Source: a bacterium (GTDB lineage: Bacteria > CLD3). Taken from it: 60,670 bases of DNA. Every line of letters starts with the position of its first letter. Position 1 is the first letter of the stretch. The notes under the pieces are model-generated. The model made no database searches. It worked only from the letters and a program-made list of their open reading frames with translations, and was not told the origin of the DNA. The position numbers and the translations under genes were made by a program. The stretch spans positions 1 to 60,670 of the forward strand of contig JADZEA010000103.1 in assembly GCA_020850775.1 (NCBI GenBank). Reading direction: 5' to 3'. Positions 1-60,670 of this stretch are shown here, piece by piece.

Positions 1-243
1 AAAGAAATCGCTCTTGTACGAAAAGAAGTTGACGTAAAAACTTCTGAAATCAAAAGAGAAATCGAAACTAAAATCGCTGAAACGAACAAAGAAATCGCTC
101 TTGTACGAAAAGAAGTTGACGTAAAAATTTCAGGTGTTGAAACCAAAATTGTTGAAGCTAAAAATTCAACAATTATTTGGATTATTGGTTCTTTAGGATT
201 ACTACAAACCATTTTCAAGGCTTTAGACTATTTTCTAAAGTAA
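1..243 (+). CDS. 3' end of a coiled-coil protein with a C-terminal transmembrane helix (DUF1640/CCDC90-like); the 5' end lies outside the window
   Basis: Frame 1 is open from nt 1 to TAA 241-243: KEIALVRKEVDVKTSEIKREIETKIAETNKEIALVRKEVDVKISGVETKIVEAKNSTIIWIIGSLGLLQTIFKALDYFLK*. Charged heptad-like repeats are followed by one hydrophobic helix. It is absent from the ORF track because there is no start codon in the window. Confidence 0.5.
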   Translation, partial: KEIALVRKEVDVKTSEIKREIETKIAETNKEIALVRKEVDVKISGVETKIVEAKNSTIIWIIGSLGLLQTIFKALDYFLK

Positions 244-263
244 ATTTTTAATGTTCAAAAATC

Positions 264-2588
264 CTACTTCACAAACAGCATTCTTTTAGTTTGGTTGAAG
301 TTGCCACTTTCAAGCCTGTAAAAATAAACTCCTGAACCTACTAAATTCCCATTAGAATCTGTTCCGTTCCAAACAACCGAGCCTTTTTGGTTTTCAAGTT
401 CAAAGTTTTTCACTTCCTCACCAAGAACATTGAAAATAATCAACTTTGCTTTCTCTAAATTTTTAATTTCATAATTAATCGTTGTAGTTGGATTAAACGG
501 GTTCGGGAAATTCTGCGAAAGTGAAAATTTTATTGGAAACTGTTCGTTGTTTTCCAAAATTTCCAAAGGCAAGTTCAACCCATTTGGAGTTGGTTGTAAA
601 AATTGCCAATTGTTGCTTGCGTCTGGTGAACGTCCAAAAGAAACATCAGCGGTTTGATTTCCAAAAACAATTTCATCAAGGATTGTAACTCCATTATTTT
701 CAACAAATAAAATGGTTTCCCCACCTGCACTAAGTTTAAAGTTTGTGTGTAAAATTCCTTGTGTTAAATCATTGTCGCACCAAACTAACAAACGTTCTCC
801 AGCTAAAATTGTAACACCTGGAAATTGCCATTTTGTTAGGTTTGTTGCGTCGTCAGTCAGGAATTTTCCACTCAAAACAAAGTCAGCAGAAGTCGGATTG
901 TAAAGTTCAATCCAATCATCAAACTCACCTGCCTCGTCTGTGTTGATTGTGTTGTTTTGGGCTAAAAACTCGTTAATCACAACTTTTGTCGTGTCAGCAA
1001 ACGGAGTTTGTAAATCTATTTTTTTTGTTTTCGGGTAAGTTTCGTTTTGTGAGTTCACATCGCTTGCAAAAATTTGAAACGCACCAAAACCATTGTTCCC
1101 TAAAGGTGCAATTTTTCCAATCCAACGGTCTGCTTCCTCAACTTTTTTGGTTTGCAGAACTGGTGAGAAAACCATTGGAAAATCGGTGCTTGTTGTGGAA
1201 TTTTGATTGTAAAATTTTATTTTTACTTCGTTCAGGTTAACGTTGCTAAAAGCAGAAACAACAACAGTAATTGAATCCGTTGGCAAAGGATTTTCAGGTG
1301 AAAAATCAATTGCGTAAACAATTGGTTTTGCATTTTGGAAGTTAGTTTGCCCGTTTAAAGTTGAATTTCTTTCGTTAATAAATTGTTTTAAGCCTTTTTT
1401 AACGTGCTGGTTTGAGTAACTTGCAGAAGAGTAAGAATTGCTGAAATCACTCATTGTAAAGCCGTAATCAAGAGTTCTGAAAGTGTCAGTTGCTGCAAAA
1501 GGTGTGATTAAAGTCTTCAAATTGTTTAAGTTTGTTTCCCAGGGTGGAAGGTAGAGAGTGCTTTTGTAAAACAGTAAAAAATGCGTGTAAAGGTTACGAA
1601 ACTTTGCGTTTGCCAAAAGTTTTGTTGCCAAAGGTCTCGGTTCCGTCGTTGCAAAAGTGTAAGGGTTAACGTTTGCCCAATTCGTTCCGAACCAATCAAT
1701 TCCGAAAGTGTTGTCGTAATCGTAAGGAATCAGGTGGAATTTTTGGGTTTGCGGTTCGTGGTAAAGGTAGTAATTATTTTTCAAAAACCAGTAACTGTCC
1801 CAACCTCCAACTAAAACATTAATTGCAAAATACTTTAAGACCTCGGGAACTTCCAGGATTTTCTCAAGCGAATCCTCTAAAAGCGTTGCAGAAGTGTTGT
1901 TTACGACTTTAATTAACCTTGCAAGTTGTGAGTAATCGTCAGCATTTTCGTTAGTTTTCAAATCGTAAGCTCTTCTGCCATTGTTTTCAAACTTGTAAAG
2001 ATTTGGGTCATTTCCAAGGTAAACAAGGTCTGCGGGCCACAAACATTTCCATAAATTTCCTGATTTATCATCAAAGTTTTTTTGCAAAAATTCATCGTCA
2101 ACGTGTTCAACTGAAATGTAAAGCCCGTAGTAAACTCCATTCACGTAAACTGCACAATGAGAAGCACGGCTTGATTTCATTCCAATTGAATTGAACAAAT
2201 CCCAGCAAAGTTTGCTTCTGATGATTGACGGGTCGTTGTGTTCACCGTTTAGGTTTAGTTTTTCAACGCTGTAAAATTTTTTACCGGGAACGAACTCGTT
2301 AAACGAAAGCTGAAACGACTTTTTGTCAGCATCTAAAGAAGTGTTTCCGCGAAGTCCGAAACCAGTTGAATCTATTGTTGTGTCAATGTAAGCATTTGTA
2401 AAATGGACACTTGCGTAACTCATTGAATCACTGTAAATATTTTGGTAAAGCCAATTCAGGAAATTTGGGTTTACAGTAATTTCAACAGTTGCAACTTGTG
2501 AATCATCGTAGATTTTCCAACTTTGGTCATCAGCAAAGAGAAACTTTTGAGAATGGAAAAGGAAAAAAAATATAATTAGCAAATTCAT
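264..2588 (-). CDS. Secreted CotH-family protein (atypical kinase fold) with a lamin-tail domain and a T9SS C-terminal sorting domain
   Basis: N-terminal signal-like MNLLIIFFFLFHSQKFLFA. CotH-type motifs: LNLNGEHNDPSIIRSKLCWDLF, AVYVNGVYYGLYISVEHVDDEFL, IPYDYDNTFG. LTD-like: VVINEFLAQN...FDDWIELYNPTSADFVLSGKFLTDD. T9SS CTD: NFPNPFNPTTTINYEI...SGVYFYRLESGNFNQTKRMLFVK. TAG stop. Confidence 0.8.
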   Translation of the reverse strand: MNLLIIFFFLFHSQKFLFADDQSWKIYDDSQVATVEITVNPNFLNWLYQNIYSDSMSYASVHFTNAYIDTTIDSTGFGLRGNTSLDADKKSFQLSFNEFVPGKKFYSVEKLNLNGEHNDPSIIRSKLCWDLFNSIGMKSSRASHCAVYVNGVYYGLYISVEHVDDEFLQKNFDDKSGNLWKCLWPADLVYLGNDPNLYKFENNGRRAYDLKTNENADDYSQLARLIKVVNNTSATLLEDSLEKILEVPEVLKYFAINVLVGGWDSYWFLKNNYYLYHEPQTQKFHLIPYDYDNTFGIDWFGTNWANVNPYTFATTEPRPLATKLLANAKFRNLYTHFLLFYKSTLYLPPWETNLNNLKTLITPFAATDTFRTLDYGFTMSDFSNSYSSASYSNQHVKKGLKQFINERNSTLNGQTNFQNAKPIVYAIDFSPENPLPTDSITVVVSAFSNVNLNEVKIKFYNQNSTTSTDFPMVFSPVLQTKKVEEADRWIGKIAPLGNNGFGAFQIFASDVNSQNETYPKTKKIDLQTPFADTTKVVINEFLAQNNTINTDEAGEFDDWIELYNPTSADFVLSGKFLTDDATNLTKWQFPGVTILAGERLLVWCDNDLTQGILHTNFKLSAGGETILFVENNGVTILDEIVFGNQTADVSFGRSPDASNNWQFLQPTPNGLNLPLEILENNEQFPIKFSLSQNFPNPFNPTTTINYEIKNLEKAKLIIFNVLGEEVKNFELENQKGSVVWNGTDSNGNLVGSGVYFYRLESGNFNQTKRMLFVK

Positions 2589-2700
2589 TTTTAGCTTTCT
2601 TTCAATTTTTACTTAAATTTAAGGCAGTTGAGAATAAAAAACTAATCTAAAAGTTTTAAAAAAACCAGTGTTAACCTTTCACCAAACAGACTAAAAATTT

Positions 2701-4887
2701 ATGAGCAAAAAACCTAACGACTTACTTTTCCCAATTTTACTGACTATTTTTGCGGTTTTACTAACTATCATTATTCAAGTAACAAACCTTTTTGAAAAAG
2801 TAGAACTAAAACTTTACGATTACAGAATGCTTTTTCGTGGTGAGCTTTCAACTGAAAAATCAGACATAATTTTAATTGACATCAACGATGACACTTGTTT
2901 AGAACTTGGCGAAAGGTTCCCAATTTCACGAAATCTTTACGCAAAATTGATTGATAACTTAACCAAAGCAGGAATAAAATTGATTGTTTTTGACATTCAG
3001 TTTACAGAACCAGACAACAAAAACCCGGAATTTGACAAAGAACTTGCAGAATCCATAAAAAATTCAGGGAAAGTAATTTCCGCAGGAAAGTTTTTTTACG
3101 AGGTTCAAAACGGAAATTTTATGCCTGTTGAAGTTAGACCAATCCCGGAAATTGAAGAAGCAAGTCTTGATTGGGGAACTGTTAACGAGCTAAAAGATTC
3201 TGACGACGTTTCCCGGAACTACAACCTTTACGTCCAACGGACAAACGGCTCAGCTAAACTTTCCTTAGGTTTGCAAGTGATTAAAAATATTTTTCAAGTG
3301 TCTAAAAATGAAAATGTTAAGTTTGAAGAGGGTTTTTTTACTTACGGAAAATTAAAAATCCCGCAAAGTACAGGAACAAATTTTCTAATCAATTACTACG
3401 GAAAAATACAGGCTTTTAAGGTTTGGAACTTTTCTAATCTGATTGACACCTGGGATTTTGACTTGCAACCCGACGTAAACGGACAAGAAACAGACACAGA
3501 TTTTATGGATTTGTACATCGGAGATTTTGAGGGAATTCCCGATTCAATCAGGAAAGAAATTGAGGCAAAAAACCCGTTTAAAGATAAAATTGCAATTGTT
3601 GGAGTTTCGCTTGCAGAAGCACACGATTTGAAACTTACACCTTTCTCTGATTCAGACGGACACAGAATTTTAATGCCAGGTTTTGAAACTCACGCACACG
3701 CAATCCAAACAATGCTTGACAATAATTTTATCACAAAATTTTCAAATGGTTATACTTTTTGGCTAATAATTTTATTGCTTGGGTTGTTGGTTAGTTTGAT
3801 AGTTGTCAAAATGAAAAATCCATTGTTGGCATTTTTAGTCGTTTTGCTGATTAGTTTTTCTCATTTTTTAGGTTCTTTCTGGGCTTTTCAGAAATTCAAT
3901 TTTGCCATAAACATTGTTTCGTTTCAGTTTGTGATTTTGATAAGCTGGATTTCACAAAGCACTTACAAACTTGTTCTTGCAATCAAAGAACGCAGGCAAA
4001 TTGAAGGAATGTTTGGACACTACCTTCATCCAAAAGTGATTGAACAGCTAAAAAGTAATCCTCAACAACTTAATCTTGGCGGTGAAGAAGTTGAAGCAAG
4101 TGTAATTTTTAGTGATGTAAAAGGCTTTACTTCAATTTCTGAAAAGTTAAACAACTACGAACTTGTAGCACTTTTGAACGAATACCTGACAGAAATGTCT
4201 GATTTAATAATGAATGAAATTGGAATTATTGACAAGTACGAAGGCGACGCAATTATGGCAGAATTTGGAATTCCAATTCCTGACAAAGAACACGCAATCC
4301 GTGCTTGTCGTGCTGCTTTAAGAATGAAAATCCGGTTAAAAAAACTTCGTGAAGTTACCTGGAAAAACACAAACAGACCCGAACTTTTTGTGAGAATTGG
4401 TGTTAATTCAGGAAAAATGCTTGCTGGAAACATGGGTTCAAAAAACGTTTTTGATTACACGGTTATGGGCGATGAGGTTAACCTTTCTTCAAGGCTTGAA
4501 GGTGCAAACAAACAATTTGGAACAACTGTGATGATTGGAGAAAACACTTACAAACTTGTAAAAGGGCAATTTTTTATTCGTTTCCTTGGAAACATCAAAG
4601 TAAAAGGTAAAAAAGAGCCTAAACGAGTTTACGAACTGATGGATTTTATTGATTCACCTTTCGCAGAAACTCTTAAAAAAGTCATTTCCTGGTACGAAAA
4701 AGGGCTTGCTTTGTACGTAGAACGAAGGTTTGGTGAAGCAAAACTTGAGTTTGAAAAGTGCATTCCTTTTGAAGTTGTTGACGGGGAACTTTCACCGAGT
4801 TTGGTTTACTCAAGACGTTGCGAAGAATTCACTAAAAATCCTCCGCCAGAAAATTGGGATGACATTACAGAACTTACAGAAAAATAA
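2701..4887 (+). CDS. CHASE2 sensor-domain class III adenylate/guanylate cyclase
   Basis: N-terminal TM helix. CHASE2-like ILIDINDDTCLELGERFPISRNLYAKLIDNLTKAGIKLIVFDIQFTEPD. A TM cluster follows (FWLIILLLGLLVSLIVV...). Cyclase motifs: VIFSDVKGFTSISE, DKYEGDAIMAEFG, RIGVNSGKMLAGNMGS, YTVMGDEVNLSSRLEG. Confidence 0.85.
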   Translation: MSKKPNDLLFPILLTIFAVLLTIIIQVTNLFEKVELKLYDYRMLFRGELSTEKSDIILIDINDDTCLELGERFPISRNLYAKLIDNLTKAGIKLIVFDIQFTEPDNKNPEFDKELAESIKNSGKVISAGKFFYEVQNGNFMPVEVRPIPEIEEASLDWGTVNELKDSDDVSRNYNLYVQRTNGSAKLSLGLQVIKNIFQVSKNENVKFEEGFFTYGKLKIPQSTGTNFLINYYGKIQAFKVWNFSNLIDTWDFDLQPDVNGQETDTDFMDLYIGDFEGIPDSIRKEIEAKNPFKDKIAIVGVSLAEAHDLKLTPFSDSDGHRILMPGFETHAHAIQTMLDNNFITKFSNGYTFWLIILLLGLLVSLIVVKMKNPLLAFLVVLLISFSHFLGSFWAFQKFNFAINIVSFQFVILISWISQSTYKLVLAIKERRQIEGMFGHYLHPKVIEQLKSNPQQLNLGGEEVEASVIFSDVKGFTSISEKLNNYELVALLNEYLTEMSDLIMNEIGIIDKYEGDAIMAEFGIPIPDKEHAIRACRAALRMKIRLKKLREVTWKNTNRPELFVRIGVNSGKMLAGNMGSKNVFDYTVMGDEVNLSSRLEGANKQFGTTVMIGENTYKLVKGQFFIRFLGNIKVKGKKEPKRVYELMDFIDSPFAETLKKVISWYEKGLALYVERRFGEAKLEFEKCIPFEVVDGELSPSLVYSRRCEEFTKNPPPENWDDITELTEK

Positions 4888-4904
4888 GCACTTAATTTTA
4901 TTTT

Positions 4905-5000
4905 TTTCGCTAAGCGTAACTTTCGTCTTAACACGGATTTTTTCACTAACGTAAGCTCCGCCAAGAAGCGTGGATTCCGCAAAAATTTCAGTGAAAGTTA
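4905..5000. repeat. Intergenic repeat family B, two adjacent degenerate units
   Basis: 4958-4980 ccgccaagaagcgtggattccgc matches the reverse complement of 60466-60488 at 22 of 23 positions, and the flanks (cgtaag.., ..tttcagtga) also align. A weaker unit lies just upstream (gcgtaactttcgtcttaacacggattttttcact). A further degenerate copy is at 33017-33069. Confidence 0.5.
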
Positions 5001-5079
5001 AGTTTTTCCATAAAAATCAGTAACAAAAAATTTATTTTTTTCGTTACCTTTGAAAATTAAACTTTAGAAAGGTAAAAAA

Positions 5080-6096
5080 ATGTTTTTTAAAACAATCGCT
5101 ATTTTAGCACTAACAATTTCCCCACTTTTCGCGGGAATTGATTTTGTGAACTCCTCCTTTAATGAAGCACTAAAAACTTCAGCAACCAAAAAACTCCCAC
5201 TAATGCTTTCCATTCACGCTTCCTGGTGAGGACCTTGTAAAAAGTTAGACAGGTTAGTCTACTCGGACAAGGAAATCGGTGAATTTACAAGAACAAATTT
5301 TATAAACCTGAAAATTGACGGAGAAAAAGGTGAAGGTCCTGAAATTATGAAAAAATATGGAGTTAAAGGATTTCCGACAATTTTATTAATTGGCGCAAAC
5401 GGTGAAGAACTGGACAGAACAGTTGGTTTTAGAGAAGTTCCTGAATTTTTAGACGTTTTAAACGGTTTCAAAACAGGAGAAACTCACTTAACAAATTACG
5501 TAAAAAAATTAGGCAAAAACCCTGAAAATCTTGAACTTAACTTTGAACTTGGCAAAAAATACGCTGAAAGAAATGACTCACAAAATGCTAAAATTTACCT
5601 TGCAAAAGTTAGCCAAAAAGCCGAAATAAAATCAGACTTGAAAAAAGAATCGGATTTTTTAATCGCTAAAATGGACTTGGAAGAAGGCAAAACAGGAACA
5701 ATGCAAAAATTTCTTGAAGCTTTTGGTGCAACAGAACAAGGTTTAGAAGGCTTTTTTGATTTAGGACGCTACTTTGAAAAGAAAAAAGAAGTTGATTTTG
5801 CTTACAAAACTTATTCACAACTGATTGAAAATCACCCTGAAAATGCAAACGCTTTAAATGCTTTTGCCTGGTTTTCTGCTGAAAATAATCGTGAACTTGA
5901 AAAGGCACTTGAAATTGCGATTAATGCAGTAAAACTTAGTAATGAAAGCCCACAAATTATTGATACTTTAGCAGAAATTTATTTTAGAATGGGTTTCAAG
6001 CAGGACGCAATTAAAACAATTATGCTTGCAATTGAAAAAGAACCAAACGATAACTACTACAAAGAACAACTCAAAAAATTTGAAGATAAAAAGTAA
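5080..6096 (+). CDS. Secreted thioredoxin-fold + TPR protein with an in-frame TGA (predicted selenocysteine) in the redox motif W-U-G-P-C
   Basis: ATG 5080 is preceded by aaggtaaaaaaa. Same-frame translation: MFFKTIAILALTISPLFAGIDFVNSSFNEALKTSATKKLPLMLSIHASW-TGA(5227-5229)-GPCKKLDRLVYSDKEIGEFTRTNFINLKIDGEKGEGPEIMKKYGVKGFPTILLIGANGEELDRTVGF..., continuous with track ORF 5347..6096 (TPR-like C-terminus). The TGA occupies the first Cys position of the thioredoxin WCGPC motif. A stem-loop follows (5233-5272). Confidence 0.7.
5233..5272 (+). promoter_or_regulatory. Candidate bacterial SECIS stem-loop downstream of the in-frame TGA
   Basis: Outer stem 5233-5238 ccttgt pairs with 5267-5272 acaagg. 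After an internal loop, a5243-t5263 and g5244-c5262 pair, t5245 is bulged, and 5246-5250 tagac pairs with 5257-5261 gtcta. The apical hexaloop is aGGTta (5251-5256). The loop Gs lie about 23-25 nt 3' of the TGA. Confidence 0.5.
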
Positions 6097-6109
6097 GTAA
6101 TTTTTAAAG

Positions 6110-6132
6110 CTACTTCAGAAAAGTGGTTTTTT
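6110..6132 (+). terminator. Putative rho-independent terminator after the Trx-TPR gene
   Basis: ctactt-cagaa-aagtgg hairpin (one G-U pair) followed by tttttt. Confidence 0.4.
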
Positions 6133-6160
6133 ATTGTCATAAAAAATAGGAATTTTAAAA

Positions 6161-7402
6161 ATGAACTCGTATTTAATTTTTGTTTTAGCTGTCTTAATTT
6201 TTAGTGAAATCCTTGATTTGGCAACAAAAATTTTCAACCTGAAATCCTTGTTACCGGAACTCCCTGAAATTTTCAGAGATACTTTCGATGCTGAAAAATA
6301 CGAAAAATCCCAAAATTACACGAAAGTAACGACTAAGTTTTCAATCCTGAAATCTTTAATTTTAACTACTTTAACAATAGTTTTTATACTTTTGGGTGGT
6401 TTTAATTTTGTGGATAATTTTGCGAGAAGTTTTGAACTAAACTCAATTTTTACAGGTTTAATTTTTACAGGAACTCTAATTTTAATTTCATCAGTTTTGA
6501 GTTTGCCTTTCACACTTTACGGAACTTTTGTGATTGAGCAAAAATTTGGTTTTAACAAAACTACTGTAAAAACTTTCATTTCAGACCTTATTAAAGGGTT
6601 GATTTTAGGTGCTTTGATTGGTGGAATACTTTTGAGCATTGTTTTGTGGTTTTTTGAAACTTTTAAAGATTTAGCTTGGGTTTACGCCTGGGTTTCTTTT
6701 GAAATTGTCAGTTTATTTTTGACATTTTTAGCTCCAATTTTAATTATGCCTTTGTTCAACAAGTTTACTCCTTTGTCTGAAGGCAAGCTAAAAACAGCAA
6801 TTGAAACTTACGCAAAACAACAAAATTTTAAGTTACAAGGCATTTTTACGATGGATGGCTCAAAGCGTTCAAGCAAACTAAACGCATTTTTCACAGGTTT
6901 TGGAAAGTTTAGAAGAATTGTTTTTTATGATACTTTAATTGAAAAAATGACAACTGAAGAAATCATTTCAGTTCTTGCCCACGAAATGGGACACTACAAA
7001 CTAAAACACATCACAAAACGGATTTTCACTTCATTTTTAACGACAGGTTTAATGTTTTTTGTGCTTTCGCTTTTTCTGAACAACAAAGAACTTTTTGAGG
7101 CTTTCAAAATGGAAAACATTTCAGTTTACGGAAGTTTAGTATTTTTTGCGTTTCTTTACTCGCCAATAGAATTGATTTTGGGAATTTACGAAAATATTTC
7201 CTCACGCAAACACGAGTTTCAAGCTGATGCTTATTCTGTAACAAGCACAAAAACAATAGAAACAATGGTTTCAGCGTTGAAAAAACTTAGTGCTGAAAAT
7301 CTTTCAAACCTAACTCCTCACCCTTTTTATGTTTTTCTAAACTACTCTCACCCACCAGTTTTACAAAGAATTCAAGCAATTCAGGAAATCAAATTTTCTT
7401 AG
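6161..7402 (+). CDS. M48 family zinc metalloprotease, Ste24/CAAX-protease-like, multi-pass membrane protein
   Basis: Several N-terminal TM helices, HEXXH motif in VLAHEMGHYKLKH, downstream HEFQAD. Length and topology are typical of Ste24-type M48A. Confidence 0.8.
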   Translation: MNSYLIFVLAVLIFSEILDLATKIFNLKSLLPELPEIFRDTFDAEKYEKSQNYTKVTTKFSILKSLILTTLTIVFILLGGFNFVDNFARSFELNSIFTGLIFTGTLILISSVLSLPFTLYGTFVIEQKFGFNKTTVKTFISDLIKGLILGALIGGILLSIVLWFFETFKDLAWVYAWVSFEIVSLFLTFLAPILIMPLFNKFTPLSEGKLKTAIETYAKQQNFKLQGIFTMDGSKRSSKLNAFFTGFGKFRRIVFYDTLIEKMTTEEIISVLAHEMGHYKLKHITKRIFTSFLTTGLMFFVLSLFLNNKELFEAFKMENISVYGSLVFFAFLYSPIELILGIYENISSRKHEFQADAYSVTSTKTIETMVSALKKLSAENLSNLTPHPFYVFLNYSHPPVLQRIQAIQEIKFS

Positions 7403-7403
7403 T

Positions 7404-7441
7404 AAAAAAGGCAAGGTTTTTAAAAACTTTGCCTTTTTTTT
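7404..7441. terminator. Bidirectional terminator between convergent genes
   Basis: aaaaaa-ggcaaggttttt/aaaaactttgcc-tttttttt: a near-perfect 12-nt palindrome flanked by an A-run and a T-run. Confidence 0.6.
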
Positions 7442-7464
7442 AGCTTGTTATTTTTAGAGTTGAA

Positions 7465-10425
7465 TTAAAAATTCATTTTCACGCCAAACTGAATTTTTCT
7501 TGGTGGCTGGTAATTAGTTGGGATGTCCCGCAAACGATACTCATCGATTGAGTTTACAACTTGATTGTGATTTTCTCTGTCAATTGAAGAAATTTCAGTG
7601 CTGTTTGCTTCACCTGTTTCTCCGAAGACATTTTTTACGATTTTTGTGTCAAACAGATTAAAAACCTTCACAAAAAAAGTTGTGTTAAACATTCCAAATT
7701 GAACGTACTTGTGCATTTCTAAATCAAGGTTAAAGGTTGAAGGTTTGCGTTCTGTATTTTTACGGATAACTGAGTTTCCTTCTTTCCTTGGCGGTTCGTA
7801 AGGATAACCAGAACCGTAACTTCCAATCAATCCAGCTCCGCCAAAGTTATTTTTTTCATAGTTTGCATTAAAATTTAATGTGTGAGCCTGGTCCCAATCA
7901 AGCAAAGAATTTTGTGGGTAAGTGTAATCGTCAGAAGTAAATCTTCCTGTTGTTACAAGGTAAGTGTAGTCAACACTTGCATTAATTTCATTGGTAAACC
8001 TGTTTTCGAAGCTAAACAAAGCACCTTTTGTGTTTCCGTAATCAGAGTTTGTGTTGACTTTGTAGGTTTGAGTGTCAGTTGTGTTTTTCACGTCGTCAGT
8101 AGCTTTCAGGTTCACAACATCCCTGTAAAAAAGATTTAACCCTAAAACTAAATTATTACCAATTCCTTGTTTTAGAGCAATTTCATAACTAACGGTTTTT
8201 TCGTAATCTAAATCCGGGTTTCCCATTGTTTCAGTTTTTCCATCAAGAAAATCTCTGTCCGGTCTGAAAGAACCATTGAGGTAAAGGTCTGAAAATCTTG
8301 GAGTTTGAATAAAATGTCCATAAGAAAAACTCATGTAACCATCTTTAGAAATTGGAAAACTAATTCCAAGTCGCGGACTAAAATTAATCTTTTTTGAGGC
8401 TTTTTTGTATTCCACGTCTCTGTTATCCCAAAGGATTTCACCTGTTTTTTGGTTAATCCAAAGGTTTGCCTGTCCTTGTGCAACCCGTGAACTGTCAAAA
8501 CTTGTAGCTGTTACAAGGTTTGCGTCGTTAATTCTTTTAGGAACTTTTGTGTTTGGGTCAAAAATATCCATTCTCACGCCAGCATTGATTGTAATGTAAT
8601 CGTATTCAATTTTATCCTGGATAAAAGCTGAAAATTCACGTGGTTTGCGATTGTACTGATCTCTCCAGACATCTCTTCTCAAAAGGTCATCAATGTAAGT
8701 TTCTGCTCCTGGAATCGTGTCAACAAAAGATGCGTTAGCTCTCAGAAATTCGTTAACCTGGTTTGCGTTTGTATCAAAAACCCAATAATTTTGAGTAAAA
8801 TCAGGGCTTACCCAAGAGAAACCATTGTAAGGATTTCCAAATGAAGAATTTGGCGTAATTTCAATATTATCATAATCTAAAATGTGGTTTGTAAGTTCGC
8901 CGCCAATTTTTACCAAATGGTGATTATTTAATTGGTTTTCGTAATCAAGTTTAAAATTATAGGAATTTGTTTCTCTGCCAAAAATCTTGTTTGGAACTCC
9001 ACCGGTTGAGAAATTATCCTTAAAACCTTGTTTTACAAGAACGTTAAACATTTGTCTGTCGTCGTTAATGTTTTTGTAGTTGTACTCATCAAAAACATTG
9101 TTTACCGCCGAAAATTTTGCGTTCAGGACCGAACTTTGAGTTAAAGCGTGGTTGTAAGCTAAAATGTGAGTGTAGCCGTAACCTTTTTGAGTTGGTCTTG
9201 CGTCAATATTGTAAAGATAATTTGCGTCCCAGCTTGTGTAGTTTTCCGAATCAAAAATTCCTGTGTAGGAAAGGTTATTTTTTTGTCCGATGTTCCAGAA
9301 AAGTTTTCCAAGTGCAAAAACGTCAGTTCTTTTGTTCATTGATTTAAATTTATTTTCGCCACTTTTTCCAATGTAGTAAGTTCCTGCCGCTGTTGTGTCC
9401 GGTTTTAATCCAGCTTCTTCAAAAGTAATTAACTGACCTGCATCGTTAATCGTTCTCAGTTCTGCAAGGTTTTGAGTTGCACCTTCTTTTACTGCTTCTT
9501 CTTTTGCCGTAACATCCCATGGATTGTAGGTATTTTTTCCGTAAAGAAATCCGTCATCTGATTTGTAGCGAAAATTTGAGTAAAAAGTAAGTTTGTTTTT
9601 TAGAATTGGTCCTTCAATGTTTGCTTGAAAACTATAATTATCTTGTGGAGTAATTTTCCCAACGTGTTGCCAGATTTTATCGTGAGAAGTTACGTAATCA
9701 CCGGTAAAAATTTGGATTCCACCATTAAATTTTTCACCTCCGGCTTTTGCAACAGAATTTATCACTCCGGATTGAGCCTTTCCGTACTCTGCATTAAAAG
9801 CTCCTGTAATCACTTGCAATTCTTGAACTGAGCCAGCTTCAAGCTCAACAGACTGCCCGCCGTCAAAAACATCTGTAACAGAAATTCCATCAATCAGGTA
9901 AGCGACTTCACCTGTTCTGCCTCCGCGAATGTGAATTGCTCCGTCAGAACTTTTGGTAACTCCGGCTTCAAGTCCGATGAGTTCACCAACTCCGTCGATT
10001 GGTGCAGACTCAATTTGTTGAGCGTCTAAAAACGAGGTTGTAGCAGTTACACCTTTTTGCACAAGTTCTTGTTCAGCAACAATCACAACTTCCTCAATCT
10101 TCAGGTCTTCTTGTGAAAGTGCAAAATCTTGTTTTGTTGTCAGGTCAATTGAAATTTTCAGGTTTGAAATTGTAACGTCTTTGTAACCGATGTAACTTGC
10201 TTTCAGAGTGTAAATTCCTGGTGGAATGCCTAAAATAAAATAGTTTCCTTCAATGTCAGTGCTTGCTCCAAACTGTGTTCCGACAACGACAACGCTCCCA
10301 CCAATTATTTCTTCGTTTGTTGTTTTGTCTTTGAGAGTTCCCGAAAATTTTCCTGTAGTTCCGGCACTTGCAAACTGAAACAAAAACGTTCCAAGCAGGA
10401 TTGTAATTAGTAAATATTTTTTCAT
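7465..10425 (-). CDS. TonB-dependent outer-membrane receptor with an N-terminal carboxypeptidase-regulatory-like domain
   Basis: Signal peptide MKKYLLITILLGTFLFQFASA. CarboxypepD_reg-like GGSVVVVGTQFGASTDIEGNYFILGIPPGIYTLKASYIGYKD. Plug-like segment (IHIRGGRTGEVAYLIDGISV), a long beta-rich C-terminus, and a terminal aromatic residue (...FGVKMNF). Confidence 0.85.
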   Translation of the reverse strand: MKKYLLITILLGTFLFQFASAGTTGKFSGTLKDKTTNEEIIGGSVVVVGTQFGASTDIEGNYFILGIPPGIYTLKASYIGYKDVTISNLKISIDLTTKQDFALSQEDLKIEEVVIVAEQELVQKGVTATTSFLDAQQIESAPIDGVGELIGLEAGVTKSSDGAIHIRGGRTGEVAYLIDGISVTDVFDGGQSVELEAGSVQELQVITGAFNAEYGKAQSGVINSVAKAGGEKFNGGIQIFTGDYVTSHDKIWQHVGKITPQDNYSFQANIEGPILKNKLTFYSNFRYKSDDGFLYGKNTYNPWDVTAKEEAVKEGATQNLAELRTINDAGQLITFEEAGLKPDTTAAGTYYIGKSGENKFKSMNKRTDVFALGKLFWNIGQKNNLSYTGIFDSENYTSWDANYLYNIDARPTQKGYGYTHILAYNHALTQSSVLNAKFSAVNNVFDEYNYKNINDDRQMFNVLVKQGFKDNFSTGGVPNKIFGRETNSYNFKLDYENQLNNHHLVKIGGELTNHILDYDNIEITPNSSFGNPYNGFSWVSPDFTQNYWVFDTNANQVNEFLRANASFVDTIPGAETYIDDLLRRDVWRDQYNRKPREFSAFIQDKIEYDYITINAGVRMDIFDPNTKVPKRINDANLVTATSFDSSRVAQGQANLWINQKTGEILWDNRDVEYKKASKKINFSPRLGISFPISKDGYMSFSYGHFIQTPRFSDLYLNGSFRPDRDFLDGKTETMGNPDLDYEKTVSYEIALKQGIGNNLVLGLNLFYRDVVNLKATDDVKNTTDTQTYKVNTNSDYGNTKGALFSFENRFTNEINASVDYTYLVTTGRFTSDDYTYPQNSLLDWDQAHTLNFNANYEKNNFGGAGLIGSYGSGYPYEPPRKEGNSVIRKNTERKPSTFNLDLEMHKYVQFGMFNTTFFVKVFNLFDTKIVKNVFGETGEANSTEISSIDRENHNQVVNSIDEYRLRDIPTNYQPPRKIQFGVKMNF

Positions 10426-10515
10426 TGATTAAGCCTTTTTTTAGAAAAACTGAAAATGGTTCTGTGGAATTTACTAATTGCAAGCCAATTTTTAAAGTAG
10501 TTTTTAAAAAAATAC

Positions 10516-11820
10516 TTAGAAACTGTTTAGGTCAATCATTTTAATTTCACCAAAGTAATCAATGTACTTTGGATTTTTGAGTTCCCGTAGCTTTTCAAGA
10601 ATTTCTGTACATCGGTTGGAGGCTTCAAAAAGGTTATCAAGGTATCTTTTCAGGTTTTCATCAAGTTTTTGGTAAGAAGTCATTTGGATAAGTGTGATGT
10701 TTCCCAAAATAGCTGCAAGAGGTTGATTTAACTGATGATTTGCGGTTACAACCATTGCATAAAACATTTTTAGTTTTTCTGCTTCAACCAATTTAGATTG
10801 TGTTTCTTTGAGTTCTTTGTTGAGCTTTACAAGTTCAATATTTTTTAGCCGATAAATTTCTTTTTCCTGTTCTTTTTTTTGTGTTTGGAATTTTACCTCA
10901 AACTCAGCAATTTTTTTATTTTTTTCCTCATTCAAAATTTCTTTATTCTTTTGCAGGTAAAGGTTTAAATACTCTTCAGTTTTTTCGTAATTTTTTTTGA
11001 TTAGGTAAGCACGAAAGGTAAACTCATAAATTTTCTCTATCAGTTTATTAGCTTTTAGTTCAATTGCAATTTGCAATGCTTCTTCTAAATGTTCTAACGC
11101 CTCGTCCGCTTTACCAATTTCAAGCAAATCGTGAGCTAAATTTGCCAAAGTTATGCAATGATTGTAATCATTATTTTTATGTTTATTCAATTCGTATGCT
11201 TTTGAATGAAAATAAAATGCTTTTTCAAAATTTTTTAAAATAATGTAAGTGTTTCCAAGGTTTGCAAAAGCGGTTGAAAGCAGAGATTCATTCTCTTTAA
11301 CCATGTCCAACACTTTTTCAAAGTAAGGCAGGGCTTTTTCAGGATGCTCTAATTCGTTGTAAACTAAACCGATACCGGAATAAATCTTAGCTATTTCTGT
11401 CTTATCAATATTTTCATCAAAATACTTTAAGGCTTTTTCGTAAGTTTCCAATGCTTTAGAATGTTCATTTTGTACCCTTAAAATTGCTCCGTAAAGGATT
11501 AAAGAACTGCCAATCCCTGTTTTATTTTGATATTTTTCTGATAACTTAAGACATTGTAAACAGTTTTTAAGCGATAATTCGTAATTGCCTTTAAAAAAAT
11601 ATATCGTAGAAATTTTTATTAAAAACTGCCAGGCTAAATCTTCTCTGTTGTATTTTTTTGTTAACTTAGTAGCCTGAGTCAAAACATCAATTCCCTCATC
11701 AAATAAATTATTACTAGCATAAACTTTAGCTAAGTCTATTAAAATTTCTATTCTTTGCTGTTTTACCGCACCCTTAAGTTTAGCCTTTAATTCTTCAATT
11801 TTTTCCGGTTGAAACGACAT
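10516..11820 (-). CDS. TPR-repeat protein with a C-terminal histidine-kinase DHp (HisKA-like) segment but no ATPase domain
   Basis: Multiple TPR-like repeats (e.g. AKIYSGIGLVYNELEHPEKALPYFEKVL), a coiled coil, then an H-box-like VVTANHQLNQPLAAILGNITLIQ. The protein ends ~60 aa later with no N/G1/G2 boxes. I placed the start at ATG 11820 (MSFQPEKIEEL) rather than track start 11844. Confidence 0.6.
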   Translation of the reverse strand: MSFQPEKIEELKAKLKGAVKQQRIEILIDLAKVYASNNLFDEGIDVLTQATKLTKKYNREDLAWQFLIKISTIYFFKGNYELSLKNCLQCLKLSEKYQNKTGIGSSLILYGAILRVQNEHSKALETYEKALKYFDENIDKTEIAKIYSGIGLVYNELEHPEKALPYFEKVLDMVKENESLLSTAFANLGNTYIILKNFEKAFYFHSKAYELNKHKNNDYNHCITLANLAHDLLEIGKADEALEHLEEALQIAIELKANKLIEKIYEFTFRAYLIKKNYEKTEEYLNLYLQKNKEILNEEKNKKIAEFEVKFQTQKKEQEKEIYRLKNIELVKLNKELKETQSKLVEAEKLKMFYAMVVTANHQLNQPLAAILGNITLIQMTSYQKLDENLKRYLDNLFEASNRCTEILEKLRELKNPKYIDYFGEIKMIDLNSF

Positions 11821-13432
11821 TTTTTTCCTTAAATAAATTTTCAAGTTTCACCTTGTCAAAAACAAGATTTCCATTTTCCCTTGCAAAACTCTCTTCCCTG
11901 CCAACAATCCTTTTAATTTCTAAATCTAAGTAATCATTCAAAATAAACTCTTTTCTCTCAACAAAACCAACTCCTTTTTCCTTTTCTAAAATTTCAAAGT
12001 AGATAAAAACTTGCTCCTTTTCAAAAGCTCCAAGAATTTCACCTGCTTTAAAACTAACAACCTTTCCACTATCTTTTATTTCAATAATTTCTGCAACATT
12101 CACAAAACCAAGTGTGTCAACCTTAATTTTATTGGTGTTAACAAAAATTTTGCTCCTAAGTTTTTCCCGTTCAACTTCCTTTTGGCAAGCAAACCTGACA
12201 ACCTTAAATTTTTGTTCACTCTCAAAACGATACTTGTTTTTCTCAAAGTGTTCCTTTAGTTTTTGCTCCGAAGTATCAATTTTTGAAATTTGACTTGCAA
12301 GGTAATTGTTTTTCAAAATCCTGTCCCGTTCAATTTCCATTTTTTCCTGCAAAACTACGTTTTCAAAAAGCCCTGATTTTATCGCTTCATCCGAAAGTAT
12401 TTTTTTCATAATCACTGATTCAACAGCTCCAAGTGGGTTTTCTTTCATTTCTCTGTGAGAAAGAAAAGGCACAAAAGCTAAAAAATCTTTTACTTTTAAT
12501 TCTTCCCCACCAAAGGTTGCTAAAACATCTTTCTCACTCAAAAGATGCTCAATTTCATTAATTTTACTCTGTGGATTTTCCCAATTATTTTTGTTCAGGT
12601 AAGGTTGCAAATTTTTAAAAAGGCTCTTTAAAACCGCCGTTTTAATCCTAACATCTTTTTCAGCAAACAGTTTTTGGACAAATTTATCCGAAGCATTTTT
12701 GTTCCGCAAGTTTTTGAATTTTGTGGAAATCTTGGATTTTTGTGCCTGAAACTCACTTTCAGGAATAAAAACCTTACCTCTTAAACTTTTTATTTTAAGC
12801 AAGTGGTAGCCAAAAGCAGACTTGAAAGGCTTTGAAATTTCGTCTTTTTTGAGCTTGTAAGCGTTCTCTTCAAAATCAAAATCCATTTCCCCAAAACCAA
12901 AAAATTTATCGTAACCTGCATTTTGGGCAAGGCTTGAGTCTGTTCCGACGTAATGCTTAAAAGCTGCTTCCTCAAAAGTTATTTTTCCACTTTGAATTTC
13001 CTCAAAAATCGAATCAATTTCAGCTTTGTTTTTTGAAAAAATATTTCCAACCTTGATTTCTGTGTTCATCCTTCGGAAAGTCTCACGAATTTCTGCTTCT
13101 GTTGGTTCAGGAAATTTTGCATCAATTTGCGCCTCAAAAAATTTTTCAGTCAGCAATTTTCTCTTGTAAAACTCAAGTTCAACCTCATCTTGTTCCGAAA
13201 ATTTTATCCCTGTTTTTTTTGATTTTTCGGCAATTCCTTTGTTTTGGTAAAGTGTGTAAAGATACTCAACTCTGTTTTGGTAAGAATCCATTAACGGAGT
13301 TTTTGCAAGCAAATTCGTGTAAAGCTCCTTAAAAGTCTCAACCGAAATTTCTCCGTAATCAGAACTGAAAATTTTTTCCTGCTCTCCCGAACAAGCCAAA
13401 ACTAACAACAACAAAAACAATATTTTTCGCAT
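11795..13432 (-). CDS. Lipoprotein-type peptidyl-prolyl isomerase (parvulin/PpiC, SurA/PrsA-like)
   Basis: Lipobox LLLLVLACSG. Parvulin-like segment IFSKNKAEIDSIFEEIQSGKITFEEAAFKHY...SKPFKSAFGYHLLKI. Ends on TGA. Confidence 0.7.
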   Translation of the reverse strand: MRKILFLLLLVLACSGEQEKIFSSDYGEISVETFKELYTNLLAKTPLMDSYQNRVEYLYTLYQNKGIAEKSKKTGIKFSEQDEVELEFYKRKLLTEKFFEAQIDAKFPEPTEAEIRETFRRMNTEIKVGNIFSKNKAEIDSIFEEIQSGKITFEEAAFKHYVGTDSSLAQNAGYDKFFGFGEMDFDFEENAYKLKKDEISKPFKSAFGYHLLKIKSLRGKVFIPESEFQAQKSKISTKFKNLRNKNASDKFVQKLFAEKDVRIKTAVLKSLFKNLQPYLNKNNWENPQSKINEIEHLLSEKDVLATFGGEELKVKDFLAFVPFLSHREMKENPLGAVESVIMKKILSDEAIKSGLFENVVLQEKMEIERDRILKNNYLASQISKIDTSEQKLKEHFEKNKYRFESEQKFKVVRFACQKEVEREKLRSKIFVNTNKIKVDTLGFVNVAEIIEIKDSGKVVSFKAGEILGAFEKEQVFIYFEILEKEKGVGFVERKEFILNDYLDLEIKRIVGREESFARENGNLVFDKVKLENLFKEKNVVSTGKN

Positions 13433-13510
13433 TAAATTTTTTCTTTATTTTTTTAACTTAGCTTTTGTGAACTAAAAATAATTAGCCCATTCCAATTTAA
13501 GGAACTTTCA

Positions 13511-15982
13511 ATGCCAAAAAAAAACCTTTTCTACTCTGCACTAACCTTTTTACTTTTTACAAACTTAATTTTAAAAGCACAAAACTTTCCAGAAAATTCA
13601 CAAATTTTGGGGCTTGCAACTCCAGTAAACTTGCAAAACGGAGAAACGGAAATCAGACTTGGTGATTATTTTTCTTCAAAAGTCGATTCAATCGCTTTCC
13701 AAAATTTCTTCTCTGCTGAAATCTTAGAAAACAAACTTTTACTCAAACCTTTAAAAACGGAACTGCCAAAACTAATTGAACTAAAAGTTTGGTCAAAAGG
13801 TTTTGCCTACTCACTTCTGCTCAAAAAATCCCGTAAAATCCAACAAAAAATTACCTTTTCAACAAACAAAACTTACTCAAAAGTTCAACTTGCAGGTGAT
13901 TTTAACGGCTGGAACCCAAACTCAACCGAACTTCAAAAAACTAAAAATGACTGGGAAACAACTCTTCTTTTGGAACAGGGAAAGTATCCTTATCAGTTTG
14001 TCGTTGATGGAAAATGGATTCTTGACCCGACAAATCCTGATTCCGTTGACAACAATCTTGGCGGCTTTAACTCGGTTTTGAAAGTTGGAAAAACAAACAG
14101 AGAGCTTTTACCACAACTTTTTACCGAAAGTTTTAAAAAAGGAAAATTGATTGAGCAAACTCAAACCTCGCAAAAAGAAAGAAGAAGAGGTTTTGACCCA
14201 ATCAAACCTGAAAAGGCTGAAATTACAATTGGAACAAAAAATGAAGTTGACGAACTTTTTGTTTTTTGGCAAAATTTTAGAATTCCTTTTAGAAAGACAG
14301 GTAAAAATAAAATTTTAATTGAATTGCCAACAGAAGCCTTTAACCTTGAACGTTCATTTTTGAGAGTTTGGGCTTTTAACAAAGAAGGAGTTTCAAACGA
14401 CCTTTTAATTCCTTTGTGTGTTGAGAAAAACGAAACAGAAAATCTAATAAAAACAACTCTTTCAGTTGTGGAAAATCCTTCGCAACTGAATCAAAATGAC
14501 ACGGAAGCAACAATACTTTACTTTGCAATTGTGGACAGGTTTTTTAATGGAAACCTTGCTAACGACCAAAAAGTTTTGGATAAAGATGTTCACGAAAAAG
14601 CAAATTATTTTGGCGGAGACCTTGCAGGAATTACCCAAAAAATTGAAGAAGGTTACTTTAAATTGCTTGGAGTAAACACACTCTGGATTTCTCCAATCGC
14701 ACAAAATCCTGAAAATGCTTACGTTGAATTTCCCGAACCTCACAGAAAATTTTCCGGCTATCACGGTTACTGGCCAATTTCTTCTTCAAAAATTGACCAT
14801 CGTTTTGGAACAGAAAACGAGTTTAAAAACCTTGTTAACGAAGCTCACAAACAAAAAATGAACGTTTTACTTGACTACGTTTCAAATCACGTTCACGAAA
14901 ACCATCCTGCTTACCAAAATCACAAAGATTGGGCAACACAACTTGACTTAGCTGACGGAAGAAAAAATATCAGAATTTGGGACGAACACAGACTCACAAC
15001 CTGGTTTGACACTTTTTTACCAAGTCTTGATTACTCAAAACCTGAAGTCGTTAAATCAATGACTGATTCGGCACTTTTTTGGATAAAAACTTACCAACTT
15101 GATGGTTTCAGACACGATGCAACCAAACACGTTCCAAACAAATTTTGGCAAACCCTAACGGAAAAAATCAAAAATGAAATTGCAATTCCACAAAACAAAC
15201 GCATTTTTCAAATTGGTGAGACTTTTGGAAGCCGTGAATTAATCGGGAGTTACGTAAACAGTGGCGAGCTTGATTCTCAATTTGATTTTAATCTTTACTT
15301 TGACGCAAGGTCGGTTTTTGCAATTGACAGCGAAAGTTTTACAAAAGTAAAAAATTCAATTTTTGACAGTTTTGATTTTTATGGAAATCATTCTTTGATG
15401 GGAAACATTACGGGAAATCACGACATGCCAAGATTTATTGCTTTTGCAGGTGAAGACTTGAGTTTTAACGAAAATGCTAACGAAGTTGGTTGGGAAAGAG
15501 AAGTAAAAATAAAAAATCCCGTTGCTTACAAAAAATTGCAAAGTCTGACAGCTTTTATTTTGACAATTCCGGGTGTTCCGGTAATTTTTTACGGAGACGA
15601 AATCGGAATGGTCGGAGCTGGCGATCCCGATAACAGAAAGCCAATGAAATTTTCAGACCTGACAAAAAACGAACTGATTACGAAAGCAAGCCTTCAAAAA
15701 TTAACTCACCTGAGAAGCAGGAATTTATCCTTAATTTACGGAGATTTTGAGGTTTTAGAGTGTTCAGACAAGACTTTTGCTTTTGCGAGAACTTACTTTG
15801 ATGAAATCTCAATCGTGGTTTTTAACAAAGATTTAGTTGTGCGAAACTTTGAGCTAAAACTTCCTGAAAGGTTTAAAGATGCAAAACTAATAAATAATTT
15901 TGGTGAAAGAACAATGCAAAGAGACGGAACTTTGCTTTTGGAAATTCTGCCAAACTCGTTTGAAGTTCTAACTAAAAACTAA
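13511..15982 (+). CDS. Secreted GH13 alpha-amylase-family glycosidase with an N-terminal CBM48/E-set-like module
   Basis: Signal peptide. CBM48-like VQLAGDFNGWNP...YPYQFVVDGKWILDP. GH13 regions: I NVLLDYVSNHV, II DGFRHDATKHV, III FQIGETFG, IV ITGNHDMPRF. Confidence 0.85.
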   Translation: MPKKNLFYSALTFLLFTNLILKAQNFPENSQILGLATPVNLQNGETEIRLGDYFSSKVDSIAFQNFFSAEILENKLLLKPLKTELPKLIELKVWSKGFAYSLLLKKSRKIQQKITFSTNKTYSKVQLAGDFNGWNPNSTELQKTKNDWETTLLLEQGKYPYQFVVDGKWILDPTNPDSVDNNLGGFNSVLKVGKTNRELLPQLFTESFKKGKLIEQTQTSQKERRRGFDPIKPEKAEITIGTKNEVDELFVFWQNFRIPFRKTGKNKILIELPTEAFNLERSFLRVWAFNKEGVSNDLLIPLCVEKNETENLIKTTLSVVENPSQLNQNDTEATILYFAIVDRFFNGNLANDQKVLDKDVHEKANYFGGDLAGITQKIEEGYFKLLGVNTLWISPIAQNPENAYVEFPEPHRKFSGYHGYWPISSSKIDHRFGTENEFKNLVNEAHKQKMNVLLDYVSNHVHENHPAYQNHKDWATQLDLADGRKNIRIWDEHRLTTWFDTFLPSLDYSKPEVVKSMTDSALFWIKTYQLDGFRHDATKHVPNKFWQTLTEKIKNEIAIPQNKRIFQIGETFGSRELIGSYVNSGELDSQFDFNLYFDARSVFAIDSESFTKVKNSIFDSFDFYGNHSLMGNITGNHDMPRFIAFAGEDLSFNENANEVGWEREVKIKNPVAYKKLQSLTAFILTIPGVPVIFYGDEIGMVGAGDPDNRKPMKFSDLTKNELITKASLQKLTHLRSRNLSLIYGDFEVLECSDKTFAFARTYFDEISIVVFNKDLVVRNFELKLPERFKDAKLINNFGERTMQRDGTLLLEILPNSFEVLTKN

Positions 15983-16019
15983 AATCACAAAAAAAATTTA
16001 TAAAGAAAGCGGTTAAAAA

Positions 16020-16337
16020 ATGACAGTTACAGAAATCCAAAATTTTTGCGAAAAACTTGAAGATTCTCACGAAGTAATTCAGTGGGGAAACGACCTTGTT
16101 TTTAAAGTTGGCAAAAAAATGTACGCAGTTTTAAACTTCACAGACCCTTTGCAGGTTACGGTAAAAGCGACTTTAGATGAACAGTCAGAGCTTGTAACAA
16201 ACTACAAAGAAATTTCAGTTGCAAGTTACGTTGGAAGGTTCGGTTGGGTAACCGTTAGTCTTACAGAAGGTTTTGACAAAGATTTTTTCTTTAGTTTGCT
16301 AAAAAAAAGCTACGATTACGTTGCTAAAAAGAAGTAG
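16020..16337 (+). CDS. MmcQ/YjbR-family small protein
   Basis: 105 aa. The pattern ...HEVIQWGNDLVFKVGKKMYAVL... is typical of the YjbR fold family. Recognition is by pattern only. Confidence 0.55.
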   Translation: MTVTEIQNFCEKLEDSHEVIQWGNDLVFKVGKKMYAVLNFTDPLQVTVKATLDEQSELVTNYKEISVASYVGRFGWVTVSLTEGFDKDFFFSLLKKSYDYVAKKK

Positions 16338-16370
16338 AATTATTTTAGCTTTTTTTAGAAGAAGTGCTTC

Positions 16371-16418
16371 CACAAAAAACCTTGAAGGCTTTCTTTCACC
16401 TTCAAGGCTTGGTTTTGG
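16371..16418. terminator. Bidirectional terminator between convergent genes
   Basis: Perfect 9-bp stem ccttgaagg (16380-16388) / ccttcaagg (16399-16407) with a 10-nt loop. An A-run lies upstream (T-run on the minus strand) and ggtttt downstream. Confidence 0.6.
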
Positions 16419-16430
16419 TAAACTATTTTT

Positions 16431-18305
16431 TTAGTCTTCCACTTCGTCGTAATCCATTTTTACTTGTTTTTCAGTAACATCCACAAAAAGTCCGTGTTCT
16501 TTTTCCTTTTCAGTGCGAAGCTGCCTTGTGTAAAGATTGTAGTAGTTTCCTTTATTTTTCATCAATTCAAAATGGCTTCCATCCTCAATGATTTTACCTT
16601 TTTGGATTACAAGAATTCTATCGCAATTTTTGATGGTTGAAAGCCTGTGAGCAATAATTATTGAAGTTCTGCCTTTAACTAATTCCTCAATTCCACGTTG
16701 AATTTTTGCCTCTGTGATTGTGTCAATTGATGAAGTTGCTTCGTCCATCACAAAAATTCCCGGGTTTGATAAAATTGCTCTCGCAAAAGAAACTAATTGC
16801 TTTTCACCCATTGAAAGATTAATTCCGCATTCACCAACTTCTTCCTCAAGTCTGCCAAGGAAATTTTCTGCTCCAACCAAACGCAAAGCATTTTTAATTT
16901 CGTCTTCAGTTGCATTTTCTCTGCTGTACTGAATGTTTTGTTTTATCGTTCCCGAAAAAAGGTGTGGAGTTTGCAAAACAATACCAAGTTGACTTCTCAA
17001 ACTGAACAAGGTTTTGGTTTTGTAATCAATTCCGTCAATTTTTACTTTGCCTGCTGTTGCTTCGTAAAACCTGCAAACAAGACTTGCAATCGTAGATTTT
17101 CCACTTCCTGTTGCTCCAACAAGTGCGACAGAAGTTCCTTTTTTAATTTTCAAACTAAAGTTTTCTAAAACTGGTTTCCCTTCGTCGTAAGAAAAAGACA
17201 CGTTTTCAAAATCAATTTCGCCTTCAATTTTTTTAAAATCAGTAACGTTTGGCTCATCAAAAATCCTTGTTGGAGTTTCTAAAAGTGAGAAAATTCTTTC
17301 ACCTGCTGAAATTGAACCTTGCACTTGGGCATAAAAACCAGAAATGTCAAAAATTGGTTCGTAAATTTGAACAGCGTAACTAAAAAATGCGGTTAAAACT
17401 CCAATCGTAATTTCAGGTGGAAAACCCAACGACATTTTACCACCAATAAAAACAACAACCGCAGCAGCAACCGAACCGATAAAAATCACAAGTGGTTGGT
17501 ACAAAGCTGTGTAAAAAGAAGCGTTAAAGGAAGCAACACGCATTTTTTCACTCAAAATGCTAAATTCTTTTCCTGCTCTTTTTTCCTGAACTGTGCTTTT
17601 GTTTACCTCAACTCCATTAATGTGTTCGTTGTAGCTTGCAGTAATTTCACTGTTCAATTTTCTTGCTTGCCGTGAAAAATCAAGGATTAAACGCTTGATT
17701 TTAAAGGAAACAATCAGCAAAACCGGGATTGAACTCAGAACAATCAAAGCAAGTTTCCAGTTGAGAAAAAACATCACACCTGAACAAACAATAATCATCA
17801 CCGTTCCCCAAATCACTTCAATAAATCCCCAGGAAATTACTTCTGAAACTCTGTCAGTATCGCTTGTAATTCTTGACATCAGCCAGCCAACAGCCATTTT
17901 ATCGTAAAATGCGAAAGGTAATTTTTGCAAGTGGACAAAAAGTTCTTCACGAATATCAAACATTACCTGTTCCTGGATGAAGCCTGTAAATTTAATAAAC
18001 ATAAAAACCGCAAAAGCCTGAAGCATTCCAATAGCAAAGTAGTAAAATGCAAACTCTGTTAAAGGTGCAAAATCAATGTTTGGCTCAGTTTGTTTTGTGT
18101 AAATTTCAGCAAACGGAACAACAACTTTATCAATTAACTGCATCCAGATAATTGGGAAAACTGCGTCTGTAACTGCAACTAAAATTATGAAAAATATGAA
18201 GTTTAGCGTAAGTCTTTTGTACTTAAAACTGTAACTAAAAATCTTCTTAAGAAATGGAATTAATGCTCCTTTTGAGCGAAATTGCATTTCGTTTAATCTT
18301 GCCAT
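16431..18305 (-). CDS. ABC exporter half-transporter (TMD-NBD fusion), second subunit of a heterodimeric pair
   Basis: Six-TM N-terminal half. Walker A GATGSGKST, signature LSMGEKQ, Walker B IFVMDEATS, H-loop IIIAHRL. Confidence 0.9.
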   Translation of the reverse strand: MARLNEMQFRSKGALIPFLKKIFSYSFKYKRLTLNFIFFIILVAVTDAVFPIIWMQLIDKVVVPFAEIYTKQTEPNIDFAPLTEFAFYYFAIGMLQAFAVFMFIKFTGFIQEQVMFDIREELFVHLQKLPFAFYDKMAVGWLMSRITSDTDRVSEVISWGFIEVIWGTVMIIVCSGVMFFLNWKLALIVLSSIPVLLIVSFKIKRLILDFSRQARKLNSEITASYNEHINGVEVNKSTVQEKRAGKEFSILSEKMRVASFNASFYTALYQPLVIFIGSVAAAVVVFIGGKMSLGFPPEITIGVLTAFFSYAVQIYEPIFDISGFYAQVQGSISAGERIFSLLETPTRIFDEPNVTDFKKIEGEIDFENVSFSYDEGKPVLENFSLKIKKGTSVALVGATGSGKSTIASLVCRFYEATAGKVKIDGIDYKTKTLFSLRSQLGIVLQTPHLFSGTIKQNIQYSRENATEDEIKNALRLVGAENFLGRLEEEVGECGINLSMGEKQLVSFARAILSNPGIFVMDEATSSIDTITEAKIQRGIEELVKGRTSIIIAHRLSTIKNCDRILVIQKGKIIEDGSHFELMKNKGNYYNLYTRQLRTEKEKEHGLFVDVTEKQVKMDYDEVED

Positions 18306-18350
18306 TTTATCCTCAAATTTTTACCTGAAACCTGTTGGTTCAGGTCTTGT

Positions 18351-20195
18351 TTAAAACTCTTCTTTTTTGATTTCCTCTTCTATGGAAACCTGAATTTCAT
18401 AAATCCTTTTGTAAAAACCATTGTTAGCGATTAGTTTTTCGTGAGTTCCATTTTCAATGACTTTGCCTTTTTCAAGAACAATAATTCTGTCTGCATCGCA
18501 AACGGAAGTAATTCTGTGAGCAATTACAATGCTTGTTTTATCTTTCATTGTTTCCCGCAAAGCTGCCTGAATTTCAAATTCTGTTTCTGTGTCAACAGCG
18601 GAAGTTGAGTCGTCAAGAACTAAAATGTCCGGGTTTGCAAGCAAAGTTCTCGCAATTGTAACTCTCTGTTTTTGTCCGCCAGAAAGTGTAACACCTTTTT
18701 CGCCAACAACTGTTTCGTAGCCATTCGGGAAAATCTCAATAATTTCGTGAATTTTTGCAGCTTTCGCAGATTCAATGATGTCTTCGTGCAAAGAATCCGG
18801 TTTCGCGTAAGCAATGTTTTCCTTGATTGAATTTGAAAACAAAAACGGTTTTTGTAAAACAACTCCTATTCTTTTTCGCAAGTAATCCTTTGAAAAAGTA
18901 TTAATATTTTTCCCGTCAATTAAAATTTCACCTTGTTGAACATCGTAAAGCCTTGTTAACAAAGCAATTATTGTTGATTTTCCAGAGCCTGTCGGGCCAA
19001 GAAGTGCAACTTTTTCGCCTTGTTGAATTTTAAAACTAACGCCGTTCAAAACGTGATTTTCATCGTCTTTTTTGTAACGGAAGTAAACATCCCTAAACTC
19101 AAGTGTTCCTTTAAGGCTTTTCCCATCGTTTTCGTGTCCGTGAGTAGCTTCTGTTTCCTCGTGCAAAATACTTGTAAGCCGTTTTAGAGCAACGTTTGTC
19201 ATTCCCATTTTAGTAATAATTTCGGCTAAACGTCGCATTGGCCAAGTAACCAAGTGTGCGTAAGAAAAAAAACTTACAAGCTCACCGACAGAAATTTCAC
19301 TTTTAAAAACTAAGTAAGTTCCGTAAAGCACAACAATAGTTAGTTGTGTGTTTATCAAAATATCAGTTGTTGACCAAAACGAAGCATTCATGTTTGCTTG
19401 TCTGATTCCGATATTTTTTTTCCTGAGGTTTTGATTTGCAAACTTATTAATTTCAAAATTTTCTTTTGCAAAAGCCTTTACAACTCTAATTCCTGAAATA
19501 TTTTCCTGAACAATCACAGCAAGTTTGTCTTGTTCTTTTTCGTGTTCGTCCCAAATTATTTTCTCCTTTTTGAAAAAACTATAAGAAATAAAACCGAGAA
19601 CCGGAGAAATGACTATCGCAACCAAAGCAAACTTGAGGTTCACAGCAGCCATCATTAAAAATGCTCCAACAAACAAAACAGACAGCCTTAAAATGTCAAC
19701 TAAGTGTGCTGCAATAAAATTTTTAATCGTCTCAATATCTCCGGTACACCTTTGAATTAGTTCGCCTGTCGGTATTTTGGTGTGGTAAACAAGAGGCAAA
19801 TATTGAATGTGATTGAAAAGTTTGTCTCTAAGTTTTTTGATTGCTTTCTGGCTACTGTCATACGTAATCGTACTTGACGCAAACATAAAACCCGCTCTGA
19901 AAAATGAAACAATCAGGTACAAAGCTCCTAAATAAATTAAAATCACAGAAATATTTTCTAACTTCATTTCAGGTAAGATTTTGTAAAAAAATTGAGTTAC
20001 AAAATCATTCGAAATGTGTAATTCTTTGCCATTACTTTGGGCAAAAACAACAACTCCATCCACAGCAATTTGTAAAATTTTTGGTTCTAACATTCTGATT
20101 CCCGTAGAAAGAATTAGCAAAACAGCGGAAAGAACGTAGTAGCTTTTCCATCTGTCAAGAATTCCCATTAGTATTTTTAGTTTTTCCATTTTCAA
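18351..20195 (-). CDS. ABC exporter half-transporter (TMD-NBD fusion), first subunit of a heterodimeric pair
   Basis: Walker A GPTGSGKST, signature LSGGQKQR, Walker B ILVLDDSTSAVD, H-loop IVIAHRI. It lies 45 nt upstream of the second subunit. Confidence 0.9.
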   Translation of the reverse strand: MKMEKLKILMGILDRWKSYYVLSAVLLILSTGIRMLEPKILQIAVDGVVVFAQSNGKELHISNDFVTQFFYKILPEMKLENISVILIYLGALYLIVSFFRAGFMFASSTITYDSSQKAIKKLRDKLFNHIQYLPLVYHTKIPTGELIQRCTGDIETIKNFIAAHLVDILRLSVLFVGAFLMMAAVNLKFALVAIVISPVLGFISYSFFKKEKIIWDEHEKEQDKLAVIVQENISGIRVVKAFAKENFEINKFANQNLRKKNIGIRQANMNASFWSTTDILINTQLTIVVLYGTYLVFKSEISVGELVSFFSYAHLVTWPMRRLAEIITKMGMTNVALKRLTSILHEETEATHGHENDGKSLKGTLEFRDVYFRYKKDDENHVLNGVSFKIQQGEKVALLGPTGSGKSTIIALLTRLYDVQQGEILIDGKNINTFSKDYLRKRIGVVLQKPFLFSNSIKENIAYAKPDSLHEDIIESAKAAKIHEIIEIFPNGYETVVGEKGVTLSGGQKQRVTIARTLLANPDILVLDDSTSAVDTETEFEIQAALRETMKDKTSIVIAHRITSVCDADRIIVLEKGKVIENGTHEKLIANNGFYKRIYEIQVSIEEEIKKEEF

Positions 20196-20237
20196 TCTTC
20201 CTGAATTTTAAAAAGTTGTTTTACTTAAGTTTTGGGC

Positions 20238-20288
20238 AAAAAAAAACCGTGAACACTTTGCTAAAAGAAAGTAACCACGGTTTTTTTC
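20238..20288 (-). terminator. Strong rho-independent terminator between a leader ORF and the ABC exporter genes (candidate attenuator)
   Basis: Minus-strand RNA: AAAAAAACCGUG-(24-nt loop with an inner ACUUU/AAAGU pairing)-CACGG followed by 9 U (plus-strand A-run 20238-20246). It sits 43 nt upstream of the ABC start codon (20195) and 24 nt downstream of the leader stop (20312). Confidence 0.65.
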
Positions 20289-20311
20289 AAGATTAGTTTT
20301 TGACTAAAAAA

Positions 20312-20419
20312 TCATCTCTTCTTTAACTCCTTAAACCGTGGACGGACTACTCCAGTGTCTGGATTGGTTGCTGACAGAAGTAGTCTGTAAGCTTTTATTT
20401 TATCGCTAAAGTTTCTCAT
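20312..20419 (-). CDS. Candidate 35-codon leader peptide ORF upstream of the ABC exporter pair
   Basis: ATG 20419 ... TGA 20312-20314: MRNFSDKIKAYRLLLSATNPDTGVVRPRFKELKKR. gaggt lies 11 nt upstream of the ATG. Below the ORF-track size cutoff. Codons 27-30 (cgT CCA CGG TTT) duplicate the 3' arm of the downstream terminator. Confidence 0.35.
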   Translation of the reverse strand: MRNFSDKIKAYRLLLSATNPDTGVVRPRFKELKKR

Positions 20420-20492
20420 TTTTTTTTTAAACCTCAAATTAGTTAAAACTGCTTAAGTCTTTTTTGCCCAAAACAATTAAAATTATTTTGCG

Positions 20493-20521
20493 AATGTAAG
20501 AACAAAATTTTAAGTTGTCAA
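20493..20521 (-). promoter_or_regulatory. Sigma70-type promoter candidate for the leader/ABC transcript
   Basis: The minus strand reads TTGACA (20521-20516), a 17-nt spacer, then TACATT (20498-20493), about 75 nt upstream of the leader ATG. Confidence 0.4.
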
Positions 20522-20634
20522 TAATTGATTTTTATTTTTTTATGAAACAGGTTTCTTTTCTTAACTCATAATTCTTAATTCATTGAAACAAGCATTTTTA
20601 TTGTTTAACTTAATCAAAAATTTTGTGGGAAAAA

Positions 20635-23445
20635 ATGCTAAATCAAATCCTCGAACGGCTAAACTCTACCGCTTTAATTTCAATTTTTGTTTCAAGAATT
20701 AAAGGCTCTTTTCAAAATGAGTTAGATTTTTCAATCATTGAAAACGAAAAAATTATCTACTCGGATAAAGGATTTACTCAAAATGTTTTCCGTAAATTGC
20801 CAAAAGAATTCAACCGGTTTTTAGGAAAAACACCTGTAATTTTTGCTCACGAAGTTGGGCTTGAAAACGATACAAAACTTTTGCTTGAAGACCTTGAAAC
20901 GCCATTTTTTTGGGAAGTTACGGAACTTGCAAAAATTTCTCACCCTTTTGAAAAATCTTTTGAACTACAAGATTTATCGCAAACTTTTGAACTTGAAGAC
21001 TCTGGTTTTAAATCAAAAACTCTCTGTGAAATTTTTGAAAAATCCATTCTTTCGCTCAGAAACCGGGAACTAAAAACTATCCAGTTGCTCCAAAGAATTG
21101 CTGAAAAAGGAAAATCTGAATTTGAGCCACTCTTCAAATCACTTCTTGAAGTTAAAGTCCGTTTTATCGGTGAAGAAACTATCGGAAAAAATAAGCAGTT
21201 TGCAGCTTTAGACAATGTTTTTGGCAGTACTTCGCAAGGTTTTCTCCAAAATAAAGCTGCAACTACAAGATTAATGGCTCTGAAAATTGATAAAATCCTT
21301 GAAATGTTTAGCGAAAACGGAACAATTTCACAAAATTTTCAAGGCTACGAAAAACGTCAGGAACAAATTCAGCTTGTTGAAAACATTGCAAACGCTTTCA
21401 ACAACGGAGATTTTTTGATTGCAGAAGCACAAACCGGAACAGGAAAATCAATTGCTTACCTCGTTCCTTCAATTTTCTGGACAGTTAAAAATTCTGAAAG
21501 TTTTGAAAAAGTTGTTGTTACAACACGAACAAAAAACTTGCAGGAACAATTGTTTTTTAAAGACATTCCTTACCTTGGAAAAATCCTGAACTTACCTTTT
21601 AAAGCCGTTTTACTCAAAGGAAGAAGCAATTACCTTTGCCTGACAAAATGGGATTCTTTGATTTCAAACTCCTCTAAGTTTACTGAAGAAGAAAGAAGAA
21701 AACTTTTATCGCTTGTCGTTTGGTTTGAGGAAACCAAAACGGGCGAAATTTCTGAAAACAACGCTTTTAACTCCGAAAAAAATACTCAGCTTTGGTCAAA
21801 ACTTGCTTCTGAAACAGGTTTTTGTTCAATGAACACTTGCAAACATCCCGAAAAATGTTTCATTGGCAGAGTTCGCAACGAAGCAAAAACTGCAAACCTT
21901 GTTCTGATTAATCATTCTTTGCTTTTTTCCGACCTCGTTTCTGAAAATAATGTGATTGGGGAATACTCAAATTTGATTGTTGACGAGGCTCATTCCTTTG
22001 AAAAAACGGCAACAAATTATTTTGGAAAAGAACTAAACATTTGGCTTTTCCGTTCTTTGAACAGTAAAATTTACTCAAACGAAACTCACGAAACAGGTTT
22101 TGCGATAACTCTGAGTACTCAGCTAAAATTTGCTCACGAAATTGGACAAAGCACTTTAGCATTGTTGAACAATCAAGTTTTAGCTTTGAAGGAAAGTTCC
22201 GAAGCAATCAAAAGTAAGGGAACAAATTTTTTTACCGCTTTAACTGAACAAGTTAAAAAGTTAGACACAAACTCAAAAAACCAGGAAAATATTCGTTTCA
22301 AAATTCGCTACCTGAAAGATTCTGTTGTTTGGAAAAATATTGAAAAAGAGTACCAAAGTTTACTTGGCGAACTGGGAAGTTTAACCGACAAACTTAACAC
22401 ACTTGGGCTTTTGTTAAGTGATTTAAAAGACGGGATTTTAATGGAAAAAGATGAGATTTTGCAAGAACTGAAAAGTTGTGTCCAAAACTCTCAGGAGCTT
22501 CTTGAAATTCTTTCATCTTTGGTAGAAAATTTTGATGAAGAACAGGTTTATTGGTTTGAGCTTTCTTCTAAAAAAGATACCATTGACACGAGAGTTTTTT
22601 CTGTTCCGTTAGATGTTTCGTCTTTGCTTTCGGAAAGTATTTACAAAACTTTACAGACTTTAGTGTTCACTTCTGCAACTCTTTCGGCAGGTGATTCTGA
22701 ATTTTCTTACTTTCGTGAAAGGCTTGGTTTAGACTTGGTTGCGCAAGAAAAAATTGTTACAGCTTCGTACGGTTCACCTTTTGATTACGAAAATAATTGC
22801 AAATTAATCGTTCCGTCATTTTTACCGGAGCCTTCGTCAAAAAACTACAATCCGGAAACGTTAAAATTGATTAGTGAAGTTTTGGAAACTACAAACGACA
22901 AAGGTTGTTTGATACTTTGCACTTCTTACGCCCAACTAAATTATTTTGCAAAGGGGCTTCTTGAAGAATTGGCAGAACAAAACAGGACTTTGCTAATTCA
23001 GGGAAAAGATGGCTCAAGAACAGCTTTAATTTCACGTTTTCGTGAGCTTGGGAACGCAGTTTTGATTGGGACTGACAGTTTTTGGGAAGGAATTGACGTT
23101 ACGGGAAATTCGCTTTCAGTTTTAATTATTACAAAGATTCCATTTGAAGTTCCTGATGAACCAATTGTCAAAGCACAGATGGAAAAAATTGAAAAAGAAG
23201 GTGGAAACAGTTTCAACGATTACTACTTGCCGGAAGCAATTGTAAAGTTCAGGCAAGGTTTTGGGCGGCTAATTCGCACAAAAACAGACAAAGGTGTTGT
23301 AATTGTTACAGACACAAGGGTTGTTTCTAAAGGTTATGGGAAAAAACTCACTTCAACGCTTCCGTTAAAAGTTACCAAAGTTCCAAGTATTGTTGAGTGT
23401 AGAAAAGAAATTATTAATTTTTTCAGGCTCAAAAATTTAGATTAA
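20635..23445 (+). CDS. dinG: DinG/Rad3-family Fe-S DNA helicase with a ~230-aa N-terminal extension of unknown function
   Basis: Walker A AEAQTGTGKS, DEAH box LIVDEAHSFE, Cys cluster YLCLTKW...FCSMNTCKHPEKC, C-terminal GTDSFWEGIDVTG and FRQGFGRLIR. I used ATG 20635; the track uses in-frame TTG 20623. Confidence 0.8.
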   Translation: MLNQILERLNSTALISIFVSRIKGSFQNELDFSIIENEKIIYSDKGFTQNVFRKLPKEFNRFLGKTPVIFAHEVGLENDTKLLLEDLETPFFWEVTELAKISHPFEKSFELQDLSQTFELEDSGFKSKTLCEIFEKSILSLRNRELKTIQLLQRIAEKGKSEFEPLFKSLLEVKVRFIGEETIGKNKQFAALDNVFGSTSQGFLQNKAATTRLMALKIDKILEMFSENGTISQNFQGYEKRQEQIQLVENIANAFNNGDFLIAEAQTGTGKSIAYLVPSIFWTVKNSESFEKVVVTTRTKNLQEQLFFKDIPYLGKILNLPFKAVLLKGRSNYLCLTKWDSLISNSSKFTEEERRKLLSLVVWFEETKTGEISENNAFNSEKNTQLWSKLASETGFCSMNTCKHPEKCFIGRVRNEAKTANLVLINHSLLFSDLVSENNVIGEYSNLIVDEAHSFEKTATNYFGKELNIWLFRSLNSKIYSNETHETGFAITLSTQLKFAHEIGQSTLALLNNQVLALKESSEAIKSKGTNFFTALTEQVKKLDTNSKNQENIRFKIRYLKDSVVWKNIEKEYQSLLGELGSLTDKLNTLGLLLSDLKDGILMEKDEILQELKSCVQNSQELLEILSSLVENFDEEQVYWFELSSKKDTIDTRVFSVPLDVSSLLSESIYKTLQTLVFTSATLSAGDSEFSYFRERLGLDLVAQEKIVTASYGSPFDYENNCKLIVPSFLPEPSSKNYNPETLKLISEVLETTNDKGCLILCTSYAQLNYFAKGLLEELAEQNRTLLIQGKDGSRTALISRFRELGNAVLIGTDSFWEGIDVTGNSLSVLIITKIPFEVPDEPIVKAQMEKIEKEGGNSFNDYYLPEAIVKFRQGFGRLIRTKTDKGVVIVTDTRVVSKGYGKKLTSTLPLKVTKVPSIVECRKEIINFFRLKNLD

Positions 23446-23535
23446 TAAACTTATTGTTTTTTGAAATCAATTTGTTAAATTTGTTTTTCTAAAAAAGGTT
23501 TGTAGCAAAAATTTTTGGGAAGGCAAAGTCAATCT

Positions 23536-24624
23536 ATGGAATCGCAAATTGATAATGAAAATGATAATATCAATGATGAAAATATCTCTGAAGAAAAGAA
23601 AAGCAAACAAAAAATAGTTGTTGTGGAAGAAAATGCAAAAAGCATTAAGGACGAAATTTATAACCTTGAGTTTGGGCATATTCAAGGTGAACATCGTAAT
23701 TACAAAGGTTTTTTCATTCACGCCAAGCAAATAACTGAACTTTTTAAATCTTTAGAAATTCTTAACGAAGACAGAAAAACTCTTTGGAAATCTTTTAAGC
23801 ACCTTTGCGATAAGGTTCGCTCTGAACAAAAAGAAAGTCAGGAAAAATTTTCCGTTCAAAAAGAAAGCTCCAATCAAGTTAGAGATGAAATCATTGCAAT
23901 TATTGAAAAAGCAAGTGAAATTGGATTAAATGCTACAACTCAAAGTGAATTTGATAAAGCAAATAATTTGCTAATCAAAGCCTTGGTTCATCTTAAAAAG
24001 CAAAATCCCCAACTTATAAGAATTGACAGCAAAAATTGTTGGAACACCTGGAAAAAGGTTAAAGATGAACAAGAAACACGAAAAGCAAAACTTGGTCAGG
24101 AATCCTACGACATTCTTGCAAAGATTACAAACACTGCCTTGGAAACAGCTAAAGAAGGTAATCCTCACGAAGCACTAAAATTAATCAAAGAAATCCGTTC
24201 TCAAATTAGAAATGCAATCCTGACACGTGTACAGTACCGGGAACTAAATACAACTTTGCAACAGGTTGGCGACATTGCAATTGGAAGGATTAAAGAGAAC
24301 AAAGAAGTTAGAGAGGAAAAAGAAAAAGAATGGTTGGAATACCAAAAACAAAAACTCCCCGCTTTAAAACACAGATTGCAAAAACGTGAGGAAGAACTTG
24401 AAAAACTTGAAAACGAAATTGATTACCTTGATGGATTAATTGCGAACTACGATGGAAACGATTCAACTTACAAAGATAAAGTTGAAAGCTACATTTTTGA
24501 AAAAGAAGATAAAATTGATGTGGTTTACAAGGACATTAAAAATTTACGAAGTAAAGTCAAAAGACTTGATACCAGCTTGGAACAAGAAAGCAAACCCCAA
24601 CAAACACAAGAAAAAAATTCTTAA
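23536..24624 (+). CDS. Acidic/basic coiled-coil protein, function unknown (possibly DUF349-like repeats)
   Basis: Highly charged, helix-rich. Repeated W-x-x-(F/W)K motifs (LWKSFKHLCDKVRSEQKE; CWNTWKKVKDEQETRKAK). ATG 23536 preferred over TTG 23515. Confidence 0.5.
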   Translation: MESQIDNENDNINDENISEEKKSKQKIVVVEENAKSIKDEIYNLEFGHIQGEHRNYKGFFIHAKQITELFKSLEILNEDRKTLWKSFKHLCDKVRSEQKESQEKFSVQKESSNQVRDEIIAIIEKASEIGLNATTQSEFDKANNLLIKALVHLKKQNPQLIRIDSKNCWNTWKKVKDEQETRKAKLGQESYDILAKITNTALETAKEGNPHEALKLIKEIRSQIRNAILTRVQYRELNTTLQQVGDIAIGRIKENKEVREEKEKEWLEYQKQKLPALKHRLQKREEELEKLENEIDYLDGLIANYDGNDSTYKDKVESYIFEKEDKIDVVYKDIKNLRSKVKRLDTSLEQESKPQQTQEKNS

Positions 24625-24633
24625 AACAAACAT

Positions 24634-24671
24634 TAAAAAAATGCCACCTTTTTGAGAGAGATGGCATTTTA
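24634..24671. terminator. Bidirectional terminator between convergent genes
   Basis: aaaaaaa-atgcca-(15-nt loop)-tggcat-tttt. Confidence 0.5.
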
Positions 24672-24683
24672 AAAATCATTTTT

Positions 24684-25961
24684 TTATTTACACTTTAATT
24701 CTTGCAATTTTTTCAAACAGTTAATTTGAATGTCTGTTTTTTCCACACCTTTTGCTGCAATTGAAAGGTTCATCCAACCTTGACAATCTTCAGCTTTTAA
24801 TTGTGTGTACTTTTCAAAATTTGCAAAAGCCTTTTGCGCATCGCCTTCTTTTCCACGTTTCAGGTAAGCGTAACCAATATTATTAATCACTGCTTCATTG
24901 TTTGGCTCTTTGGCAAGCACTTTTTCAAACTTTTCAACAGCACAATCAAAATCTTCCTGCTCCAAACAAGTGTTCCCTTGTTCTGCAATAATTCCAGTTG
25001 AGCCTTCAGGGTCAAGCTCTAAAAGTTTTTGTTTAAACTCGTTGGATTTTTTCTTGTCGCCAATTTTTTCGTAGCAGTAAGCTGAATTATTGATTGCGTC
25101 AATATTTTTTCCATCAATTTTCAGAAGTTCGTCGTAGCTTTTGATTGCGTCTTGAAATTTTTCCTCTTCAAGGTCAAAAGAAGCAAGTCTTCCTAAAATT
25201 TTCACCTTTTCTTCGTCCTTTTTGGCAATTTTCAGAGCTTTGTTGTAAAATATTTTTGCTTCACTTTCTTTGTTAGTTTGTTCAGCAGAAATTGCGTAGT
25301 TGTAAAGATTACCAAAACTCTTGGAAAACAATTCTTCGTTAATTGAGTTTGCAACTTTTAGGTTTTCGTAAGCATTACCAAAAAACTTTTGTTGAATTTT
25401 TTCATCGGTTTGTTGTGCAGCTGTTTTAATGAAAAAATATCCCATTCTTTGAGTTTCAGCAAAAACCCTTTCTTCTTCATTTGCAATTTCTTTTTTCGTT
25501 CCACCGTCAGGCTTAGAGTTTTTTGCTTTGTTCAAGTAATCAACTGCGCTATTAATGAATTTCCAGTAATTTGTCCAATAAGTGTCATCATTTAATTTAG
25601 CAGTTAAAATTGCGGTTTGTTTTTCAGTATTTTTTGCTTGAATAACTTCTGGTTTTACGTCCGGAGCTTTCATTTCTGCATCAAGTTTAGACAAAGTTTC
25701 ACCGAGTTTTCCTGCTTCCTCATATTTTTTGTTGTAAGAGTTGTAGTAACCAAACTGAACTTTTCCCATCAAAAACAGTCCTTTGGGATCGTTTGGTTTT
25801 TCCAACAGGTGAGTTTGTAAAATGCTGTCTGCGTAAGCCCAATCATTTTGTGAAATCCTTAGTTCTGCCGTTGTAATTTCCACTCTTCCGGCAAAAGAGT
25901 TTGTAAAAGTTAAACCTGAAATCGCTAAAAAAAATAGGTTTCTTTTCGTGAGGAATCTCAT
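24684..25961 (-). CDS. Secreted TPR-repeat protein
   Basis: Signal peptide MRFLTKRNLFFLAISGLTFTNSFA. Multiple TPR-like units (e.g. AINNSAYCYEKIGDKKKSNEFKQKLLELDP; VINNIGYAYLKRGKEGDAQKAFANFEKY). Its ATG overlaps the mtnA TGA (ATGA). Confidence 0.7.
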   Translation of the reverse strand: MRFLTKRNLFFLAISGLTFTNSFAGRVEITTAELRISQNDWAYADSILQTHLLEKPNDPKGLFLMGKVQFGYYNSYNKKYEEAGKLGETLSKLDAEMKAPDVKPEVIQAKNTEKQTAILTAKLNDDTYWTNYWKFINSAVDYLNKAKNSKPDGGTKKEIANEEERVFAETQRMGYFFIKTAAQQTDEKIQQKFFGNAYENLKVANSINEELFSKSFGNLYNYAISAEQTNKESEAKIFYNKALKIAKKDEEKVKILGRLASFDLEEEKFQDAIKSYDELLKIDGKNIDAINNSAYCYEKIGDKKKSNEFKQKLLELDPEGSTGIIAEQGNTCLEQEDFDCAVEKFEKVLAKEPNNEAVINNIGYAYLKRGKEGDAQKAFANFEKYTQLKAEDCQGWMNLSIAAKGVEKTDIQINCLKKLQELKCK

Positions 25962-27001
25962 TTTTTTTCTCCTAAAATAAAGTTTGATAAATCGTTAAAA
26001 GGATTGTAAAACACTTGCCTTTCAGTAATGATTGCACTAATCAAGTCGTTTGGCGTAACGTCAAAAGCTGGATTGTAAATATTTACTTCTTTGGGGGCAA
26101 TTTGCTTATCTGAAATTAAAATTATTTCGTTTTTATCCCGTTCTTCAATTGGAATTTGTTTCCCGTTTTTTATTGAAAAATCAAAAGTTGAGAGTGGTGC
26201 CGCAACATAAAAAGGAATTTTATGCTTTTGGCAATTCACCGCAAGACTGTAAGTTCCGATTTTGTTTGCAGTGTCTCCGTTTGAGGCAATTCTATCCGCT
26301 CCAACAATCACCGCATCAATTTTTCCCTGAGCCATACAAAAAGCTGCCATTCCGTCACAAATCAAAGTTGTGTCAATTTTACGTTGCGTCAGTTCCCAGG
26401 CTGTTAATCTTGAGCCTTGTAAAAGTGGTCGTGTTTCATCAGCAAAAACCGAGATTTTTTTCCCGTTTTCAATTGCTGAAAAAATAACGCCAAGTGCCGT
26501 TCCGTAATCAGCTGTTGCAAGTCCTCCTGCGTTACAATGAGTTAGAACAGTCATCCCGTTTTTCAAAAGAACCTGCCCGTTTTTCCCAATATTTCTACAA
26601 ATTTCTTTGTCTTCCTGCAAGATTTTTTGAGCCTCACCAAGAATTATCTTTTTTAGCTGTTCAATTTCACCTGAAAAATTCTCAACAATTTTTCCAATTC
26701 TTTCAATTGCCCAAAAAAGATTTACAGCAGTTGGACGAGTTTCTCCAAGCACTTTTGCAACTTGTAAAAAATGCTTTTTAAACCCAACTAAATCTCCGTT
26801 AAAATCACGTGTTCCAAGATAAAGCGTAAAAGCTCCTGCAATTCCAATTGCCGGCGCTCCTCTGACTTCAAGCCTTTTTATCGCATCGCAAGCAACATCA
26901 AAATCATTAATTTTTAAGTAGTTAAATTCAACGGGAAGTTTTGTTTGAGCAACAATTTGTAAGGAATTTTCAACCCAGGAAACAGTATCAAAATTTTTCA
27001 C
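25958..27001 (-). CDS. mtnA: S-methyl-5-thioribose-1-phosphate isomerase
   Basis: LEVRGAPAIGIAGAF, THCNAGGLATADYGTALGV, ADETRPLLQGSRLTAWEL, VGADRIASNGDTANKIGTY. Ends on TGA. Confidence 0.9.
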   Translation of the reverse strand: MKNFDTVSWVENSLQIVAQTKLPVEFNYLKINDFDVACDAIKRLEVRGAPAIGIAGAFTLYLGTRDFNGDLVGFKKHFLQVAKVLGETRPTAVNLFWAIERIGKIVENFSGEIEQLKKIILGEAQKILQEDKEICRNIGKNGQVLLKNGMTVLTHCNAGGLATADYGTALGVIFSAIENGKKISVFADETRPLLQGSRLTAWELTQRKIDTTLICDGMAAFCMAQGKIDAVIVGADRIASNGDTANKIGTYSLAVNCQKHKIPFYVAAPLSTFDFSIKNGKQIPIEERDKNEIILISDKQIAPKEVNIYNPAFDVTPNDLISAIITERQVFYNPFNDLSNFILGEKK

Positions 27002-27134
27002 TTTCTCTGACTTTCAATTTTTTCAAGACTTTGGAATTTACTCAAAAAAATCAAAATCACAAAAGCTAAATTAATTCTTGAAAGAGTTAGAAAACAAGTT
27101 TTGGTCTCTTTGCAAGAGTTTTTCTTCTCTATTT

Positions 27135-27911
27135 TTACCTTTTTCCGCTACTCATAGAAACGCCAATCATAAATCCAATTCCTGAAAGGTCAACTTCTGT
27201 TTTCCTGGAAACTGTAAAAGTATTTTTTACCTTTGTGTAGTTATCGTCTGAAATTCCTGAATCGTCAAAGCCATTAACTTTTGGTTTTCCATCAAGTTTT
27301 ACTGCCTGAAGCAGGTTGTACTTTACCCCTAAATCAAGTGCAAAAGCATCCGTAACTTGAAAAGTCATTCCTGCTTGTGTGTTTAGTCCAAAAGCTCCGC
27401 CACTGTAATTTGTGTTGACAGAAAGTTTTCCGTAATTTTCCAGTTCAAAATTAAAATCTTCAAATCCCCAAATAAAACAATAATTCAGACCTGCTCCAAA
27501 ATAACCGGTAAAAAAACCAAAAGTATAGTAAGTGTAAGCATTCACTGCAAGTGGAACCGCTTGAGTTAAGTAAGTGTAATTCCCGGTTCCCTTGTTTCCG
27601 TCATTTGTGTAAGTGTTTGCAAAACTAAACTTGCCTTCGTCAGCTTTGATAAAACCAAAACCTCCGCCAACAACTAAGTTTTCATGAATTTCATTGAGAA
27701 TTTCCGCTCCAATTTGCCAGGTTGATTCAGTTTTTGTGATTTTAGAACTATTCCCAAAATTAACATCTTTTGACCAGGTCTCAAGTGAGTTGTTCAAAAA
27801 ATCAATTTTTGTTGGTGAAAAAGTTCCCGTAACCCTGAAACCACTTGAACTTTGTGCGTTTGCCAAGTTGTAAAACGCTAAAACAAACAAACATAAAATT
27901 AACTTTCTCAT
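27135..27911 (-). CDS. Outer-membrane beta-barrel protein (porin-family/OmpA-like barrel)
   Basis: Signal peptide MRKLILCLFVLAFYNLANA. Alternating aromatic/glycine beta-strand pattern throughout (GGGFGF, GYFGAGLNY, FALDLGVKY, GFMIGVSM). Confidence 0.6.
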   Translation of the reverse strand: MRKLILCLFVLAFYNLANAQSSSGFRVTGTFSPTKIDFLNNSLETWSKDVNFGNSSKITKTESTWQIGAEILNEIHENLVVGGGFGFIKADEGKFSFANTYTNDGNKGTGNYTYLTQAVPLAVNAYTYYTFGFFTGYFGAGLNYCFIWGFEDFNFELENYGKLSVNTNYSGGAFGLNTQAGMTFQVTDAFALDLGVKYNLLQAVKLDGKPKVNGFDDSGISDDNYTKVKNTFTVSRKTEVDLSGIGFMIGVSMSSGKR

Positions 27912-27923
27912 TTTTTTTACCTT

Positions 27924-29831
27924 CTAAATTTTTTCTGATTTTTCTAAAAGCCTGTCAAGTTCTGACCATAAATTTTCAAGTTCTGCTTTAGAGTTTTTTG
28001 CTTTTTGAGTGAACTCTAAAATTTTCTCCGTGCTTGTGTAAACTTCTTCCGTTCCTAATTTAGCTTCAATTTCCAAATTTTCTAACTCTTTTGCTTCAAT
28101 TTTTTGTTCAAGCTCAGAAATTTTTTTCTCTAACTGGCTTCGTTCCTTTTGAAGCCGTTTTTCCTCTCCGCGTTTGGCAATCCGCTCTTTTTTATCAAGT
28201 GAAAATTCCCTGCTCTCCTCTACTTTTGGCAAAGAAAATTCAATTTCTTTTTGTGCTAAAAATTCGTCAAAAGTCTTCAGGTGAACCTTTAATTTTCCAT
28301 CTGAAATTTCAAAAACCTTTGTTACAAGCCCGCTCAAAAAATCTCTGTCGTGAGAAATTATCAAACAAGCACCTTCAAAATTATTGATGGCTTCCTTTAA
28401 AACTTCCTTTGTGTAAATATCAATGTGGTTTGTTGGCTCGTCAAGAACTAAAAAATTTGAAGAACGAAACATCATTTTTGCAAGTGCCAAACGGCTTTTT
28501 TCTCCTCCGCTAAGAACAGAAACCTTTTTGTTGACCTCTTCGCCACCAAACAAAAATGCTCCAAGAACATTCCGAACCATTGGAAAGTTTTCAACGTTTG
28601 AAACACTCTCAAGCTCTTCAAAAACAGTGTTTTCAGAATTCAGTTTTTCAGCCATTCCCTGAGCGTAAAAATCAAGGTCAACAAGTTTTCCCAAAGTTCG
28701 TTTTCCGCTTGCCGGCTCTTCAATTCCTGTAATTAATCTGCACAAAGTTGATTTTCCAGCTCCGTTTTGCCCAACTAAAGCAATCTTTTCGCCACGTTCA
28801 ATTTCAAAATTAATCTCTGAAAAAATTTGCTTTTCACCGTAATTTTTAGAGACATTTTCAAGTTTCAAGACTTCACGGCTTCCTCGTTTTGGTGGTGGAA
28901 AACGAAATTTCACCTTTGAAACTGAGTTGTTTTCCACTTCCACAATTTCAACTTTTTCAAGGAGTTTGATTTTGCTTTGAACTTGCCTTGATTTTGTCGC
29001 CTTGTAGCGAAAACGCTCAATAAATTTCTGCACTTTCTCAATTTCTTTTTGCTGATTTTCAAATTCGGCAATCTGTCTCTCAAGATTTTCTACTTTTTCA
29101 ATTTCAAATTTTGAATAATTTCCGCTGTACTCAACAAATCTTGAATTTGAAATTTCAATAACTTTATTTACAACATTATCAAGAAATCGTCTGTCGTGTG
29201 AGATTAAAACTAAACTTCCGTCAAAATTATTAAGAAAATTTTCAAGCCAAAGTATGCTTTCAATGTCAAGATGGTTTGTTGGCTCGTCAAGTAGCAAAAG
29301 GTCTGGTTTTCCAAGCAAAATTTTTGCAAGTGCAATTCTCATTTGCCAGCCACCGGAAAAATTTTCAACTGGTTTTTGAAATTCGTTTGTTTTAAAACCA
29401 AGCCCAAGTAAAATTTTTCCTGCTTCTGCTTCCATTAAAAAACCGCCTTTTTCCTCAAAAAAATGCTGTACTTCACCAAGTTTGTACAAAATTGTTTCGT
29501 TCTCGTGGTCTTTTTCAAGTTGGTTTTGCAACTCGTGAATTTTTATTTGGGCGTCCAAAAGTTCAGGAAAAGCATTTAGAGTTTCACCAAGCAAAGTGTT
29601 GCCTTTTACTTCAATTCCTTCTTGTGGCAAGTAACCAATTTTTGTGTCTTTAGCAATCCCAACTGAACCTTTGCTTTCCATAATTCCACAAAGTATTCTT
29701 AAAAAAGTCGTTTTTCCTGAACCGTTTGGACCAACTAAACCAATTCTGTTCCCTCTGAAAATTGAAAGCGAAGCGTCTTTAAAAATGTCCTTTGAACCAA
29801 AGTTCAGGTTTAAATTTGAAACGTTAATCAT
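27924..29831 (-). CDS. ABC-F family ATPase (tandem NBDs, no TMD, C-terminal coiled coil)
   Basis: NBD1: GPNGSGKTT, FSGGWQMR, LLLLDEPTNHLD. NBD2: GQNGAGKST, LSGGEKSR, FLVLDEPTNHID. Charged linker and C-terminal coiled coil. Confidence 0.9.
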   Translation of the reverse strand: MINVSNLNLNFGSKDIFKDASLSIFRGNRIGLVGPNGSGKTTFLRILCGIMESKGSVGIAKDTKIGYLPQEGIEVKGNTLLGETLNAFPELLDAQIKIHELQNQLEKDHENETILYKLGEVQHFFEEKGGFLMEAEAGKILLGLGFKTNEFQKPVENFSGGWQMRIALAKILLGKPDLLLLDEPTNHLDIESILWLENFLNNFDGSLVLISHDRRFLDNVVNKVIEISNSRFVEYSGNYSKFEIEKVENLERQIAEFENQQKEIEKVQKFIERFRYKATKSRQVQSKIKLLEKVEIVEVENNSVSKVKFRFPPPKRGSREVLKLENVSKNYGEKQIFSEINFEIERGEKIALVGQNGAGKSTLCRLITGIEEPASGKRTLGKLVDLDFYAQGMAEKLNSENTVFEELESVSNVENFPMVRNVLGAFLFGGEEVNKKVSVLSGGEKSRLALAKMMFRSSNFLVLDEPTNHIDIYTKEVLKEAINNFEGACLIISHDRDFLSGLVTKVFEISDGKLKVHLKTFDEFLAQKEIEFSLPKVEESREFSLDKKERIAKRGEEKRLQKERSQLEKKISELEQKIEAKELENLEIEAKLGTEEVYTSTEKILEFTQKAKNSKAELENLWSELDRLLEKSEKI

Positions 29832-30664
29832 TAATTTTTTCTTACTTTCGGGTCTAAAATATCTCTTAAACCATCGCCTAAAAGATTAAATCCAAGCACA
29901 ACCACTAAAATTGCAATTCCCGGGAAAGTGATTGTCCACCAGGCACTTAAAATCAAAGGTCTTGCCTGAGCTAACATCAAACCCCATTCTGCATTTGGAG
30001 GTTGTGCGCCAAGTCCTAAAAATCCAAGTCCGGCACTTTCAAGGATTGCAGAAGCAAACCCTAAAGTGCTTTGAACAATGATTGGAGCAAGGCAGTTTGG
30101 CAAAATTTCAACAAACATCGTGTGAAAATCACTAAAACCAAGTGATTTTGATGCTTCAGTGTACTCGTTGCCTTTTTCTACAAGAACACTTGAACGAACA
30201 AGCCTTGTGTACTGCGGAATTCCAACAATTCCAATGGCAATCATTGCGTTTGTAAGACCTGGTTTTAGAACCGAAACAATCATTATCGCAAGTAAAATGC
30301 TTGGGAAGGAAAGCAAAATATCCGTAAACCTCATTAAAATATTATCAATTTTTCCTCCGTAAAATCCTGCAAAAAGTCCTAACGGAATGCCAAAAATCAA
30401 GGAAATTCCAACTGAAATAAAACCAACTGAAAGCGAAATCCTTGCTCCAAAAATTAATCTGCTTAAAATGTCTCTGCCAAAATCATCAGTTCCAAGCAGG
30501 TTTGAGTTTGTAAAAGGCAAAGATAAACGGTTCGCAAGTTCTTGTTTATTCGGGTCAAAAGGTGCAAAAACCGGTGCAAAAATTGCAACAAAACTTACTG
30601 CCAAAATTATCAGTAAGCCTCCAAAAGCAATCGGGTTTTTCCTTAAATCTTTAATTAGTTTCAT
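29831..30664 (-). CDS. ABC peptide/nickel-type permease subunit (DppC/OppC-like)
   Basis: LGTDDFGRDILSRLIFGARISL is the typical DppC/OppC N-terminal motif. Six TM helices, EAA-loop region YTEASKSLGFSDFHTMFVEILPN. Its stop shares one nt with the ABC-F start. Confidence 0.8.
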   Translation of the reverse strand: MKLIKDLRKNPIAFGGLLIILAVSFVAIFAPVFAPFDPNKQELANRLSLPFTNSNLLGTDDFGRDILSRLIFGARISLSVGFISVGISLIFGIPLGLFAGFYGGKIDNILMRFTDILLSFPSILLAIMIVSVLKPGLTNAMIAIGIVGIPQYTRLVRSSVLVEKGNEYTEASKSLGFSDFHTMFVEILPNCLAPIIVQSTLGFASAILESAGLGFLGLGAQPPNAEWGLMLAQARPLILSAWWTITFPGIAILVVVLGFNLLGDGLRDILDPKVRKN

Positions 30665-30665
30665 T

Positions 30666-32036
30666 CTACTCTTTGAATTTTAGTGAAAAATTTAACCTTT
30701 TTTCCCAAAGTTCCCAAAACAAAACTAAGTAAAAAGGAACAAACTCAATCAAACTTACAAATAAATTTTCCTTCCAAATTCCCAAAATCACAAAATCCTT
30801 CAAAACGTAGTAGGAAACGAAAACCAAACAACTTAAAAGCAAAAAACTAAAGTAGCGGAAAATCGGTAAAAATGGCAAAATCCAAATCAGGTACCAAGGT
30901 TGCAAAGTTGCAGTTAGTAAAAAATAAGTTGCCCAAACCCAAAAAAATGCTTTTCCAAGCCAAACTTTTCCTGTTTTTTGTAAACTGTAACGAGTAAAAA
31001 AATATAAAACACAAGACAACCAAAGCCCTGAAACTATCAACTTTGCAAGTTCTCTTGCAGGATTTTCAAGCCGAAATTTGTTAAAAAGAAAAATTTCTTT
31101 GTCGGTTGGAAACCCAAAAAACTCAAAACATTTTTGCACAATTCCAAAAACTGACTCGTTGAAACTCCAATGTTTTGAATAAATTAAAAAGCCTTCAAAA
31201 AGTTTTTCCCTTGCTTCCAGAAAAGGTAGGTAAGCTAAAAAAATTACCGCAAAACAAAGCAAAATCCCTTTTGGTGTCCTTGTTTTTTTGAGAAAAAGCA
31301 GAAAAACAAAAGGAATAAATTTTGTCAAACCTGCCAAACAAACAAAAATAAGGCTTGCAAAATTTTCGGAATTTTTCAGGAAAAAGTAAAAAGCTAAAAA
31401 TAAAAAAAACACTCCAACAACATCACTGTGAGCTTGACCTGAAAATTCTAAAATTGCTAAAGGATTTAGAAAGTAGTAAAAGAAAAATTCTTTTTTTTCA
31501 CGAAGCAACAAAATCGTTTGAAAAACTAAAAAACCAAGCCCAAATTCAAAAAGTAAAATCAAAACTTTCATTCCAAAAAGCGAGCTTCCAAACAAGCCAT
31601 TAATCGCAAAAATAAATTGTAAAACTGGCGGGTAAACTGTTGGAATTTCATTGTGATTAATTTTGGGAAAAATTTTTGTGTCCCGTAAGTGTTCTAAATT
31701 TTGTGAGTTTGGTGGAAATTCGTAAGGATTTGTTCCACTAACAAAAACTTTTCCATCCCAAACGTAACGGTAAACATCGTCAGAAAGCGTTGGAGTTGTG
31801 AACAAAAAAAGGAAACGAAAAGCAATTCCAAGTAACAAAGCTAAAGTAAAAAAGCGTTTTGAAAGCTCCAGTTTTTGCAAAATCAAAACCGAACAAAGGT
31901 AAAAAATGCTCAAAAAAAGCGCTAAAAGGAGGAATTTTTCAATGTTCAGGCGGAAATCAGACAACCAAAAAAGCACTGAGTAAGTTGTTGTTTGAAAAAA
32001 CAAAAGGATAAAAAATAAATGTTCTAAAATTTTCAT
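30666..32036 (-). CDS. Polytopic membrane protein, GT-C-type glycosyltransferase-like (DUF2029/GT87-like)
   Basis: About 12 predicted TM helices. First-loop motif SDDVYRYVWDGKVFVSGTNPYEFPP, as seen in DUF2029/mannosyltransferase-like families. Recognition by motif only. Confidence 0.5.
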   Translation of the reverse strand: MKILEHLFFILLFFQTTTYSVLFWLSDFRLNIEKFLLLALFLSIFYLCSVLILQKLELSKRFFTLALLLGIAFRFLFLFTTPTLSDDVYRYVWDGKVFVSGTNPYEFPPNSQNLEHLRDTKIFPKINHNEIPTVYPPVLQFIFAINGLFGSSLFGMKVLILLFEFGLGFLVFQTILLLREKKEFFFYYFLNPLAILEFSGQAHSDVVGVFFLFLAFYFFLKNSENFASLIFVCLAGLTKFIPFVFLLFLKKTRTPKGILLCFAVIFLAYLPFLEAREKLFEGFLIYSKHWSFNESVFGIVQKCFEFFGFPTDKEIFLFNKFRLENPARELAKLIVSGLWLSCVLYFFTRYSLQKTGKVWLGKAFFWVWATYFLLTATLQPWYLIWILPFLPIFRYFSFLLLSCLVFVSYYVLKDFVILGIWKENLFVSLIEFVPFYLVLFWELWEKRLNFSLKFKE

Positions 32037-32915
32037 TTAATTGTCAATTGTCAGGCGGAAGCTGACACTAAAAAAAATCAGTGTTACTAAGACAAAAACT
32101 GAAATTAACAAAGCCAAAAGTGTTTTTTTGTGGTTAATTTTGTTTGGTGAAAAGGCTAAAAGATTTCCGTCAGAGTCATAAATTACCTGGTAAGTTGGAA
32201 CGAGTAAAAAACTTGTAAAAAGTCCGCCGAGCAATCCGCCAACGTGTCCAAAATTATCGATTCCTGAAACAGAAAATCCAAAAAGCAAGTTAAAACCTGC
32301 AATAAAAAGTGCGTTGTTCAAACCCGATTTTCCAATGCTTCCAAACGAGTTTTTATTTTTCCCAAAAAATACGATTGATGCGCCAATTAATCCAAAAATT
32401 GAGCCGCTTGCTCCTGCTGAAATTGAAGTGTTAAAAGCGTAGGAAAGGATACTTCCTAAAAGTCCTGAAACAATGTAAATAATTGTAAAACAGATACTTC
32501 CATAAAAAGTTTCAATCTCTTTTCCAAGAATAAAAAGCGAGTAAGAATTTACGAGAAGGTGCAAAAAACCGATGTGGAGAAAAGTTGCTGTCAAAAACCT
32601 CCAAAACTCACCTTCAGTGATTAAAGGGTTGTGCTTTGCACCAAATTTTAGTAGCGTTTCGGTTGAAGTAGAACCACCTTCCAAAGTCATCAAAATCCAA
32701 ATCAAAATTATTACAGCAAGGAAAAATTTTGTGATTGGAGTGTTTTTTGAGCGAACTGCAGAAGAAAAAGGGTTTTGTTTTTGTTCAAAAATTTCTTTTT
32801 CCGGTTCTGAGGTTTGTTCTTTTTCCGGCGAAAATTTATAGTTACAACGAGGACATTTTTCAGTTTGTTCCAAGACTGTCAAGTTACAAACCGGGCATTT
32901 TTTAGTTGGAATCAT
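32037..32915 (-). CDS. Rhomboid-family intramembrane serine protease with an N-terminal zinc ribbon
   Basis: CPVCN...CPRCN ribbon. HIGFLHLLVN, catalytic GASGSIFGLIGA, and GHVGGLLGG. Confidence 0.85.
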   Translation of the reverse strand: MIPTKKCPVCNLTVLEQTEKCPRCNYKFSPEKEQTSEPEKEIFEQKQNPFSSAVRSKNTPITKFFLAVIILIWILMTLEGGSTSTETLLKFGAKHNPLITEGEFWRFLTATFLHIGFLHLLVNSYSLFILGKEIETFYGSICFTIIYIVSGLLGSILSYAFNTSISAGASGSIFGLIGASIVFFGKNKNSFGSIGKSGLNNALFIAGFNLLFGFSVSGIDNFGHVGGLLGGLFTSFLLVPTYQVIYDSDGNLLAFSPNKINHKKTLLALLISVFVLVTLIFFSVSFRLTIDN

Positions 32916-33016
32916 TGGCTTTCTTTAAATTTACACCTTGCAAATTTAATAAAAAACTTAGTCAATTGTTAAAAGATTTAGCAAGCGGAAAAAATAGTAA
33001 AACTTTTTAAAATTCT

Positions 33017-33135
33017 CACTGAAACCTTGCGAAAGCTAAAAAGGCGTTCCTTAAAAACCGTTTAACGCACAAATTTACAATAAAACAATTGTTGCAATTT
33101 TTGGTGAAGTTTTATAGCTTTAAGTCCAAAAGTCC
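33017..33135. repeat. Composite intergenic repeat: degenerate B unit (33017-33069) joined to an A unit (33062-33135)
   Basis: The A unit tttaacgcacaaatttacaataa...caattgttgcaatttttggtgaagttttatagctttaagtccaaaag aligns to 53287-53378 over ~70 nt with few mismatches and one ~10-nt indel. The B unit ctcactgaaaccttgcgaaagc...gtttaacgc resembles 60454-60496. Confidence 0.55.
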
Positions 33136-33227
33136 TGCAAAATAAACTGCAAAACAATTATTAAACAATTTTCAACCCTTTGCCCTTTGACGGCAATTTT
33201 CCTTTCTAAAAACCTCTGAAACTTACA

Positions 33228-33265
33228 GAAAAATTTTAGCCTTCAAATGCTTGCAATGAAGGCTA
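33228..33265 (-). terminator. Putative terminator after the RND pump gene
   Basis: Perfect 9-bp stem tagccttca (33237-33245) / tgaaggcta (33257-33265) with an 11-nt loop. On the minus strand it is followed by AAAATTTTT. Confidence 0.45.
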
Positions 33266-33277
33266 AAAAATTAAAAA

Positions 33278-36200
33278 TTACTTCGCTCTTTCAAACCAGG
33301 AATAAAGACTTGGCAATAAAACTAAAGTAGAAAAAGTAGAAGTAATCAGTCCACCGACAACAACAATTGCCAAAGGTTGTTGAATTTCAGAACCTATTCC
33401 ACTTGACATTAGCAAAGGAATTAAACCGAGAATCGTTGTTAAAGAAGTCATTAAAATCGGTCTTAGCCGTAACATCGAACTGATTTTTATTGCATCCAAA
33501 CCTGAATGACCTTTTTCGCGGTGTTCGTTAATGAAACTTACCATCACAATTCCATTTTGCACCGCTGTTCCGATTACTGCGATAAACCCTACGGAAGTTG
33601 GAACTGAAAGATAAATGTCCCAAATCCAAACTCCCAAAACTCCACCAACCAAAGAAAACGGCAAGTTCATTAAAACAAGTACCGAACTTTTAACAGAGCC
33701 AAAAGTGATAAAAAGTAAGACGAAAATTAGAACAAAGGTAATAGGTAAAATTACCATCATCCTGTTGTTTGCTCTTTGCTGATTTTCAAATTGTCCTCCC
33801 CATTCCAAAAAATATCCGGTTGGTAAGTTTAATTTTTTGAGCTTCTCCTGTGCTTTTTCAACAAAAGTTCCGATATCAACACCATCGACGTTGAGTTCAA
33901 CTGTTACTTTTCTTTTCCCATTTTCACGGCTTACTTGTGACGGACCTTCTTCGGTATAAATTTCAGCAAAAGTTGAAAGTGGTAGTTTGTAGCCTTGTGG
34001 AGTCGAAACCAAAATGTTGGAAATTGCCTCCAAAGTGTTTCGGTGATTTTCTTCCAAACAAACTACAATGTCGAATTTCTTTTCACCTTCGTAAAGTGTT
34101 GAGACTGTTTCGCCACCGATTCCAATCGAAATGTATTCTTGAATGTCTTTGACGCTGAGACCGTAACGCCCTAAAGATTCACGATTAATCTTGATTTGCA
34201 AGTAGCCGAAGCCCGTTGTTTGCTCAACTTTTACGTCTTGCGCACCTTCCAAAGTCTGGAGTTCCTTAATGATTTCTTCAGCAATTCCGTTCATTACTTC
34301 ACTGCTTTCACCAAAAATTTTCACTGCAAGTTGGGATTTTACACCTGAAATTAACTCGTCAACTCTTAGTGCAATCGGTTGGCTAAAACTGTAGAGGACT
34401 CCGGGAATTTCCTCAAGTTTTTCTCGCATTTCGTTGACAATCATTTTTTTCGTGTAGCCTTCCCGCCATTCTTTGAGTGGTTTCATCATCACGTAAATGT
34501 CTGAAATGCTCGGCAACATTGGATCAGTTGCAACCTCCGCTCTTCCTGTCTTAGAAACAACAGTTGTAACTTCTGGAATCTCCTTAATTCTTTTTTCAAT
34601 CAAATTACAAATTTCAACTGAGCCTTTTGTCGAAATACTTGGAAGTCTGAAGGCTTGAACAGCGATAGAACCTTCTTCCAAAACTGGTACGAATTCAGTT
34701 CCCAAACGACTAAAAAGCAAAGCTGAAAGAATAAAAACTACTACCGAAATTCCAAGTGTTAAGGCTTTTTGCCTTAGCCCAAAACTCAGAATCGGTTCAT
34801 AAATTGAAGTTGCAAAACTTAGAATCGGGTTCGATTTTTCTTTGGCATTTTTTTCTTTCAAAAAAGTTGCAAAAGCAGGCAGCATCGTCAGCGACAAAAT
34901 CAAAGCAATTAGCAAAGCAACACTAATCGTAATCGCGAGAGGAGTGAACATTTTCCCTTCCAAACCTTCCAAAGTAAAAAGAGGAATGAAAACAGTAACA
35001 ACAACTAAAACTGCAAAAAATGAAGGTCTTCCAACCTCCTCAGCGCCACGAACGACAACTTGCAAAAAATGCTTTTTGTTAGCATTTTCTTTGTTTTCCT
35101 GAATCAGCCTGTTAATATTTTCTATTACAACAATACCTCCATCCACCATCATTCCAATTCCGATTGCAAGACCGCCAAGGCTCATCAAATTTGAAGAAAG
35201 TCCAATCATTTTCATCACAATGAAACTTAGCAAAACAGAAATCGGAAGAATCAAAGATACAATTAACGAACTACCCAAACTTCCCAAGAACAAGATTAGA
35301 ACTAAAATAACTAGAATTGCTCCAATTAACATTGCGTTTGAAACAGTCGAAATCGCTTCGGCTACAAGTTCGGTTCTGTCGTAGAAAGGAACGATTTTCA
35401 AATCTTTTGGAAGTGAAGACTTGAGATTTTCTATCGCTTTTTTAACATCTAAAACGACACTCTTTCCACTTTCACCTTTGAGCATCATAATAATTCCTGC
35501 CACAGTTTCGCCTTTTCCATCTTTCGTCACAGCTCCGTAACGAACTTGCGGTTCAGTTTTCACTTGTGCGACGTCGGAAATTTTAATCGGAATTCCATTT
35601 TCAGTTTTAACGACAATGTTTTCGATGTCAGCAATTTTCTCAATTAAACCGATTCCACGAACAACGTACTGTTCAAAATTTCTTTCAATGTAATTTCCGC
35701 CTGCATTCGAGTTGTTTGTTTCAACAGCCTTCCAAACTTCCTCCAAAGTAACGTCGAAAGTTTGCATCGAAGTCGGGCTCAAAAGAATGTGAAACTGCTT
35801 CACAAATCCGCCAAAACTGTTTACCTCAATTACACCTTTCACAGAACGTAAAACAGGAGCGATTACCCAATCCTGGATTTCACGCAATTCCATCGGTGAA
35901 AGAGATTCCGACTCCAAAGTGTATTGGTAGATTTCTCCAAGTCCTGTCGATACAGGTCCCATTTCTACTTCTGCTCCTTTGGGAATTTCATCACGGACAA
36001 CAATTAATTTTTCAAGAATCTGCTGTCTTGCCCAATAAATGTCTATTCCATCTTCAAAAACAAGTGTGATTGCTGAAAGTCCAAATTGAGAAATTGAACG
36101 ATTTTCAACCAAACCAGGAATAGAACTCATTTCTACTTCAATCGGGTAAGTGATTAATTTTTCCACTTCAAGAGGCGAAAATCCATTTATTGTTGTGAGA

Positions 36201-36346
36201 ATCTGAACTTGGTTGTTCGTTACGTCAGGAAAAGCGTCAATCGGAATTTTTTGATAAGAATTCAAGCCCCAACCAATGAAAAAAATCAGAGCTAAAATTA
36301 TCAGAAGCCTTTGACGAACCGAAAATTCTATGATTTTATTTAGCAT
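33278..36346 (-). CDS. Heavy-metal-efflux (HME) RND inner-membrane pump, CzcA/CusA family
   Basis: 1,022 aa, 12-TM RND layout. TM4 motif GIGMMVDGGIVVIENI is typical of HME-RND. Confidence 0.9.
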   Translation of the reverse strand: MLNKIIEFSVRQRLLIILALIFFIGWGLNSYQKIPIDAFPDVTNNQVQILTTINGFSPLEVEKLITYPIEVEMSSIPGLVENRSISQFGLSAITLVFEDGIDIYWARQQILEKLIVVRDEIPKGAEVEMGPVSTGLGEIYQYTLESESLSPMELREIQDWVIAPVLRSVKGVIEVNSFGGFVKQFHILLSPTSMQTFDVTLEEVWKAVETNNSNAGGNYIERNFEQYVVRGIGLIEKIADIENIVVKTENGIPIKISDVAQVKTEPQVRYGAVTKDGKGETVAGIIMMLKGESGKSVVLDVKKAIENLKSSLPKDLKIVPFYDRTELVAEAISTVSNAMLIGAILVILVLILFLGSLGSSLIVSLILPISVLLSFIVMKMIGLSSNLMSLGGLAIGIGMMVDGGIVVIENINRLIQENKENANKKHFLQVVVRGAEEVGRPSFFAVLVVVTVFIPLFTLEGLEGKMFTPLAITISVALLIALILSLTMLPAFATFLKEKNAKEKSNPILSFATSIYEPILSFGLRQKALTLGISVVVFILSALLFSRLGTEFVPVLEEGSIAVQAFRLPSISTKGSVEICNLIEKRIKEIPEVTTVVSKTGRAEVATDPMLPSISDIYVMMKPLKEWREGYTKKMIVNEMREKLEEIPGVLYSFSQPIALRVDELISGVKSQLAVKIFGESSEVMNGIAEEIIKELQTLEGAQDVKVEQTTGFGYLQIKINRESLGRYGLSVKDIQEYISIGIGGETVSTLYEGEKKFDIVVCLEENHRNTLEAISNILVSTPQGYKLPLSTFAEIYTEEGPSQVSRENGKRKVTVELNVDGVDIGTFVEKAQEKLKKLNLPTGYFLEWGGQFENQQRANNRMMVILPITFVLIFVLLFITFGSVKSSVLVLMNLPFSLVGGVLGVWIWDIYLSVPTSVGFIAVIGTAVQNGIVMVSFINEHREKGHSGLDAIKISSMLRLRPILMTSLTTILGLIPLLMSSGIGSEIQQPLAIVVVGGLITSTFSTLVLLPSLYSWFERAK

Positions 36347-36358
36347 TTTTCAATCTCC

Positions 36359-37564
36359 TTAATGGTTGTGTCCGCCAATGTTTTCGCTTGCAAGCCTTGA
36401 TTTTAAGTAAAAACTGCCTTCAACAACAACCTTTTCATTTTCTTCCAAACCTGAGACAATTTCGGTGTAGTTTTCAAATTTTCTTCCTACAAAAACTTCT
36501 CTCCTTTCAAAAGTGTTGTGTTCTTCTTCAACAAAGATGAAGTATTCTTTTCCATCAAAATGAATTGCTTTGTCTTGAACTGCAAGAGTCGATTTCTCAT
36601 TGGAAAATATTTCTACCTCAACAAATGAATTTATCAAAAAATGCTCTGGGCTTTCAATTTCTGCAATTAACGGAATTGTTCTGTCTCTTTCAGAAAGTGT
36701 TTTACCGATTCGCAAAATTTTTCCGCTAAAAATTGAGTTTTGTGTAGAAAGCTTCACTTCCACTTTGTTTCCTGCTTTTACTTTCGGAAAATCCTTTTCA
36801 AAGAGTGAAATTTCAACCCAAATTTTTGAGAAATCTGTAATTTCAAAAACCGTAACGTCTTCCGAAATGTTTTGCCCAAGTTTAATTTCTGAAAAAGAAA
36901 TTTCTCCTGAGATTGGAGCACGGATTTTGAACAAAACTTTCGTGTGCATTTCCGATTCAAAAATTTCGTCTAAATCATCGTCTGTAAAACCGATTGTGTG
37001 AATTATAAGGTCAGCTCCTTTTAAATTTGCCAAAGCAATTTCAAACTCTGCTTTACTTTGCAAAAAATCTTTTTCAGAGCCAATTTGAGATTTTCGCAAA
37101 TTTTCCAATCTTTCGAAACTTGCTTTTGCAACTGCAAACTCACTTTTTGCTGTAATGTAATCTGAAATTGATTTAATAATTTCGGTGCTTTCTATTTCAA
37201 AAAGAACTTCGCCTTTTTGCACAGAATCGCCCAATTTAGAATGGATTTTAGCGATTCGCCCTGAAATTAAGGAACCGACTTTTGCAAAATTATTTGGTTT
37301 GGTTACAATTTTTCCTTTTGCAGAAATCATTTCACCAATGTTTTTTCGGATTGCAGGTTTTGCTGTGATCCCAAGTTCCTGAACAATTTTGTCAGTAAAT
37401 TTTAAATCTTCTTCGTGTTCACCGTTTCCTTCGTGGTCTTTGTGTTCTTCTGTTTTTTGTTCGTGTCCTTCTTGAGATTCATGGTCATTTTCAGAAAAAG
37501 CGAATCCGATTAAGCCTAAAAAAATGATTAGGCAAAGAAATTTTATTTTCATTTTTATCCTCAT
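36359..37564 (-). CDS. RND periplasmic adaptor (membrane fusion protein, CzcB/CusB-like) with a His-rich N-terminal segment
   Basis: His/Glu-rich ENDHESQEGHEQKTEEHKDHEGNGEHEED after the signal sequence. Lipoyl-like hairpin (GRIAKIHSKLGDSVQKGEVLFEIES) and beta-barrel/MP domains. Confidence 0.8.
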   Translation of the reverse strand: MRIKMKIKFLCLIIFLGLIGFAFSENDHESQEGHEQKTEEHKDHEGNGEHEEDLKFTDKIVQELGITAKPAIRKNIGEMISAKGKIVTKPNNFAKVGSLISGRIAKIHSKLGDSVQKGEVLFEIESTEIIKSISDYITAKSEFAVAKASFERLENLRKSQIGSEKDFLQSKAEFEIALANLKGADLIIHTIGFTDDDLDEIFESEMHTKVLFKIRAPISGEISFSEIKLGQNISEDVTVFEITDFSKIWVEISLFEKDFPKVKAGNKVEVKLSTQNSIFSGKILRIGKTLSERDRTIPLIAEIESPEHFLINSFVEVEIFSNEKSTLAVQDKAIHFDGKEYFIFVEEEHNTFERREVFVGRKFENYTEIVSGLEENEKVVVEGSFYLKSRLASENIGGHNH

Positions 37565-38790
37565 TAATATTGTTGGAAGCCGGTTAAAGTTAGAAAGTCT
37601 GCTTTTGCAATTTGAAAGTTGAATTGTGAAATCAAGTATTCTTTTTGAACTTCAATCAAAAGTTGCTGTGAGTCGAAAAAGTCCAAAAAACCGATTTCAC
37701 CTTCTTTGTAGTTTTTCTCCGAAATTTCAAATGCTTCTTTTGCTTCTATTAAAATTTCATTTTTAAAAAGTTCAATTTGGTTTTGTGCTTTTTGGAGATT
37801 CAATTCAATTTCTAAAAACTTATTTTTTAAAGAAAAATCAACGAAAGATTCATTAAGCTTTGCTTGCCTTAGTTTCGCATTCGCTTTTTGAATATTTCCT
37901 CTGTAGTTCATTATCCAGATTGGGACAGAAATTCCCAGTTCAATTCCCCAAGATTTTTCAAGATTTTTCGGTTTGTCTTGAAAATACGAAAAAGAAAAAT
38001 TGGGTAAGATTTCACTGTAAACCAGTCTTTGGTTAGTTTTTGCAAATTCTTTTTGATTTTTGGTTAATTGTAAAATCGGGTTAGCCAAAAATCCATTCGT
38101 CATTTTTGGAAGAGAATTGTTTCCAACGGAAAGTGAATCTAAAAGAGTTAAAGAATTAACTTTTTCTGCATCAAAGCCCAAAAGATTTAAGAATTTGTTA
38201 GCAATAAAAACAGAATCATTTTGGATAGTTTCAAGTTCATTTTTTGCAATGGACTTTTTGACGTTTGCTTTCAAAACAGACAGTTTATCCGTTTCACCGA
38301 ATTTATTTTGCTTTTTAACATTTTCGTAAAATTGTTTTGTTTGCTCAAAATTTGCTTTTGCCAACTTAATCATTTCTTTGGCAAGAACGACCTCAAAATA
38401 TGTTTTCATTACTTCATTTTTGAGTTCATTTTCTTCTGCCCTAACTTCAATTTCTGTTTGTATAATTTCAGAATTTAATGCTTTAGCCTTGAAAAAATAA
38501 TTGGTTGGAAATTCAATTTCCTGAGTTACTGCAATCCTCTTTTTTTCATAGCCACTTAGAGCTTTATCTTTCGGAATATCTTCAAACTCCCAACTTATTT
38601 CAGGATTTGGAAGTGATATCTCAGACCAAAATTCACCTTTCTTGATGTTGATATTTTCTCGATGAGAAAGAATATTTTTGTTCTCCCTTAAAGCAATTTG
38701 AAACGCTTCTTTTAAGCTTAAGTTGGTAAAGTCTTGAGCAAAAAGAGTTGTACAAACAACTGTAAAGGATAAAATCAAAATGAAAATCAT
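37564..38790 (-). CDS. TolC-family outer-membrane efflux protein (CzcC-like)
   Basis: Signal sequence, two internal repeats of long helical segments with OEP-type patterning. First gene of the CBA operon; its stop overlaps the adaptor start. Confidence 0.8.
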   Translation of the reverse strand: MIFILILSFTVVCTTLFAQDFTNLSLKEAFQIALRENKNILSHRENINIKKGEFWSEISLPNPEISWEFEDIPKDKALSGYEKKRIAVTQEIEFPTNYFFKAKALNSEIIQTEIEVRAEENELKNEVMKTYFEVVLAKEMIKLAKANFEQTKQFYENVKKQNKFGETDKLSVLKANVKKSIAKNELETIQNDSVFIANKFLNLLGFDAEKVNSLTLLDSLSVGNNSLPKMTNGFLANPILQLTKNQKEFAKTNQRLVYSEILPNFSFSYFQDKPKNLEKSWGIELGISVPIWIMNYRGNIQKANAKLRQAKLNESFVDFSLKNKFLEIELNLQKAQNQIELFKNEILIEAKEAFEISEKNYKEGEIGFLDFFDSQQLLIEVQKEYLISQFNFQIAKADFLTLTGFQQY

Positions 38791-38883
38791 TTAATTATTC
38801 CTTTTTAGTTTTCTGGTGAACACTAAATTCACCTTTACAAAATTTGTTTACTTAGAAAATGAGATTTTAGAAGGAATTGAAAA

Positions 38884-39264
38884 TCAACTCAGATAAGAGG
38901 AGTAAAGAATGAAAAAAGGAACTTTGTGTAAGGGTGCCTTAATTTCATTTTGGAAATGATTAAGAGTAATTTTCTTTAAAAATCTAACTTTGTTAAAGCT
39001 ATTTGTAAGACTTTTAACAAAGTTATGAGTCTTTTCTCGTTTTAACTCTTTTGTAGAAATAACGACAAATTGATGCATTGATTTGTGGTTTAATTCACAA
39101 ATTTTTGCAGAACATTGGTGATTGTGAGAATCTGCTTCAAGACTTATTTGGGAAAAACATTCAAACAAGTTTTCACAATCGGACTCACAAAAAAAATTAC
39201 TTTCAATCGAAATGAAGGAAAATATAAAAAGCGAGATAAATATTTTTCGAGCTAAAAGATTCAT
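38884..39264 (-). CDS. Small secreted Cys/His-containing protein of unknown function, upstream of the HME-RND operon
   Basis: 126 aa. Signal-like MNLLARKIFISLFIFSFISI, then FFCESDCENLFECF...DSHNHQCSAKICELNHKSMH. Ends on TGA. No family recognised. Confidence 0.45.
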   Translation of the reverse strand: MNLLARKIFISLFIFSFISIESNFFCESDCENLFECFSQISLEADSHNHQCSAKICELNHKSMHQFVVISTKELKREKTHNFVKSLTNSFNKVRFLKKITLNHFQNEIKAPLHKVPFFILYSSYLS

Positions 39265-39565
39265 TTTATTCTTTACTTAAAAATTTAATCTAAAAAACTT
39301 AAAAAGTGATGTAAAGGTATTATTTTCAAATGTTTCATTAAGCAAATAACACGAAAAAAACATCTCTTTTCTTTTTAAGTGAAAAAGATACATCTTTAAT
39401 TTTGAAAACACAAGAAATTTATTCTAACTTTACAGGAAAAACCCTTACGAAATACTCAGGCTTGCCCGATAAAAGACTTTTTGGAAGAAAAAAGGTTTTC
39501 TTAGAAGTCTCGGCAAAACTTTATACTTCCAAAAAGTTCAACCCTCTTTTAAAATCTTTTTTTTA

Positions 39566-39903
39566 CTACTTCAGCAGAACCATTTTTTTCGCTTCCGAAA
39601 AGCCGTTTTTTGTCTCTAACCGGTAAAAATAAATTCCCGATGAAACTTGTTTCCCACTGAAATCCGTGCCGTTCCAGTTTGATGTGTGTGAACCTTCGTT
39701 TTGGTTTTCGCTGACCAAAGCCCTGACAAGCTCTCCTTTTGTGTTGTAAACTTCAAGTCTTACATTGTTTGTTTTTGCAAGCGTGTAGGAAATCGTTGTC
39801 GTTGGATTGAAAGGATTCGGAAAGTTTTGCTTAAGATTGTATCGAAGTGTTGCTTGTGAATTTTCTTCTGCAAAATAAACTGAAAAATTTAAGGTAAAAA
39901 CAA
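39566..39903 (-). pseudogene. Decapitated remnant of a T9SS-secreted protein gene (only the C-terminal sorting domain remains)
   Basis: The minus-strand frame has no start codon: ...AEENSQATLRYNLKQNFPNPFNPTTTISYTLAKTNNVRLEVYNTKGELVRALVSENQNEGSHTSNWNGTDFSGKQVSSGIYFYRLETKNGFSEAKKMVLLK* (TAG at 39566-39568). The frame runs straight into the IS fragment. Confidence 0.7.
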
Positions 39904-39905
39904 CA

Positions 39906-40263
39906 ATGCTGTCTAAACCAAAAATAAAAAATCAAACGAATTTATATTTTTCTCTGAGAGATACTCTTAACAAAAAACACCCTTTGTTCATTTTAGCCGA
40001 AAAAATTGACTGGGACAGGTTTGAAAAAGCATTTTCTCAACTTTATTGTCAAAATAATGGACGTCCTGCCAAACCAATTCGTTTAATGGTTGGACTTTTG
40101 ATTCTGAAACATCTGCGAAATATTTCCGATGAAAGTGTGGTTGAACAATGGTCAGAAAATAATTACTATCAATATTTTCGGTGAATGGTTTCATTTTTCC
40201 ACAGTTTTCTCAAAATCACTTGCTTGTTTTTTTGTTCCTGCCGTTAACACTTTTCCCTTTTAG
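39906..40263 (+). mobile_element. IS5/IS1182-type transposase gene remnant (N-terminal DUF772-like part only, frameshifted and truncated)
   Basis: MLSKPKIKNQTNLYFSLRDTLNKKHPLFILAEKIDWDRFEKAFSQLYCQNNGRPAKPIRLMVGLLILKHLRNISDESVVEQWSENNYYQYF matches the conserved N-terminus of IS5-family transposases. TGA at 40182. A +1 shift continues GEWFHFSTVFSKSLACF... to TAG at 40261. No DDE domain follows. Confidence 0.7.
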
Positions 40264-40488
40264 TTTTCAACTTTACTGTTTTTTTGTGCTTTGAAACATC
40301 TTAAACACCGAACTTACGGCAACCGACAAACTTTTCTGCTAAAAAAATCGTGTCAGGTATTGATTTTGCGTATTAATTCTTCAAGGTCGTAAACCCGGTC
40401 GTATTCTTTTTTAGCCCTATTTTTTTTTAAGACCCCTGCTTTTCTAAAAACTTCCCTGCAAATTTACTTCCCTTTTTCCTGTTTCTAA

Positions 40489-40523
40489 ACAAAAAAAGCC
40501 AAATCAAAAACTTGACCTGGCTT
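40489..40523 (-). terminator. Rho-independent terminator after the giant T9SS gene
   Basis: Minus strand: aagccag-(loop)-tggctt followed by TTTTTTTG. Confidence 0.55.
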
Positions 40524-40549
40524 TAATTTTTTCTAAGCTAAAAAGCGAT

Positions 40550-43500
40550 TTATTTTAGTAAAACCATCTTCTGCGTCTTAACAAAACTGCCTGCTTCAAG
40601 CCTCGCAAAATAAATTCCGCTCGCTACACTTCTGCCTTTCGCATCCGTGCCGTTCCATTCAAAAACATGGTAAGCGGCTTCTAAATTTCCATTAACCAAA
40701 CTCTTTACAACCTGACCTAACGCATTGTAAATCGTCAGCTTAACAAAAGCCCTTGCAGGAATTCCAAACTTAATTTTTGTGTTTGGATTAAATGGATTTG
40801 GGTAGTTTTGCTCCAAACTGAAAGCCTTTGGAATTTCGTTTTCTCCATTTTCTATCGCATCGGTAACATCCGCAATTAAGTTTACAACGTAGTTTGGTGT
40901 TGCCGTTGTGTTGTTTGCGATTTCCAAAGTGCTTGTTAAATTTCCTATTGACATTGGAAAAACTGTCAGTTCAACCAACACTGAATCACCAACTCCAACC
41001 GTTAACGGGAAAGTCGGCTGATTTGTAAATTGTGCGTTTAATGGGTTTGTCGTTCCAAAAGTCATCCCCGAAATTGACAAAATCCCCGTTCCCGTGTTTT
41101 TGACTACTAAGTTCGCTGCAGAAGGTTGTGTTACCAAAATTACTCCAAAATTCACCTCGTTTGCAACAATGTTTGGTGTTCCCGTAGCAATTCCCGGCGT
41201 TGCCACAACAAGATTTCCGGGGTGCGATTCAAGGTTCGTTCCGTTCACGTCGTAAACTACTGTCGCTGCGTAAGAGTACTGGTTCGGATTCGTTACGCTA
41301 AAATCATCGTAATTTTGTGTCGTTCCTGTAAAAATTACTGAACCGTTTGTTACTACTTCTTCAGAATTTAAAGCAGCACCGTTTAGCTTGTAAAGTTTGT
41401 AGGAAACAATGTTCCAGCTTGGATTTAAATTGATTTCGTTTCCACCCTTTGAAAGTTTTTTTCCAAAAATTTCTGCTTTTGGTGAATTTACAACCGGAGC
41501 AACTACAGCCAAAGGTTCAACAAAGCAACGAATCATCGGAATTATTTGTCCATAAATTGGAGCAAGCGTTTCAATCGGTGCCCAGTTTCCACCTGTCCCC
41601 TGAATAAAATGAGTGTTCACGTTAAAAACGTAAGGCGGATTTAAGCTCGTGTCTCCTCCAAGTGAAATCGGGTCACTTCCAATCTGTTCAACTCCAATTC
41701 CAAAAGCACCACTTCCAATTGCAAATCCAATTCCCGTAACCGGGTTCACAAAATCAAAGTTTACAAAACTTCCTGAAGTTGTTTGTGTGAAAGGTCCAAG
41801 TTCCGTAAGTAAAGCTCCGGGAACGTTTGTTACTGTGTCCCAACCGTAAATTTTTACTTTGTAAGTTGAAGCAGGCAAAGCACCGTTATCAATAAAAACC
41901 TTAGCAGAGTTTAATTGTGCATTCCCTGAAATTTGCGTTTGAGTTGCGATGTCAAACTTACTTATAAAAATTGCTGGTCCCGGACTGTTTATTCCTGGTG
42001 GAGAGTTTGGTAAAATTGACTGAAATTCACTCGTTCCGTCATCGTACTTGATTTCAATTCCGTTTTCGCCAGGCTGTCCCCAAGCCAAAGGAATGTGGTT
42101 TGGAACAAGCGATTCCGCGTTCAAAGTTCCTGGTGGAATTAGCCTGATTTCAAAACTGTAAGGAGTTCCTGTTCCGTTTGTCGGGTTGTACGGAAAGTAA
42201 GCCGTGTTTTCGCCCGTGTCTGAGTCCGTTGCACTGATAAAATACTCAATCACTACGTCAAAAGCGTTTGGTGCAGGAATTTGAGCGTAAAACGAGTCGT
42301 TAGCCGCTGCGGTCATCGGAACGTTGTTCCAGGTTGTGTTGCTTGCAAGTTTCCAGAAAAGCTCAACGCTGTCCGCCTGAACTCCTGAAAGTGTGTCTGT
42401 AACTTTTGCCCAAACCGGGAAATTTTGGTTGTGAATGTCTGTGTCGTTTTGGTTGGTAAGGTTTACTACGCTTGGTGGAAAGTTGTCTTCAGAAGTAAAC
42501 CAGACTGCAAGTTGGTCTTGTAAAAAAACATCGTCGTTAATCACTTGCAAGCCATCAGTTGCGGCAAGATTTTCAATCCCGACTGAACAGAAAGTTGCAT
42601 CATTTTCATCAATGTCCAAGTACTGAAACTCAATCGTTCCGTCCTGCCACAAAATAATTTCCATCGTCATCGGAACGCTTCCACCGAAAGCTGGAACCTG
42701 ATTCCATTGAATAATTACACGCGGAAGGTTTGGGTCAGCGTAGTACCAAACTTGCCCACCTGAACCAGGATTCAAATCGTCCCAAAAAATTGAAATCATT
42801 CCGTTAGGTTGCTGAGCGTTTGGAAAAGCTAATCCACCGGGTCCACCAAGTGAACTGCTTCCTGCATCAAAATTTACGTAACCGTTTGAACCGATAAACA
42901 TCGTCGTGAAAGTATCGTTGTAAAGCGGAAAAGCCCAGGGCAACGTAACTTGTGAGAAAGAATCATCAGTTAAATTTTGGTTCTGTGAAGCGGGATTCGT
43001 TGAAACGTCAACAAAACTGAAAGAAACCGCTCCGTTTAAACTGCTGACCCACGTGTGTCCGTAAAGGTCAGGTCCGCCGGAAGCTGCAACGACGTTTGTT
43101 TGTGAACTTGCTGAAAGTGCGCTTTCGTTTCCTTCAACGTCCAAAGCCGTAACAAAGTAAAAATTCGCTCCGTTTGCAGGGTTGCCGTCTGTGTAAGTTT
43201 GGTTTGAAGAAGAAAGTGTCGTTAACAAAACCGGCGTTCCGAAAGCACTCGCTCCTCTGTAAACTTTGATTGAAGCAAGGTCGTTCAAAGGTGTTCCGTC
43301 TGCGTTTGTTGTTGGGTTCACCCAGGTAAGGTCAACTCCGTTACCTGTGTTTAATGTTGAAGTTAATCCAGTTGGTGAAGCCGGAGCTAAAACATCGTTT
43401 GGAGTTGCTGAAGCAATGTTTGAAGGTAAACTTTCAACAATTTGTCCGCTAACATTATCCACAAAAATTGAAGTTACAACGTAAAAATACTCTGTTCCGT

Positions 43501-46500
43501 TAGCCAAAACAGGGTCGTTATCCAGGTAACTGATAATTAATGGGCTTGTAGTTTGATTAATCTGGTAAGTTGCTGTTGGCGGAATCAGGTTTGAAGCAAG
43601 TGTTGAACGGTAAATTTTGTAAGAATTAAGACCGAGAGTTGCGATTTGGTTCGTGTTGTTTTTTCCGTTTGGAAGTGCTTTTTTCAGAAAATCATTTAAA
43701 CTAATCGGTTTAACGTTGATTTTTTGAGCATTTTTTACGACGTAAGAAGCGATGTTTTTACCTTTTTCAAGTTTATCGGCTTTTGGTGAGTTGCTAATTT
43801 TTTCAGCAATTCCGTTAAATCTTGCAAAAGCGCTTGTTTCCTTCGTCAAAATTTTAATCTGAGGAATAAAAGCAAGGTTCAGGCTTTCAAAACTTTGCCA
43901 GTTGTCCGTATTTTTTCCTGAAACAAAAAACGTGTTTGCAGGGATTTCACTTTGAACTTCGCTTGCAAGCGAAACAAGGTTTTCATCTTCCTGAGTTAAC
44001 ACTACAAAAAACTTTCCGTTTGAAAGCCTCACAGCCTCCTTTAGTGAAAATTTAATAGTTTCATTTTTTCCACTTGTAACTCCTTTGCCTAAAATTCCAA
44101 GCAGTTTTCCTGGTTTTTCTCCTGCACCAAAACCGTAAAGGCTGACCGTGTAGTTAGTTTTTACTCCTTCAAGAAAAGTGATTTCAACTGTTTCAAGACC
44201 TTTATTTTGTGCAAGGAAAAATTTTGTTGCAACGTTTCCGCTGGCATTGTTAAAACCAAAAGGAACGTTTCCGTTTGAAGTGTAAGCAAAAATATTTTGG
44301 TTTTGCTTGAACTGTGGAGCAACTACATTTGGAATTTGCCAGGTTAGCGGAACTGCTAAATCCACGTTGGAAGTTGCGACAAGGTTGTCTGGTGGAAGTG
44401 TTAAGCTAATTACAAAGGAGTGAACGTTTGTTGGAGCGTTTGTCGGGTGAGTCGTAACGTCTGAACTGTCGTCAATTGCAACAAGGTAGTACTCAACGTA
44501 AGTTCCGTTAGTTTGAGCCGGAATTTGAGCTGTGTAATTAATTCCTGTTGTGTTTGTCATCGGAACTTGTGTGTAAGTTCCCGTTGAATTAATTCTCCAG
44601 AACAAATCGGCTGAAATTACTGTTCCTGAATCAAAAATTTGTGCTGTTACGGTGTAAGGATTTGTAACGTTTGTTGTGTTTCCGAGCGGTGTGTGAGTGA
44701 TAAAAGGCGGAGCGTCAGCAGTGATTACAACAGACAAATTGCTTTGCAAAAACGGAGAGTTGTAAGCCACCTGAAGTCCGTCGGTTGCAGTTGAGTCTTC
44801 AATTCCAATCGTAGCTTCGGTGAGCGAAGTTGAGGTTAGTGTCTGGTAGTTGTAATCAATTTTGCCGTTAGGGTAAAGAATCATTTGGAAAGTGTTCAGG
44901 TTGGTTTGTTCGGCAAGTCTTGGAACGTTGTTCCACTGAATCACGAAACGGTTGTTGGCTGCGTCGTTGTAGTAGTAAATTTCGCCCGTTCCCTGGTTAA
45001 CAATTAAGTCGTCCCAAAATGCAAAAATACAATTTTCAGGGTCTCCGACAGTTGGAATTGGTTGATTCCAGTAAGGAGTGGCAACTGCCCCAAAAGTGAT
45101 GTAGCCGTTAGTAGAAACCTGGCAACTTGTGTAAGAATTTGTGTAAAAAGGAAAAGACCAGGGAAGGTTCAGAGCATCCTGATTGTCGTCTCCGTAAACA
45201 CCAAGTGCAGTTCCAAGCGTTGCAATGTTAAAAAATGTTGCCGGAATCGTTCCGCCGGTGCTGCTGAACCAAACGTGTCCGAAAGCATCCGGTCCGCCGG
45301 AATTTGCAACGACGTTACACTGCGAGGAAGTAGCGTAAGCTCCGACGTTTCCCGATAAATCAACGGCAGCGACTGTGTAGTAGTTTGCACCGTTCAGCGG
45401 AGAGTTGTCGGTGAAAGTTTGGTTTGGAGCAGTTACGTTTCCAAGCAAAGTAAAATTTAAATTATCCGCACTTCTTAAAACATTGATTGAAGCAAGGTCG
45501 GTTAAAACTGTTCCGTCTGCGTTTAAAGTTGGGTTAACCCAAGTGATGTCAATTGTTCCGTTAGTATTCAAATTGCAGGCAACGTTTGAAGCAGTTCCTG
45601 GTGGAGTGATGTCTCCGCTGAGAGTGTTTACAGTAGAAAAATCACTTACAGTCGGGTCGCCGGCAGAAGTTGCGGTAACAGTTGCAACGTCTGTAAAACC
45701 AATCGGTGTGCCGGCAGGAACAGAAACTTGCACGTTAAAAACAAGGTTTGCACCTGCACTGATGTTTCCCGTGTTGGTAATCTGGTTTCCGTTGAGCCAA
45801 AAAGTAGTCGGGAAAGTGTTACCCGAAACTGACAGGTTGTAAGAATCACTTAAAGCTCCGTAGTTGTAAGCAGTCAGGTTGTAATTTACGTTACTTGTTG
45901 GAAGTGCGTTACCGTTAAGTGTTTGCGGAGCAAGTAAAACCACATAATTTTGTGGCGGTCCGGCAGTGTAGTGAATTGTACCGTTCCAAATTCTTGGTTG
46001 AAACGTACCGGCAAAAGGATAAGCTACTCCGTAACCTTCCTTGATTTGCAAGTTTGTGTCAGACACGTAAACATTGCCGACAGCGGTTCCGTTTGTGTAG
46101 TTCATCATCGTACCTTGAGCGGTACTCGTGATGTAAAACCCGTAAGTCTGACCTGGCTGCAAAGCCAGATTCAAGTTTACAGGAAGCGGTGTCGGAGCGT
46201 TTGCAGCAGTTGCTGTTGCTGTCGTGGTTGCAATTAAAGTCCACGCTGCCAGTGTTGTGTCAAACCCGACAATCGTTCCGGTTTTGTAATAAATTTCGAT
46301 GGTCTGTGTGCCGATTGCAAGATTACAGTCAAAACCTGTAATTACAACCTGGTTAAGCGTGGTAACATCAAACATATTTCCGGATTGACCGTTCCCACCA
46401 ACGTAAGTAGTTGTCAAATCCAAGACTTGAGCACCAACGTTAATGCTAAAAACTGCTGTAAAAAGAAGTGCTGAAATTCCTTTTACTTTCAAATAGTTTT

Positions 46501-46504
46501 TCAT
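40550..46504 (-). CDS. 1,984-aa T9SS-secreted multi-domain surface protein (FN3/Ig-like modules, internal ~410-aa duplication)
   Basis: Signal peptide MKNYLKVKGISALLFTAVFSINVGAQ. Thr/Asn/Gly-rich beta modules. FN3-like TWVNPT.NADGT...Y.V.A.D..GN. T9SS CTD at the end: NYPNPFNPNTKIKFGI...SGIYFARLEAGSFVKTQKMVLLK. Confidence 0.85.
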   Translation of the reverse strand: MKNYLKVKGISALLFTAVFSINVGAQVLDLTTTYVGGNGQSGNMFDVTTLNQVVITGFDCNLAIGTQTIEIYYKTGTIVGFDTTLAAWTLIATTTATATAANAPTPLPVNLNLALQPGQTYGFYITSTAQGTMMNYTNGTAVGNVYVSDTNLQIKEGYGVAYPFAGTFQPRIWNGTIHYTAGPPQNYVVLLAPQTLNGNALPTSNVNYNLTAYNYGALSDSYNLSVSGNTFPTTFWLNGNQITNTGNISAGANLVFNVQVSVPAGTPIGFTDVATVTATSAGDPTVSDFSTVNTLSGDITPPGTASNVACNLNTNGTIDITWVNPTLNADGTVLTDLASINVLRSADNLNFTLLGNVTAPNQTFTDNSPLNGANYYTVAAVDLSGNVGAYATSSQCNVVANSGGPDAFGHVWFSSTGGTIPATFFNIATLGTALGVYGDDNQDALNLPWSFPFYTNSYTSCQVSTNGYITFGAVATPYWNQPIPTVGDPENCIFAFWDDLIVNQGTGEIYYYNDAANNRFVIQWNNVPRLAEQTNLNTFQMILYPNGKIDYNYQTLTSTSLTEATIGIEDSTATDGLQVAYNSPFLQSNLSVVITADAPPFITHTPLGNTTNVTNPYTVTAQIFDSGTVISADLFWRINSTGTYTQVPMTNTTGINYTAQIPAQTNGTYVEYYLVAIDDSSDVTTHPTNAPTNVHSFVISLTLPPDNLVATSNVDLAVPLTWQIPNVVAPQFKQNQNIFAYTSNGNVPFGFNNASGNVATKFFLAQNKGLETVEITFLEGVKTNYTVSLYGFGAGEKPGKLLGILGKGVTSGKNETIKFSLKEAVRLSNGKFFVVLTQEDENLVSLASEVQSEIPANTFFVSGKNTDNWQSFESLNLAFIPQIKILTKETSAFARFNGIAEKISNSPKADKLEKGKNIASYVVKNAQKINVKPISLNDFLKKALPNGKNNTNQIATLGLNSYKIYRSTLASNLIPPTATYQINQTTSPLIISYLDNDPVLANGTEYFYVVTSIFVDNVSGQIVESLPSNIASATPNDVLAPASPTGLTSTLNTGNGVDLTWVNPTTNADGTPLNDLASIKVYRGASAFGTPVLLTTLSSSNQTYTDGNPANGANFYFVTALDVEGNESALSASSQTNVVAASGGPDLYGHTWVSSLNGAVSFSFVDVSTNPASQNQNLTDDSFSQVTLPWAFPLYNDTFTTMFIGSNGYVNFDAGSSSLGGPGGLAFPNAQQPNGMISIFWDDLNPGSGGQVWYYADPNLPRVIIQWNQVPAFGGSVPMTMEIILWQDGTIEFQYLDIDENDATFCSVGIENLAATDGLQVINDDVFLQDQLAVWFTSEDNFPPSVVNLTNQNDTDIHNQNFPVWAKVTDTLSGVQADSVELFWKLASNTTWNNVPMTAAANDSFYAQIPAPNAFDVVIEYFISATDSDTGENTAYFPYNPTNGTGTPYSFEIRLIPPGTLNAESLVPNHIPLAWGQPGENGIEIKYDDGTSEFQSILPNSPPGINSPGPAIFISKFDIATQTQISGNAQLNSAKVFIDNGALPASTYKVKIYGWDTVTNVPGALLTELGPFTQTTSGSFVNFDFVNPVTGIGFAIGSGAFGIGVEQIGSDPISLGGDTSLNPPYVFNVNTHFIQGTGGNWAPIETLAPIYGQIIPMIRCFVEPLAVVAPVVNSPKAEIFGKKLSKGGNEINLNPSWNIVSYKLYKLNGAALNSEEVVTNGSVIFTGTTQNYDDFSVTNPNQYSYAATVVYDVNGTNLESHPGNLVVATPGIATGTPNIVANEVNFGVILVTQPSAANLVVKNTGTGILSISGMTFGTTNPLNAQFTNQPTFPLTVGVGDSVLVELTVFPMSIGNLTSTLEIANNTTATPNYVVNLIADVTDAIENGENEIPKAFSLEQNYPNPFNPNTKIKFGIPARAFVKLTIYNALGQVVKSLVNGNLEAAYHVFEWNGTDAKGRSVASGIYFARLEAGSFVKTQKMVLLK
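42140..43393 (-). repeat. Internal protein-module repeat, copy 2 (aa ~1038-1455)
   Basis: LAPASPTGLTSTLNTGNGVDLTWVNPTTNADGTPLNDLASIKVYR...NGANFYFVTALDVEGN...ASGGPDLYGHTWVSS...LPWAFPLY...GSNGYVNF...SIFWDDL...IQWNQVP...VGIENLAATDGLQV...VELFWKL...VPMT...FYAQIPAP...EYFISATDS. Colinear with copy 1. Confidence 0.7.
44390..45613 (-). repeat. Internal protein-module repeat, copy 1 (aa ~298-705 of the surface protein)
   Basis: ITPPGTASNVACNLNTNGTIDITWVNPTLNADGTVLTDLASINVLR...NGANYYTVAAVDLSGN...NSGGPDAFGHVWFSS...LPWSFPFY...STNGYITF...FAFWDDL...IQWNNVP...IGIEDSTATDGLQV...ADLFWRI...VPMT...YTAQIPAQ...EYYLVAIDD. Confidence 0.7.
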
Positions 46505-46545
46505 TTTTTTTACCTCAATTATTTTTTTAAAAATTTAAAGTTAAA

Positions 46546-48021
46546 TTACAAAACATTTTTACTTGAGTGGAAGTTTTTATTTCCAATTCCGACGTTTACG
46601 TTTCTAAATCTTGTCGGAGAACTTCCGTGAGACATTTCGGCAATTTGCATTGGCTGACCTTTTCCGCAGTTGTGAACGCCCCAAAGTGTCCAGTAATTTT
46701 CGTTACAAATTGCATCACAGGAATTCCAAAACTCAGGTGTAATTCCCTGGTAAGAACAGTTTTTCAGCATCGCACCTTTTTTACCGTTTTTGATTTCCCA
46801 ACCGATTTCAGTCCCGAACTCAAAATTCAGCCTCCACTGGTCAATGCTCCAGCACTTGTTTGTTTCCATAAAAATCCCTTCTTCCGTGTCTGAAACTAAG
46901 TTTTCAAATTCCCAATCTCCCGGCATTAAACTAAGGTTTGTAATCCTGACGATTGGAATGTTGCTCCAACCTTGAGCACGATTGTTTCCGCTGGATTCTT
47001 CGGCACCGATTTCGTGAGCTGTTTCTCTGTTGAACTGGTAACCAACTAAAATTCCGTCTTTTACCAAATGCCAACGTTTAGCACGAACTCCGTCGTCGTC
47101 GTAACCGATTGTAGCAAGCCCGTTTGGAACTGTTGAATCACAAACTAAATTTACAATTTCCGAACCGTAGCGAAAGTTGTTCAGTTTTTCGGTTGTCGCA
47201 AAACTCATTCCTGCGTAGTTTGCTTCCATTCCCAAAACTCTGTCAAGTTCCGTAGCGTGTCCGACAGATTCGTGGATTTGCAAAGCCATTTGGGTGCCGT
47301 CAAGAATTACATCTTTTTTACCTTCCGGACATTCTTTTGCTGTTAAAAGTGCGATTGCTTCTTCGCGGACACGTTCAGCATTTTCCAAAAGCGAAAGCCC
47401 CGGAATCAGTTCGTAACCCATTGACATAAATTGTCCGCGGAAAGAATTTGGGAAAGAGCGAATTTGAACGTCGTTGTTTCCGATTGCAGTTGCAGAGTAA
47501 CCGACGCCGCTACGCATTAATTTTTGGTCAATAAAAGTTCCTTCCGAAGTTGCAAGCCACTGATGTTCACAAGTAAAATCCATTCCGATAACAGTTCGTT
47601 TAATCAGTTCTGACTTTCGTAAAACTTCGTCAATTTTGTGCATCAAAGCGAGTTTTTCATAAATCGGAACTGTAAAAGGGTCAATCAAAAAAGGAGTTTG
47701 CCATTTTTCGTTGTAAACAGGTTCTTTGACGAGTTTTACGTTTTGTTTTTTTAGTAGTGAGCTTGCTTTTGCGATTTTTACGGCAAGCGTAGAAATTCTT
47801 TGGATTTCTTCGTTTGTAAGAAGGTTAGAGCTTGCAAATCCCCAGGAACCGTTTGCAATCACTCTAACTCCAAAACCAATATTTTCGCTTGAGCTTGTTT
47901 CAGTAACTTTTCCTGTAGTAATTTCAAGCCCTTCATTTTTTGTCAAAATAATTCTGATGTCTGCGTAAGTTGCACCGAGTTTTGTCGCTGTGTCAAGTGC
48001 AAGTTGTGTGTAGTGTTTCAT
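46546..48021 (-). CDS. tldD: TldD metalloprotease
   Basis: HESVGHATELD metal-binding motif. TldD-type N-terminus MKHYTQLALDTATKLGATYADIRI. I placed the start at ATG 48021; the track ORF extends 23 codons further and overlaps the upstream gene. Confidence 0.9.
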   Translation of the reverse strand: MKHYTQLALDTATKLGATYADIRIILTKNEGLEITTGKVTETSSSENIGFGVRVIANGSWGFASSNLLTNEEIQRISTLAVKIAKASSLLKKQNVKLVKEPVYNEKWQTPFLIDPFTVPIYEKLALMHKIDEVLRKSELIKRTVIGMDFTCEHQWLATSEGTFIDQKLMRSGVGYSATAIGNNDVQIRSFPNSFRGQFMSMGYELIPGLSLLENAERVREEAIALLTAKECPEGKKDVILDGTQMALQIHESVGHATELDRVLGMEANYAGMSFATTEKLNNFRYGSEIVNLVCDSTVPNGLATIGYDDDGVRAKRWHLVKDGILVGYQFNRETAHEIGAEESSGNNRAQGWSNIPIVRITNLSLMPGDWEFENLVSDTEEGIFMETNKCWSIDQWRLNFEFGTEIGWEIKNGKKGAMLKNCSYQGITPEFWNSCDAICNENYWTLWGVHNCGKGQPMQIAEMSHGSSPTRFRNVNVGIGNKNFHSSKNVL

Positions 48022-48035
48022 TTTAAAAAAACTTC

Positions 48036-48674
48036 CTAAAGTATGATTTTTTTTTGAGCTAAAGCTAATTTCAAATTTTCCGCAAAACAATAAAAAGACT
48101 TTTTTACGTTGTAAAAATTTTGTGTTGGAAAACCGTCTGCAACAAGACCAAGCATAATTTTTGTGTTTTTTTCTCCGCTTCCGGCAAACTTGATTTTGCC
48201 GATTTCGTCAAGTTTTTCCAAGTAAGACTCTGACGATAAAACTTGTTCAAGTTTCTTTTGTGAAGAAGTTTCAATTTCACTAAGTTTATTTGAAAGTTCT
48301 TTTTTGTTTGCACAACACCAATTTTCAATTGCACTGCAAGGTATCATTTCTGCGAATCTGTTTTTTATGTTTTTTCTAATTTTTAGAATAATTTTATTGT
48401 TTGTTATGAAAATTTGAAAATTATTGAATTTTTCATCTGCATCAATGTGAAAGCAAAAAATACAATCTTTTTCTGTCTTTAAAGTTGCTAAAGCATACTG
48501 AATGAAATCATTGAGTTTAGTTTGATTAAAGATGTCGGAACCTAAAACATCTTTAAAAATTTCTTCAAACTCTGCCTGTTCCTGCCCTAAAAATTCTAAA
48601 GCAAGTTCAATAAATTTTTGTGTAACTTTTTGAGATGTTTTATCTTCTGTAAAAAAATAAATTTTCAATTCCAA
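48036..48674 (-). CDS. Small (~210 aa) protein, TOPRIM-like/DUF4276-like candidate nuclease partner of the upstream ATPase
   Basis: TTG starts at 48674 or 48668; the latter has GGAG 7 nt upstream and overlaps the ATPase TGA as TTGA. N-terminal strand plus acidic residues KIYFFTEDKT, later CIFCFHIDADE (DxD-like), then IPCSAIENW and a C-terminal KKSFYCFAENL. The family assignment is from memory of the pattern, not a search. Confidence 0.5.
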   Translation of the reverse strand: MELKIYFFTEDKTSQKVTQKFIELALEFLGQEQAEFEEIFKDVLGSDIFNQTKLNDFIQYALATLKTEKDCIFCFHIDADEKFNNFQIFITNNKIILKIRKNIKNRFAEMIPCSAIENWCCANKKELSNKLSEIETSSQKKLEQVLSSESYLEKLDEIGKIKFAGSGEKNTKIMLGLVADGFPTQNFYNVKKSFYCFAENLKLALAQKKIIL

Positions 48675-49915
48675 ACTCCGTCATAAAACAGAACATTAGC
48701 TAAAGAAATAATTTCAGTTTCAACCTTTTTAAAAACTTTTTCTAAATCTTTTCCTTTCAAATTTGAGAAAGCAAGTTTTTCGTTTGTACCAATTTTACAA
48801 AGCACAACCGATTTACCGAGTTCTTCCATTGAAACATATTTTAAATTATTGATAATATTATGGCTATGAGTAGTGATGAAAGCCTGTTTTTTTTGCTCGT
48901 AAATTTTCTTCAACAAATCTTCAACCATTTTAGGATGAAAGCCATTTTCAATTTCATCAATCAAAGGGATTTCGTTAAGCTCAACCTTGCTCAACAAGTA
49001 AACAAAGCGTTTTTGTCCCCAGGTCAGAACGTTATCAATTTTAATTTCCCTTTCTTTTTTTAAAAAAATACATTTTCCATCTCTAAATTTTCTGGATTTC
49101 ATAGAAATTTGGCTGCTACCAAAACTAATTTTGTAACTATCAAAAAATGGATAATCTTTACTAATTTTTTCTAAAAAGGAACTTTTAAATTCTAATTTAA
49201 GATTGAGAGGTTCTCTAAAATCTTTTGGCGGTCCTTGTTTATTAATAAAATCAGTTAAATCTTTAAGAATAATAAAACTAAATTCATTCATTTCTGCCTG
49301 GTTTTCTGTACCAGACCATTTTTCTTGTAATAAATTATTTTCAAAAGGAATGCTTCCTTTTTCAAAAAAATAAATAGTGAATGTTTTAATATTTTTCTCA
49401 AATAACAACTTTGTTTCAGAATTGTCTTCAACACCTCTTCCACAAAATTGCGGGAATTTTAAAAATTTCAATTGAGCAAAAACCTCATTGCTCAAATCTC
49501 TTAAAATATTTTGCAAATTAAAATCAATGCCTAAAGCAATCACGTTACCAACTAAATTTTCTCCATTTTTTAAAATCTTAAAGTTTTGTCCATTTTTTTC
49601 AATTGAAATTTTATCGTTTTCAATAGTGAAATTAATTGAAAAATCTAATTTCTCTCTCTTTGCCATAAAATTAGCTTCAAAATTTCCATTTTCCAACTCC
49701 CCTTTTGTCCTAAAATGAAAATCATTTTTTTCTTTCAGTTCATTAAAATTAAACGAAACACAAGCCTGCAAAATTTTTAGCAAAGTAGTTTTTCCACCAC
49801 CGTTTGGACCAATCAGTAAATTTATTCCTTCACCAAATTTTAACTTTTGGTTAACGATGATTTCATCTCCGTAATCGTTTGTAAAATTAATAATTTCAAG
49901 TTCTTCTAAAAACAT
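48665..49915 (-). CDS. ABC/SMC-type ATPase of the AAA_21/OLD-like class (no transmembrane or nuclease domain)
   Basis: Walker A LIGPNGGGKTTLL, long insertion, signature-like LTWGQKRFVYLL, Walker B IPLIDEIENGFHP, H-loop FITTHSHNI. ATG 49915 lies 4 nt after the pmbA stop and is preceded by AGGTAAGGG. Confidence 0.8.
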   Translation of the reverse strand: MFLEELEIINFTNDYGDEIIVNQKLKFGEGINLLIGPNGGGKTTLLKILQACVSFNFNELKEKNDFHFRTKGELENGNFEANFMAKREKLDFSINFTIENDKISIEKNGQNFKILKNGENLVGNVIALGIDFNLQNILRDLSNEVFAQLKFLKFPQFCGRGVEDNSETKLLFEKNIKTFTIYFFEKGSIPFENNLLQEKWSGTENQAEMNEFSFIILKDLTDFINKQGPPKDFREPLNLKLEFKSSFLEKISKDYPFFDSYKISFGSSQISMKSRKFRDGKCIFLKKEREIKIDNVLTWGQKRFVYLLSKVELNEIPLIDEIENGFHPKMVEDLLKKIYEQKKQAFITTHSHNIINNLKYVSMEELGKSVVLCKIGTNEKLAFSNLKGKDLEKVFKKVETEIISLANVLFYDGVWN

Positions 49916-49919
49916 TCCC

Positions 49920-51251
49920 TTACCTTTCAGTTTTGCTTGAAAAATGAAAATTTTTTACCTTGGCAGCAGGACAAACTAAACTTCCGTTTGCAAAAAAAAC
50001 TTCCTTTGACAAAAGCTCTACATTGTTCAAAACCCTGACCATACTGTCGGTAAAACGTAAATTTTTTACAGGTTTTGTGATTTTTCCGTTTTCTACAAGC
50101 CAAAGTCCGTCTCTTGTCATTCCTGTCAAAATCAAATTAAAATGGTCAAGCGTGTTCGTGTAGTGAAAATGAGTTACCAAAAGCCCGCGTTCCGTTGTCT
50201 CAATCATTTCCTGCAAACTTGAATTTCCACCATAAAATTTAACACTCGTTGGAAAAGGTCCCGCATTGTTTGGAAAAGGCAAAGCGTGTCCTGTTGACTT
50301 CGTTTGCATTTTTTGGGCGGTGTAACGGTCCTGAACCATCTCTTTTGCAACGCCTTTTTCAACTAATTTTACAGTTTTTTTAGGCATTCCTTCAAAATCA
50401 AAAGAAGTTCCCGGAAAAATTTCATCGTAAGGGTCTTCAAAAACCGTAACGTTTTCACCAAAAATTTTTTCTCCGAGTTTCCCACTCAAAAAACTTCTGT
50501 TTTCAAGAAAAGCCAAAGTTCCAAAAGCATTCCAGTTCAAGTAGCCTAAAATGTTTGCAAAAGCTGTTGGCTCAAGAATCACGTCGTAATCGCCTGCGTC
50601 AATGCTTTGCGGGTTTTGGCTACTCAAACATTTTTGAATTGCCGTTTCAGTTGTTTCCTGTAGTTTAATTTTTGAAACATCGTGAGCAGTTGAGTTTGCC
50701 CAACCGTAACTCGTTTCGGAATTAGTCGTCAGAGAAAATTCTGCGTTGGTTTTGTTGTGAAAGGCAAAGACGCCGTTTGAGTTTGCAACGCCAAAATTTG
50801 TGCTTGTTGTGGAAAAAATTCCCGCTGCCTGCAAACCTTTTGCTTGTGTTTTTCCAACTGAAAAAGCAATTGCTTCAGCACGTTCTTCCGGTGAAAAAGT
50901 CGCTGTGTTTTTGTAAAAAGAATGCGGAATTTTTTGGTAAACCTGTTTTTGCGGAAGTGGTAAAAAATCATCGTGTTCTTTTGAAAGCTCTAAAATTTCC
51001 ATCCCTTTTTTAATTGCAGTTTGGATTGTCTGGTCGTCAAAAGAATTTACGTCAACACGATTTGTTTTGCCATTTTTCACGAGTAAAATTGAAACCGAAT
51101 CACTTTTTTTTACAACATTTTGAGTAATAAAGTTGTTAGAAAACCTTGTTAGTGAATTTTCAAAATTTAAGTAAGAAATTTCTGTTTCTTCAGCGGGAGA
51201 ATTTTTTTTGATTTTTTCAGCTAACTCTGAAAATTTTTCTTCTGTAAGCAT
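49920..51251 (-). CDS. pmbA: PmbA/TldE, the TldD-partner protease subunit
   Basis: TldD/PmbA-family layout without the HExxxH motif. Conserved C-terminal block GLLVTHFHYTNTLD...TGMTRDGLWLVENGKI...NLRF. Confidence 0.85.
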   Translation of the reverse strand: MLTEEKFSELAEKIKKNSPAEETEISYLNFENSLTRFSNNFITQNVVKKSDSVSILLVKNGKTNRVDVNSFDDQTIQTAIKKGMEILELSKEHDDFLPLPQKQVYQKIPHSFYKNTATFSPEERAEAIAFSVGKTQAKGLQAAGIFSTTSTNFGVANSNGVFAFHNKTNAEFSLTTNSETSYGWANSTAHDVSKIKLQETTETAIQKCLSSQNPQSIDAGDYDVILEPTAFANILGYLNWNAFGTLAFLENRSFLSGKLGEKIFGENVTVFEDPYDEIFPGTSFDFEGMPKKTVKLVEKGVAKEMVQDRYTAQKMQTKSTGHALPFPNNAGPFPTSVKFYGGNSSLQEMIETTERGLLVTHFHYTNTLDHFNLILTGMTRDGLWLVENGKITKPVKNLRFTDSMVRVLNNVELLSKEVFFANGSLVCPAAKVKNFHFSSKTER

Positions 51252-51353
51252 TTTTTTATCCTTTCAAAGTGATAAAGAATTTACAAGCATTTTTCAGAAA
51301 ATCCATCCCAAAAAATCAACTTATTTTTTAAATTTTTTCAGCCCAGCCACCAA

Positions 51354-51553
51354 CTAAAAGATACTTAACTTTGTGATTTTTTTAGAGAATTCAAAAAGTC
51401 TTCCGGTAGTTGCTTCAATACCATAAAAACACTCTCTCAAGTAAGTAATCATTCTCAATTTTTCCTCAATCGTTGCTTTTTTCCAATAATTTAGTCTTCA
51501 TCCTGCAAAATTTTTTCTTTCGAAAAGCTAACAAATTTTCTGTCTAATTTCAT
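51354..51553 (-). pseudogene. Frameshifted small gene (SF..E...YW..T.EE(K/R)L...LR family of ~70-aa proteins)
   Basis: ATG 51553: MKLDRKFVSFSKEKILQDED* then, in another frame, NYWKKATIEEKLRMITYLRECFYGIEATTGRLFEFSKKITKLSIF* (TAG 51354-51356). The two pieces together resemble one small conserved protein. Weak call. Confidence 0.3.
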
Positions 51554-51562
51554 TTTAAAATC

Positions 51563-52477
51563 TCAATTAAGTAAAAGACTTCCAACTAAATCACTTAAAT
51601 TAATTTTGTTTTCACTCAAATAATTTTCAATCCCGCAAAGAATTTCAAGCGGAGCGTTTGGATTGATAAAATTTGCAGTTCCAACCTGAACAGCACTCGC
51701 TCCAACAATCAAAAATTCAACTGCGTCTTCCCAAGTCAAAATTCCACCAATCCCGATGACCGGAATTTTAACAATTTTTGCGACTTCCCAAACTTTTGCA
51801 AGTGCAACGGGTTTGATTGCAGGTCCCGAAAGACCGCCTGTAATATTTTTAATTTTTGGTTTGCGTGTTTGAACGTCAACTGCCATCCCGACAAGCGTGT
51901 TGATTAACGAAACTGAACTCGCACCGGCATTTTCACAAGCGATTGCAATTTCTGAAACAGAAGTAACGTTTGGAGTGAGTTTTGCGATTAATGGGCGTTC
52001 CGATTTTATCACTTTTCGGATTGCGGAAACCATCTCAAAAGCAAATTTCGGGTCTGTTGAGTAGCGGATTCCACCTTTTACGTTTGGGCAGGAAAGGTTA
52101 ATCTCGTAAGCTGCGATGCCTTTTTGTTCCTCAAGAATTTCAGTAACTTCCACGTACTCTTCAAGAGTTGAACCGACAATGTTTGCAACAACAGAAGTTT
52201 TTAAATTTTGCAAAAAAGGTAATTTTTCGCTTACAAATTTTTCAACTCCAACGTTTGCCAAACCAATTGCGTTAATCATTCCTGAAGCAGTTTCAACGAC
52301 TCTTTCGGGTGGATTTCCTTTTCTTTCGTAACGGGAAACGGATTTTGTAACGATTCCGCCGAGAAGTGAAACGTCGTAAATTCTGTTAAATTCATTTCCG
52401 TAGCCAAAAGTTCCGCTTGCGGTCAGAACGGGATTTTTCAGGGTTAGCCCGCCAATTTTTACTCGTAAATCAAGCAT
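51563..52477 (-). CDS. pyrD: Dihydroorotate dehydrogenase, class 1 (Cys active-site base)
   Basis: EINLSCPNVKGG, GGLSGPAIKPVAL, IGIGGILTWEDAVEFL. Start moved to ATG 52477 (MLDLRVKIGGLTLKNPV). Confidence 0.9.
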   Translation of the reverse strand: MLDLRVKIGGLTLKNPVLTASGTFGYGNEFNRIYDVSLLGGIVTKSVSRYERKGNPPERVVETASGMINAIGLANVGVEKFVSEKLPFLQNLKTSVVANIVGSTLEEYVEVTEILEEQKGIAAYEINLSCPNVKGGIRYSTDPKFAFEMVSAIRKVIKSERPLIAKLTPNVTSVSEIAIACENAGASSVSLINTLVGMAVDVQTRKPKIKNITGGLSGPAIKPVALAKVWEVAKIVKIPVIGIGGILTWEDAVEFLIVGASAVQVGTANFINPNAPLEILCGIENYLSENKINLSDLVGSLLLN

Positions 52478-52519
52478 TTTCACTCCAAATTTTACTTCTG
52501 AATTTAACAGCAAGTCAGC

Positions 52520-53206
52520 CTAAAAAAACTTAGTTTTTTGGTAAGTTGCAGATTTTGAGTGAAAAGCATTTTCTCTTGTAATCCATTTTTTGGGTTCAAA
52601 GTTTGAGCTTAACAAATCCCGTAAAATGGAATTTTTTGTGTTAAACTCAATAAAATCAGTTTTCAAGAATGGGAAAATTCGTGTGTAGCCACTAATTTTT
52701 GCAAAGAAAAATTTATCTTTTTCAGGTAAAAAAACTGCTCCTTCAAAACCGTTTTCACCTTCCTGTAAAATTTCACGTTTTTCAAGCATTTTTGCCTGAA
52801 AAATATTGCCGACCTGAATAAAAAAAGGAAAAGAAGTTGCTAAATTAACCTTTTCAAAAAAGTAAGGAGTTGAGAAAAAAGTTCGCTCACAAAATGCAAA
52901 AAAACGGTCAGAGCTAAAGGCATAAATCAGGTAACTACCTTTTAAGATATTATTTTTATGAGAGATAAGAAGTGAATAACTAACTTCACGAAACCTAACA
53001 CCTTTAAACTTCAATTCGGCTGAAATTATTAAAATTTGAGCCTTTCCATCCGGAGTCAGGTCAAGAGTTAAGTTTGTGTTTTCTAATAGTTTTTGCCAAA
53101 AATTTGCGTTTGCCGTTCCAAGCAGGGTTACTTCCTTTACATTTTTTATCTCTGCTACGTAGTTAATTTTTTTAGCCATTTTAAAGAAACCAATCAATTT
53201 TTTCAA
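52520..53206 (-). CDS. Hypothetical protein (228 aa; possibly an acetoacetate-decarboxylase-like/DUF2071-like beta-cone fold)
   Basis: Long ORF directly upstream of pyrD (6-nt gap). The pattern TLLGTANANFWQKLL...ISAELKFKGVRFREVSYSLLI is only vaguely reminiscent of that fold. Alternative start at 53179. Confidence 0.45.
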   Translation of the reverse strand: MKKLIGFFKMAKKINYVAEIKNVKEVTLLGTANANFWQKLLENTNLTLDLTPDGKAQILIISAELKFKGVRFREVSYSLLISHKNNILKGSYLIYAFSSDRFFAFCERTFFSTPYFFEKVNLATSFPFFIQVGNIFQAKMLEKREILQEGENGFEGAVFLPEKDKFFFAKISGYTRIFPFLKTDFIEFNTKNSILRDLLSSNFEPKKWITRENAFHSKSATYQKTKFF

Positions 53207-53286
53207 GTAAAATTAGTAAAAAATTAAGTGGTTTGCTAAGAAATTTTTATTTGAGCAAAAGCATCTTTTTAGTCTCTGAAAAACCA

Positions 53287-53378
53287 TTTAACACACAAAT
53301 TTACAATAAGTAACCCAAAATAATTGTTGCAATTTTTGGTGAAGTTTCATAGCTTTAACCCCAAAAAAACACTTTCTA
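53287..53378. repeat. Intergenic repeat family A, copy 2
   Basis: tttaacacacaaatttacaataa-(indel)-aattgttgcaatttttggtgaagtttcatagctttaaccccaaaaaaacactttct aligns with 33062-33135 (same orientation) and with the reverse complement of 60612-60670. Confidence 0.55.
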
Positions 53379-53491
53379 AATTTTGTAAAATTGGTTTGTG
53401 TAATTTACGAGATGGAAAGGAGTGGTAAGTGTGAATAAAATTTAATCTTAGAGAAAAATGAATAAAAAACAAGAAATTAAAAATGCAGTTG

Positions 53492-53525
53492 TTTGTGTTG
53501 TAGGTGGACAGTTTCACAACACAAA
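53492..53525 (+). promoter_or_regulatory. Perfect 10-bp inverted repeat in the leader region of the giant ORF
   Basis: tttgtgttgt (53492-53501), 14-nt spacer, acaacacaaa (53516-53525). It ends 54 nt before ATG 53579, and no T-run follows. Confidence 0.4.
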
Positions 53526-53578
53526 GAACCATTTCATACAATGCTTAATCAAACTTCAACTTATTATTATTAATACCA

Positions 53579-56500
53579 ATGAAAATTAAAGATATTAGTC
53601 AGTATCGGACTTTCTACAAAGAGGAAGTAAACGGACACGGTGCAAACCGTGACGAACACTTTATTGGTGTAACTCACACAGACGGAGAAAATAAAAAGTG
53701 GGGATTTTTCAGCATTACTCATGGCGACAAGGAGAAACTTCAAACTGACGGCATCAGAGGATTTCTTGAAGGGTTTCTTGACATGGCAAGAGATGCACAG
53801 GCAGTTTATGAGTTTCTGCAAAACTCTGTTGATGCAAACAGCAGCAGGTTTGCAATGTTTTGGGGCAAAGACGAGCTTGATGGCAACGAATATTTACTTG
53901 TTCTCAACAATGGAAAACAATTTGACTTTGCTGCAGTTCGTTCAATCCTAAATGTTGGAGTTTCTACCAAGAACGCAGAGGAACACACAATCGGAAAGTT
54001 TGGAATTGGTTTCAAGTTGGCTCACAGATTAGTTGGTAAAGATAACGGACTTGATGAACTACTAAATAAAAATTATGGACCTATTTTATTCAGCTGGAAA
54101 AACTCAGAACTGAAAACCCTTTTTAATTTGAACGGTGAGGAGATTCAGCCAATTAAACAGAAATACAATCTTTCAAAAAATCAAGAATGGGAAATATCAG
54201 GAAATGAACCCTGGTTGTTCAAAATTTTAATCACAAATTTTCCGTGTCAACCCAATGAAAAAACCATAAAGGACATACAATACAATGAAATCGCTCCTCC
54301 ATTTGCCTTAGAAGAAATAAAAGTCCTTTCAAGATGGTTGAACAAATATTCTTCTGAGATTCCTGTGGAGGAATTTCAAGAAGGTTCTTTGTTTTTTATT
54401 CGCTTAGGTGAGGACAAGAAAAATCATTTGCAAGATGCAAATCTCAAAGAGGGTTTGAGATTTTCCCTTTCTGTTTTGAATCACACATCGCAACTCAACA
54501 CAAGAGGTTTAAAACACATGAACCTTAACAAAGAGGAACTTGAAAGTGTTGATTTGAAATTTTTGCCTTTCACCATTTCAAAGGAAAAGGACAAGGACAA
54601 ATATAATTGGATTCGTTTCGGAAAGACCGAAAACCTTTCGGAAGATGAATTGAAGTTGGCTGAGAAAGATTCAGACATTCAATTCCTGATGGGTTATTCA
54701 GACTTTGAAAAAGCAGAAGAAATATTTAACAATGCACCAAACTTCTATTTGTATTTTCCTTTGAGTGAGGAAAAACACAATCTAAAGTTCATTATTCATT
54801 CAAATGCTTTCTACAAGGCAACGCACAGAACTTCGTTGCACATTGGAAGTCAGGAAAAATTTGGCATTAACGAGCGACTGCTTTACACATTCGCAAAAAA
54901 AACTCTTACAGATTATCTTACCACTTGTGCAACTTCAATAAAGGAAGCAGACAAAGAAATATTCAAAGAGGTTTATGCAAACTTGCTTCTTTCAGATGAA
55001 AGCAAAGAGCCAAACCGACATTGGGTAAACAAACCATTGGTTGAACCGATTCATAAATTCTTAAAGGAAAATATTCCTGTAAAGTCAAATGAAGGATTTG
55101 AGTTAGTAAGTGATTCCAGCAAAGTCAAAATCAAGACAACAAAAATTCCGATTGATTTAAACGACCTTCATTGGTTTTATTGGAGCGACAACAAAATTTT
55201 GGAATTACCAGCCATAACCAAGTTAGGAATTTCAACTTTTTCAATAGTTGACTTTCTAAAAACACCAAAGGCATTTTCAGAAATCAACAAATTTATTGGT
55301 AGCAAAAGTGAAAACGCTTTTGCTACACTTACTGAAATTGACATTGCCATTGTTAGCGAAAAGTCAGAGGAGGTTTTGAAAGAAAATTTGTCAAAGATTA
55401 AAGTGTTTGAATTTGAGGATGGGCAATTTTTAAGCATTGATGATTTAAAAACGAATGCTGAATATTCCTCTCACTTAATTCAATTCAGTAAGATTGATGA
55501 AATTTCTATTGAATTACGAAAAGCAGGTTTCATTCTTTCTAAATGTTCGCTTTCACAATACGAATCGCTTTACAAGTTTCTTAACAGTGTTCAGATACTT
55601 GAATATTTTGAATCGGCTGAGTTGATTAAATTGCTCAGTAGTGGTTTTGAGAAAACACATTTCTTAATTGAGGAAAAGAAGAAAATATTTGCGACATTAG
55701 AAGCACCAAACAGAAATGAAAATGCCGAGACAAGGAACAAGCGAATGAAACTTCTGAGATTGTTCAACAACAAACTTGGTTACACAGTTGAACTTGGACA
55801 GTTGATTAAAGACACGCAAAAATCGTGGCTAAAAACTTTCTGCATTGACGAGAAGGAACACTTTGAAGAATTAGACAGATACTTAGTTCCAGACGACAAA
55901 ACAGTTTTTACAAGTATTGTAATTCCATTGTGGGATAAATTCACAGAAGATAAGACAGGAACCATCAGAAGTAATCCTTCAGACTTCTTTGCGGAGATTG
56001 TAAAACTTCAACAAGAAACCAATCAAAAAGAAACGCTTTCAAACAGAAAGCACATTTTGATTGACAACAAATTTCACGAAGCAAGCGAAGAAATATTTTA
56101 CTCTTCTGATTTGAATTCTTTGTCTGACGAAGATTACAAAAAGGCAGAAGATTTATTTGCAAAATATTTTCAGAAAAAATTTCCCGACAAAAGAACGCTG
56201 CCCTTTCTGAATCAACAACCGTTTCTTTTGCAGGTTTCCGGTTTGACAAAATTGAACTTGTTGTCAGAAACAGAAATCACTTCTGACAAAGTTGAAACTT
56301 TGGCAAAAGCATTTGCGACAGCAAAGCTTGAATTGTTTGAGAAATTTATTTTGCAACCCAAAGAAGCAAAAATAATTTTCAGACCAATTTCAGAGAATGA
56401 AAAACAAATCGGCAACTTACAGTCAGACGACTTGAAAAAATATGTTTCAAAGAATCATTCTGAATTGGTTGTTGCACCAACAATAAAATCGCTGAGTGAT

Positions 56501-59500
56501 TTCATCTATTTAAAAGACAGTGAACTTTCAAAATATTTAATCACTGAATTTGATTTCAAAGATGAAAGCAGAAAACATTCGCTTTGCGGAATTATTTTGT
56601 CTGAGGACGACAATGTAAAATTTGAGTTCATCAGCAAGCATCCGAATCTCACTGTAGAACAAGAAGACGAAAATTCAGTTAGTCAGTTAAGCGATATTGT
56701 AAAAACAGCTTTGTTTATTAGCGATGGACAAAAGGCAACTGAGATTTTAACTTCAAAAATTCTATTCAAGACAGCTGAAGGAAAAACATTTTCTCTTAAC
56801 AACCTTCAAGGATTAAACGCAAACAATATTTATTTTGGAGAGAACAACGAACACAGTATTCAACTTTCTGAATTGTTTAAGCAAGACGACTTGAACAAAG
56901 TTGCTTTTGTAGAAAAAGTTTTGGAATCACTTTCTGAAATTATTTCTATTGAGAAACCAAAGCTCCTTTCACTTTTCAATCTCAGCAATGAAGCCGATAA
57001 GAAAGATATTTTTCACAAGCTGAACGCTGACTACAAAACAAACGGACACCTTTCAAATGCTGCACAACTTGCTTTCATTCTTCTTTACAGAAAATTTGCT
57101 GACGAAAACATTTCAGTAAAAAGTTTCAAGATTAAGTCAGGCGAAACAACTCAAAGCATTGACGGCAGTTTTGGAATTTCAGTTTCAGATTTCGGTTTGT
57201 TTAAAAGTGAATGTTACTTACCCCAAGAATTTTCGGGCATAAAAGACATTCTCAAACTCTCTTCAAACAAACCAGTATTTGAAGTTGACAACACAAAACT
57301 TTATTTGCATCCTCTTGTTGTTGGCAGTTCATTTTCAAGTCCGCAGTTAAAGGAAGGATTGAGTGAAGATGAACAGATTGAACTTCTTGATTTCTTAGCT
57401 ACAAACTTTAAAGGGAATGAAATTTTACAATTCAACCAAAGTTGGGAAAATGTATTCGGCATTCTTTTAAATGACAAAGTTATTTCACGCCACCGCCTAT
57501 CACCTGTTGAAGATTTGCCAGAACATTTGGCAAGATGGAGGATAGACAAAAACGATGAAAGACGAAGGACTAAAGCACAGGTTCTAACTGCAATAGGAAT
57601 TCACACAAGAATATCTGAGATACATAAGTTGAGAAGGTTTTTGATTGAAAACAACACTAATGAAACTTTTGAATTGAAAGAGATAGAAAAAATTTCCGTT
57701 CAACTTTTGGCAAACACACTTCAAGTGTGTAAAAATTATAATTCAGATTTTTCTTTTGGTTTTTCTGACAAACCATTTGAAATTATTAAAGAAATTACAA
57801 GAAAAGTTTTGATTCAAAACTTAACAACTTATCCTTTGCCCGTATTGAATCAAGAATTGAAATACTCTTTGGAAATTCTAAATGCTAATCAGGATTATTA
57901 TTTGGACTTCACCGCAAGTCAAAATATTTCTTCAAATAGCGTTGACAAATCCGAGTTGGTAAAATCAATTCCTCAAAACATTTATGACGCAATTCTATTT
58001 GTTGATTCTCCTGAATTAAAATCCATTCTGAAAAAGGTTGAAATAATTCCTGTTACCGATTTTGAAAAACTTGAAACGCTTTCGCAAGAATGGAATGAAA
58101 AATTTTATTTGGAATGGAAAGAAAAGCATCCCACTTTGAAAATAAATCTTGTGGATTTTATTCCCATCAGACTTTATGTAGGCGATAATTATATTCAAAA
58201 TTCTGAAAGTCATGAAATTATTAGAAACGAGAATGTCCTTTTTATCTCAAAAAAGCATTCTTTTGAAGAAATAAAATTTCAGATTAACGAAAGGGGATTG
58301 CTTACAGAATCTGAACTGAATGAACTTACGACATTGTTTGAGCACTATCAAATACAGTTTAGAGAATTATTTGAGAACTATATTGCAGATGATGAAATTA
58401 GAAATAAACTTGAAGCGATAAAAAAAGAAGCAGCACAATTAGCACAAAAGAAAGAACTTAAAGAAAGCTTGTGTAAGGAGAAATATACTTATAAATGGTT
58501 TACCGATTTCTTAGAACTTGAGCTAATAAATAATTCAGAAGCAGATTCAACTTCACCTGAAAAGGAAATTTCATTTTTCGCTGCTGCAAAGGAAGAAGAT
58601 TCTGAAAGAATAATTATCCTTCGTGACCCAAACAGAACTGTTACCCCAACCTTAGAATTTTGTGCTGATTTTCATGCAAAGTTTTATAGAGATACAGGAA
58701 GTCCTATTGATGTGAAAATTCAAGGCGTTTCAAAAAAGGGGCAAACTGTTTTAGCAATTCTTGCAAATCCAAATGACTTACGAGGCATTGACCTTAAGAA
58801 TGAAATTAAGAGGGTAGAACTTTTGTTTTCCCGTTCAGTTGATTTGCTGCGAAGATTATTAAACTCTTTCAAGAGATTAGGTGATAACAATCATTGGGAT
58901 CCAAAGTTCAGTATCAAAGATAATTTAACAGAGAACATTAAATTCATTTTTGGACCGCCAGGAACAGGAAAAACAACAACAATTGCAAATCGTGCAATTG
59001 AAATAATGCAGAATGTTCCACAAGCAAAAATTCTAATTCTTACACCGACCAACAAAGCAGCAGATGTTGTTGCTCATAAAATTTTTACCAATTCAAGAGA
59101 CGACAATGATTGGCTTGTCCGCTATGGTGCAACATTTAATGAGGAGTTGATTCAAAACGAAATTTTGAAAGATGCCAATTCGTTTTTCTTTTCTGATTAC
59201 AGCAGATGCACGGTTGTAGCAACGATTCAAAGATTCCCTTACGAGGAATTCATTGATAAAATTGTTTCGGAACAGGAAATCAAAATCCGAATGTGCGATG
59301 CTGATTGGGATTACATAATTTTTGATGAGGCATCAATGATTCCGGTTACTTACATTGCTTTTGGTCTGATGAAGTGTTTTGAAAAAACAGTTGGTTCACA
59401 AACGAAATTTTTAATTGGTGGCGACCCGAAACAAATTCCACCAGTGATAACAATTTCAGATGAAGATTTGCCAGCCGATTTTGAGAAGGAAGAAAATATT

Positions 59501-60421
59501 TACTCAATGATTGGACTTGATAGTTTCATTGAGAAGGAACAAGCAATGATTCCAAAGTTTGGAGATAAAATAGAAAACTTAAAAACTCAATACCGAAGCA
59601 CTGAAAACATTGGAAAACTTTTCAGTCATTTTTCTTATGGCGGAAAGCTATCTCATCATCGTTTAAATGAAATAAAATCCTTGCCGAAAGATTTTGCAGC
59701 TCTTGGAATAAAACCAATAGCTCTCATTCGCTTTCCAGTGAACTTAGATGAATCAATTTACAAACCTGAGAAGTTGAAACAAAGCCCTTATCATCTTTAC
59801 TCAGCACTTCTGATTTTGGAATTGATAAGAAAGTTTGATTCTTCTCTCACCGACAAAGATGAAGTTTGGACAGTAGGAATTATTTGTCCTTACCGTTCAC
59901 AAGCAACGCTTGTAAACAAAATGATTGAATCGCTAAACCTAAATCACAAATTGAAAGTGATAACCGATACTGTTCATGGTTTCCAAGGTGATGAATGTGA
60001 TTTGGTTTTCTTTCTGATGAATCCGTCAAGCTATTCTATTTCATCCGATGTGAGATTGTTCTTGCACAAACACTATTTGATAAATGTTGCAATTAGCAGA
60101 GCAAAAGATTACTTGATTATTCTTTATCCAGACGAAAATACAGAAGGAATTAAAAACCTTATAAAGATTCACAAGGACCATCAGGAAAGTATAGAATATT
60201 TGATTGAAAACCTTTTAGGAATCAAACTGACTGAAATTACAGTTCAATCATCTGACATTGAACAAAAACTGTTCGAAGAAAAAAATCACATTGAGAAAAA
60301 TATTTTCACTAACAAACATCAACTTGTTAATGTTTACCATACGGCAGAGAAAAAATATTTAGTGAGAGATAGTTCAACAGCAATAGACATTCAAATCAGA
60401 ACTGTTTCTTCGCCTTTATAG
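53579..60421 (+). CDS. 2,280-aa fusion protein: N-terminal sacsin/Hsp90-type GHKL ATPase module, ~1,300-aa unassigned middle, C-terminal Upf1/Dna2-type SF1 helicase
   Basis: GHKL: N-box YEFLQNSVDANS, LVLNNGKQF, IGKFGIGFKLAH, then GSLFFIRLG and FYLYFPLSEEKHNLKFIIHSNAFY (sacsin SRR-like). Helicase (aa ~1785-2185): I FGPPGTGKTT, Ia ILILTPTNKAAD, II YIIFDEASM, III LIGGDPKQIPPV, IV LKTQYRS, V VHGFQGDECDLVFF, VI INVAISRAKDYLIILY. Uninterrupted ORF with TAG stop. Confidence 0.85.
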   Translation: MKIKDISQYRTFYKEEVNGHGANRDEHFIGVTHTDGENKKWGFFSITHGDKEKLQTDGIRGFLEGFLDMARDAQAVYEFLQNSVDANSSRFAMFWGKDELDGNEYLLVLNNGKQFDFAAVRSILNVGVSTKNAEEHTIGKFGIGFKLAHRLVGKDNGLDELLNKNYGPILFSWKNSELKTLFNLNGEEIQPIKQKYNLSKNQEWEISGNEPWLFKILITNFPCQPNEKTIKDIQYNEIAPPFALEEIKVLSRWLNKYSSEIPVEEFQEGSLFFIRLGEDKKNHLQDANLKEGLRFSLSVLNHTSQLNTRGLKHMNLNKEELESVDLKFLPFTISKEKDKDKYNWIRFGKTENLSEDELKLAEKDSDIQFLMGYSDFEKAEEIFNNAPNFYLYFPLSEEKHNLKFIIHSNAFYKATHRTSLHIGSQEKFGINERLLYTFAKKTLTDYLTTCATSIKEADKEIFKEVYANLLLSDESKEPNRHWVNKPLVEPIHKFLKENIPVKSNEGFELVSDSSKVKIKTTKIPIDLNDLHWFYWSDNKILELPAITKLGISTFSIVDFLKTPKAFSEINKFIGSKSENAFATLTEIDIAIVSEKSEEVLKENLSKIKVFEFEDGQFLSIDDLKTNAEYSSHLIQFSKIDEISIELRKAGFILSKCSLSQYESLYKFLNSVQILEYFESAELIKLLSSGFEKTHFLIEEKKKIFATLEAPNRNENAETRNKRMKLLRLFNNKLGYTVELGQLIKDTQKSWLKTFCIDEKEHFEELDRYLVPDDKTVFTSIVIPLWDKFTEDKTGTIRSNPSDFFAEIVKLQQETNQKETLSNRKHILIDNKFHEASEEIFYSSDLNSLSDEDYKKAEDLFAKYFQKKFPDKRTLPFLNQQPFLLQVSGLTKLNLLSETEITSDKVETLAKAFATAKLELFEKFILQPKEAKIIFRPISENEKQIGNLQSDDLKKYVSKNHSELVVAPTIKSLSDFIYLKDSELSKYLITEFDFKDESRKHSLCGIILSEDDNVKFEFISKHPNLTVEQEDENSVSQLSDIVKTALFISDGQKATEILTSKILFKTAEGKTFSLNNLQGLNANNIYFGENNEHSIQLSELFKQDDLNKVAFVEKVLESLSEIISIEKPKLLSLFNLSNEADKKDIFHKLNADYKTNGHLSNAAQLAFILLYRKFADENISVKSFKIKSGETTQSIDGSFGISVSDFGLFKSECYLPQEFSGIKDILKLSSNKPVFEVDNTKLYLHPLVVGSSFSSPQLKEGLSEDEQIELLDFLATNFKGNEILQFNQSWENVFGILLNDKVISRHRLSPVEDLPEHLARWRIDKNDERRRTKAQVLTAIGIHTRISEIHKLRRFLIENNTNETFELKEIEKISVQLLANTLQVCKNYNSDFSFGFSDKPFEIIKEITRKVLIQNLTTYPLPVLNQELKYSLEILNANQDYYLDFTASQNISSNSVDKSELVKSIPQNIYDAILFVDSPELKSILKKVEIIPVTDFEKLETLSQEWNEKFYLEWKEKHPTLKINLVDFIPIRLYVGDNYIQNSESHEIIRNENVLFISKKHSFEEIKFQINERGLLTESELNELTTLFEHYQIQFRELFENYIADDEIRNKLEAIKKEAAQLAQKKELKESLCKEKYTYKWFTDFLELELINNSEADSTSPEKEISFFAAAKEEDSERIIILRDPNRTVTPTLEFCADFHAKFYRDTGSPIDVKIQGVSKKGQTVLAILANPNDLRGIDLKNEIKRVELLFSRSVDLLRRLLNSFKRLGDNNHWDPKFSIKDNLTENIKFIFGPPGTGKTTTIANRAIEIMQNVPQAKILILTPTNKAADVVAHKIFTNSRDDNDWLVRYGATFNEELIQNEILKDANSFFFSDYSRCTVVATIQRFPYEEFIDKIVSEQEIKIRMCDADWDYIIFDEASMIPVTYIAFGLMKCFEKTVGSQTKFLIGGDPKQIPPVITISDEDLPADFEKEENIYSMIGLDSFIEKEQAMIPKFGDKIENLKTQYRSTENIGKLFSHFSYGGKLSHHRLNEIKSLPKDFAALGIKPIALIRFPVNLDESIYKPEKLKQSPYHLYSALLILELIRKFDSSLTDKDEVWTVGIICPYRSQATLVNKMIESLNLNHKLKVITDTVHGFQGDECDLVFFLMNPSSYSISSDVRLFLHKHYLINVAISRAKDYLIILYPDENTEGIKNLIKIHKDHQESIEYLIENLLGIKLTEITVQSSDIEQKLFEEKNHIEKNIFTNKHQLVNVYHTAEKKYLVRDSSTAIDIQIRTVSSPL

Positions 60422-60445
60422 AAAAAGCCGTTGTTTGCAATGCTC

Positions 60446-60496
60446 CCGTAAAACCCGTGAAACTTGCGGAATCCACGCTTCTTAGCGGGGTTTACG
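60446..60496. repeat. Intergenic repeat family B copy (inverted relative to 4950-4995); may double as a terminator hairpin
   Basis: gtaaaacccg (60448-60457) ... cggggtttac (60486-60495) can pair with one mismatch, enclosing tgaaacttgcggaatccacgcttcttag, and is followed by gctttt. The core 60466-60488 is the reverse complement of 4958-4980 (22/23). Confidence 0.5.
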
Positions 60497-60611
60497 CTTT
60501 TAAAACAAAAAAAAGAGCAAACTTTTCAGCTTGCCCTTTTCATAAAAAAAACTGTTAACAATTGATACCTTGTTCCCAAATTCGTGTTTTTTGTGAGTTT
60601 TACCCTTGTTC

Positions 60612-60670
60612 AGGAAAGTGTTTTTGGGTTAAAGTGTTAGAAACTTTGCAAAAAATTGTTTTTTCTGAAA
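60612..60670. repeat. Intergenic repeat family A, copy 3 (inverted relative to copies 1 and 2; cut by the window end)
   Basis: The reverse complement ...caattttttgcaaagtttctaacactttaacccaaaaacactttcct aligns to 53322-53378, lacking ~8-10 nt (tttttggtga) present in copies 1 and 2. Confidence 0.5.

Follow-up and report, generated by a model that had tools for sequence, protein, structure and literature searches.

A predicted exported selenoprotein joining a UxxC thioredoxin fold to a TPR domain, encoded across an in-frame TGA

Bacterial UxxC thioredoxin-fold selenoproteins carry selenocysteine (Sec) in place of the N-terminal Cys of the CxxC motif, have common Cys homologues, contain a bSECIS right after the UGA and suffer from truncated annotation, and in all of these traits, predicted Sec included, the locus described here is like them. 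The UxxC PF13098 "Thiol:disulfide interchange protein" family (reference WP_011366075.1) shares PF13098 and UxxC with it, in a comparison by domain and motif alone. The selenoproteins NF041199 and TsoB are similar in that a Thioredoxin_7 or DsbD-gamma-like domain is fused to another module. An N-terminal thioredoxin (Trx) fold followed by a C-terminal TPR domain is also found in CnoX/YbbN (PDB 3QOU, 3QDN; PMC8129009, PMC10998233), which differs in being cytoplasmic and without a signal peptide; moreover, E. coli CnoX has SQHC instead of CxxC. The closest solved Trx domains are DsbD-gamma and PDB 2KUC, a Bacteroides "putative disulphide-isomerase", both of them periplasmic Trx folds of reductive pathways. 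These are Cys forms and have no TPR domain, DsbD-gamma being attached to an electron-transfer domain in the membrane and 2KUC being a single domain.

We analyzed a 60.7-kb stretch of bacterial DNA (60,670 nucleotides, referred to as the window). Translation of positions 5080 to 6096 on the forward strand gave 338 codons in one frame, with TGA 5227-5229 as the sole internal stop, in the context ...LPLMLSIHASW-TGA-GPCKKLDRLVYSD... This bore out the first-pass annotation, according to which the frame is open from ATG 5080 save for this codon and the stop sits on the first Cys of WCGPC; the TGA indeed occupies that position of the W-x-G-P-C motif. A mechanical ORF list cuts the gene into two pieces, 5080-5229 (49 aa) and 5347-6096 (249 aa), while the complete product aligns full-length to the Cys-form homologues P0005 to P0008 (87-98% of its length). 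We interpret the region as a single gene whose product is an exported selenoprotein about 338 residues long, with the UGA read as Sec, and assign this reading a probability of roughly 0.85. Its features are listed in Table 1.

Table 1. Coordinates of predicted features of the gene, numbered from the first letter of the window
Feature	Position	Strand	Details and basis
Complete CDS of the predicted selenoprotein	5080..6096	+	338 codons including Sec, then TAA; single frame, orthologues likewise
Predicted N-terminal signal peptide MFFKTIAILALTISPLFAG	5080..5136	+	By reading: basic residue, hydrophobic core, small-residue end
Trx-fold domain (Thioredoxin_7/DsbD-gamma-like), about residues 25-127	5152..5460	+	Pfam, PDB 2KUC, model superposition
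Active-site motif W-U-G-P-C (TGG TGA GGA CCT TGT)	5224..5238	+	Matches WCGPC, WCRWC and WCGWC of Cys-form homologues
Predicted Sec codon, in-frame TGA	5227..5229	+	Column is TGA in L001-L007, L011, L018-L020, L025 and L028; TGY in 16 others
SECIS-like stem-loop	5233..5272	+	Outer stem 5233-5238/5267-5272; core 5246-5261, conserved, with stem 5246-5250/5257-5261; AGGUUA as apical loop, 5251-5256 (GG 5252-5253)
Internal Met, false start taken by ORF callers	5347..5349	+	ORF list; TGA-to-ATG codons constrained
All-helical C-terminal domain of TPR repeats, about residues 135-335	5482..6084	+	TPR_19, TPR_17; AF2 model of P0005; Foldseek

When Cys was put for the stop, Pfam analysis revealed Thioredoxin_7 (PF13899; 52.9 bits, cutoff 27; E 4e-14), Thioredoxin_2 (PF13098; 44.5 bits, cutoff 27) and Thioredoxin (PF00085; 41.1 bits, cutoff 23.5). 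TPR_19 and TPR_17 also exceeded their cutoffs and other TPR families stayed below theirs, in line with the earlier proposal of a thioredoxin fold fused to TPR repeats. PDB 2KUC matched residues 19-127 (E 2.5e-26), sharing WCGPCK and a KxDxEKGEG segment with the window protein, and DsbD-gamma chains were matched as well. The AF2 model of the Cys homologue P0005, standing in for the window protein, superposed on DsbD-gamma with a TM score of 0.74-0.76 (rmsd 2.6 A). It has 13 helices after the Trx domain (pLDDT >90), and the best Foldseek matches were TPR superhelices. The equivalent of residues 1-33 is disordered in the model, and in the alignment the N-termini of all homologues are comparable to the predicted signal peptide. 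Inspection of this signal-like N-terminus alone suggests a periplasmic or secreted product. In the family alignments, W49, C50 and C53 are invariant columns, as is P99-T100 (GFPT), and by analogy with the Trx fold P99 would form the cis-Pro loop facing the redox motif.

The window protein differs from the families of the UxxC catalogue in that its best domain is the DsbD-gamma-type Thioredoxin_7, fused to a TPR domain of about 200 residues behind a signal peptide. No UxxC family combining Trx_7 and TPR was found in the 2026 selenoprotein catalogue or among the NCBIfam selenoprotein models, and the catalogue contains no UxxC entry for PF13899 and no fusion to TPR. Assignment to TsoB, the rhodanese/DsbD fusion-like selenoprotein NF045694, was rejected (59.7 bits versus a cutoff of 805, with just the C-terminal Trx-like model positions 456-566 matched). 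The C-terminal domain of TsoB matched residues 19-125 of the window protein (E 1.4e-16), but TsoB differs by its UxxxxU motif and its rhodanese domain. The Trx7/PDZ selenoprotein NF041199 was likewise discarded: it gave no match at E <= 0.01, and its motif is CxxU versus UxxC here.

CnoX/YbbN membership was also rejected, given no whole-protein homology in sequence or structure and a predicted signal-like N-terminus versus the cytoplasmic CnoX. In the PDB, only the structures 3QOU and 3QDN matched the architecture of the P0005 model over its whole length. The superposition on CnoX structures was poor (TM 0.22-0.29, rmsd about 22 A), so the orientation of the domains differs. Furthermore, no CnoX/YbbN model was among the NCBIfam matches of the window protein, and no Sec form of CnoX is listed in the 2026 selenoprotein catalogue. 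By parallel, the cytoplasmic Trx-TPR chaperedoxins suggest a combined redox and client-binding action.

The same TGA and the same layout (49 aa, TGA, about 252 aa; motif HASW-TGA-GPCKFLD) recur in three orthologues found in MAGs of Calditrichaeota, which share 46-54% identity with the window protein. In a set of 26 full-length members of the family, this column holds TGA, as the one internal stop, in 10 sequences, namely the window copy, the three orthologues and six more distant relatives; the other 16 have Cys. The U/C alternation for which a check had been proposed was thus found, and it extends over several lineages. In the neighbor-joining tree, Sec forms were present at at least three places and one Cys form was nested among them. 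The dN/dS values versus the orthologues were 0.02-0.22 for codons 1-49, 51-89 and 90-140. Values of 0.13-0.17 place the 39 codons from the TGA to Met 5347 among the gene's most constrained stretches. These ratios indicate that both flanks of the TGA are under purifying selection. A scan of metagenome contigs meant to enlarge the window's clade yielded a single TPR match, which was irrelevant.

These data bear on the idea that the TGA is a functionless nonsense mutation of an ancestral TGC or TGT Cys codon, in a decaying pseudogene or through an assembly or sequencing error. Such a change needs one substitution, and gene callers do see two ORFs at the locus. However, the same TGA, always as the sole stop, occurs in assemblies obtained independently for three other clade species, and in six more distant relatives, the selection acts on both flanks, and the hairpin described below goes with the TGA forms and not with the Cys forms. 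Additional lesions, which the first-pass annotation had named as the mark of such decay, were absent from the close homologues that keep the TGA, each having one in-frame stop between flanks under purifying selection. We regard this explanation as extremely improbable; on the sequence data, the TGA kept as sole stop in relatives and the selection effectively refute it.

Folding of the RNA downstream of the UGA gave the same structure as had been described for this site: an outer stem of 6 bp (CCUUGU/ACAAGG) begins at the 4th nt past the UGA and is separated by an internal loop from an upper stem of 7 bp, in which one U is bulged; the apical loop on top has its Gs 23-24 nt past the UGA. The MFE was -13.0 kcal/mol (z = -2.16; 6 of 200 shuffles were equally stable), and in a wider context of 101 nt the stability was unremarkable (z = -0.61). 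A bSECIS has been defined by an apical loop of 3-9 nt, an upper stem of 4-16 bp, a G in the first two loop positions, a UGA-to-loop distance of 16-37 nt and an MFE of <= -7.5 kcal/mol (PMC13188914 Fig. 2A). The window hairpin agrees with this definition on all four of its points, having a loop of 6 nt, an upper stem of 5 bp without interruption or 7 bp counting across the bulge, Gs at loop positions 2 and 3, and a spacing of 21 nt. Taken by itself, it gave a weak codon-resampling P of 0.11. Synonymous-site conservation over the hairpin was 7/10, not above the background of 0.57, in a test that is underpowered because the AT-rich codon bias in common already yields 57% identical codons. No Rfam SECIS model matched, and a permissive Rfam scan of 5180-5320 returned one chance snoRNA match. 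Promoter and terminator scans gave nothing informative. A TAnnTTTG motif at 5045-5052 was dropped, being upstream of 5 of 32 genes versus about 3 expected, with no enrichment in the window.

The hairpin core UAGAC-AGGUYA-GUCUA is kept in the window and all three orthologues (4/4), with a difference of one loop base. Of the earlier expectation that orthologues keeping the TGA also keep the hairpin, the part concerning the core therefore held in all three, but the outer stem of the window hairpin is not kept. The SECIS-like structures of orthologues reached -6.9 and -6.0 kcal/mol, slightly short of the -7.5 criterion. Since the core stem is invariant within this clade, no covariation is possible there. 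Across the family, hairpins were compared by a stem-enumeration statistic with codon resampling. All 10 Sec forms have a small hairpin with GG in the loop 16-21 nt past the UGA, and the Cys forms are mostly without one. The statistic was at least 11 in every Sec form versus a median of 2.5 in Cys forms (Mann-Whitney P of about 1e-5, for sequences that are not phylogenetically independent).

The distant Sec forms have a second hairpin type, with one compensatory change (G-C to A-U) and 92% of cells paired versus 16-56% in slid controls. In both lineages, two uncommon codons, AGG (7-17% of Arg) and GTC (8-13% of Val), occur in the stem. The placement differs between the clades: the loop lies over codons +8/+9 in one and over +6/+7 in the other. 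Two non-homologous positions would imply that the recoding signal was invented independently, or slid, within one family. This is part of a broader reading that we put forward tentatively, at somewhat less than even odds: the gene may be the first recognized member of an uncatalogued family of exported Thioredoxin_7-TPR, chaperedoxin-like periplasmic oxidoreductases. In this family, Sec and Cys would have replaced each other on several occasions in lineages of the FCB group (Calditrichota, Fidelibacterota/Marinimicrobia and others), with the SECIS at two non-homologous codon positions.

In the 60.7-kb window, ARAGORN and an Rfam gathering scan revealed no tRNA-Sec or other RNA, and neither tblastn with SelD nor NCBIfam scans of 30 window ORFs revealed selA, selB or selD there. 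In the relatives, however, selD (TIGR00476, 346 bits versus a cutoff of 125) is located two genes upstream of the orthologue at three loci (L001, L002 and L006), unlike in the window. This selD has its own in-frame TGA (...VKCAG-TGA-ASKLSP) at the canonical Sec site. Because a Sec-type selD with a TGA lies near the orthologue at these loci, the lineage of the relatives appears to decode Sec. In the related MAGs, the hairpin of selD (stem AACUU/GAGUU, loop starting with AG) bears a loose likeness to the Trx-TPR hairpin. The window MtnA is 74-75% identical to MtnA of GCA_030429225.1, a MAG with a Sec-form orthologue, and the mtnA-TPR gene order is common to both. A conserved gene neighborhood hinting at a substrate or redox partner was not found at the loci compared.

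The lack of Sec machinery in the window and of selD beside the gene would fit an organism that lost, or never had, Sec decoding. The TGA would then terminate translation as a recent relic, leaving a peptide of at most 49 residues and perhaps, through a start at Met 5347, a protein with the TPR part only. Against this, the window copy is without a second lesion, its hairpin is the most stable of its clade (versus -6 to -7 kcal/mol), the codons from the TGA to Met 5347 are constrained, and the nearest relatives appear to use Sec. We consider this reading unlikely, although a very recent loss would be compatible with these data.

In bacteria, tRNA-Trp and tRNA-Cys are known to read through UGA at a low level, and the residue put in at this UGA is predicted from sequence. 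Insertion of Trp or Cys by near-cognate read-through, or reassignment of UGA throughout the lineage, would thus be a non-Sec alternative. However, TGA terminates 5 of the 32 long window ORFs (the parvulin gene 11795-13432, mtnA 25958-27001, 38884-39264, 48665-49915 and pyrD 51563-52513), and the window genes are intact under table 11. The statement that TGA is otherwise a normal stop here was right for the parvulin gene and mtnA; for the ATPase genes it was not, as all three ABC-type ATPase ORFs have a stop codon other than TGA. Moreover, TGA 5227 is the only in-frame TGA of the window in a selenoprotein-like context, and no further Sec candidates were found among the other in-frame TGAs and the TGA-terminated ORFs of the window. 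The site is the catalytic Cys column of CxxC, the classic Sec position, with a bSECIS-type hairpin at the right distance and Sec-type selD in relatives, which leaves non-Sec recoding with a very small probability. In summary, the U/C alternation, the purifying selection, the hairpin and the selD of relatives support the initial prediction of a Sec-containing Trx-fold/TPR protein, and Sec is probably inserted in this organism as well.

According to the preferred reading, UGA 5227-5229 would be decoded as Sec during translation, with the stem-loop recruiting SelB together with Sec-tRNA(Sec); the apical loop starts 21 nt past the UGA. The product would comprise the signal peptide, a DsbD-gamma-like Trx domain with a U-G-P-C redox center, and the C-terminal TPR domain, with Sec taking the place of the nucleophilic N-terminal Cys of CxxC. 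The likeliest activity would be that of a periplasmic thiol-disulfide oxidoreductase, and the thioredoxin-type xGPC motif makes a reductase or isomerase probable. Sec would attack disulfides, or sulfenic or other oxidized thiols, of substrates, after which the resolving Cys would free the substrate. The TPR domain may provide a protein- or peptide-binding surface that chooses or holds clients. Export, the direction of the redox reaction and this role of the TPR domain are proposed from the predicted architecture.

The immediate consequence is a correction of annotation, since the gene, its public MAG orthologues (e.g., "hypothetical protein DWQ06_12155", Calditrichaeota CLD3) and the neighboring selD were deposited truncated. 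Because it offers natural Sec/Cys pairs (up to about 60% identity) and two hairpin placements, the family is a handy system for studying how a SECIS originates inside a CDS. The general picture is unchanged, as the UxxC Trx fold is already the commonest class of bacterial selenoproteins, and it is well supported that the gene is a fairly ordinary addition to this large class. It adds a candidate exported selenoprotein that would join a redox center to a client-binding TPR domain, in lineages whose selenoproteomes and periplasmic thiol-disulfide systems have been little studied.

Translation of window positions 5080-6096 (+) gave one frame of 338 codons, in which the TGA at 5227-5229 is the only internal stop (...KKLPLMLSIHASW-TGA-GPCKKLDRLVYSDKEIGEF...), as the first-pass annotation had described. 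In the mechanical ORF list, the gene is split into ORFs of 49 aa (5080-5229) and 249 aa (from Met 5347). TGA is a normal stop in this genome and terminates 5 of 32 long ORFs; the earlier statement to this effect held for mtnA and the parvulin gene, but not for the ATPase genes.

The nearest database relatives (P0002 to P0004), 46 to 52% identical to the window protein, are annotated as proteins of ~252 aa spanning the C-terminal 73% only, and publicly the orthologues appear as truncated "hypothetical proteins." Orthologue DNA was obtained from the Calditrichaeota MAGs GCA_008501735.1, GCA_964351555.1, and GCA_030429225.1 and from Logan assemblies. Every orthologue fetched had the 49-codon ORF, the TGA, and the remainder in frame, with no further stop (...PLMLS[IV]HASW-TGA-GPCKFLDRSVYTDE...). 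Nei-Gojobori dN/dS was 0.02 to 0.22 for codons 1-49, 51-89, and 90-140. Among the most constrained regions were the 39 codons from the TGA to Met 5347, which ORF callers drop (dN/dS 0.13 to 0.17 between the window and orthologues, with dS saturated or near-saturated). Together, these results rule out a decaying pseudogene, an assembly error, and two separate genes.

Selenoprotein families are conventionally defined by alternation of U and C at a catalytic Cys (PMC1088965). We scanned the wider family, defined by a signal peptide, a Trx_7 domain, and a TPR domain, using one genome per species. The first Cys column of CxxC was TGA, always the sole in-frame stop, in 10 of 26 full-length members and Cys (WCGPC, WCRWC, WCGWC, or WCVWC) in the other 16. 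Among the selenocysteine (Sec) forms, the motif is WUGPC in the window's clade; Fidelibacterota/Marinimicrobia-type and other MAGs have WUSWC or WUGWC. In a neighbor-joining tree, the Sec forms occupied at least three places, with one Cys form (L021) nested among them.

The fold downstream of the UGA agreed exactly with the first-pass description: a stem-loop beginning at the fourth nucleotide, in which an internal loop separates an outer stem of 6 bp from an upper stem of 7 bp; the upper stem bulges one U and is capped by the apical loop AGGUUA. The consensus for bacterial SECIS elements (bSECIS) comprises a 3- to 9-nt apical loop with a G among its first two positions (the next base usually being G or U), a 4- to 16-bp upper stem, a UGA-to-loop distance of 16 to 37 nt, and an MFE of ≤-7.5 kcal/mol (PMC13188914, Fig. 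2A). With its 6-nt loop, upper stem of 5 contiguous bp (7 bp with the bulge), 21-nt spacing, and -13.0 kcal/mol, the window element agreed with this consensus on four of four criteria. Its stability was z = -2.16 against dinucleotide shuffles, and that of the wider 101-nt context was not unusual. Synonymous-codon resampling gave a P value of only 0.11, because the peptide L-D-R-x-V-Y itself favors the stem. The Rfam SECIS models did not match the element, which is unsurprising since they are lineage specific.

In the TGA-bearing orthologues, the hairpin was kept in part. All three have the core UAGAC-AGGUCA-GUCUA, identical to that of the window except for one loop base, despite protein identity of only ~52%; the outer stems, however, differ, with SECIS-like structures no more stable than -6.9 and -6.0 kcal/mol. 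The core stem is built on uncommon codons (AGG, 7 to 17% of Arg; GTC, 8 to 13% of Val). Covariation was not countable in the window's clade, as the core is invariant, and 7 of 10 codons over the hairpin were synonymously identical versus a background of 0.57, in an underpowered test. The more distant Sec forms have a different hairpin, (AU)CGRC-UGGAU-GYCG(AU), whose loop follows the UGA at 16 nt. One compensatory change (G-C to A-U) occurs in this hairpin, where paired cells make up 92% versus 16 to 56% in slid controls. A simple SECIS-like hairpin statistic was at least 11 in all 10 Sec forms versus a median of 2.5 in Cys forms (Mann-Whitney P ~ 1e-5, for sequences that are not phylogenetically independent). 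Counting codons from Sec, the loop spans +8/+9 in the window's clade and +6/+7 in the Fidelibacterota-type clade. Since the two types sit at different codons, they do not share a homologous register, which suggests that the SECIS had independent origins or moved within this gene family.

In three orthologous loci of related Calditrichaeota MAGs, selD (TIGR00476, 346 bits versus a cutoff of 125) is found two genes upstream of Trx-TPR and contains an in-frame TGA of its own (MFRKDKYRLTQTVKCAG-TGA-ASKLSP), at the position of the catalytic Cys/Sec in SelD. In the related MAGs, selD is called as 327-aa proteins; because the frame continues upstream through the TGA, these genes encode Sec-containing SelD, and their annotation is missing the N-terminal part. 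A SelD that contains Sec implies a working Sec pathway. The window's organism is close to these MAGs, as judged from MtnA, which is 74 to 75% identical to that of GCA_030429225.1 (≤61% for all others), and from gene order: the window, GCA_030429225.1, and a Logan contig share mtnA followed, with a 4-nt ATGA overlap, by a TPR gene of ~425 to 431 aa. GCA_030429225.1 also bears a Sec-form orthologue. tRNA-Sec, selA, selB, and selD were not found within the window, and the possibility that this particular genome is without Sec machinery accounts for most of the remaining doubt. The selenoprotein interpretation of the first-pass annotation was supported across the tests run, and we consider 5080-6096 very probably a genuine Sec-encoding gene (probability roughly 0.85).

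With Cys substituted for the stop, Thioredoxin_7 (52.9 bits), Thioredoxin_2, and Thioredoxin scored above Pfam thresholds over residues ~25-127, and the C-terminal half exceeded those of TPR_19 and TPR_17, bearing out the proposed Trx-fold/TPR protein. The N terminus (MFFKTIAILALTISPLFAG), like those of all homologues, looks like a Sec-type signal peptide; the AlphaFold model of the Cys-form homologue P0005 shows no ordered structure for the 33 equivalent residues. This model is confident (pLDDT 91, pTM 0.82), and its Trx fold leads into 13 TPR-type helices. The closest matches of the Trx domain were the Bacteroides "putative disulphide-isomerase" 2KUC (E 2.5e-26) and the DsbD gamma domain. 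The only whole-architecture PDB matches to the P0005 model were YbbN/CnoX of E. coli and Salmonella (3QOU, 3QDN), which superposed poorly (TM 0.22 to 0.29, rmsd ~22 Å), so that domain order is common to them but orientation is not; at the sequence level, the window protein had no family match to YbbN/CnoX.

SelB with Sec-tRNA(Sec) would bind the apical stem-loop at 5246-5261, and UGA 5227 would be decoded as Sec, as suggested by the bSECIS-model fit and Sec use in relatives. The pre-protein would presumably be exported via the Sec translocon and lose its signal peptide. In the periplasm, the U-G-P-C center may act as a thioredoxin-type nucleophile on oxidized client thiols, with Cys53 resolving; the xGPC motif and DsbD-gamma kinship suggest the reductive direction. 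From the architecture, the TPR domain may select or hold the client, by analogy with client binding by TPR modules in periplasmic maturation systems and with the CnoX chaperedoxins (PMC8129009, PMC10998233).

The flanking genes (CotH-T9SS protein, CHASE2-cyclase, M48 peptidase) differ from those of the orthologous loci, and the neighborhood gave no functional clue. TACCTTTG at 5045-5052, 28 nt upstream of ATG 5080, matches the Bacteroidota-type -7 element TAnnTTTG, which also lies 33 to 39 nt upstream of two other genes (23515 +, 32915 -) and was not enriched upstream of genes across the window overall. The large secreted proteins, among which a 1984-aa protein has a T9SS-tail-like end by eye, and the SusC-like receptor fit an FCB-group organism. 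The largest gene-free stretch (39265-40549) holds remnants only. A TTG-started 442-aa ORF (10516-11844, -; TPR/histidine-kinase-like) shares 50 nt with the end of the parvulin gene (11795-13432, -); the real start codon of this ORF probably lies farther downstream.

Features of the window and of the loci compared
Feature	Location	Strand	Remark
92-aa ORF	39906-40184	+	resembles IS-type transposase N-terminal part (…GRPAKPIRLMVGLLILKHLRNISDE…), by eye
50-aa ORF	39566-39718	-	T9SS sorting-tail-like end (…SGIYFYRLETKNGFSEAKKMVLLK), by eye
Very large secreted protein	264-2588	-	CotH kinase and lamin-tail domain, type IX secretion C-terminal sorting domain (Pfam, NCBIfam)
Very large secreted protein	40550-46504	-	
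Very large secreted protein	53579-60421	+	
SusC-like receptor	7465-10425		
mtnA-TPR pair	window:24684-27001	-	conserved with L088/L089 (related MAG, Logan contig)
Sec-type selD	L001:4920-5981	-	
Sec-type selD	L002:368-1429	-	
Sec-type selD	L006:5716-6777	-	
First-register hairpin compared	window:5227-5281		
Second-register hairpin	L018:3130-3174		
Second-register hairpin	L019:3130-3174		
Second-register hairpin	L020:1351-1395		
Second-register hairpin	L025:3079-3123		
Second-register hairpin	L028:3073-3117		

UxxC Trx-fold proteins are the commonest kind of bacterial selenoprotein. The selenoprotein catalogues of 2022 and 2026 list >80 families, many of them Trx-like; TPR fusions are absent from both, as is a UxxC family of PF13899 (Thioredoxin_7). 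Trx7/PDZ (NF041199) has CxxU instead of UxxC and gave no match; for TsoB (NF045694), the window protein scored 59.7 bits, far below the cutoff of 805; and the "Thiol:disulfide interchange protein" family (PF13098, UxxC) is alike at the level of domain and motif. Given the absence of such a family from the catalogues, the failure of the nearest entries to match, and the truncated annotation of orthologues, we regard the protein as a new member of a well-known kind of selenoprotein and possibly a new family. The result soundly corrects an annotation and probably adds to the selenoprotein catalogue; it would not surprise a specialist, and the family provides a useful natural experiment in SECIS evolution.

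Follow-up and report, generated by a model that had tools for sequence, protein, structure and literature searches.

The two genes that lie between pmbA and tldD in the DNA studied here are best explained as a two-component conflict module (anti-phage or abortive-infection) that was inserted at a hotspot at the pmbA|tldD junction and is probably independent of TldD/E, a reading to which we assign a probability of about 0.6. The window, by which we mean the whole 60,670-nt stretch of DNA analyzed, carries them as a cassette of an ABC ATPase and a small partner protein. In the mechanism that we propose, the cassette would have entered the pmbA|tldD junction in the ancestor of a small clade of Calditrichota and would now be co-transcribed and translationally coupled with the protease genes. 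The ATPase may dimerize via its ABC lobes and may keep the partner inactive until a hypervariable insert of ~180 residues recognizes a phage-derived trigger. The partner, with its E-D, H-x-D-x-[D/E] and E-x-W motifs, would then be released or activated as a toxic effector, most plausibly a metal-dependent nuclease. We infer from the sequence features presented below that the module acts in defense, that the insert serves as sensor and that the partner is a nuclease.

Arrangement and composition of the four-gene block

Recomputed ORF positions place four genes on the minus strand in the order pmbA, a 416-aa ABC ATPase, a 210-aa ORF and tldD, as follows:

49920..51251, minus strand: pmbA/tldE, the upstream flank and first of the four genes; Pfam PmbA_TldD_3rd, 2.3e-51
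49916..49919, minus strand: spacer GGGA, 4 nt, from the pmbA TAA to the ATPase ATG
48665..49915, minus strand: ABC ATPase of the AAA_21/AAA_15 class, 416 aa, predicted sensor/regulator subunit (Pfam, PADLOC and PDB profile matches)
48036..48668, minus strand: small partner, 210 aa, orphan family, predicted effector, possibly a metal-dependent nuclease (gene call P0001)
48022..48035, minus strand: spacer GAAGTTTTTTTAAA, 14 nt, from the partner TAG to the tldD ATG, with AGGAAG upstream
46546..48021 (from ATG), minus strand: tldD, the downstream flank; Pfam PmbA_TldD domains 1st, 2nd and 3rd, HESVGH zinc motif intact

The TTG start of the partner overlaps the ATPase TGA as TTGA (a 4-nt overlap), with GGAG 7 nt upstream. 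These coordinates, both spacers and the overlap had been read in the initial annotation and were all reproduced. The ORF listing gives the small ORF as 48036..48674/48668; as the partner homologues begin with M-K-I/V-F straight after the ATPase stop, the TTG at 48668 should be taken as the correct start, yielding 210 aa. Between pmbA and the ATPase, the spacer is 8 nt in two other loci (L001 and L005), as compared with 4 nt in the window. No terminator-like site was found on the coding strand within the four genes, and promoter-like matches, counted for internal promoters, were not above expectation (20 vs. 13 +/- 4 in shuffled sequence).

The flanking genes both belong to the PmbA/TldD family, as seen from the Pfam scores of their C-terminal domains (2.3e-51 and 5.8e-35). 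The HExxxH motif required of TldD is read in the translation as HESVGH, and the assignment as a PmbA/TldD metalloprotease pair holds. Window PmbA is 62% identical to PmbA from the Calditrichaeota MAG CLD3, and window TldD is 80-82% identical to CLD3 TldD.

The GC content of the cassette genes (0.273 and 0.280, vs. 0.367 for pmbA and 0.409 for tldD) is the lowest among the 30 large ORFs of the window, while GC3 is 0.218 vs. a mean of 0.289. Measured against the 28 other large ORFs (mean 0.349, sd 0.031), the AT-richness that had been noted by eye is real but modest (z = -2.5 and -2.3). Both genes are compositional outliers in every host context. Low GC was also considered as proof of recent transfer and rejected, since the cassette of L001 is just as AT-rich in spite of a residence that dates back to the common ancestor; such bias is thus a stable property of the cassette.

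The ATPase

The features of the ATPase that are considered below are:

49784..49810, minus strand: Walker A GPNGGGKTT, residues 36-44, conserved in homologues
49196..49729, minus strand: hypervariable middle insert, residues 63-240 (~180 aa), predicted trigger-recognition region
49007..49024, minus strand: signature-like TWGQKR, residues 298-303, invariant in 4 homologues
48932..48967, minus strand: Walker B/D-loop PLIDEIENGFHP, residues 317-328, invariant in 4 homologues
48860..48874, minus strand: H-loop TTHSH, residues 348-352, invariant in 4 homologues

The motif order, i.e. Walker A, signature-like motif, Walker B/D-loop and H-loop with an insert between the lobes, is complete, and all four motifs, as well as FFTED and HIDAD of the partner, are present as first quoted from the translations. 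The AAA_21 match covers residues 31-355 and profile positions 1-303 of 304 (4.5e-14; 53.7 bits vs. a gathering cut-off of 27), while the AAA_15 match falls just under its cut-off (29.4 vs. 32.1). The best PADLOC matches were PDC-M25A (4.5e-16), AriA (1.5e-15) and AbiLi (5e-14), followed by GajA, PtuA and mad3, and the nearest solved structures in a PDB profile search were AriA (7.5e-8) and PtuA (8.5e-7). It should be considered that these matches to named defense ATPases are partial, being found mainly in the Walker A and Walker B/H-loop segments, and are far under the NCBIfam equivalog cut-offs; they thus indicate the class of the ATPase and not the system to which it belongs. A fused Toprim, as in the OLD class 1/2 layout, was not found, as the protein stops at residue 416, has no further C-terminal domain after the ABC fold and gives no Toprim_OLD match in Pfam. 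By profile and motif, this is a bona fide soluble ABC ATPase of the AAA_21/AAA_15 class with all motifs intact, and the Pfam, PADLOC and PDB profile matches agree with the soluble OLD/AAA_21 class proposed initially.

The ATPase homologues are P0003-P0005; two weak matches, P0006 and P0008, are solo prophage ATPases. The annotation of AAA_21 itself describes an ATPase domain associated with 'AbiEii/type IV TA'.

The small partner protein

The partner family was searched by word index, by exhaustive HMMER over 1.84e9 representatives and by profile search. It comprises five members, namely the window protein and only four relatives (1.84e9 representatives and 5.8e9 protein clusters searched). 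Further loci were found neither in JGI metagenome contigs or IMG/VR, searched with partner and ATPase profiles, nor in PLSDB plasmids, searched by tblastn. Since the ORF is conserved in four other loci with a dN/dS of 0.16-0.38, it should be regarded as a real gene. Its conserved motifs are:

48642..48656, minus strand: motif 1, FFTED (E8, D9), following the predicted first strand; E8/D9 invariant in alignments A1 and A4
48435..48458, minus strand: motif 2, FCFHIDAD (H74, D76, acidic 78), following a predicted strand
48306..48341, minus strand: motif 3, PCSAIENWCCAN (C111, E115, W117, N121), invariant in 5/5 members

Across all five members, motif 2 has F71, F73, H74 and D76 without exception and an acidic residue, either D or E, at position 78. 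E8-D9 follows a strand at residues 2-7 and D76-x-[D/E]78 a strand at 69-74, these strands being taken from low-confidence models and the N-terminal alignment of one member (P0014) being ambiguous. DUF4276 proteins, Toprim-like partners of ~200 aa that stand alone, carry an E behind strand 1 and a DxD behind strand 3 (PMC12065111). As a resemblance, the acidic motifs of the partner are compatible with such an E...DxD centre.

Profile searches had been proposed for both proteins, and only the ATPase half of that expectation stood: the ATPase matches AAA_21, while none of the five partner members matches DUF4276, DUF4435, RloB or Toprim in Pfam at E<=10, where the HMMER filters drop most matches above ~0.1. 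The Toprim-type profiles compared with the partner were PF14103, PF13707, PF14491 and the Toprim models. The partner likewise had no match in Pfam, PADLOC (E<=1), NCBIfam, PHROGs or PDB sequences, PARIS entries included, and the A3 profile of the family found nothing in the PDB. The Toprim fold is three-layered alpha/beta, its sheet running in the order 2-1-3-4. AlphaFold2 gave models under usable confidence, both from a 4-sequence MSA headed by the window protein (pLDDT 39.7) and from a 5-sequence MSA headed by P0014 (pLDDT 47.2, pTM 0.43). Both are mainly helical, with two short strands each. When the better, still low-confidence, model was compared to the PDB with Foldseek, weak Rossmann-like fragments (E >= 0.47, TM 0.19) and no Toprim were returned. 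As no homology to known effectors was detected and the fold models are unusable, the term nuclease is drawn from the conserved acidic and histidine motifs only.

The pmbA|tldD junction across genomes

To survey the junction, 185,579 species genomes were scanned with TldD, followed by tblastn. Only three genomes, all from one Calditrichota clade, have the cassette at the junction, and it was found only in CLD3. The host genomes are all uncultured MAGs. In 16 loci the junction is empty, with pmbA ending 15-69 nt before tldD, and in seven loci it holds the cassette or other cargo. In the TldD tree, the outgroups are empty, with pmbA abutting tldD, while a sister clade of three genomes, with TldD 84-89% identical, carries three different co-oriented cargos:

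L014: DarG (9.6e-136), PDC-S35 TIR (5.8e-79), a 446-aa protein without known family, ParE
L019: PDC-S05/RhuM (1.8e-148) and a PD-T4-6-like kinase
L012: 278-aa and 441-aa proteins, families not known

In another locus (L009), the region upstream of tldD encodes a MazF toxin and GmrSD. The junction spacers are 4-24 nt in the window clade vs. 54-257 nt for the other cargos, and the cassette was kept in all three window-clade genomes although the outer flanks are rearranged. No integrase domain was found among the cargo ORFs scanned, and no significant flanking repeats were found in the window, the sample being small. Insertion scars were likewise sought at the window locus, where no meaningful direct or inverted repeats were detected; a 13-nt exact repeat (48025-48037 and 49993-50005) was rejected as a scar, being at about chance level in such AT-rich DNA.

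The survey supports the view that the cassette is an insertion and not the ancestral gene order. A four-gene order universal in the lineage, named at the outset as an argument for an integral accessory, holds only in the narrow three-genome clade and fails directly outside it. Core hotspots are recognized by conserved flanks with empty sites and by variable, defense-rich cargo with no integrase or att site, and all of these were seen here, in a small sample. In this part of the tree, the junction would thus appear to act as a hotspot for defense genes with conserved core genes on either side.

Outside the junction, homologous pairs were found in two loci. In one (L006), the ATPase is 37-40% and the partner 47% identical, pmbA and tldD are absent, and the pair is preceded by 173 non-coding nt and followed by a hairpin and T-run. 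In the other (L007), the pair is distant and has an AbiEii-type nucleotidyltransferase as its neighbor; hhalign relates its partner (97.4%, E 1.3e-11) and the C-terminal half of its ATPase (99.2%, E 2.1e-19) to those of the cassette. In each of the five loci, the partner starts directly at, or overlapping with, the ATPase stop. Context statistics are thin because only five loci exist; judged by these arrangements, the pair is an autonomous unit. The initial annotation had offered two readings, a hitch-hiked defense module and a pair functionally tied to TldD/E; the empty outgroup sites, the other cargo at the junction, defense genes included, and the free-standing pairs favor the former and disfavor the latter.

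Sequence divergence within the cassette

Identity in the ATPase insert is 21-29% in every pairwise comparison, vs. 63-81% in the N-lobe and 53-82% in the C-lobe. This range also holds between L001 and L005, despite flanking proteins that are 97-98% identical. Between these two genomes, DNA identity is 86-97% in the flanks (mostly 90% or more), falls to 63% at the pmbA/ATPase junction, rebounds to 82%, is 35-54% in the middle of the ATPase and is back to 96% at tldD. Flank dS is 0.43-0.47, that of the partner 1.06 and that of the ATPase about 1.9, such that cassette dS is 2-4x that of the flanks between near-identical genomes. The L001 ATPase is, furthermore, nearer to the window ATPase (52%) than to that of L005 (48%), against the relationships of the flanks. 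Both cassette genes are under purifying selection (dN/dS 0.16-0.50). The truncation of the L005 ATPase was considered as decay and rejected, since a stretch of N in the scaffold causes it and the Walker A region is still there.

A variable insert with conserved catalytic lobes suggests a changing external target rather than a fixed cognate toxin. The pattern of divergence in insert and flanks reads as an arms-race signature, as is usual for conflict genes but not for an accessory with a housekeeping role.

Comparison with known systems

A soluble AAA_15/21 ABC ATPase with a small separate effector is the layout of PARIS (AriA/AriB), AbiL, MADS MAD3/MAD4 and Septu. PARIS is typically found on P4-like satellites and prophages, whereas the cassette lies inside a chromosomal protease operon. 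Both pair an AAA_15/21 ABC ATPase of ~50 kDa with a smaller protein that is encoded separately, the two genes being co-oriented and tightly coupled. Among solved structures, AriA matches the cassette ATPase best; it is also a top PADLOC match, and in each of these ATPases the ABC lobes are separated by a variable insertion. However, the AriA matches cover the Walker B/H-loop only (PADLOC residues 304-356; PDB profile positions 318-369), and the cassette partner, at 210 aa vs. ~300 aa for AriB, has no DUF4435, AriB or Toprim match. In PARIS, AriA sequesters AriB, and the insertion near the nucleotide-binding domain has been proposed to recognize the trigger (PMC11464382).

Similar partial likeness is seen for the other systems. 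The AbiLi model spans most of the cassette ATPase (5e-14, residues 33-358) and AbiL/RloA-RloB also comprises two genes with a small partner, but the cassette partner has no AbiLii or RloB (PF13707) match. For MADS, MAD3 is the best NCBIfam match of the ATPase (PADLOC mad3 4.3e-12) and the FFTED...HIDAD of the partner resembles the E/DxD pattern of DUF4276 (MAD4); the MAD3 score is, however, 31.1 bits vs. an equivalog cut-off of 420, the five partners have no DUF4276 match at E<=10, and neither a methyltransferase nor other MADS components lie near the cassette. PDC-M25A, the best PADLOC match of the window ATPase (4.5e-16), is second best for that of L007 (1.1e-15), yet the match is partial (residues 241-359) and the partner matches no PADLOC model, the second PDC-M25 component included. 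In the OLD nucleases (P2 Old, GajA), ATPase and Toprim are fused, and GajA matches here are confined to the ATPase motifs.

Core defense hotspots flanked by conserved genes have been described, e.g. the P. aeruginosa cDHS (PMC10250203), as have hotspots of horizontal gene transfer (PMC5635113). The junction shares with core hotspots the conserved flanks, variable cargo rich in defense and toxin-antitoxin genes, empty sites, lack of integrase or att and turnover between close relatives. It differs in being a ~15-70-nt junction inside a two-gene operon for two subunits of one heterodimeric enzyme, with all cargo co-oriented with the operon and near-zero spacers in the window clade.

Alternative explanations

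Instead of acting against phages, the pair might be a selfish element, namely a toxin-antitoxin or addiction module in which the small protein is the toxin and the ATPase the antitoxin, or the reverse. Persistence would then follow from the operon-internal position, which hinders clean loss, as tldD would be separated from its promoter if the deletion were imprecise. The annotation of AAA_21, the label 'antitoxin' given to AriA by PDB depositors, ParE and MazF at the hotspot and the AbiEii-type nucleotidyltransferase beside the L007 pair all point the same way. The changing external target suggested by the variable insert and conserved lobes speaks against this explanation, which we regard as unlikely; as the boundary between toxin-antitoxin and abortive-infection systems is blurred, it overlaps with the conflict module that we prefer.

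A nuclease partner is also questioned by the two mainly helical models and by the lack of any nuclease or Toprim match in the family or in Foldseek. The partner could accordingly be a mostly helical adaptor or regulator that is not Toprim-like, the effector being the ATPase or an unlinked host factor. Models under usable confidence are, however, little informative, and the invariant E8, D9, H74, D76, D/E78 and E115 are of the metal-centre type and follow two predicted strands in a Toprim-like order (PMC12065111). In characterized systems, moreover, small separate partners of AAA_15/21 ATPases are effectors (PMC11464382), and we consider an adaptor rather improbable.

Translational coupling between the protease genes would also arise if the pair served TldD/TldE as lineage-specific accessory subunits, for example in ATP-driven substrate delivery or gating. 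The TldD/E heterodimer breaks down unfolded peptides, and a link to the turnover of CcdA has been reported (PMC5810440), so that a partner feeding it substrates is conceivable. The spacing (4 nt, overlap, 14 nt) without an internal terminator and the presence of three of the four close homologous pairs at this junction are consistent with such a role. So is the four-gene order kept in three genomes (TldD 80-82%, PmbA 62%) while the outer neighbors differ; tight spacers and retention in the whole window clade are also what a functional tie to the operon predicts. Nonetheless, the L006 and L007 pairs are free-standing, pmbA directly adjoins tldD in the nearest outgroups, and the sister-clade junction holds unrelated bona fide defense and toxin genes. 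The hypervariable insert and a cassette dS 2-4x that of the flanks also disagree with an accessory, and TldD and PmbA show no unusual change, with HESVGH intact, making this role quite improbable.

E. coli TldD/E acts on CcdA and the microcin B17 leader, and the junction could, at the far end of plausibility, be an adaptive 'expression slot' in which cargo is co-expressed with and buffered by TldD/E, which might degrade an unfolded antitoxin, effector or trigger peptide, and in which the near-zero spacers of the window clade would mark the cassette as having become a genuine ATP-dependent protease partner.

Implications

The cassette is most likely the ABC-ATPase-plus-effector defense design in a new form. 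No long-standing question is opened and the hosts are uncultured, so the value of the finding should be seen as moderate. If the conflict-module reading is true, an orphan effector family, with five members in about 5.8 billion clusters and clear candidate catalytic residues, would join the ABC-ATPase-driven defense pairs, and the comparison of near-identical genomes would single out the ~180-residue ATPase insert as the likely specificity determinant. Defense islands are usually pictured between operons or at tRNA genes. A defense hotspot could then also lie inside a two-gene housekeeping operon, with its cargo co-oriented and, in one clade, translationally coupled, a placement by which cargo might become constitutively expressed and harder to delete.

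Layout of the operon and composition of the cassette

Two further genes on the same strand, encoding an ABC ATPase and a small partner (together the cassette, or the pair), lie between pmbA and tldD in the window:

Four-gene block in the window
49920..51251, minus strand: pmbA/tldE (ORF scan; PmbA/TldD family by Pfam)
48665..49915, minus strand: ATPase, 416 aa (ORF scan)
48036..48668, minus strand: small partner ORF (ORF scan)
46546..48021, minus strand: tldD (PmbA/TldD family by Pfam; HESVGH motif kept)

The near absence of spacers described in the initial annotation was confirmed at all three junctions: the TAA of pmbA is followed by GGGA and then the ATG of the ATPase gene; the ATPase TGA lies within a TTGA whose TTG starts the partner, with GGAG 7 nt upstream; and 14 nt lie between the partner TAG and the tldD ATG. 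The AT-richness judged by eye also held when calculated, as the GC contents of the cassette genes (0.273 and 0.280) are the two lowest among the 30 large ORFs of the window (z = -2.5 and -2.3 versus the other large ORFs, 0.349 +/- 0.031). Within the four-gene block, we found no terminator-like structures on the coding strand, and the count of promoter-like matches was not above the shuffled expectation. A 13-nt sequence, AAAAAAACTTCCT, is repeated exactly and in direct orientation roughly on either side of the cassette, with one copy at the tldD ribosome-binding region (48025-48037) and the other within the 3' end of pmbA (49993-50005); it was rejected as an att site, about one such match being expected by chance in an AT-rich stretch.

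Other genes near the block include a 2280-aa ORF (53579-60421, plus strand), which is a second defence gene and lies about 2.3 kb from pmbA; it matches Tiamat TmtA (PADLOC 5.4e-194, residues 1-1655), with an N-terminal GHKL/sacsin-like ATPase and a C-terminal SF1 helicase matching Mokosh MkoA (9e-39). Directly downstream of tldD lies a 1984-aa secreted repeat protein (40550-46504, minus strand), the C-terminal tail of which is similar to a sorting domain of type IX secretion; at L001, the locus of Calditrichaeota MAG CLD3, a Por_Secre_tail protein is found on the opposite side of the four-gene block.

The ATPase and its partner

The window ATPase scores 53.7 bits against Pfam AAA_21, above the threshold of 27, and contains a Walker A (GPNGGGKTT), a signature-like TWGQKR, a Walker B/D-loop (PLIDEIENGFHP) and an H-loop (TTHSH), as expected of the AAA_21-type soluble ATPase proposed earlier. 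Its PADLOC matches are exclusively defence ABC ATPases (PDC-M25A, AriA, AbiLi, GajA, PtuA and mad3), partial and centred on the conserved motifs, its NCBIfam matches (MAD3, PtuA) fall far under the equivalog cut-offs, and the closest PDB sequences in a profile search are AriA of PARIS and PtuA of Septu and retron Ec78. Judged by its sequence, the protein is established as a soluble ABC ATPase of the AAA_21/AAA_15 class, although, as the matches are partial and under the equivalog cut-offs, this holds for the class and not for membership in a named system.

The initial annotation had looked to HMM searches to place both proteins; this succeeded for the ATPase (AAA_21), whereas the partner matched no family model. 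No match was found for the partner sequence in Pfam, PADLOC, NCBIfam, PHROGs or PDB sequences, for any family member scanned singly at E<=10, or for the A3 profile of the family against PDB sequences. Only four relatives were recovered by exhaustively scanning 1.84 billion representatives with HMMER and by searching 5.8 billion clusters with a profile, and JGI metagenome contigs and IMG/VR added none. The five sequences share an N-terminal [FY]-F-T-E-D (E8, D9), F-x-F-H-x-D-x-[D/E] (H74, D76, D/E78), C-x3-E-x-W-x3-N (C111, E115, W117, N121), D-E-I-x3-K and a C-terminal F-P-x4-Y-x3-K-S-F, all invariant. The order strand-E/D, strand-DxD, E-x-W is similar to that described for the Toprim-like domains of DUF4276/RloB (PMC12065111), and we hypothesize from these motifs that the partner is of the TOPRIM/DUF4276 type. 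AlphaFold2 models from shallow alignments reached pLDDT values of 39.7 and 47.2, and Foldseek gave no meaningful match for the better one.

Conservation of the gene order

The window ATPase has three real homologues. The order pmbA, ATPase, partner (228-232 aa), tldD recurs in L001 and in L005, the locus of GCA_964351555.1, with spacers of 8, 0 and 24 nt. The outer neighbours of the window block are unlike those of L001 and L005, and the four genes therefore travel as a block. Between the window and L001, identity ranges by method over 80-82% for TldD, 46-52% for the ATPase and 38-45% for the partner, and is 62% for PmbA. The cassette hosts are uncultured.

We scanned for TldD in one genome per species (185,579 species), kept the best 80 loci and placed PmbA, ATPase and partner in them by tblastn. 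Among these 80 loci, only CLD3 has the cassette, while in 16 loci the junction is empty, pmbA ending 15-69 nt before tldD. In a neighbour-joining tree of TldD, the window, L001 and L005 form the cassette clade, which is sister to a mixed clade of empty (L010, L017, L020) and cargo-bearing sites, and the more remote outgroups have empty junctions. The four-gene order is thus conserved, but only narrowly; as only CLD3 has the cassette and some sister-clade sites and the outgroups are empty, direct adjacency of pmbA and tldD is ancestral and the cassette was inserted later. If the pair instead served TldD/E as an accessory, its retention throughout the three-genome clade would be in line with such a role, although the empty sites speak against it.

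The pmbA-tldD junction as a defence hotspot

Three sister-clade genomes (L014, L019 and L012), with TldD 84-89% identical to one another, have three unlike cargos at this junction, all co-oriented with the operon:

Cargos at or near tldD in related genomes
L014 (Ca. Hatepunaea meridiana, JAVCDD010000334.1), 2373-6827: DarG (PADLOC 9.6e-136), CAP12/Pycsar-type TIR protein (PDC-S35, PADLOC 5.8e-79), 446-aa protein with no family matched, ParE toxin
L019, 4448-6874: RhuM-family PDC-S05 protein (PADLOC 1.8e-148), eukaryotic-type Ser/Thr kinase resembling PD-T4-6/mad6
L012: 278-aa protein with no family matched, 441-aa homologue of the L014 446-aa protein (5536-6861)
L009 (uncultured Caldithrix), 765-6761, upstream of tldD: GmrSD-type restriction endonuclease, BACON-domain protein, MazF/PemK toxin; no pmbA within 7 kb
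L065 (another MAG), 5593-6885: 430-aa FGE-sulfatase/SUMF1-like protein between pmbA and tldD

As the L065 example illustrates, the cargo is not always plainly defence-related. In Caldithrix abyssi (L018), the genes upstream of tldD are housekeeping genes (biotin carboxylase, RF2).

The pmbA-tldD junction is a defence hotspot. It matches core defence hotspots, which are bounded by conserved genes and in which exchange is thought to occur via flanking homology (PMC10250203, PMC5635113); no integrase domains were seen in the junction cargos, nor credible flanking repeats around the cassette in the window. What is unusual is that this hotspot lies within an operon of two genes that together encode a heterodimeric enzyme, TldD/E (PMC5810440). 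The cassette spacers (4-24 nt) are exceptionally tight compared with those of other cargos at the junction (54-257 nt), which gives some support to an accessory of TldD/E, but the presence of unrelated defence genes as cargo in this position argues against one.

Homologous pairs outside the operon

A homologous pair in L006 (ATPase 37-40% and partner 47% identical to those of the window) has neither pmbA nor tldD beside it; 173 nt upstream contain no ORF in any frame, and a GC-rich hairpin with a T-run lies downstream. The stop and start of a distant pair in L007 overlap, and this pair adjoins an AbiEii-type nucleotidyltransferase gene; hhalign relates its partner to that of the window (97.4%, E 1.3e-11), as it does the C-terminal half of its ATPase, including the terminal G-[VIL]-W (99.2%, E 2.1e-19). 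The GC of the pair is no higher than its surroundings in either locus, being clearly below the neighbours in L007; most of the 2.2-kb L006 contig is taken up by the pair itself. The pair is autonomous outside the protease operon, and such free-standing copies weaken the case for a TldD/E accessory.

Every ATPase of the family ends in G-[V/I/L]-W, followed by N in the window protein, with G413 and W415 invariant. This terminus abuts or overlaps the start codon of the partner (48665-48673 in the window, 9330-9338 in L001, 1441-1449 in L007), and may serve to dock the partner.

Divergence and selection

Between L001 and L005, the flanking proteins are 97% (PmbA) and 98% (TldD) identical and the flank DNA 86-97% (mostly 90% or more), with dS of 0.43-0.47. 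At the pmbA/ATPase junction, DNA identity falls to 63% over the initial 100 nt, then rises to 82%, is 35-54% over the ATPase middle, recovers partially to 66-85% over the C-lobe and partner, and is back at 96% as soon as tldD begins. The partner has a dS of 1.06 and the ATPase one of about 1.9, and the L001 ATPase is nearer to that of the window (52%) than to that of L005 (48%). As synonymous divergence is raised and the ATPase relationships are incongruent with the flanks, the sequences point to allelic replacement or mosaic recombination at the locus and not to relaxed constraint alone. We read the pattern as a mark of evolution driven by conflict. dN/dS values of 0.16-0.50 show that both cassette genes are maintained. 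A run of N (scaffold gap) at ~1560-1580 of L005 lies within the ATPase gene, with the Walker A region present upstream, and accounts for the short gene call P0004 (360 aa).

By segment, the ATPase N-lobe is 63-81% and the C-lobe 53-82% identical, whereas identity in the intervening insert (window residues 63-240) is 21-29% for all pairs, L001-L005 included. In PARIS AriA, the phage trigger has been proposed to be recognised by an insertion beside the nucleotide-binding domain (PMC11464382); reasoning from this analogy, we regard the hypervariable insert as the probable specificity determinant. Such hypervariability also fits poorly with service to TldD/E, and we consider the accessory role, on the whole, improbable.

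Implications

We favour, with a probability of roughly 60%, a two-gene conflict module of ABC ATPase plus effector. It would belong to the PARIS/AbiL/MAD3-4 design class, with a partner from an orphan family, would have been inserted between pmbA and tldD at a repeatedly invaded junction, and would now be expressed as part of their operon. We infer a defence role for the pair, a sensor role for the insert and nuclease activity for the partner. The architecture is of an already known kind, varied here by a new partner family and by a hotspot inside an operon. The finding is not paradigm-changing, and its interest, to specialists, lies in where the hotspot is placed and in how extremely rare the partner family is.

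Follow-up and report, generated by a model that had tools for sequence, protein, structure and literature searches.

Is a 2,280-aa protein that begins with a GHKL ATPase head and ends in an Upf1-like helicase a new kind of defense system or a variant of one already named? The gene lies in a window of 60,670 bp, which is the whole stretch of DNA analyzed here, and its ORF is present as the initial annotation described it (table 1). The start codon is supported because MKIKDI... opens all homologues and because nucleotide homology with the closest relative starts 14 bp 5′ of the ATG. The gene has housekeeping neighbors (pyrD, pmbA, and tldD) and does not lie in a classical defense island. As had been noted, the gene is divergent from the pyrD block, with a 228-aa ORF and pyrD on the other side, and 249 bp separate its stop codon from the end of the window.

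Table 1. Positions in the window of the helicase-ended TmtA gene, its modules, and its flanking features
Feature	Position	Strand	Description
AT-rich leader	53207..53578	+	372 bp; 73.4% AT vs 65.1% in window
Dispersed intergenic repeat, upstream copy	~53340..53378	+	imperfect, ~40 nt
Complete ORF, helicase-ended TmtA (Tiamat-like) protein	53579..60421	+	2,280 aa, ATG start
Conserved head, aa 1-480	53579..55018	+	sacsin/MORC-type GHKL (Bergerat) ATP-binding domain at aa ~67-160, then conserved extension
Middle scaffold, aa 481-1572	55019..58294	+	common to canonical TmtA; alpha/beta modules without known domain
Sub-domain, aa ~835-1173	56081..57097	+	also stands alone C-terminally in other proteins
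Long-helix linker, aa ~1573-1655	58295..58543	+	model B helices H3-95; hhalign breakpoint; TmtA match ends at aa 1655
Beta-barrel before RecA1, aa ~1663-1751	58565..58831	+	model B strands E104-192
Upf1-like SF1B helicase core, aa ~1780-2190	58916..60148	+	motifs I-VI all intact
Conserved C-terminal tail, aa 2191-2280	60149..60418	+	invariant E2228, H2247, N2251, D2270; lower-confidence model
Dispersed repeat, downstream inverted copy	~60607..60650	-	~40 nt

The proposed single chain, which joins a sacsin/MORC-type GHKL head to an SF1B helicase of Upf1/Dna2 type, is supported at both ends. In the head, the Bergerat-fold motifs are where they had been placed (YEFLQNSVDANS at aa 77–88, LVLNNGKQF at 107–115, and IGKFGIGFKLAH at 138–149), and so are the motifs that follow them in the translation (GSLFFIRLG at aa 269–277 and FYLYFPLSEEKHNLKFIIHSNAFY at 389–412). 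The two models expected of this region both matched above cutoff, Pfam HATPase_c_3 with 31.1 bits (cutoff of 25) and the NCBIfam sacsin ATP-binding domain (P_loop_sacsin) with 58.8 bits (cutoff of 50), and the Pfam SACS model also matches. Motif I consists of E78/N82/D85, of which the catalytic Glu78 and the Mg-binding Asn82 are invariant and align with E35 and N39 of MORC2, and the Gly-rich lid consists of G139/G142/G144. Motif II (N110-N-G112) has an Asn where the adenine-contacting Asp is usual and, according to the MORC2 alignment, N110 is invariant throughout the helicase-ended family; ATP binding or hydrolysis is therefore not assured. The head is the best-conserved portion of the whole protein (dN/dS of 0.065).

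At the other end, all helicase motifs listed in the initial annotation are present (GPPGTGKTT, TPTNKAAD, IFDEASM, GGDPKQIPPV, QYRS, HGFQGDECD, and NVAISRAKD), and key residues of the GHKL and helicase motifs are mostly invariant in an alignment of 28 homologues. The anticipated Pfam families were recovered (AAA_12, E = 1e-22; AAA_11), together with AAA_19, and the core matches PDB profiles of IGHMBP2, Upf1, Sen1, and Dna2. Foldseek aligned the C-terminal model to Setx, Dna2, Upf1, and IGHMBP2 across ∼660–770 columns, with a probability of 1.0 and E values down to 1e-25. The modeled barrel that precedes RecA1 would fit the 1B barrel found in Upf1-like helicases. dN/dS of the helicase module is 0.08.

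The region between head and helicase is what relates the protein to a named system. It had been described as holding no recognizable domain, within an architecture matching no described system. The former holds for Pfam (21 sequences searched) and NCBIfam, neither of which matched a domain in the scaffold, whereas PADLOC has a TmtA model, PDLC03970, that spans the middle. This model matches aa 1–1655 (E = 5.4e-194; profile positions 1–1436 of 1552). Known TmtA thus accounts for 73% of the protein from its N-terminus onward, with all of the supposedly unassignable middle, which makes the gene a Tiamat variant. Canonical TmtA is represented here by PDLC03970 and the relatives P0142 (E = 8e-295), P0157, and P0166 (E = 0 for both), which match to profile position ∼1514–1537 and have no helicase; P0166 has Pfam NOV_C. 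When aligned with the canonical C-terminal region by hhalign, homology extends to aa ∼1572 (probability of 98.4%), the swap point beyond which nothing in the helicase form corresponds to the canonical nuclease-like part. Three other relatives, P0169, P0194, and P0200, end in DarT (Pfam E values of 1e-20 to 1e-26) and match PDLC03970 over profile positions 1–650/739 (E of ∼1e-193 to 1e-208).

On these alignments, aa 1–1572 are homologous to the GHKL head and ∼1,100-aa scaffold of canonical TmtA, and the position of the canonical NOV_C/DUF3883 or the relatives' DarT is taken by a helical linker followed by a complete Upf1-like SF1B helicase. Agreement with the named system thus covers the head and scaffold but not the helicase end, which canonical TmtA lacks. 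Judged by homology, the helicase-ended protein is a new architectural variant of Tiamat rather than a system of a new kind. Pipelines of the PADLOC type are likely to report such genes as Tiamat already. Tiamat was reportedly validated as a single-gene anti-phage system by Millman in 2022. It originates from Millman 2022, with a mechanism listed as unknown (PMC12926258), and has been classed with single-gene PD-(D/E)xK systems (bioRxiv 10.1101/2024.10.26.620412).

The distribution of the family resembles that of defense genes. At least 120 full-length helicase-ended homologues share 31–82% identity, all those with a taxon name are Bacteroidota, and the family is uncommon, with 95 representatives among 1.84 billion. 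The locus differs in every genome examined, and nucleotide homology with the 82%-identical closest relative ends at the gene borders; orthologues fixed at one locus were not seen in the genomes compared. Relatives reside in islands with type I and MmeI-type R-M, PglZ/SNF2/methylase, DrmA-like DEAD/MZB, Mrr, DndB, and Wadjet-like genes, as well as integrases. The defense-like behavior that had been proposed is thus borne out by non-syntenic location, residence of relatives in defense islands, and lack of core-genome behavior.

Of 11 distinct homologue loci, 7 have a gene for a PDC-S68 RecD-like helicase within 10 kb. This neighbor adjoins the helicase-ended gene in L002 (11-bp gap), L005 (6 bp), L010 (2 bp), and L011 (135 bp), and overlaps it by 4 bp in L008; the order of the two genes varies while they stay adjacent, as is typical of functionally linked genes. 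The term stand-alone consequently suits the window gene and its close clade but not the family, most members of which are paired with PDC-S68. It is conceivable, albeit unlikely, that the system is a two-gene unit of helicase-ended TmtA and this ∼1,220–1,270-aa RecD/Pif1-like helicase, with members of the window clade being orphans; that the orphans need other host factors, or have reduced or altered function, is to be regarded with the same reserve. PADLOC, however, enters PDC-S68 as a single-gene candidate itself, and no trace of it was found in four close-clade loci, in L009, or in the 60-kb window. Furthermore, genes of the partner-less clade are intact and under purifying selection across all modules (dN/dS of 0.15 overall), with strongly constrained catalytic modules, which argues for autonomous function.

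The initial annotation also placed the effector, if there is one, in the middle region. It is improbable that the scaffold conceals a nuclease or another catalytic effector to which the helicase merely supplies substrate. The scaffold is large and confidently folded (AF2 pLDDT of 86.6) with no match to PDB structures by Foldseek at E ≤ 1e-3, and has a few invariant polar residues (e.g., E586, K700, E1311, and R1352), which leaves some room for an unrecognized catalytic domain. But searches of the scaffold by Pfam (21 sequences), NCBIfam, PDB sequence, and Foldseek detected no PD-(D/E)xK, HNH, PLD, HEPN, or other catalytic family, and the same searches detected no nuclease in any part of the protein, in agreement with the earlier failure to recognize a nuclease motif. 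The scaffold is also the least conserved region (dN/dS of 0.21). Canonical TmtA has the same middle plus its own C-terminal effector, nuclease-like or DarT, and this co-occurrence suggests that the middle serves as scaffold or sensor, with the helicase in the effector position. No internal repeats were found in the scaffold. The sub-domain at aa ∼835–1173 recurs at the C-terminus of ∼460–530-aa proteins that have an N-terminal GldL_N membrane hairpin.

The flanks of the gene were likewise reconsidered. The long AT-rich leader is confirmed. Its perfect 10-bp palindrome is a perfect 10-bp match, but in an inverted repeat with a 14-nt loop (53492–53501/53516–53525) that is weakly nonrandom (reached in 25 of 500 shuffles) and overlaps a sigma-70-like −35 hexamer at 53513. 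Inverted copies of a dispersed repeat do bracket the gene, but the element is imperfect and only ∼40 nt, with more partial copies at 33052–33125 and 32117–32137. As a boundary of mobility it is not supported: the flanks of the 82%-identical relative do not contain it, so it does not belong to a mobile unit common to both.

A housekeeping role in nucleic-acid quality control or repair, or as a sacsin-style chaperone, would fit the neighboring pyrD and pmbA/tldD, a GC content equal to that of the genome, and the housekeeping roles of eukaryotic relatives of the modules (sacsin, Upf1, Sen1, and IGHMBP2), but is highly improbable given a rare and patchy family, loci that change between genomes, homology that does not extend past the gene borders, consistent company of R-M, BREX, or DISARM genes and integrases, and a best match to a validated defense family.

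We therefore favor, as the probable explanation, that the product of the gene is a Tiamat-family protein with a helicase end, acting as a single-chain anti-phage or anti-mobile-element ATPase; TmtA homology and genomic context are the grounds for predicting its anti-phage activity. The GHKL head would be an ATP-dependent dimerizing switch or clamp, like those of MORC, Hsp90, and MutL. The scaffold may sense some property of the incoming nucleic acid, most likely ssDNA or intermediates of replication or transcription, given that nucleic acid is the target of each of the three alternative effectors and that DarT targets ssDNA. Upon activation, the C-terminal 5′–3′ helicase would be the executing module, translocating on foreign ssDNA or RNA and unwinding or stripping it so that replication is blocked or the DNA or RNA is exposed to other nucleases. 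For an effector, a helicase on its own is unusual; the known Upf1-like defense proteins Mokosh and Nhi couple a helicase with a nuclease. Most relatives probably act jointly with the neighboring PDC-S68 helicase and surrounding R-M, BREX, or DISARM genes, and in the clade of the window gene the protein is predicted to work without the PDC-S68 partner.

Among known proteins, eukaryotic sacsin, plant NO VEIN, and MORC GHKL ATPases have the Bergerat-fold head with an E-x3-N-x2-D motif I and G-x-x-G-x-G lid, and NO VEIN joins such a head to NOV_C, like canonical TmtA (Pfam description). The window protein differs in its prokaryotic defense context, the invariant Asn of motif II, and a helicase in the same chain, and has no CW, coiled-coil, HEPN, or DnaJ module. 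Nhi, Hhe-type nuclease-helicases, and Dna2 likewise have an SF1B Upf1/Dna2-like motor in a big single chain, and Dna2 is among the top structural matches, but they have a recognizable nuclease domain whereas none was detected here, and the match to the Hhe model is negligible (E = 0.095). Mokosh (MkoA/MkoC) has a helicase core of the same Upf1/COG1112 class, and the C-terminus has MkoA as its best PADLOC match (E = 9e-39 when the whole protein was searched and 3e-40 when the C-terminus was searched by itself). That match is confined to the helicase (MkoA profile positions 822–1072 of 1112); the window protein lacks the PLD nuclease and Ser/Thr kinase domain, and Mokosh lacks the GHKL head and TmtA scaffold. 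Mokosh is hypothesized to act in an ATP-dependent manner on phage RNA or RNA/DNA replication intermediates (bioRxiv 10.1101/2022.05.11.491447).

The closest likeness is within Tiamat. DarT-ended relatives have the GHKL head and proximal scaffold in common with the window protein (matching aa ∼481–808 in P0169 and ∼481–675 in P0194 and P0200), but their distal scaffold is unlike and their effector is DarT, an ssDNA thymidine ADP-ribosyltransferase, instead of a helicase. Canonical TmtA is homologous over the head and entire scaffold, and both are giant single polypeptides of defense islands. In canonical TmtA (∼1,640–1,900 aa), these parts are followed by a C-terminal module (NOV_C/DUF3883 or "VVKSAK...P.EW" nuclease-like; profile ∼1437–1552) that is missing here. 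NOV_C/DUF3883 is an REase-fold domain (PMC3710099), and HmaA is proposed to require its NOV_C domain for defense (PMC11232893). The window protein instead has ∼700 aa of linker, 1B barrel, Upf1-like helicase, and tail, making it ∼600 aa longer, and helicase-ended members differ further in being mostly paired with PDC-S68. The swapped C-terminus suggests that the large body of Tiamat is a chassis for interchangeable effectors that act on nucleic acid.

The ORF is uninterrupted over 2,280 codons from an ATG start. Its product begins with the head and scaffold of TmtA, the protein of the Tiamat system, which extend to aa ~1572; a linker, an Upf1-like helicase, and a tail make up the remainder. 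The PADLOC model of TmtA (PDLC03970) aligns with aa 1-1655 over profile positions 1-1436 of 1552 (E=5.4e-194; 645.7 bits), which leaves unsupported the suggestion of the initial annotation that no described system matches. The middle of the protein had also been called unassignable. This holds for Pfam and NCBIfam, which find nothing between aa ~160 and ~1780, but not for PADLOC, whose TmtA model spans the region. Taking canonical TmtA to be the architecture of relatives that match PDLC03970, profile-profile comparison (hhalign) places the end of homology between the canonical and helicase-ended forms at aa ~1572 of the ORF (probability of 98.4%), and nothing in the helicase form corresponds to the canonical C-terminal nuclease-like part (probability ≤3%). 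Consistently, the ORF has no Pfam match to NOV_C and the TmtA profile match ends at position 1436; hhalign likewise detected no vestige of NOV_C in helicase-ended proteins, their conserved tail included.

Both terminal domains are as the initial annotation proposed, and every motif it quoted was located in the translation where it had been placed. The N-terminus exceeds the cutoffs of Pfam HATPase_c_3 (31.1 bits; cutoff of 25) and the NCBIfam sacsin ATP-binding domain P_loop_sacsin (58.8 bits; cutoff of 50). In the C-terminal region, SF1 motifs I, Ia, II, III, IV, V, and VI occur in order (GPPGTGKTT, TPTNKAAD, IFDEASM, GGDPKQIPPV, QYRS, HGFQGDECD, and NVAISRAKD) and Pfam AAA_12, AAA_11, and AAA_19 match with E=1e-22 to 1e-12. 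As assignments made from sequence, the GHKL and SF1 calls are statistically sound. Conservation in an alignment of 28 full-length homologues is highest in the head (aa 1-480) and the helicase, and most key residues of the helicase motifs are invariant across the 28 sequences, among them GPPGTGKTT (Walker A), D1916/E1917 (motif II), Q2004/R2006 (motif IV), and R2174 (motif VI). In an AlphaFold2 model of aa 1560-2280 (pLDDT of 86.5; pTM of 0.81), two RecA domains are accompanied by long helices and a beta-barrel (aa ~1663-1751). Foldseek matched the model over ~660-770 columns to senataxin/Sen1 (Setx), Dna2, Upf1, and IGHMBP2 (probability of 1.0; E 1e-25 to 1e-20), with further matches to nsp13 and ZNFX1 (probability of 1.0), and PDB profile matches agree. 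The C-terminal ~700 aa are therefore a complete Upf1-like SF1B helicase with an accessory barrel. The conserved tail that follows the helicase matches no family and is modeled with less confidence.

The head keeps the GHKL motifs, with one exception. In motif I (E-x3-N-x2-D), E78, N82, and D85 are invariant and align with E35, N39, and D42 of human MORC2, where E35 is catalytic and N39 binds Mg, and glycines G139, G142, and G144 of the ATP lid (G-x-x-G-x-G) are likewise invariant. The Asp of motif II (D-x-G), which in GHKL enzymes contacts adenine N6, is replaced: MORC2 D68 corresponds to N110 (L-N-N-G), invariant in the aligned helicase-ended homologues and also an Asn in P0166, a canonical TmtA among the relatives. 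Because of N110, ATP use predicted for the head is likely, not assured, and the substitution could signify altered nucleotide specificity or a head that only binds.

Features of the window and of homologous loci (coordinates of helicase genes near relatives are those of the locus named)
Feature	Coordinates	Strand	Remarks
1,984-aa protein	40550-46504	-	NIDO, Ig-like, FlgD_ig, T9SS C-terminal sorting domain (Por_Secre_tail)
Two-gene insert	48036-49915	-	between tldD (46546-48090) and pmbA (49920-51251)
228-aa ORF	52520-53206	-	TTG start; 6 bp upstream of pyrD; divergent from the TmtA-helicase gene
TmtA-helicase ORF	53579-60421	+	
Motif II residue N110	53906-53908	+	counterpart of MORC2 D68
Scaffold sub-domain	56081-57097	+	aa ~835-1173; also the C-terminal domain of a separate ~460-530-aa protein family
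Conserved C-terminal tail	60149-60418	+	aa 2191-2280; after helicase; invariant E2228, H2247, N2251, D2270
PDC-S68-type helicase gene	L002, 6333-9989		
PDC-S68-type helicase gene	L005, 6341-9994		
PDC-S68-type helicase gene	L008, 16846-20592		
PDC-S68-type helicase gene	L010, 6255-9998		
PDC-S68-type helicase gene	L011, 6059-9865		
PDC-S68-type helicase gene	L003, 2270-6022		
PDC-S68-type helicase gene	L007, 24527-26942		

Relatives of the scaffold differ in what follows it. The family is rare, as an exhaustive phmmer search with aa 480-1655 recovered only 95 relatives among 1.84 billion representatives. The helicase-ended clade was the most diverse form in this search, which was seeded with a helicase-form query. 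Canonical relatives P0142 (E=8e-295), P0157, and P0166 (both E=0) match PDLC03970 to profile position ~1514-1537, and none of the three has a helicase. P0166 ends in Pfam NOV_C; a NOV_C-related motif (VVKSAK...P.EW) ends P0151, P0157, P0158, P0163, and P0195, and P0142 has a diverged version. Three others (P0169, P0194, and P0200) have a C-terminal domain of DarT, an ssDNA thymidine ADP-ribosyltransferase (E 1e-20 to 1e-26), and match the first ~650-740 positions of PDLC03970 (E~1e-200). What occupies the C-terminal slot of the TmtA chassis in relatives is either a NOV_C-like nuclease-type module or DarT. In P0200, an HD-like motif (HDIGK) follows DarT.

Architectures among the 95 scaffold relatives, sorted by a rough motif classification
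Class	Representatives	Length (aa)	Content
Helicase-ended, window-like	about 24	~2,230-2,340	head, scaffold, helicase
Canonical TmtA	about 9	~1,600-1,900	head, scaffold, nuclease-like or unknown end
DarT-ended	3	1,589-1,945	head, proximal scaffold, DarT
GldL_N family	among 38 short proteins/fragments	~460-530	GldL_N membrane hairpin and homologue of aa ~835-1173

At least 120 full-length homologues (31-82% identity; ~2,260-2,350 aa) were found, and databases annotate them only as "AAA domain-containing protein". All named homologues are from Bacteroidota (Flavobacterium, Pedobacter, Chryseobacterium, Chitinophaga, Flavisolibacter, Pontibacter, Draconibacterium, and Mucilaginibacter). A single-sequence scan of genome contigs returned only the known close relative. 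A phage or plasmid origin was considered and set aside, with no relatives on IMG/VR viral contigs or PLSDB plasmids.

Relatives are located in defence islands, most of them paired with PDC-S68, a PADLOC candidate. Their neighbours include type I R-M (HsdM/S/R) and MmeI-type R-M, PglZ with SNF2 and a methylase, a DrmA-like DEAD/MZB protein with SNF2, Mrr, DndB, a Wadjet-like DUF3584 protein, and integrases. Seven of the 11 loci encode a RecD/Pif1-like helicase of ~1,220-1,270 aa within 10 kb; the neighbour in L002 was assigned to PDC-S68 by PADLOC (E=0) and those in the other loci by tblastn with the L002 protein. The PDC-S68-type gene is usually directly adjacent, in either order, with gaps of 2-11 bp or an overlap of 4 bp, and in L008 and L003 the genes lie between hsdS and hsdR, inside a type I R-M operon. 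Pfam finds no domain in the first ~570 aa of the S68 protein.

The reading of the ORF as a defence factor is broadly supported by these sequence comparisons. The accompanying claim of an undescribed system is not, because the ORF belongs, as a helicase-ended variant, to the Tiamat family, which already has a name. Tiamat has been validated as an anti-phage system, and its head and scaffold recur with three different C-terminal modules that act on nucleic acid, yielding a testable hypothesis in which the body is a sensor or switch, the C-terminus is an effector, and ssDNA or a replication intermediate is the probable target. GHKL enzymes such as MORC, Hsp90, and MutL are ATP-driven dimerising switches, and by analogy the head would operate in the same manner, with the scaffold sensing or holding a target and the C-terminal module executing. 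Translocation in the 5'-3' direction or unwinding would be the mode of action of the helicase form, which in many genomes would cooperate with PDC-S68 and with the R-M, BREX, or DISARM genes around it. Since the alternative effectors all act on nucleic acid, and DarT on ssDNA, the target would most likely be foreign ssDNA or replication/transcription intermediates. Going further, we raise a speculative possibility, doubtful as a whole, that the Tiamat body is a general-purpose chassis sensing foreign DNA that is single-stranded or replicating, and that at least three effectors (NOV_C nuclease-like, DarT, and Upf1-like helicase) have been plugged into it. The helicase form would then be a nuclease-free "motor-only" effector that stops invaders by ATP-driven unwinding or stripping, usually with PDC-S68, and the pair would be an accessory module inside type I R-M, BREX-like, and DISARM-like operons. 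The pattern of effector swaps and the pairing with S68 make the mechanism of Tiamat testable, and they raise the questions of how a helicase could provide immunity without a nuclease and why it is so often coupled to a second helicase inside R-M, BREX, or DISARM operons.

The main rival is that the helicase form and S68 are an obligate two-gene system and the copy in the window is an orphan. The frequent, near-contiguous pairing is consistent with this. In the close clade (window, L001, L013, and L014; ≥72% identity), PDC-S68 is absent, in two cases from contigs with short flanks, and tblastn of S68 against the window, which extends only 249 bp downstream of the ORF and has the divergent 228-aa ORF as upstream neighbour, gave no match other than the helicase of the ORF itself (23% identity; E=3e-6). 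However, the dN/dS of the window gene relative to that of L001, its 82%-identical relative, is 0.15 overall, 0.065 in the head, 0.08 in the helicase, and 0.21 in the scaffold, which as a sequence signature indicates that the solitary gene is maintained by selection. In both the window (60422-60670) and L001 (16853-17675), the contig ends close to the 3' side of the gene (~250-820 bp), suggesting that assemblies break at repeated or variable sequence beside it.

A second rival, that the scaffold conceals a nuclease, follows the suggestion in the initial annotation of an effector hidden in the middle region and is unlikely. The size of the scaffold leaves room for one: AlphaFold2 modeled aa 430-1629 from a 34-sequence alignment as many small alpha/beta modules (mean pLDDT of 86.6), and the low pTM (0.45) points to multiple domains placed with uncertainty relative to one another. 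Nevertheless, a Foldseek search with the whole model retrieved nothing from the PDB at E≤1e-3, the best matches being generic helical solenoids with a TM of about 0.1. No Pfam domain was found in the scaffold in any of 21 sequences (0 of 20 homologues), hhalign self-comparison found no internal sequence repeats, and PDB sequence searches with both halves were empty. Because searches were negative, by structure at the level of the whole model, a PD-(D/E)xK, HNH, PLD, or HEPN module is not detectable in the scaffold. Across the ORF, Pfam, NCBIfam, PADLOC, and Foldseek identified no nuclease family. One sub-domain of the scaffold is carried by separate proteins (P0132, P0135, P0141, P0146, P0148, P0155, P0156, P0159, and others), and in the two that were scanned, P0132 and P0135, the N-terminus is a membrane hairpin of the gliding-motility type (GldL_N). 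The sub-domain is therefore a module in its own right, capable of being tethered to a membrane; genomic context for this family comes from one short locus (L012). A housekeeping role is least likely, for although the window gene is solitary among housekeeping genes, orthologues are not fixed at one locus, as none of eleven distinct loci is syntenic with the window.

The surroundings of the gene are partly as the initial annotation described. The gene is divergent from the pyrD block, with pyrD and the 228-aa ORF, which has no Pfam or PADLOC match, on the opposite strand. The leader is 372 bp and 73.4% AT. Its 10-bp palindrome is perfect as an inverted repeat but has a 14-nt loop, so is not contiguous, and was equalled in 25 of 500 shuffles. 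The dispersed repeat said to bracket the gene is present, inverted, as an imperfect element of about 40 nt located about 200 bp beyond each end of the ORF, with partial copies elsewhere in the window. A mobile cassette bounded by this repeat was rejected: nucleotide homology to the 82%-identical relative starts 14 bp ahead of the ATG and ceases 23 bp short of the stop, and the flanks of that relative lack the repeat. An element of about 75 nt at 53279-53360 recurs in two blocks at 33052-33125 (93-95% identity) in the intergenic region 32916-33277, and on the downstream side of the ORF a GC-rich, hairpin-like element of 25 nt (60464-60488) recurs at 4958-4982 (96%), after a gene ending at 4887; such short dispersed intergenic repeats may be REP- or MITE-like. 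The window has no tRNA genes or Rfam families. About 4 kb from the TmtA-helicase gene, the two-gene insert has the lowest GC in the window (0.278) and encodes a 416-aa AAA_21/ABC-type ATPase, similar to PADLOC models PDC-M25A, AriA, AbiLi, GajA, and PtuA (E 1e-16 to 1e-9), and an overlapping 212-aa ORF without a family match. The insert probably constitutes a small module of its own for defence or abortive infection. Around the 1,984-aa protein, GC is 0.41-0.43 versus ~0.34, and its T9SS tail supports a Bacteroidota origin of the window.

Among known systems, Nhi is discounted since no recognisable nuclease is fused to the SF1 helicase of the ORF. Mokosh (type I, MkoA and MkoB; type II, MkoC) has a COG1112/Upf1-like helicase in common with the ORF, and the MkoA model (PDLC03920) matches the helicase part only (E=9e-39). 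However, membership is rejected because Pfam detects in the ORF neither the PLD nuclease of Mokosh nor the STK domain of type I, and a scan of nine upstream ORFs (37.5-53.2 kb) revealed neither a PLD nor a kinase. Tiamat shares with the ORF the GHKL head and a profile match over most of the TmtA model and differs in its PD-(D/E)xK-like NOV_C/DUF3883-type module (profile positions ~1437-1552), which the ORF lacks. NOV_C/DUF3883 is a REase-fold domain (PMC3710099), and the defence protein HmaA is proposed to need its NOV_C domain against phage T4 (PMC11232893). Literature searches retrieved no paper naming both "Tiamat" and "TmtA" and none linking Tiamat with MORC, GHKL, HATPase, or sacsin. Tiamat is attributed to Millman et al. 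2022; the text of the preprint does not name it. Reviews from 2025-2026 still give no mechanism for Tiamat, and one of February 2026 describes it as "unknown" or "largely uncharacterized" (PMC12926258). One survey counts Tiamat among single-gene systems with a PD-(D/E)xK domain (bioRxiv 10.1101/2024.10.26.620412), and PADLOC has called a "Tiamat" in a Flavobacterium defence island (PMC12781566). Defence annotation pipelines probably call genes such as the one in the window plain "Tiamat", masking the difference in architecture between the helicase-ended and canonical forms.
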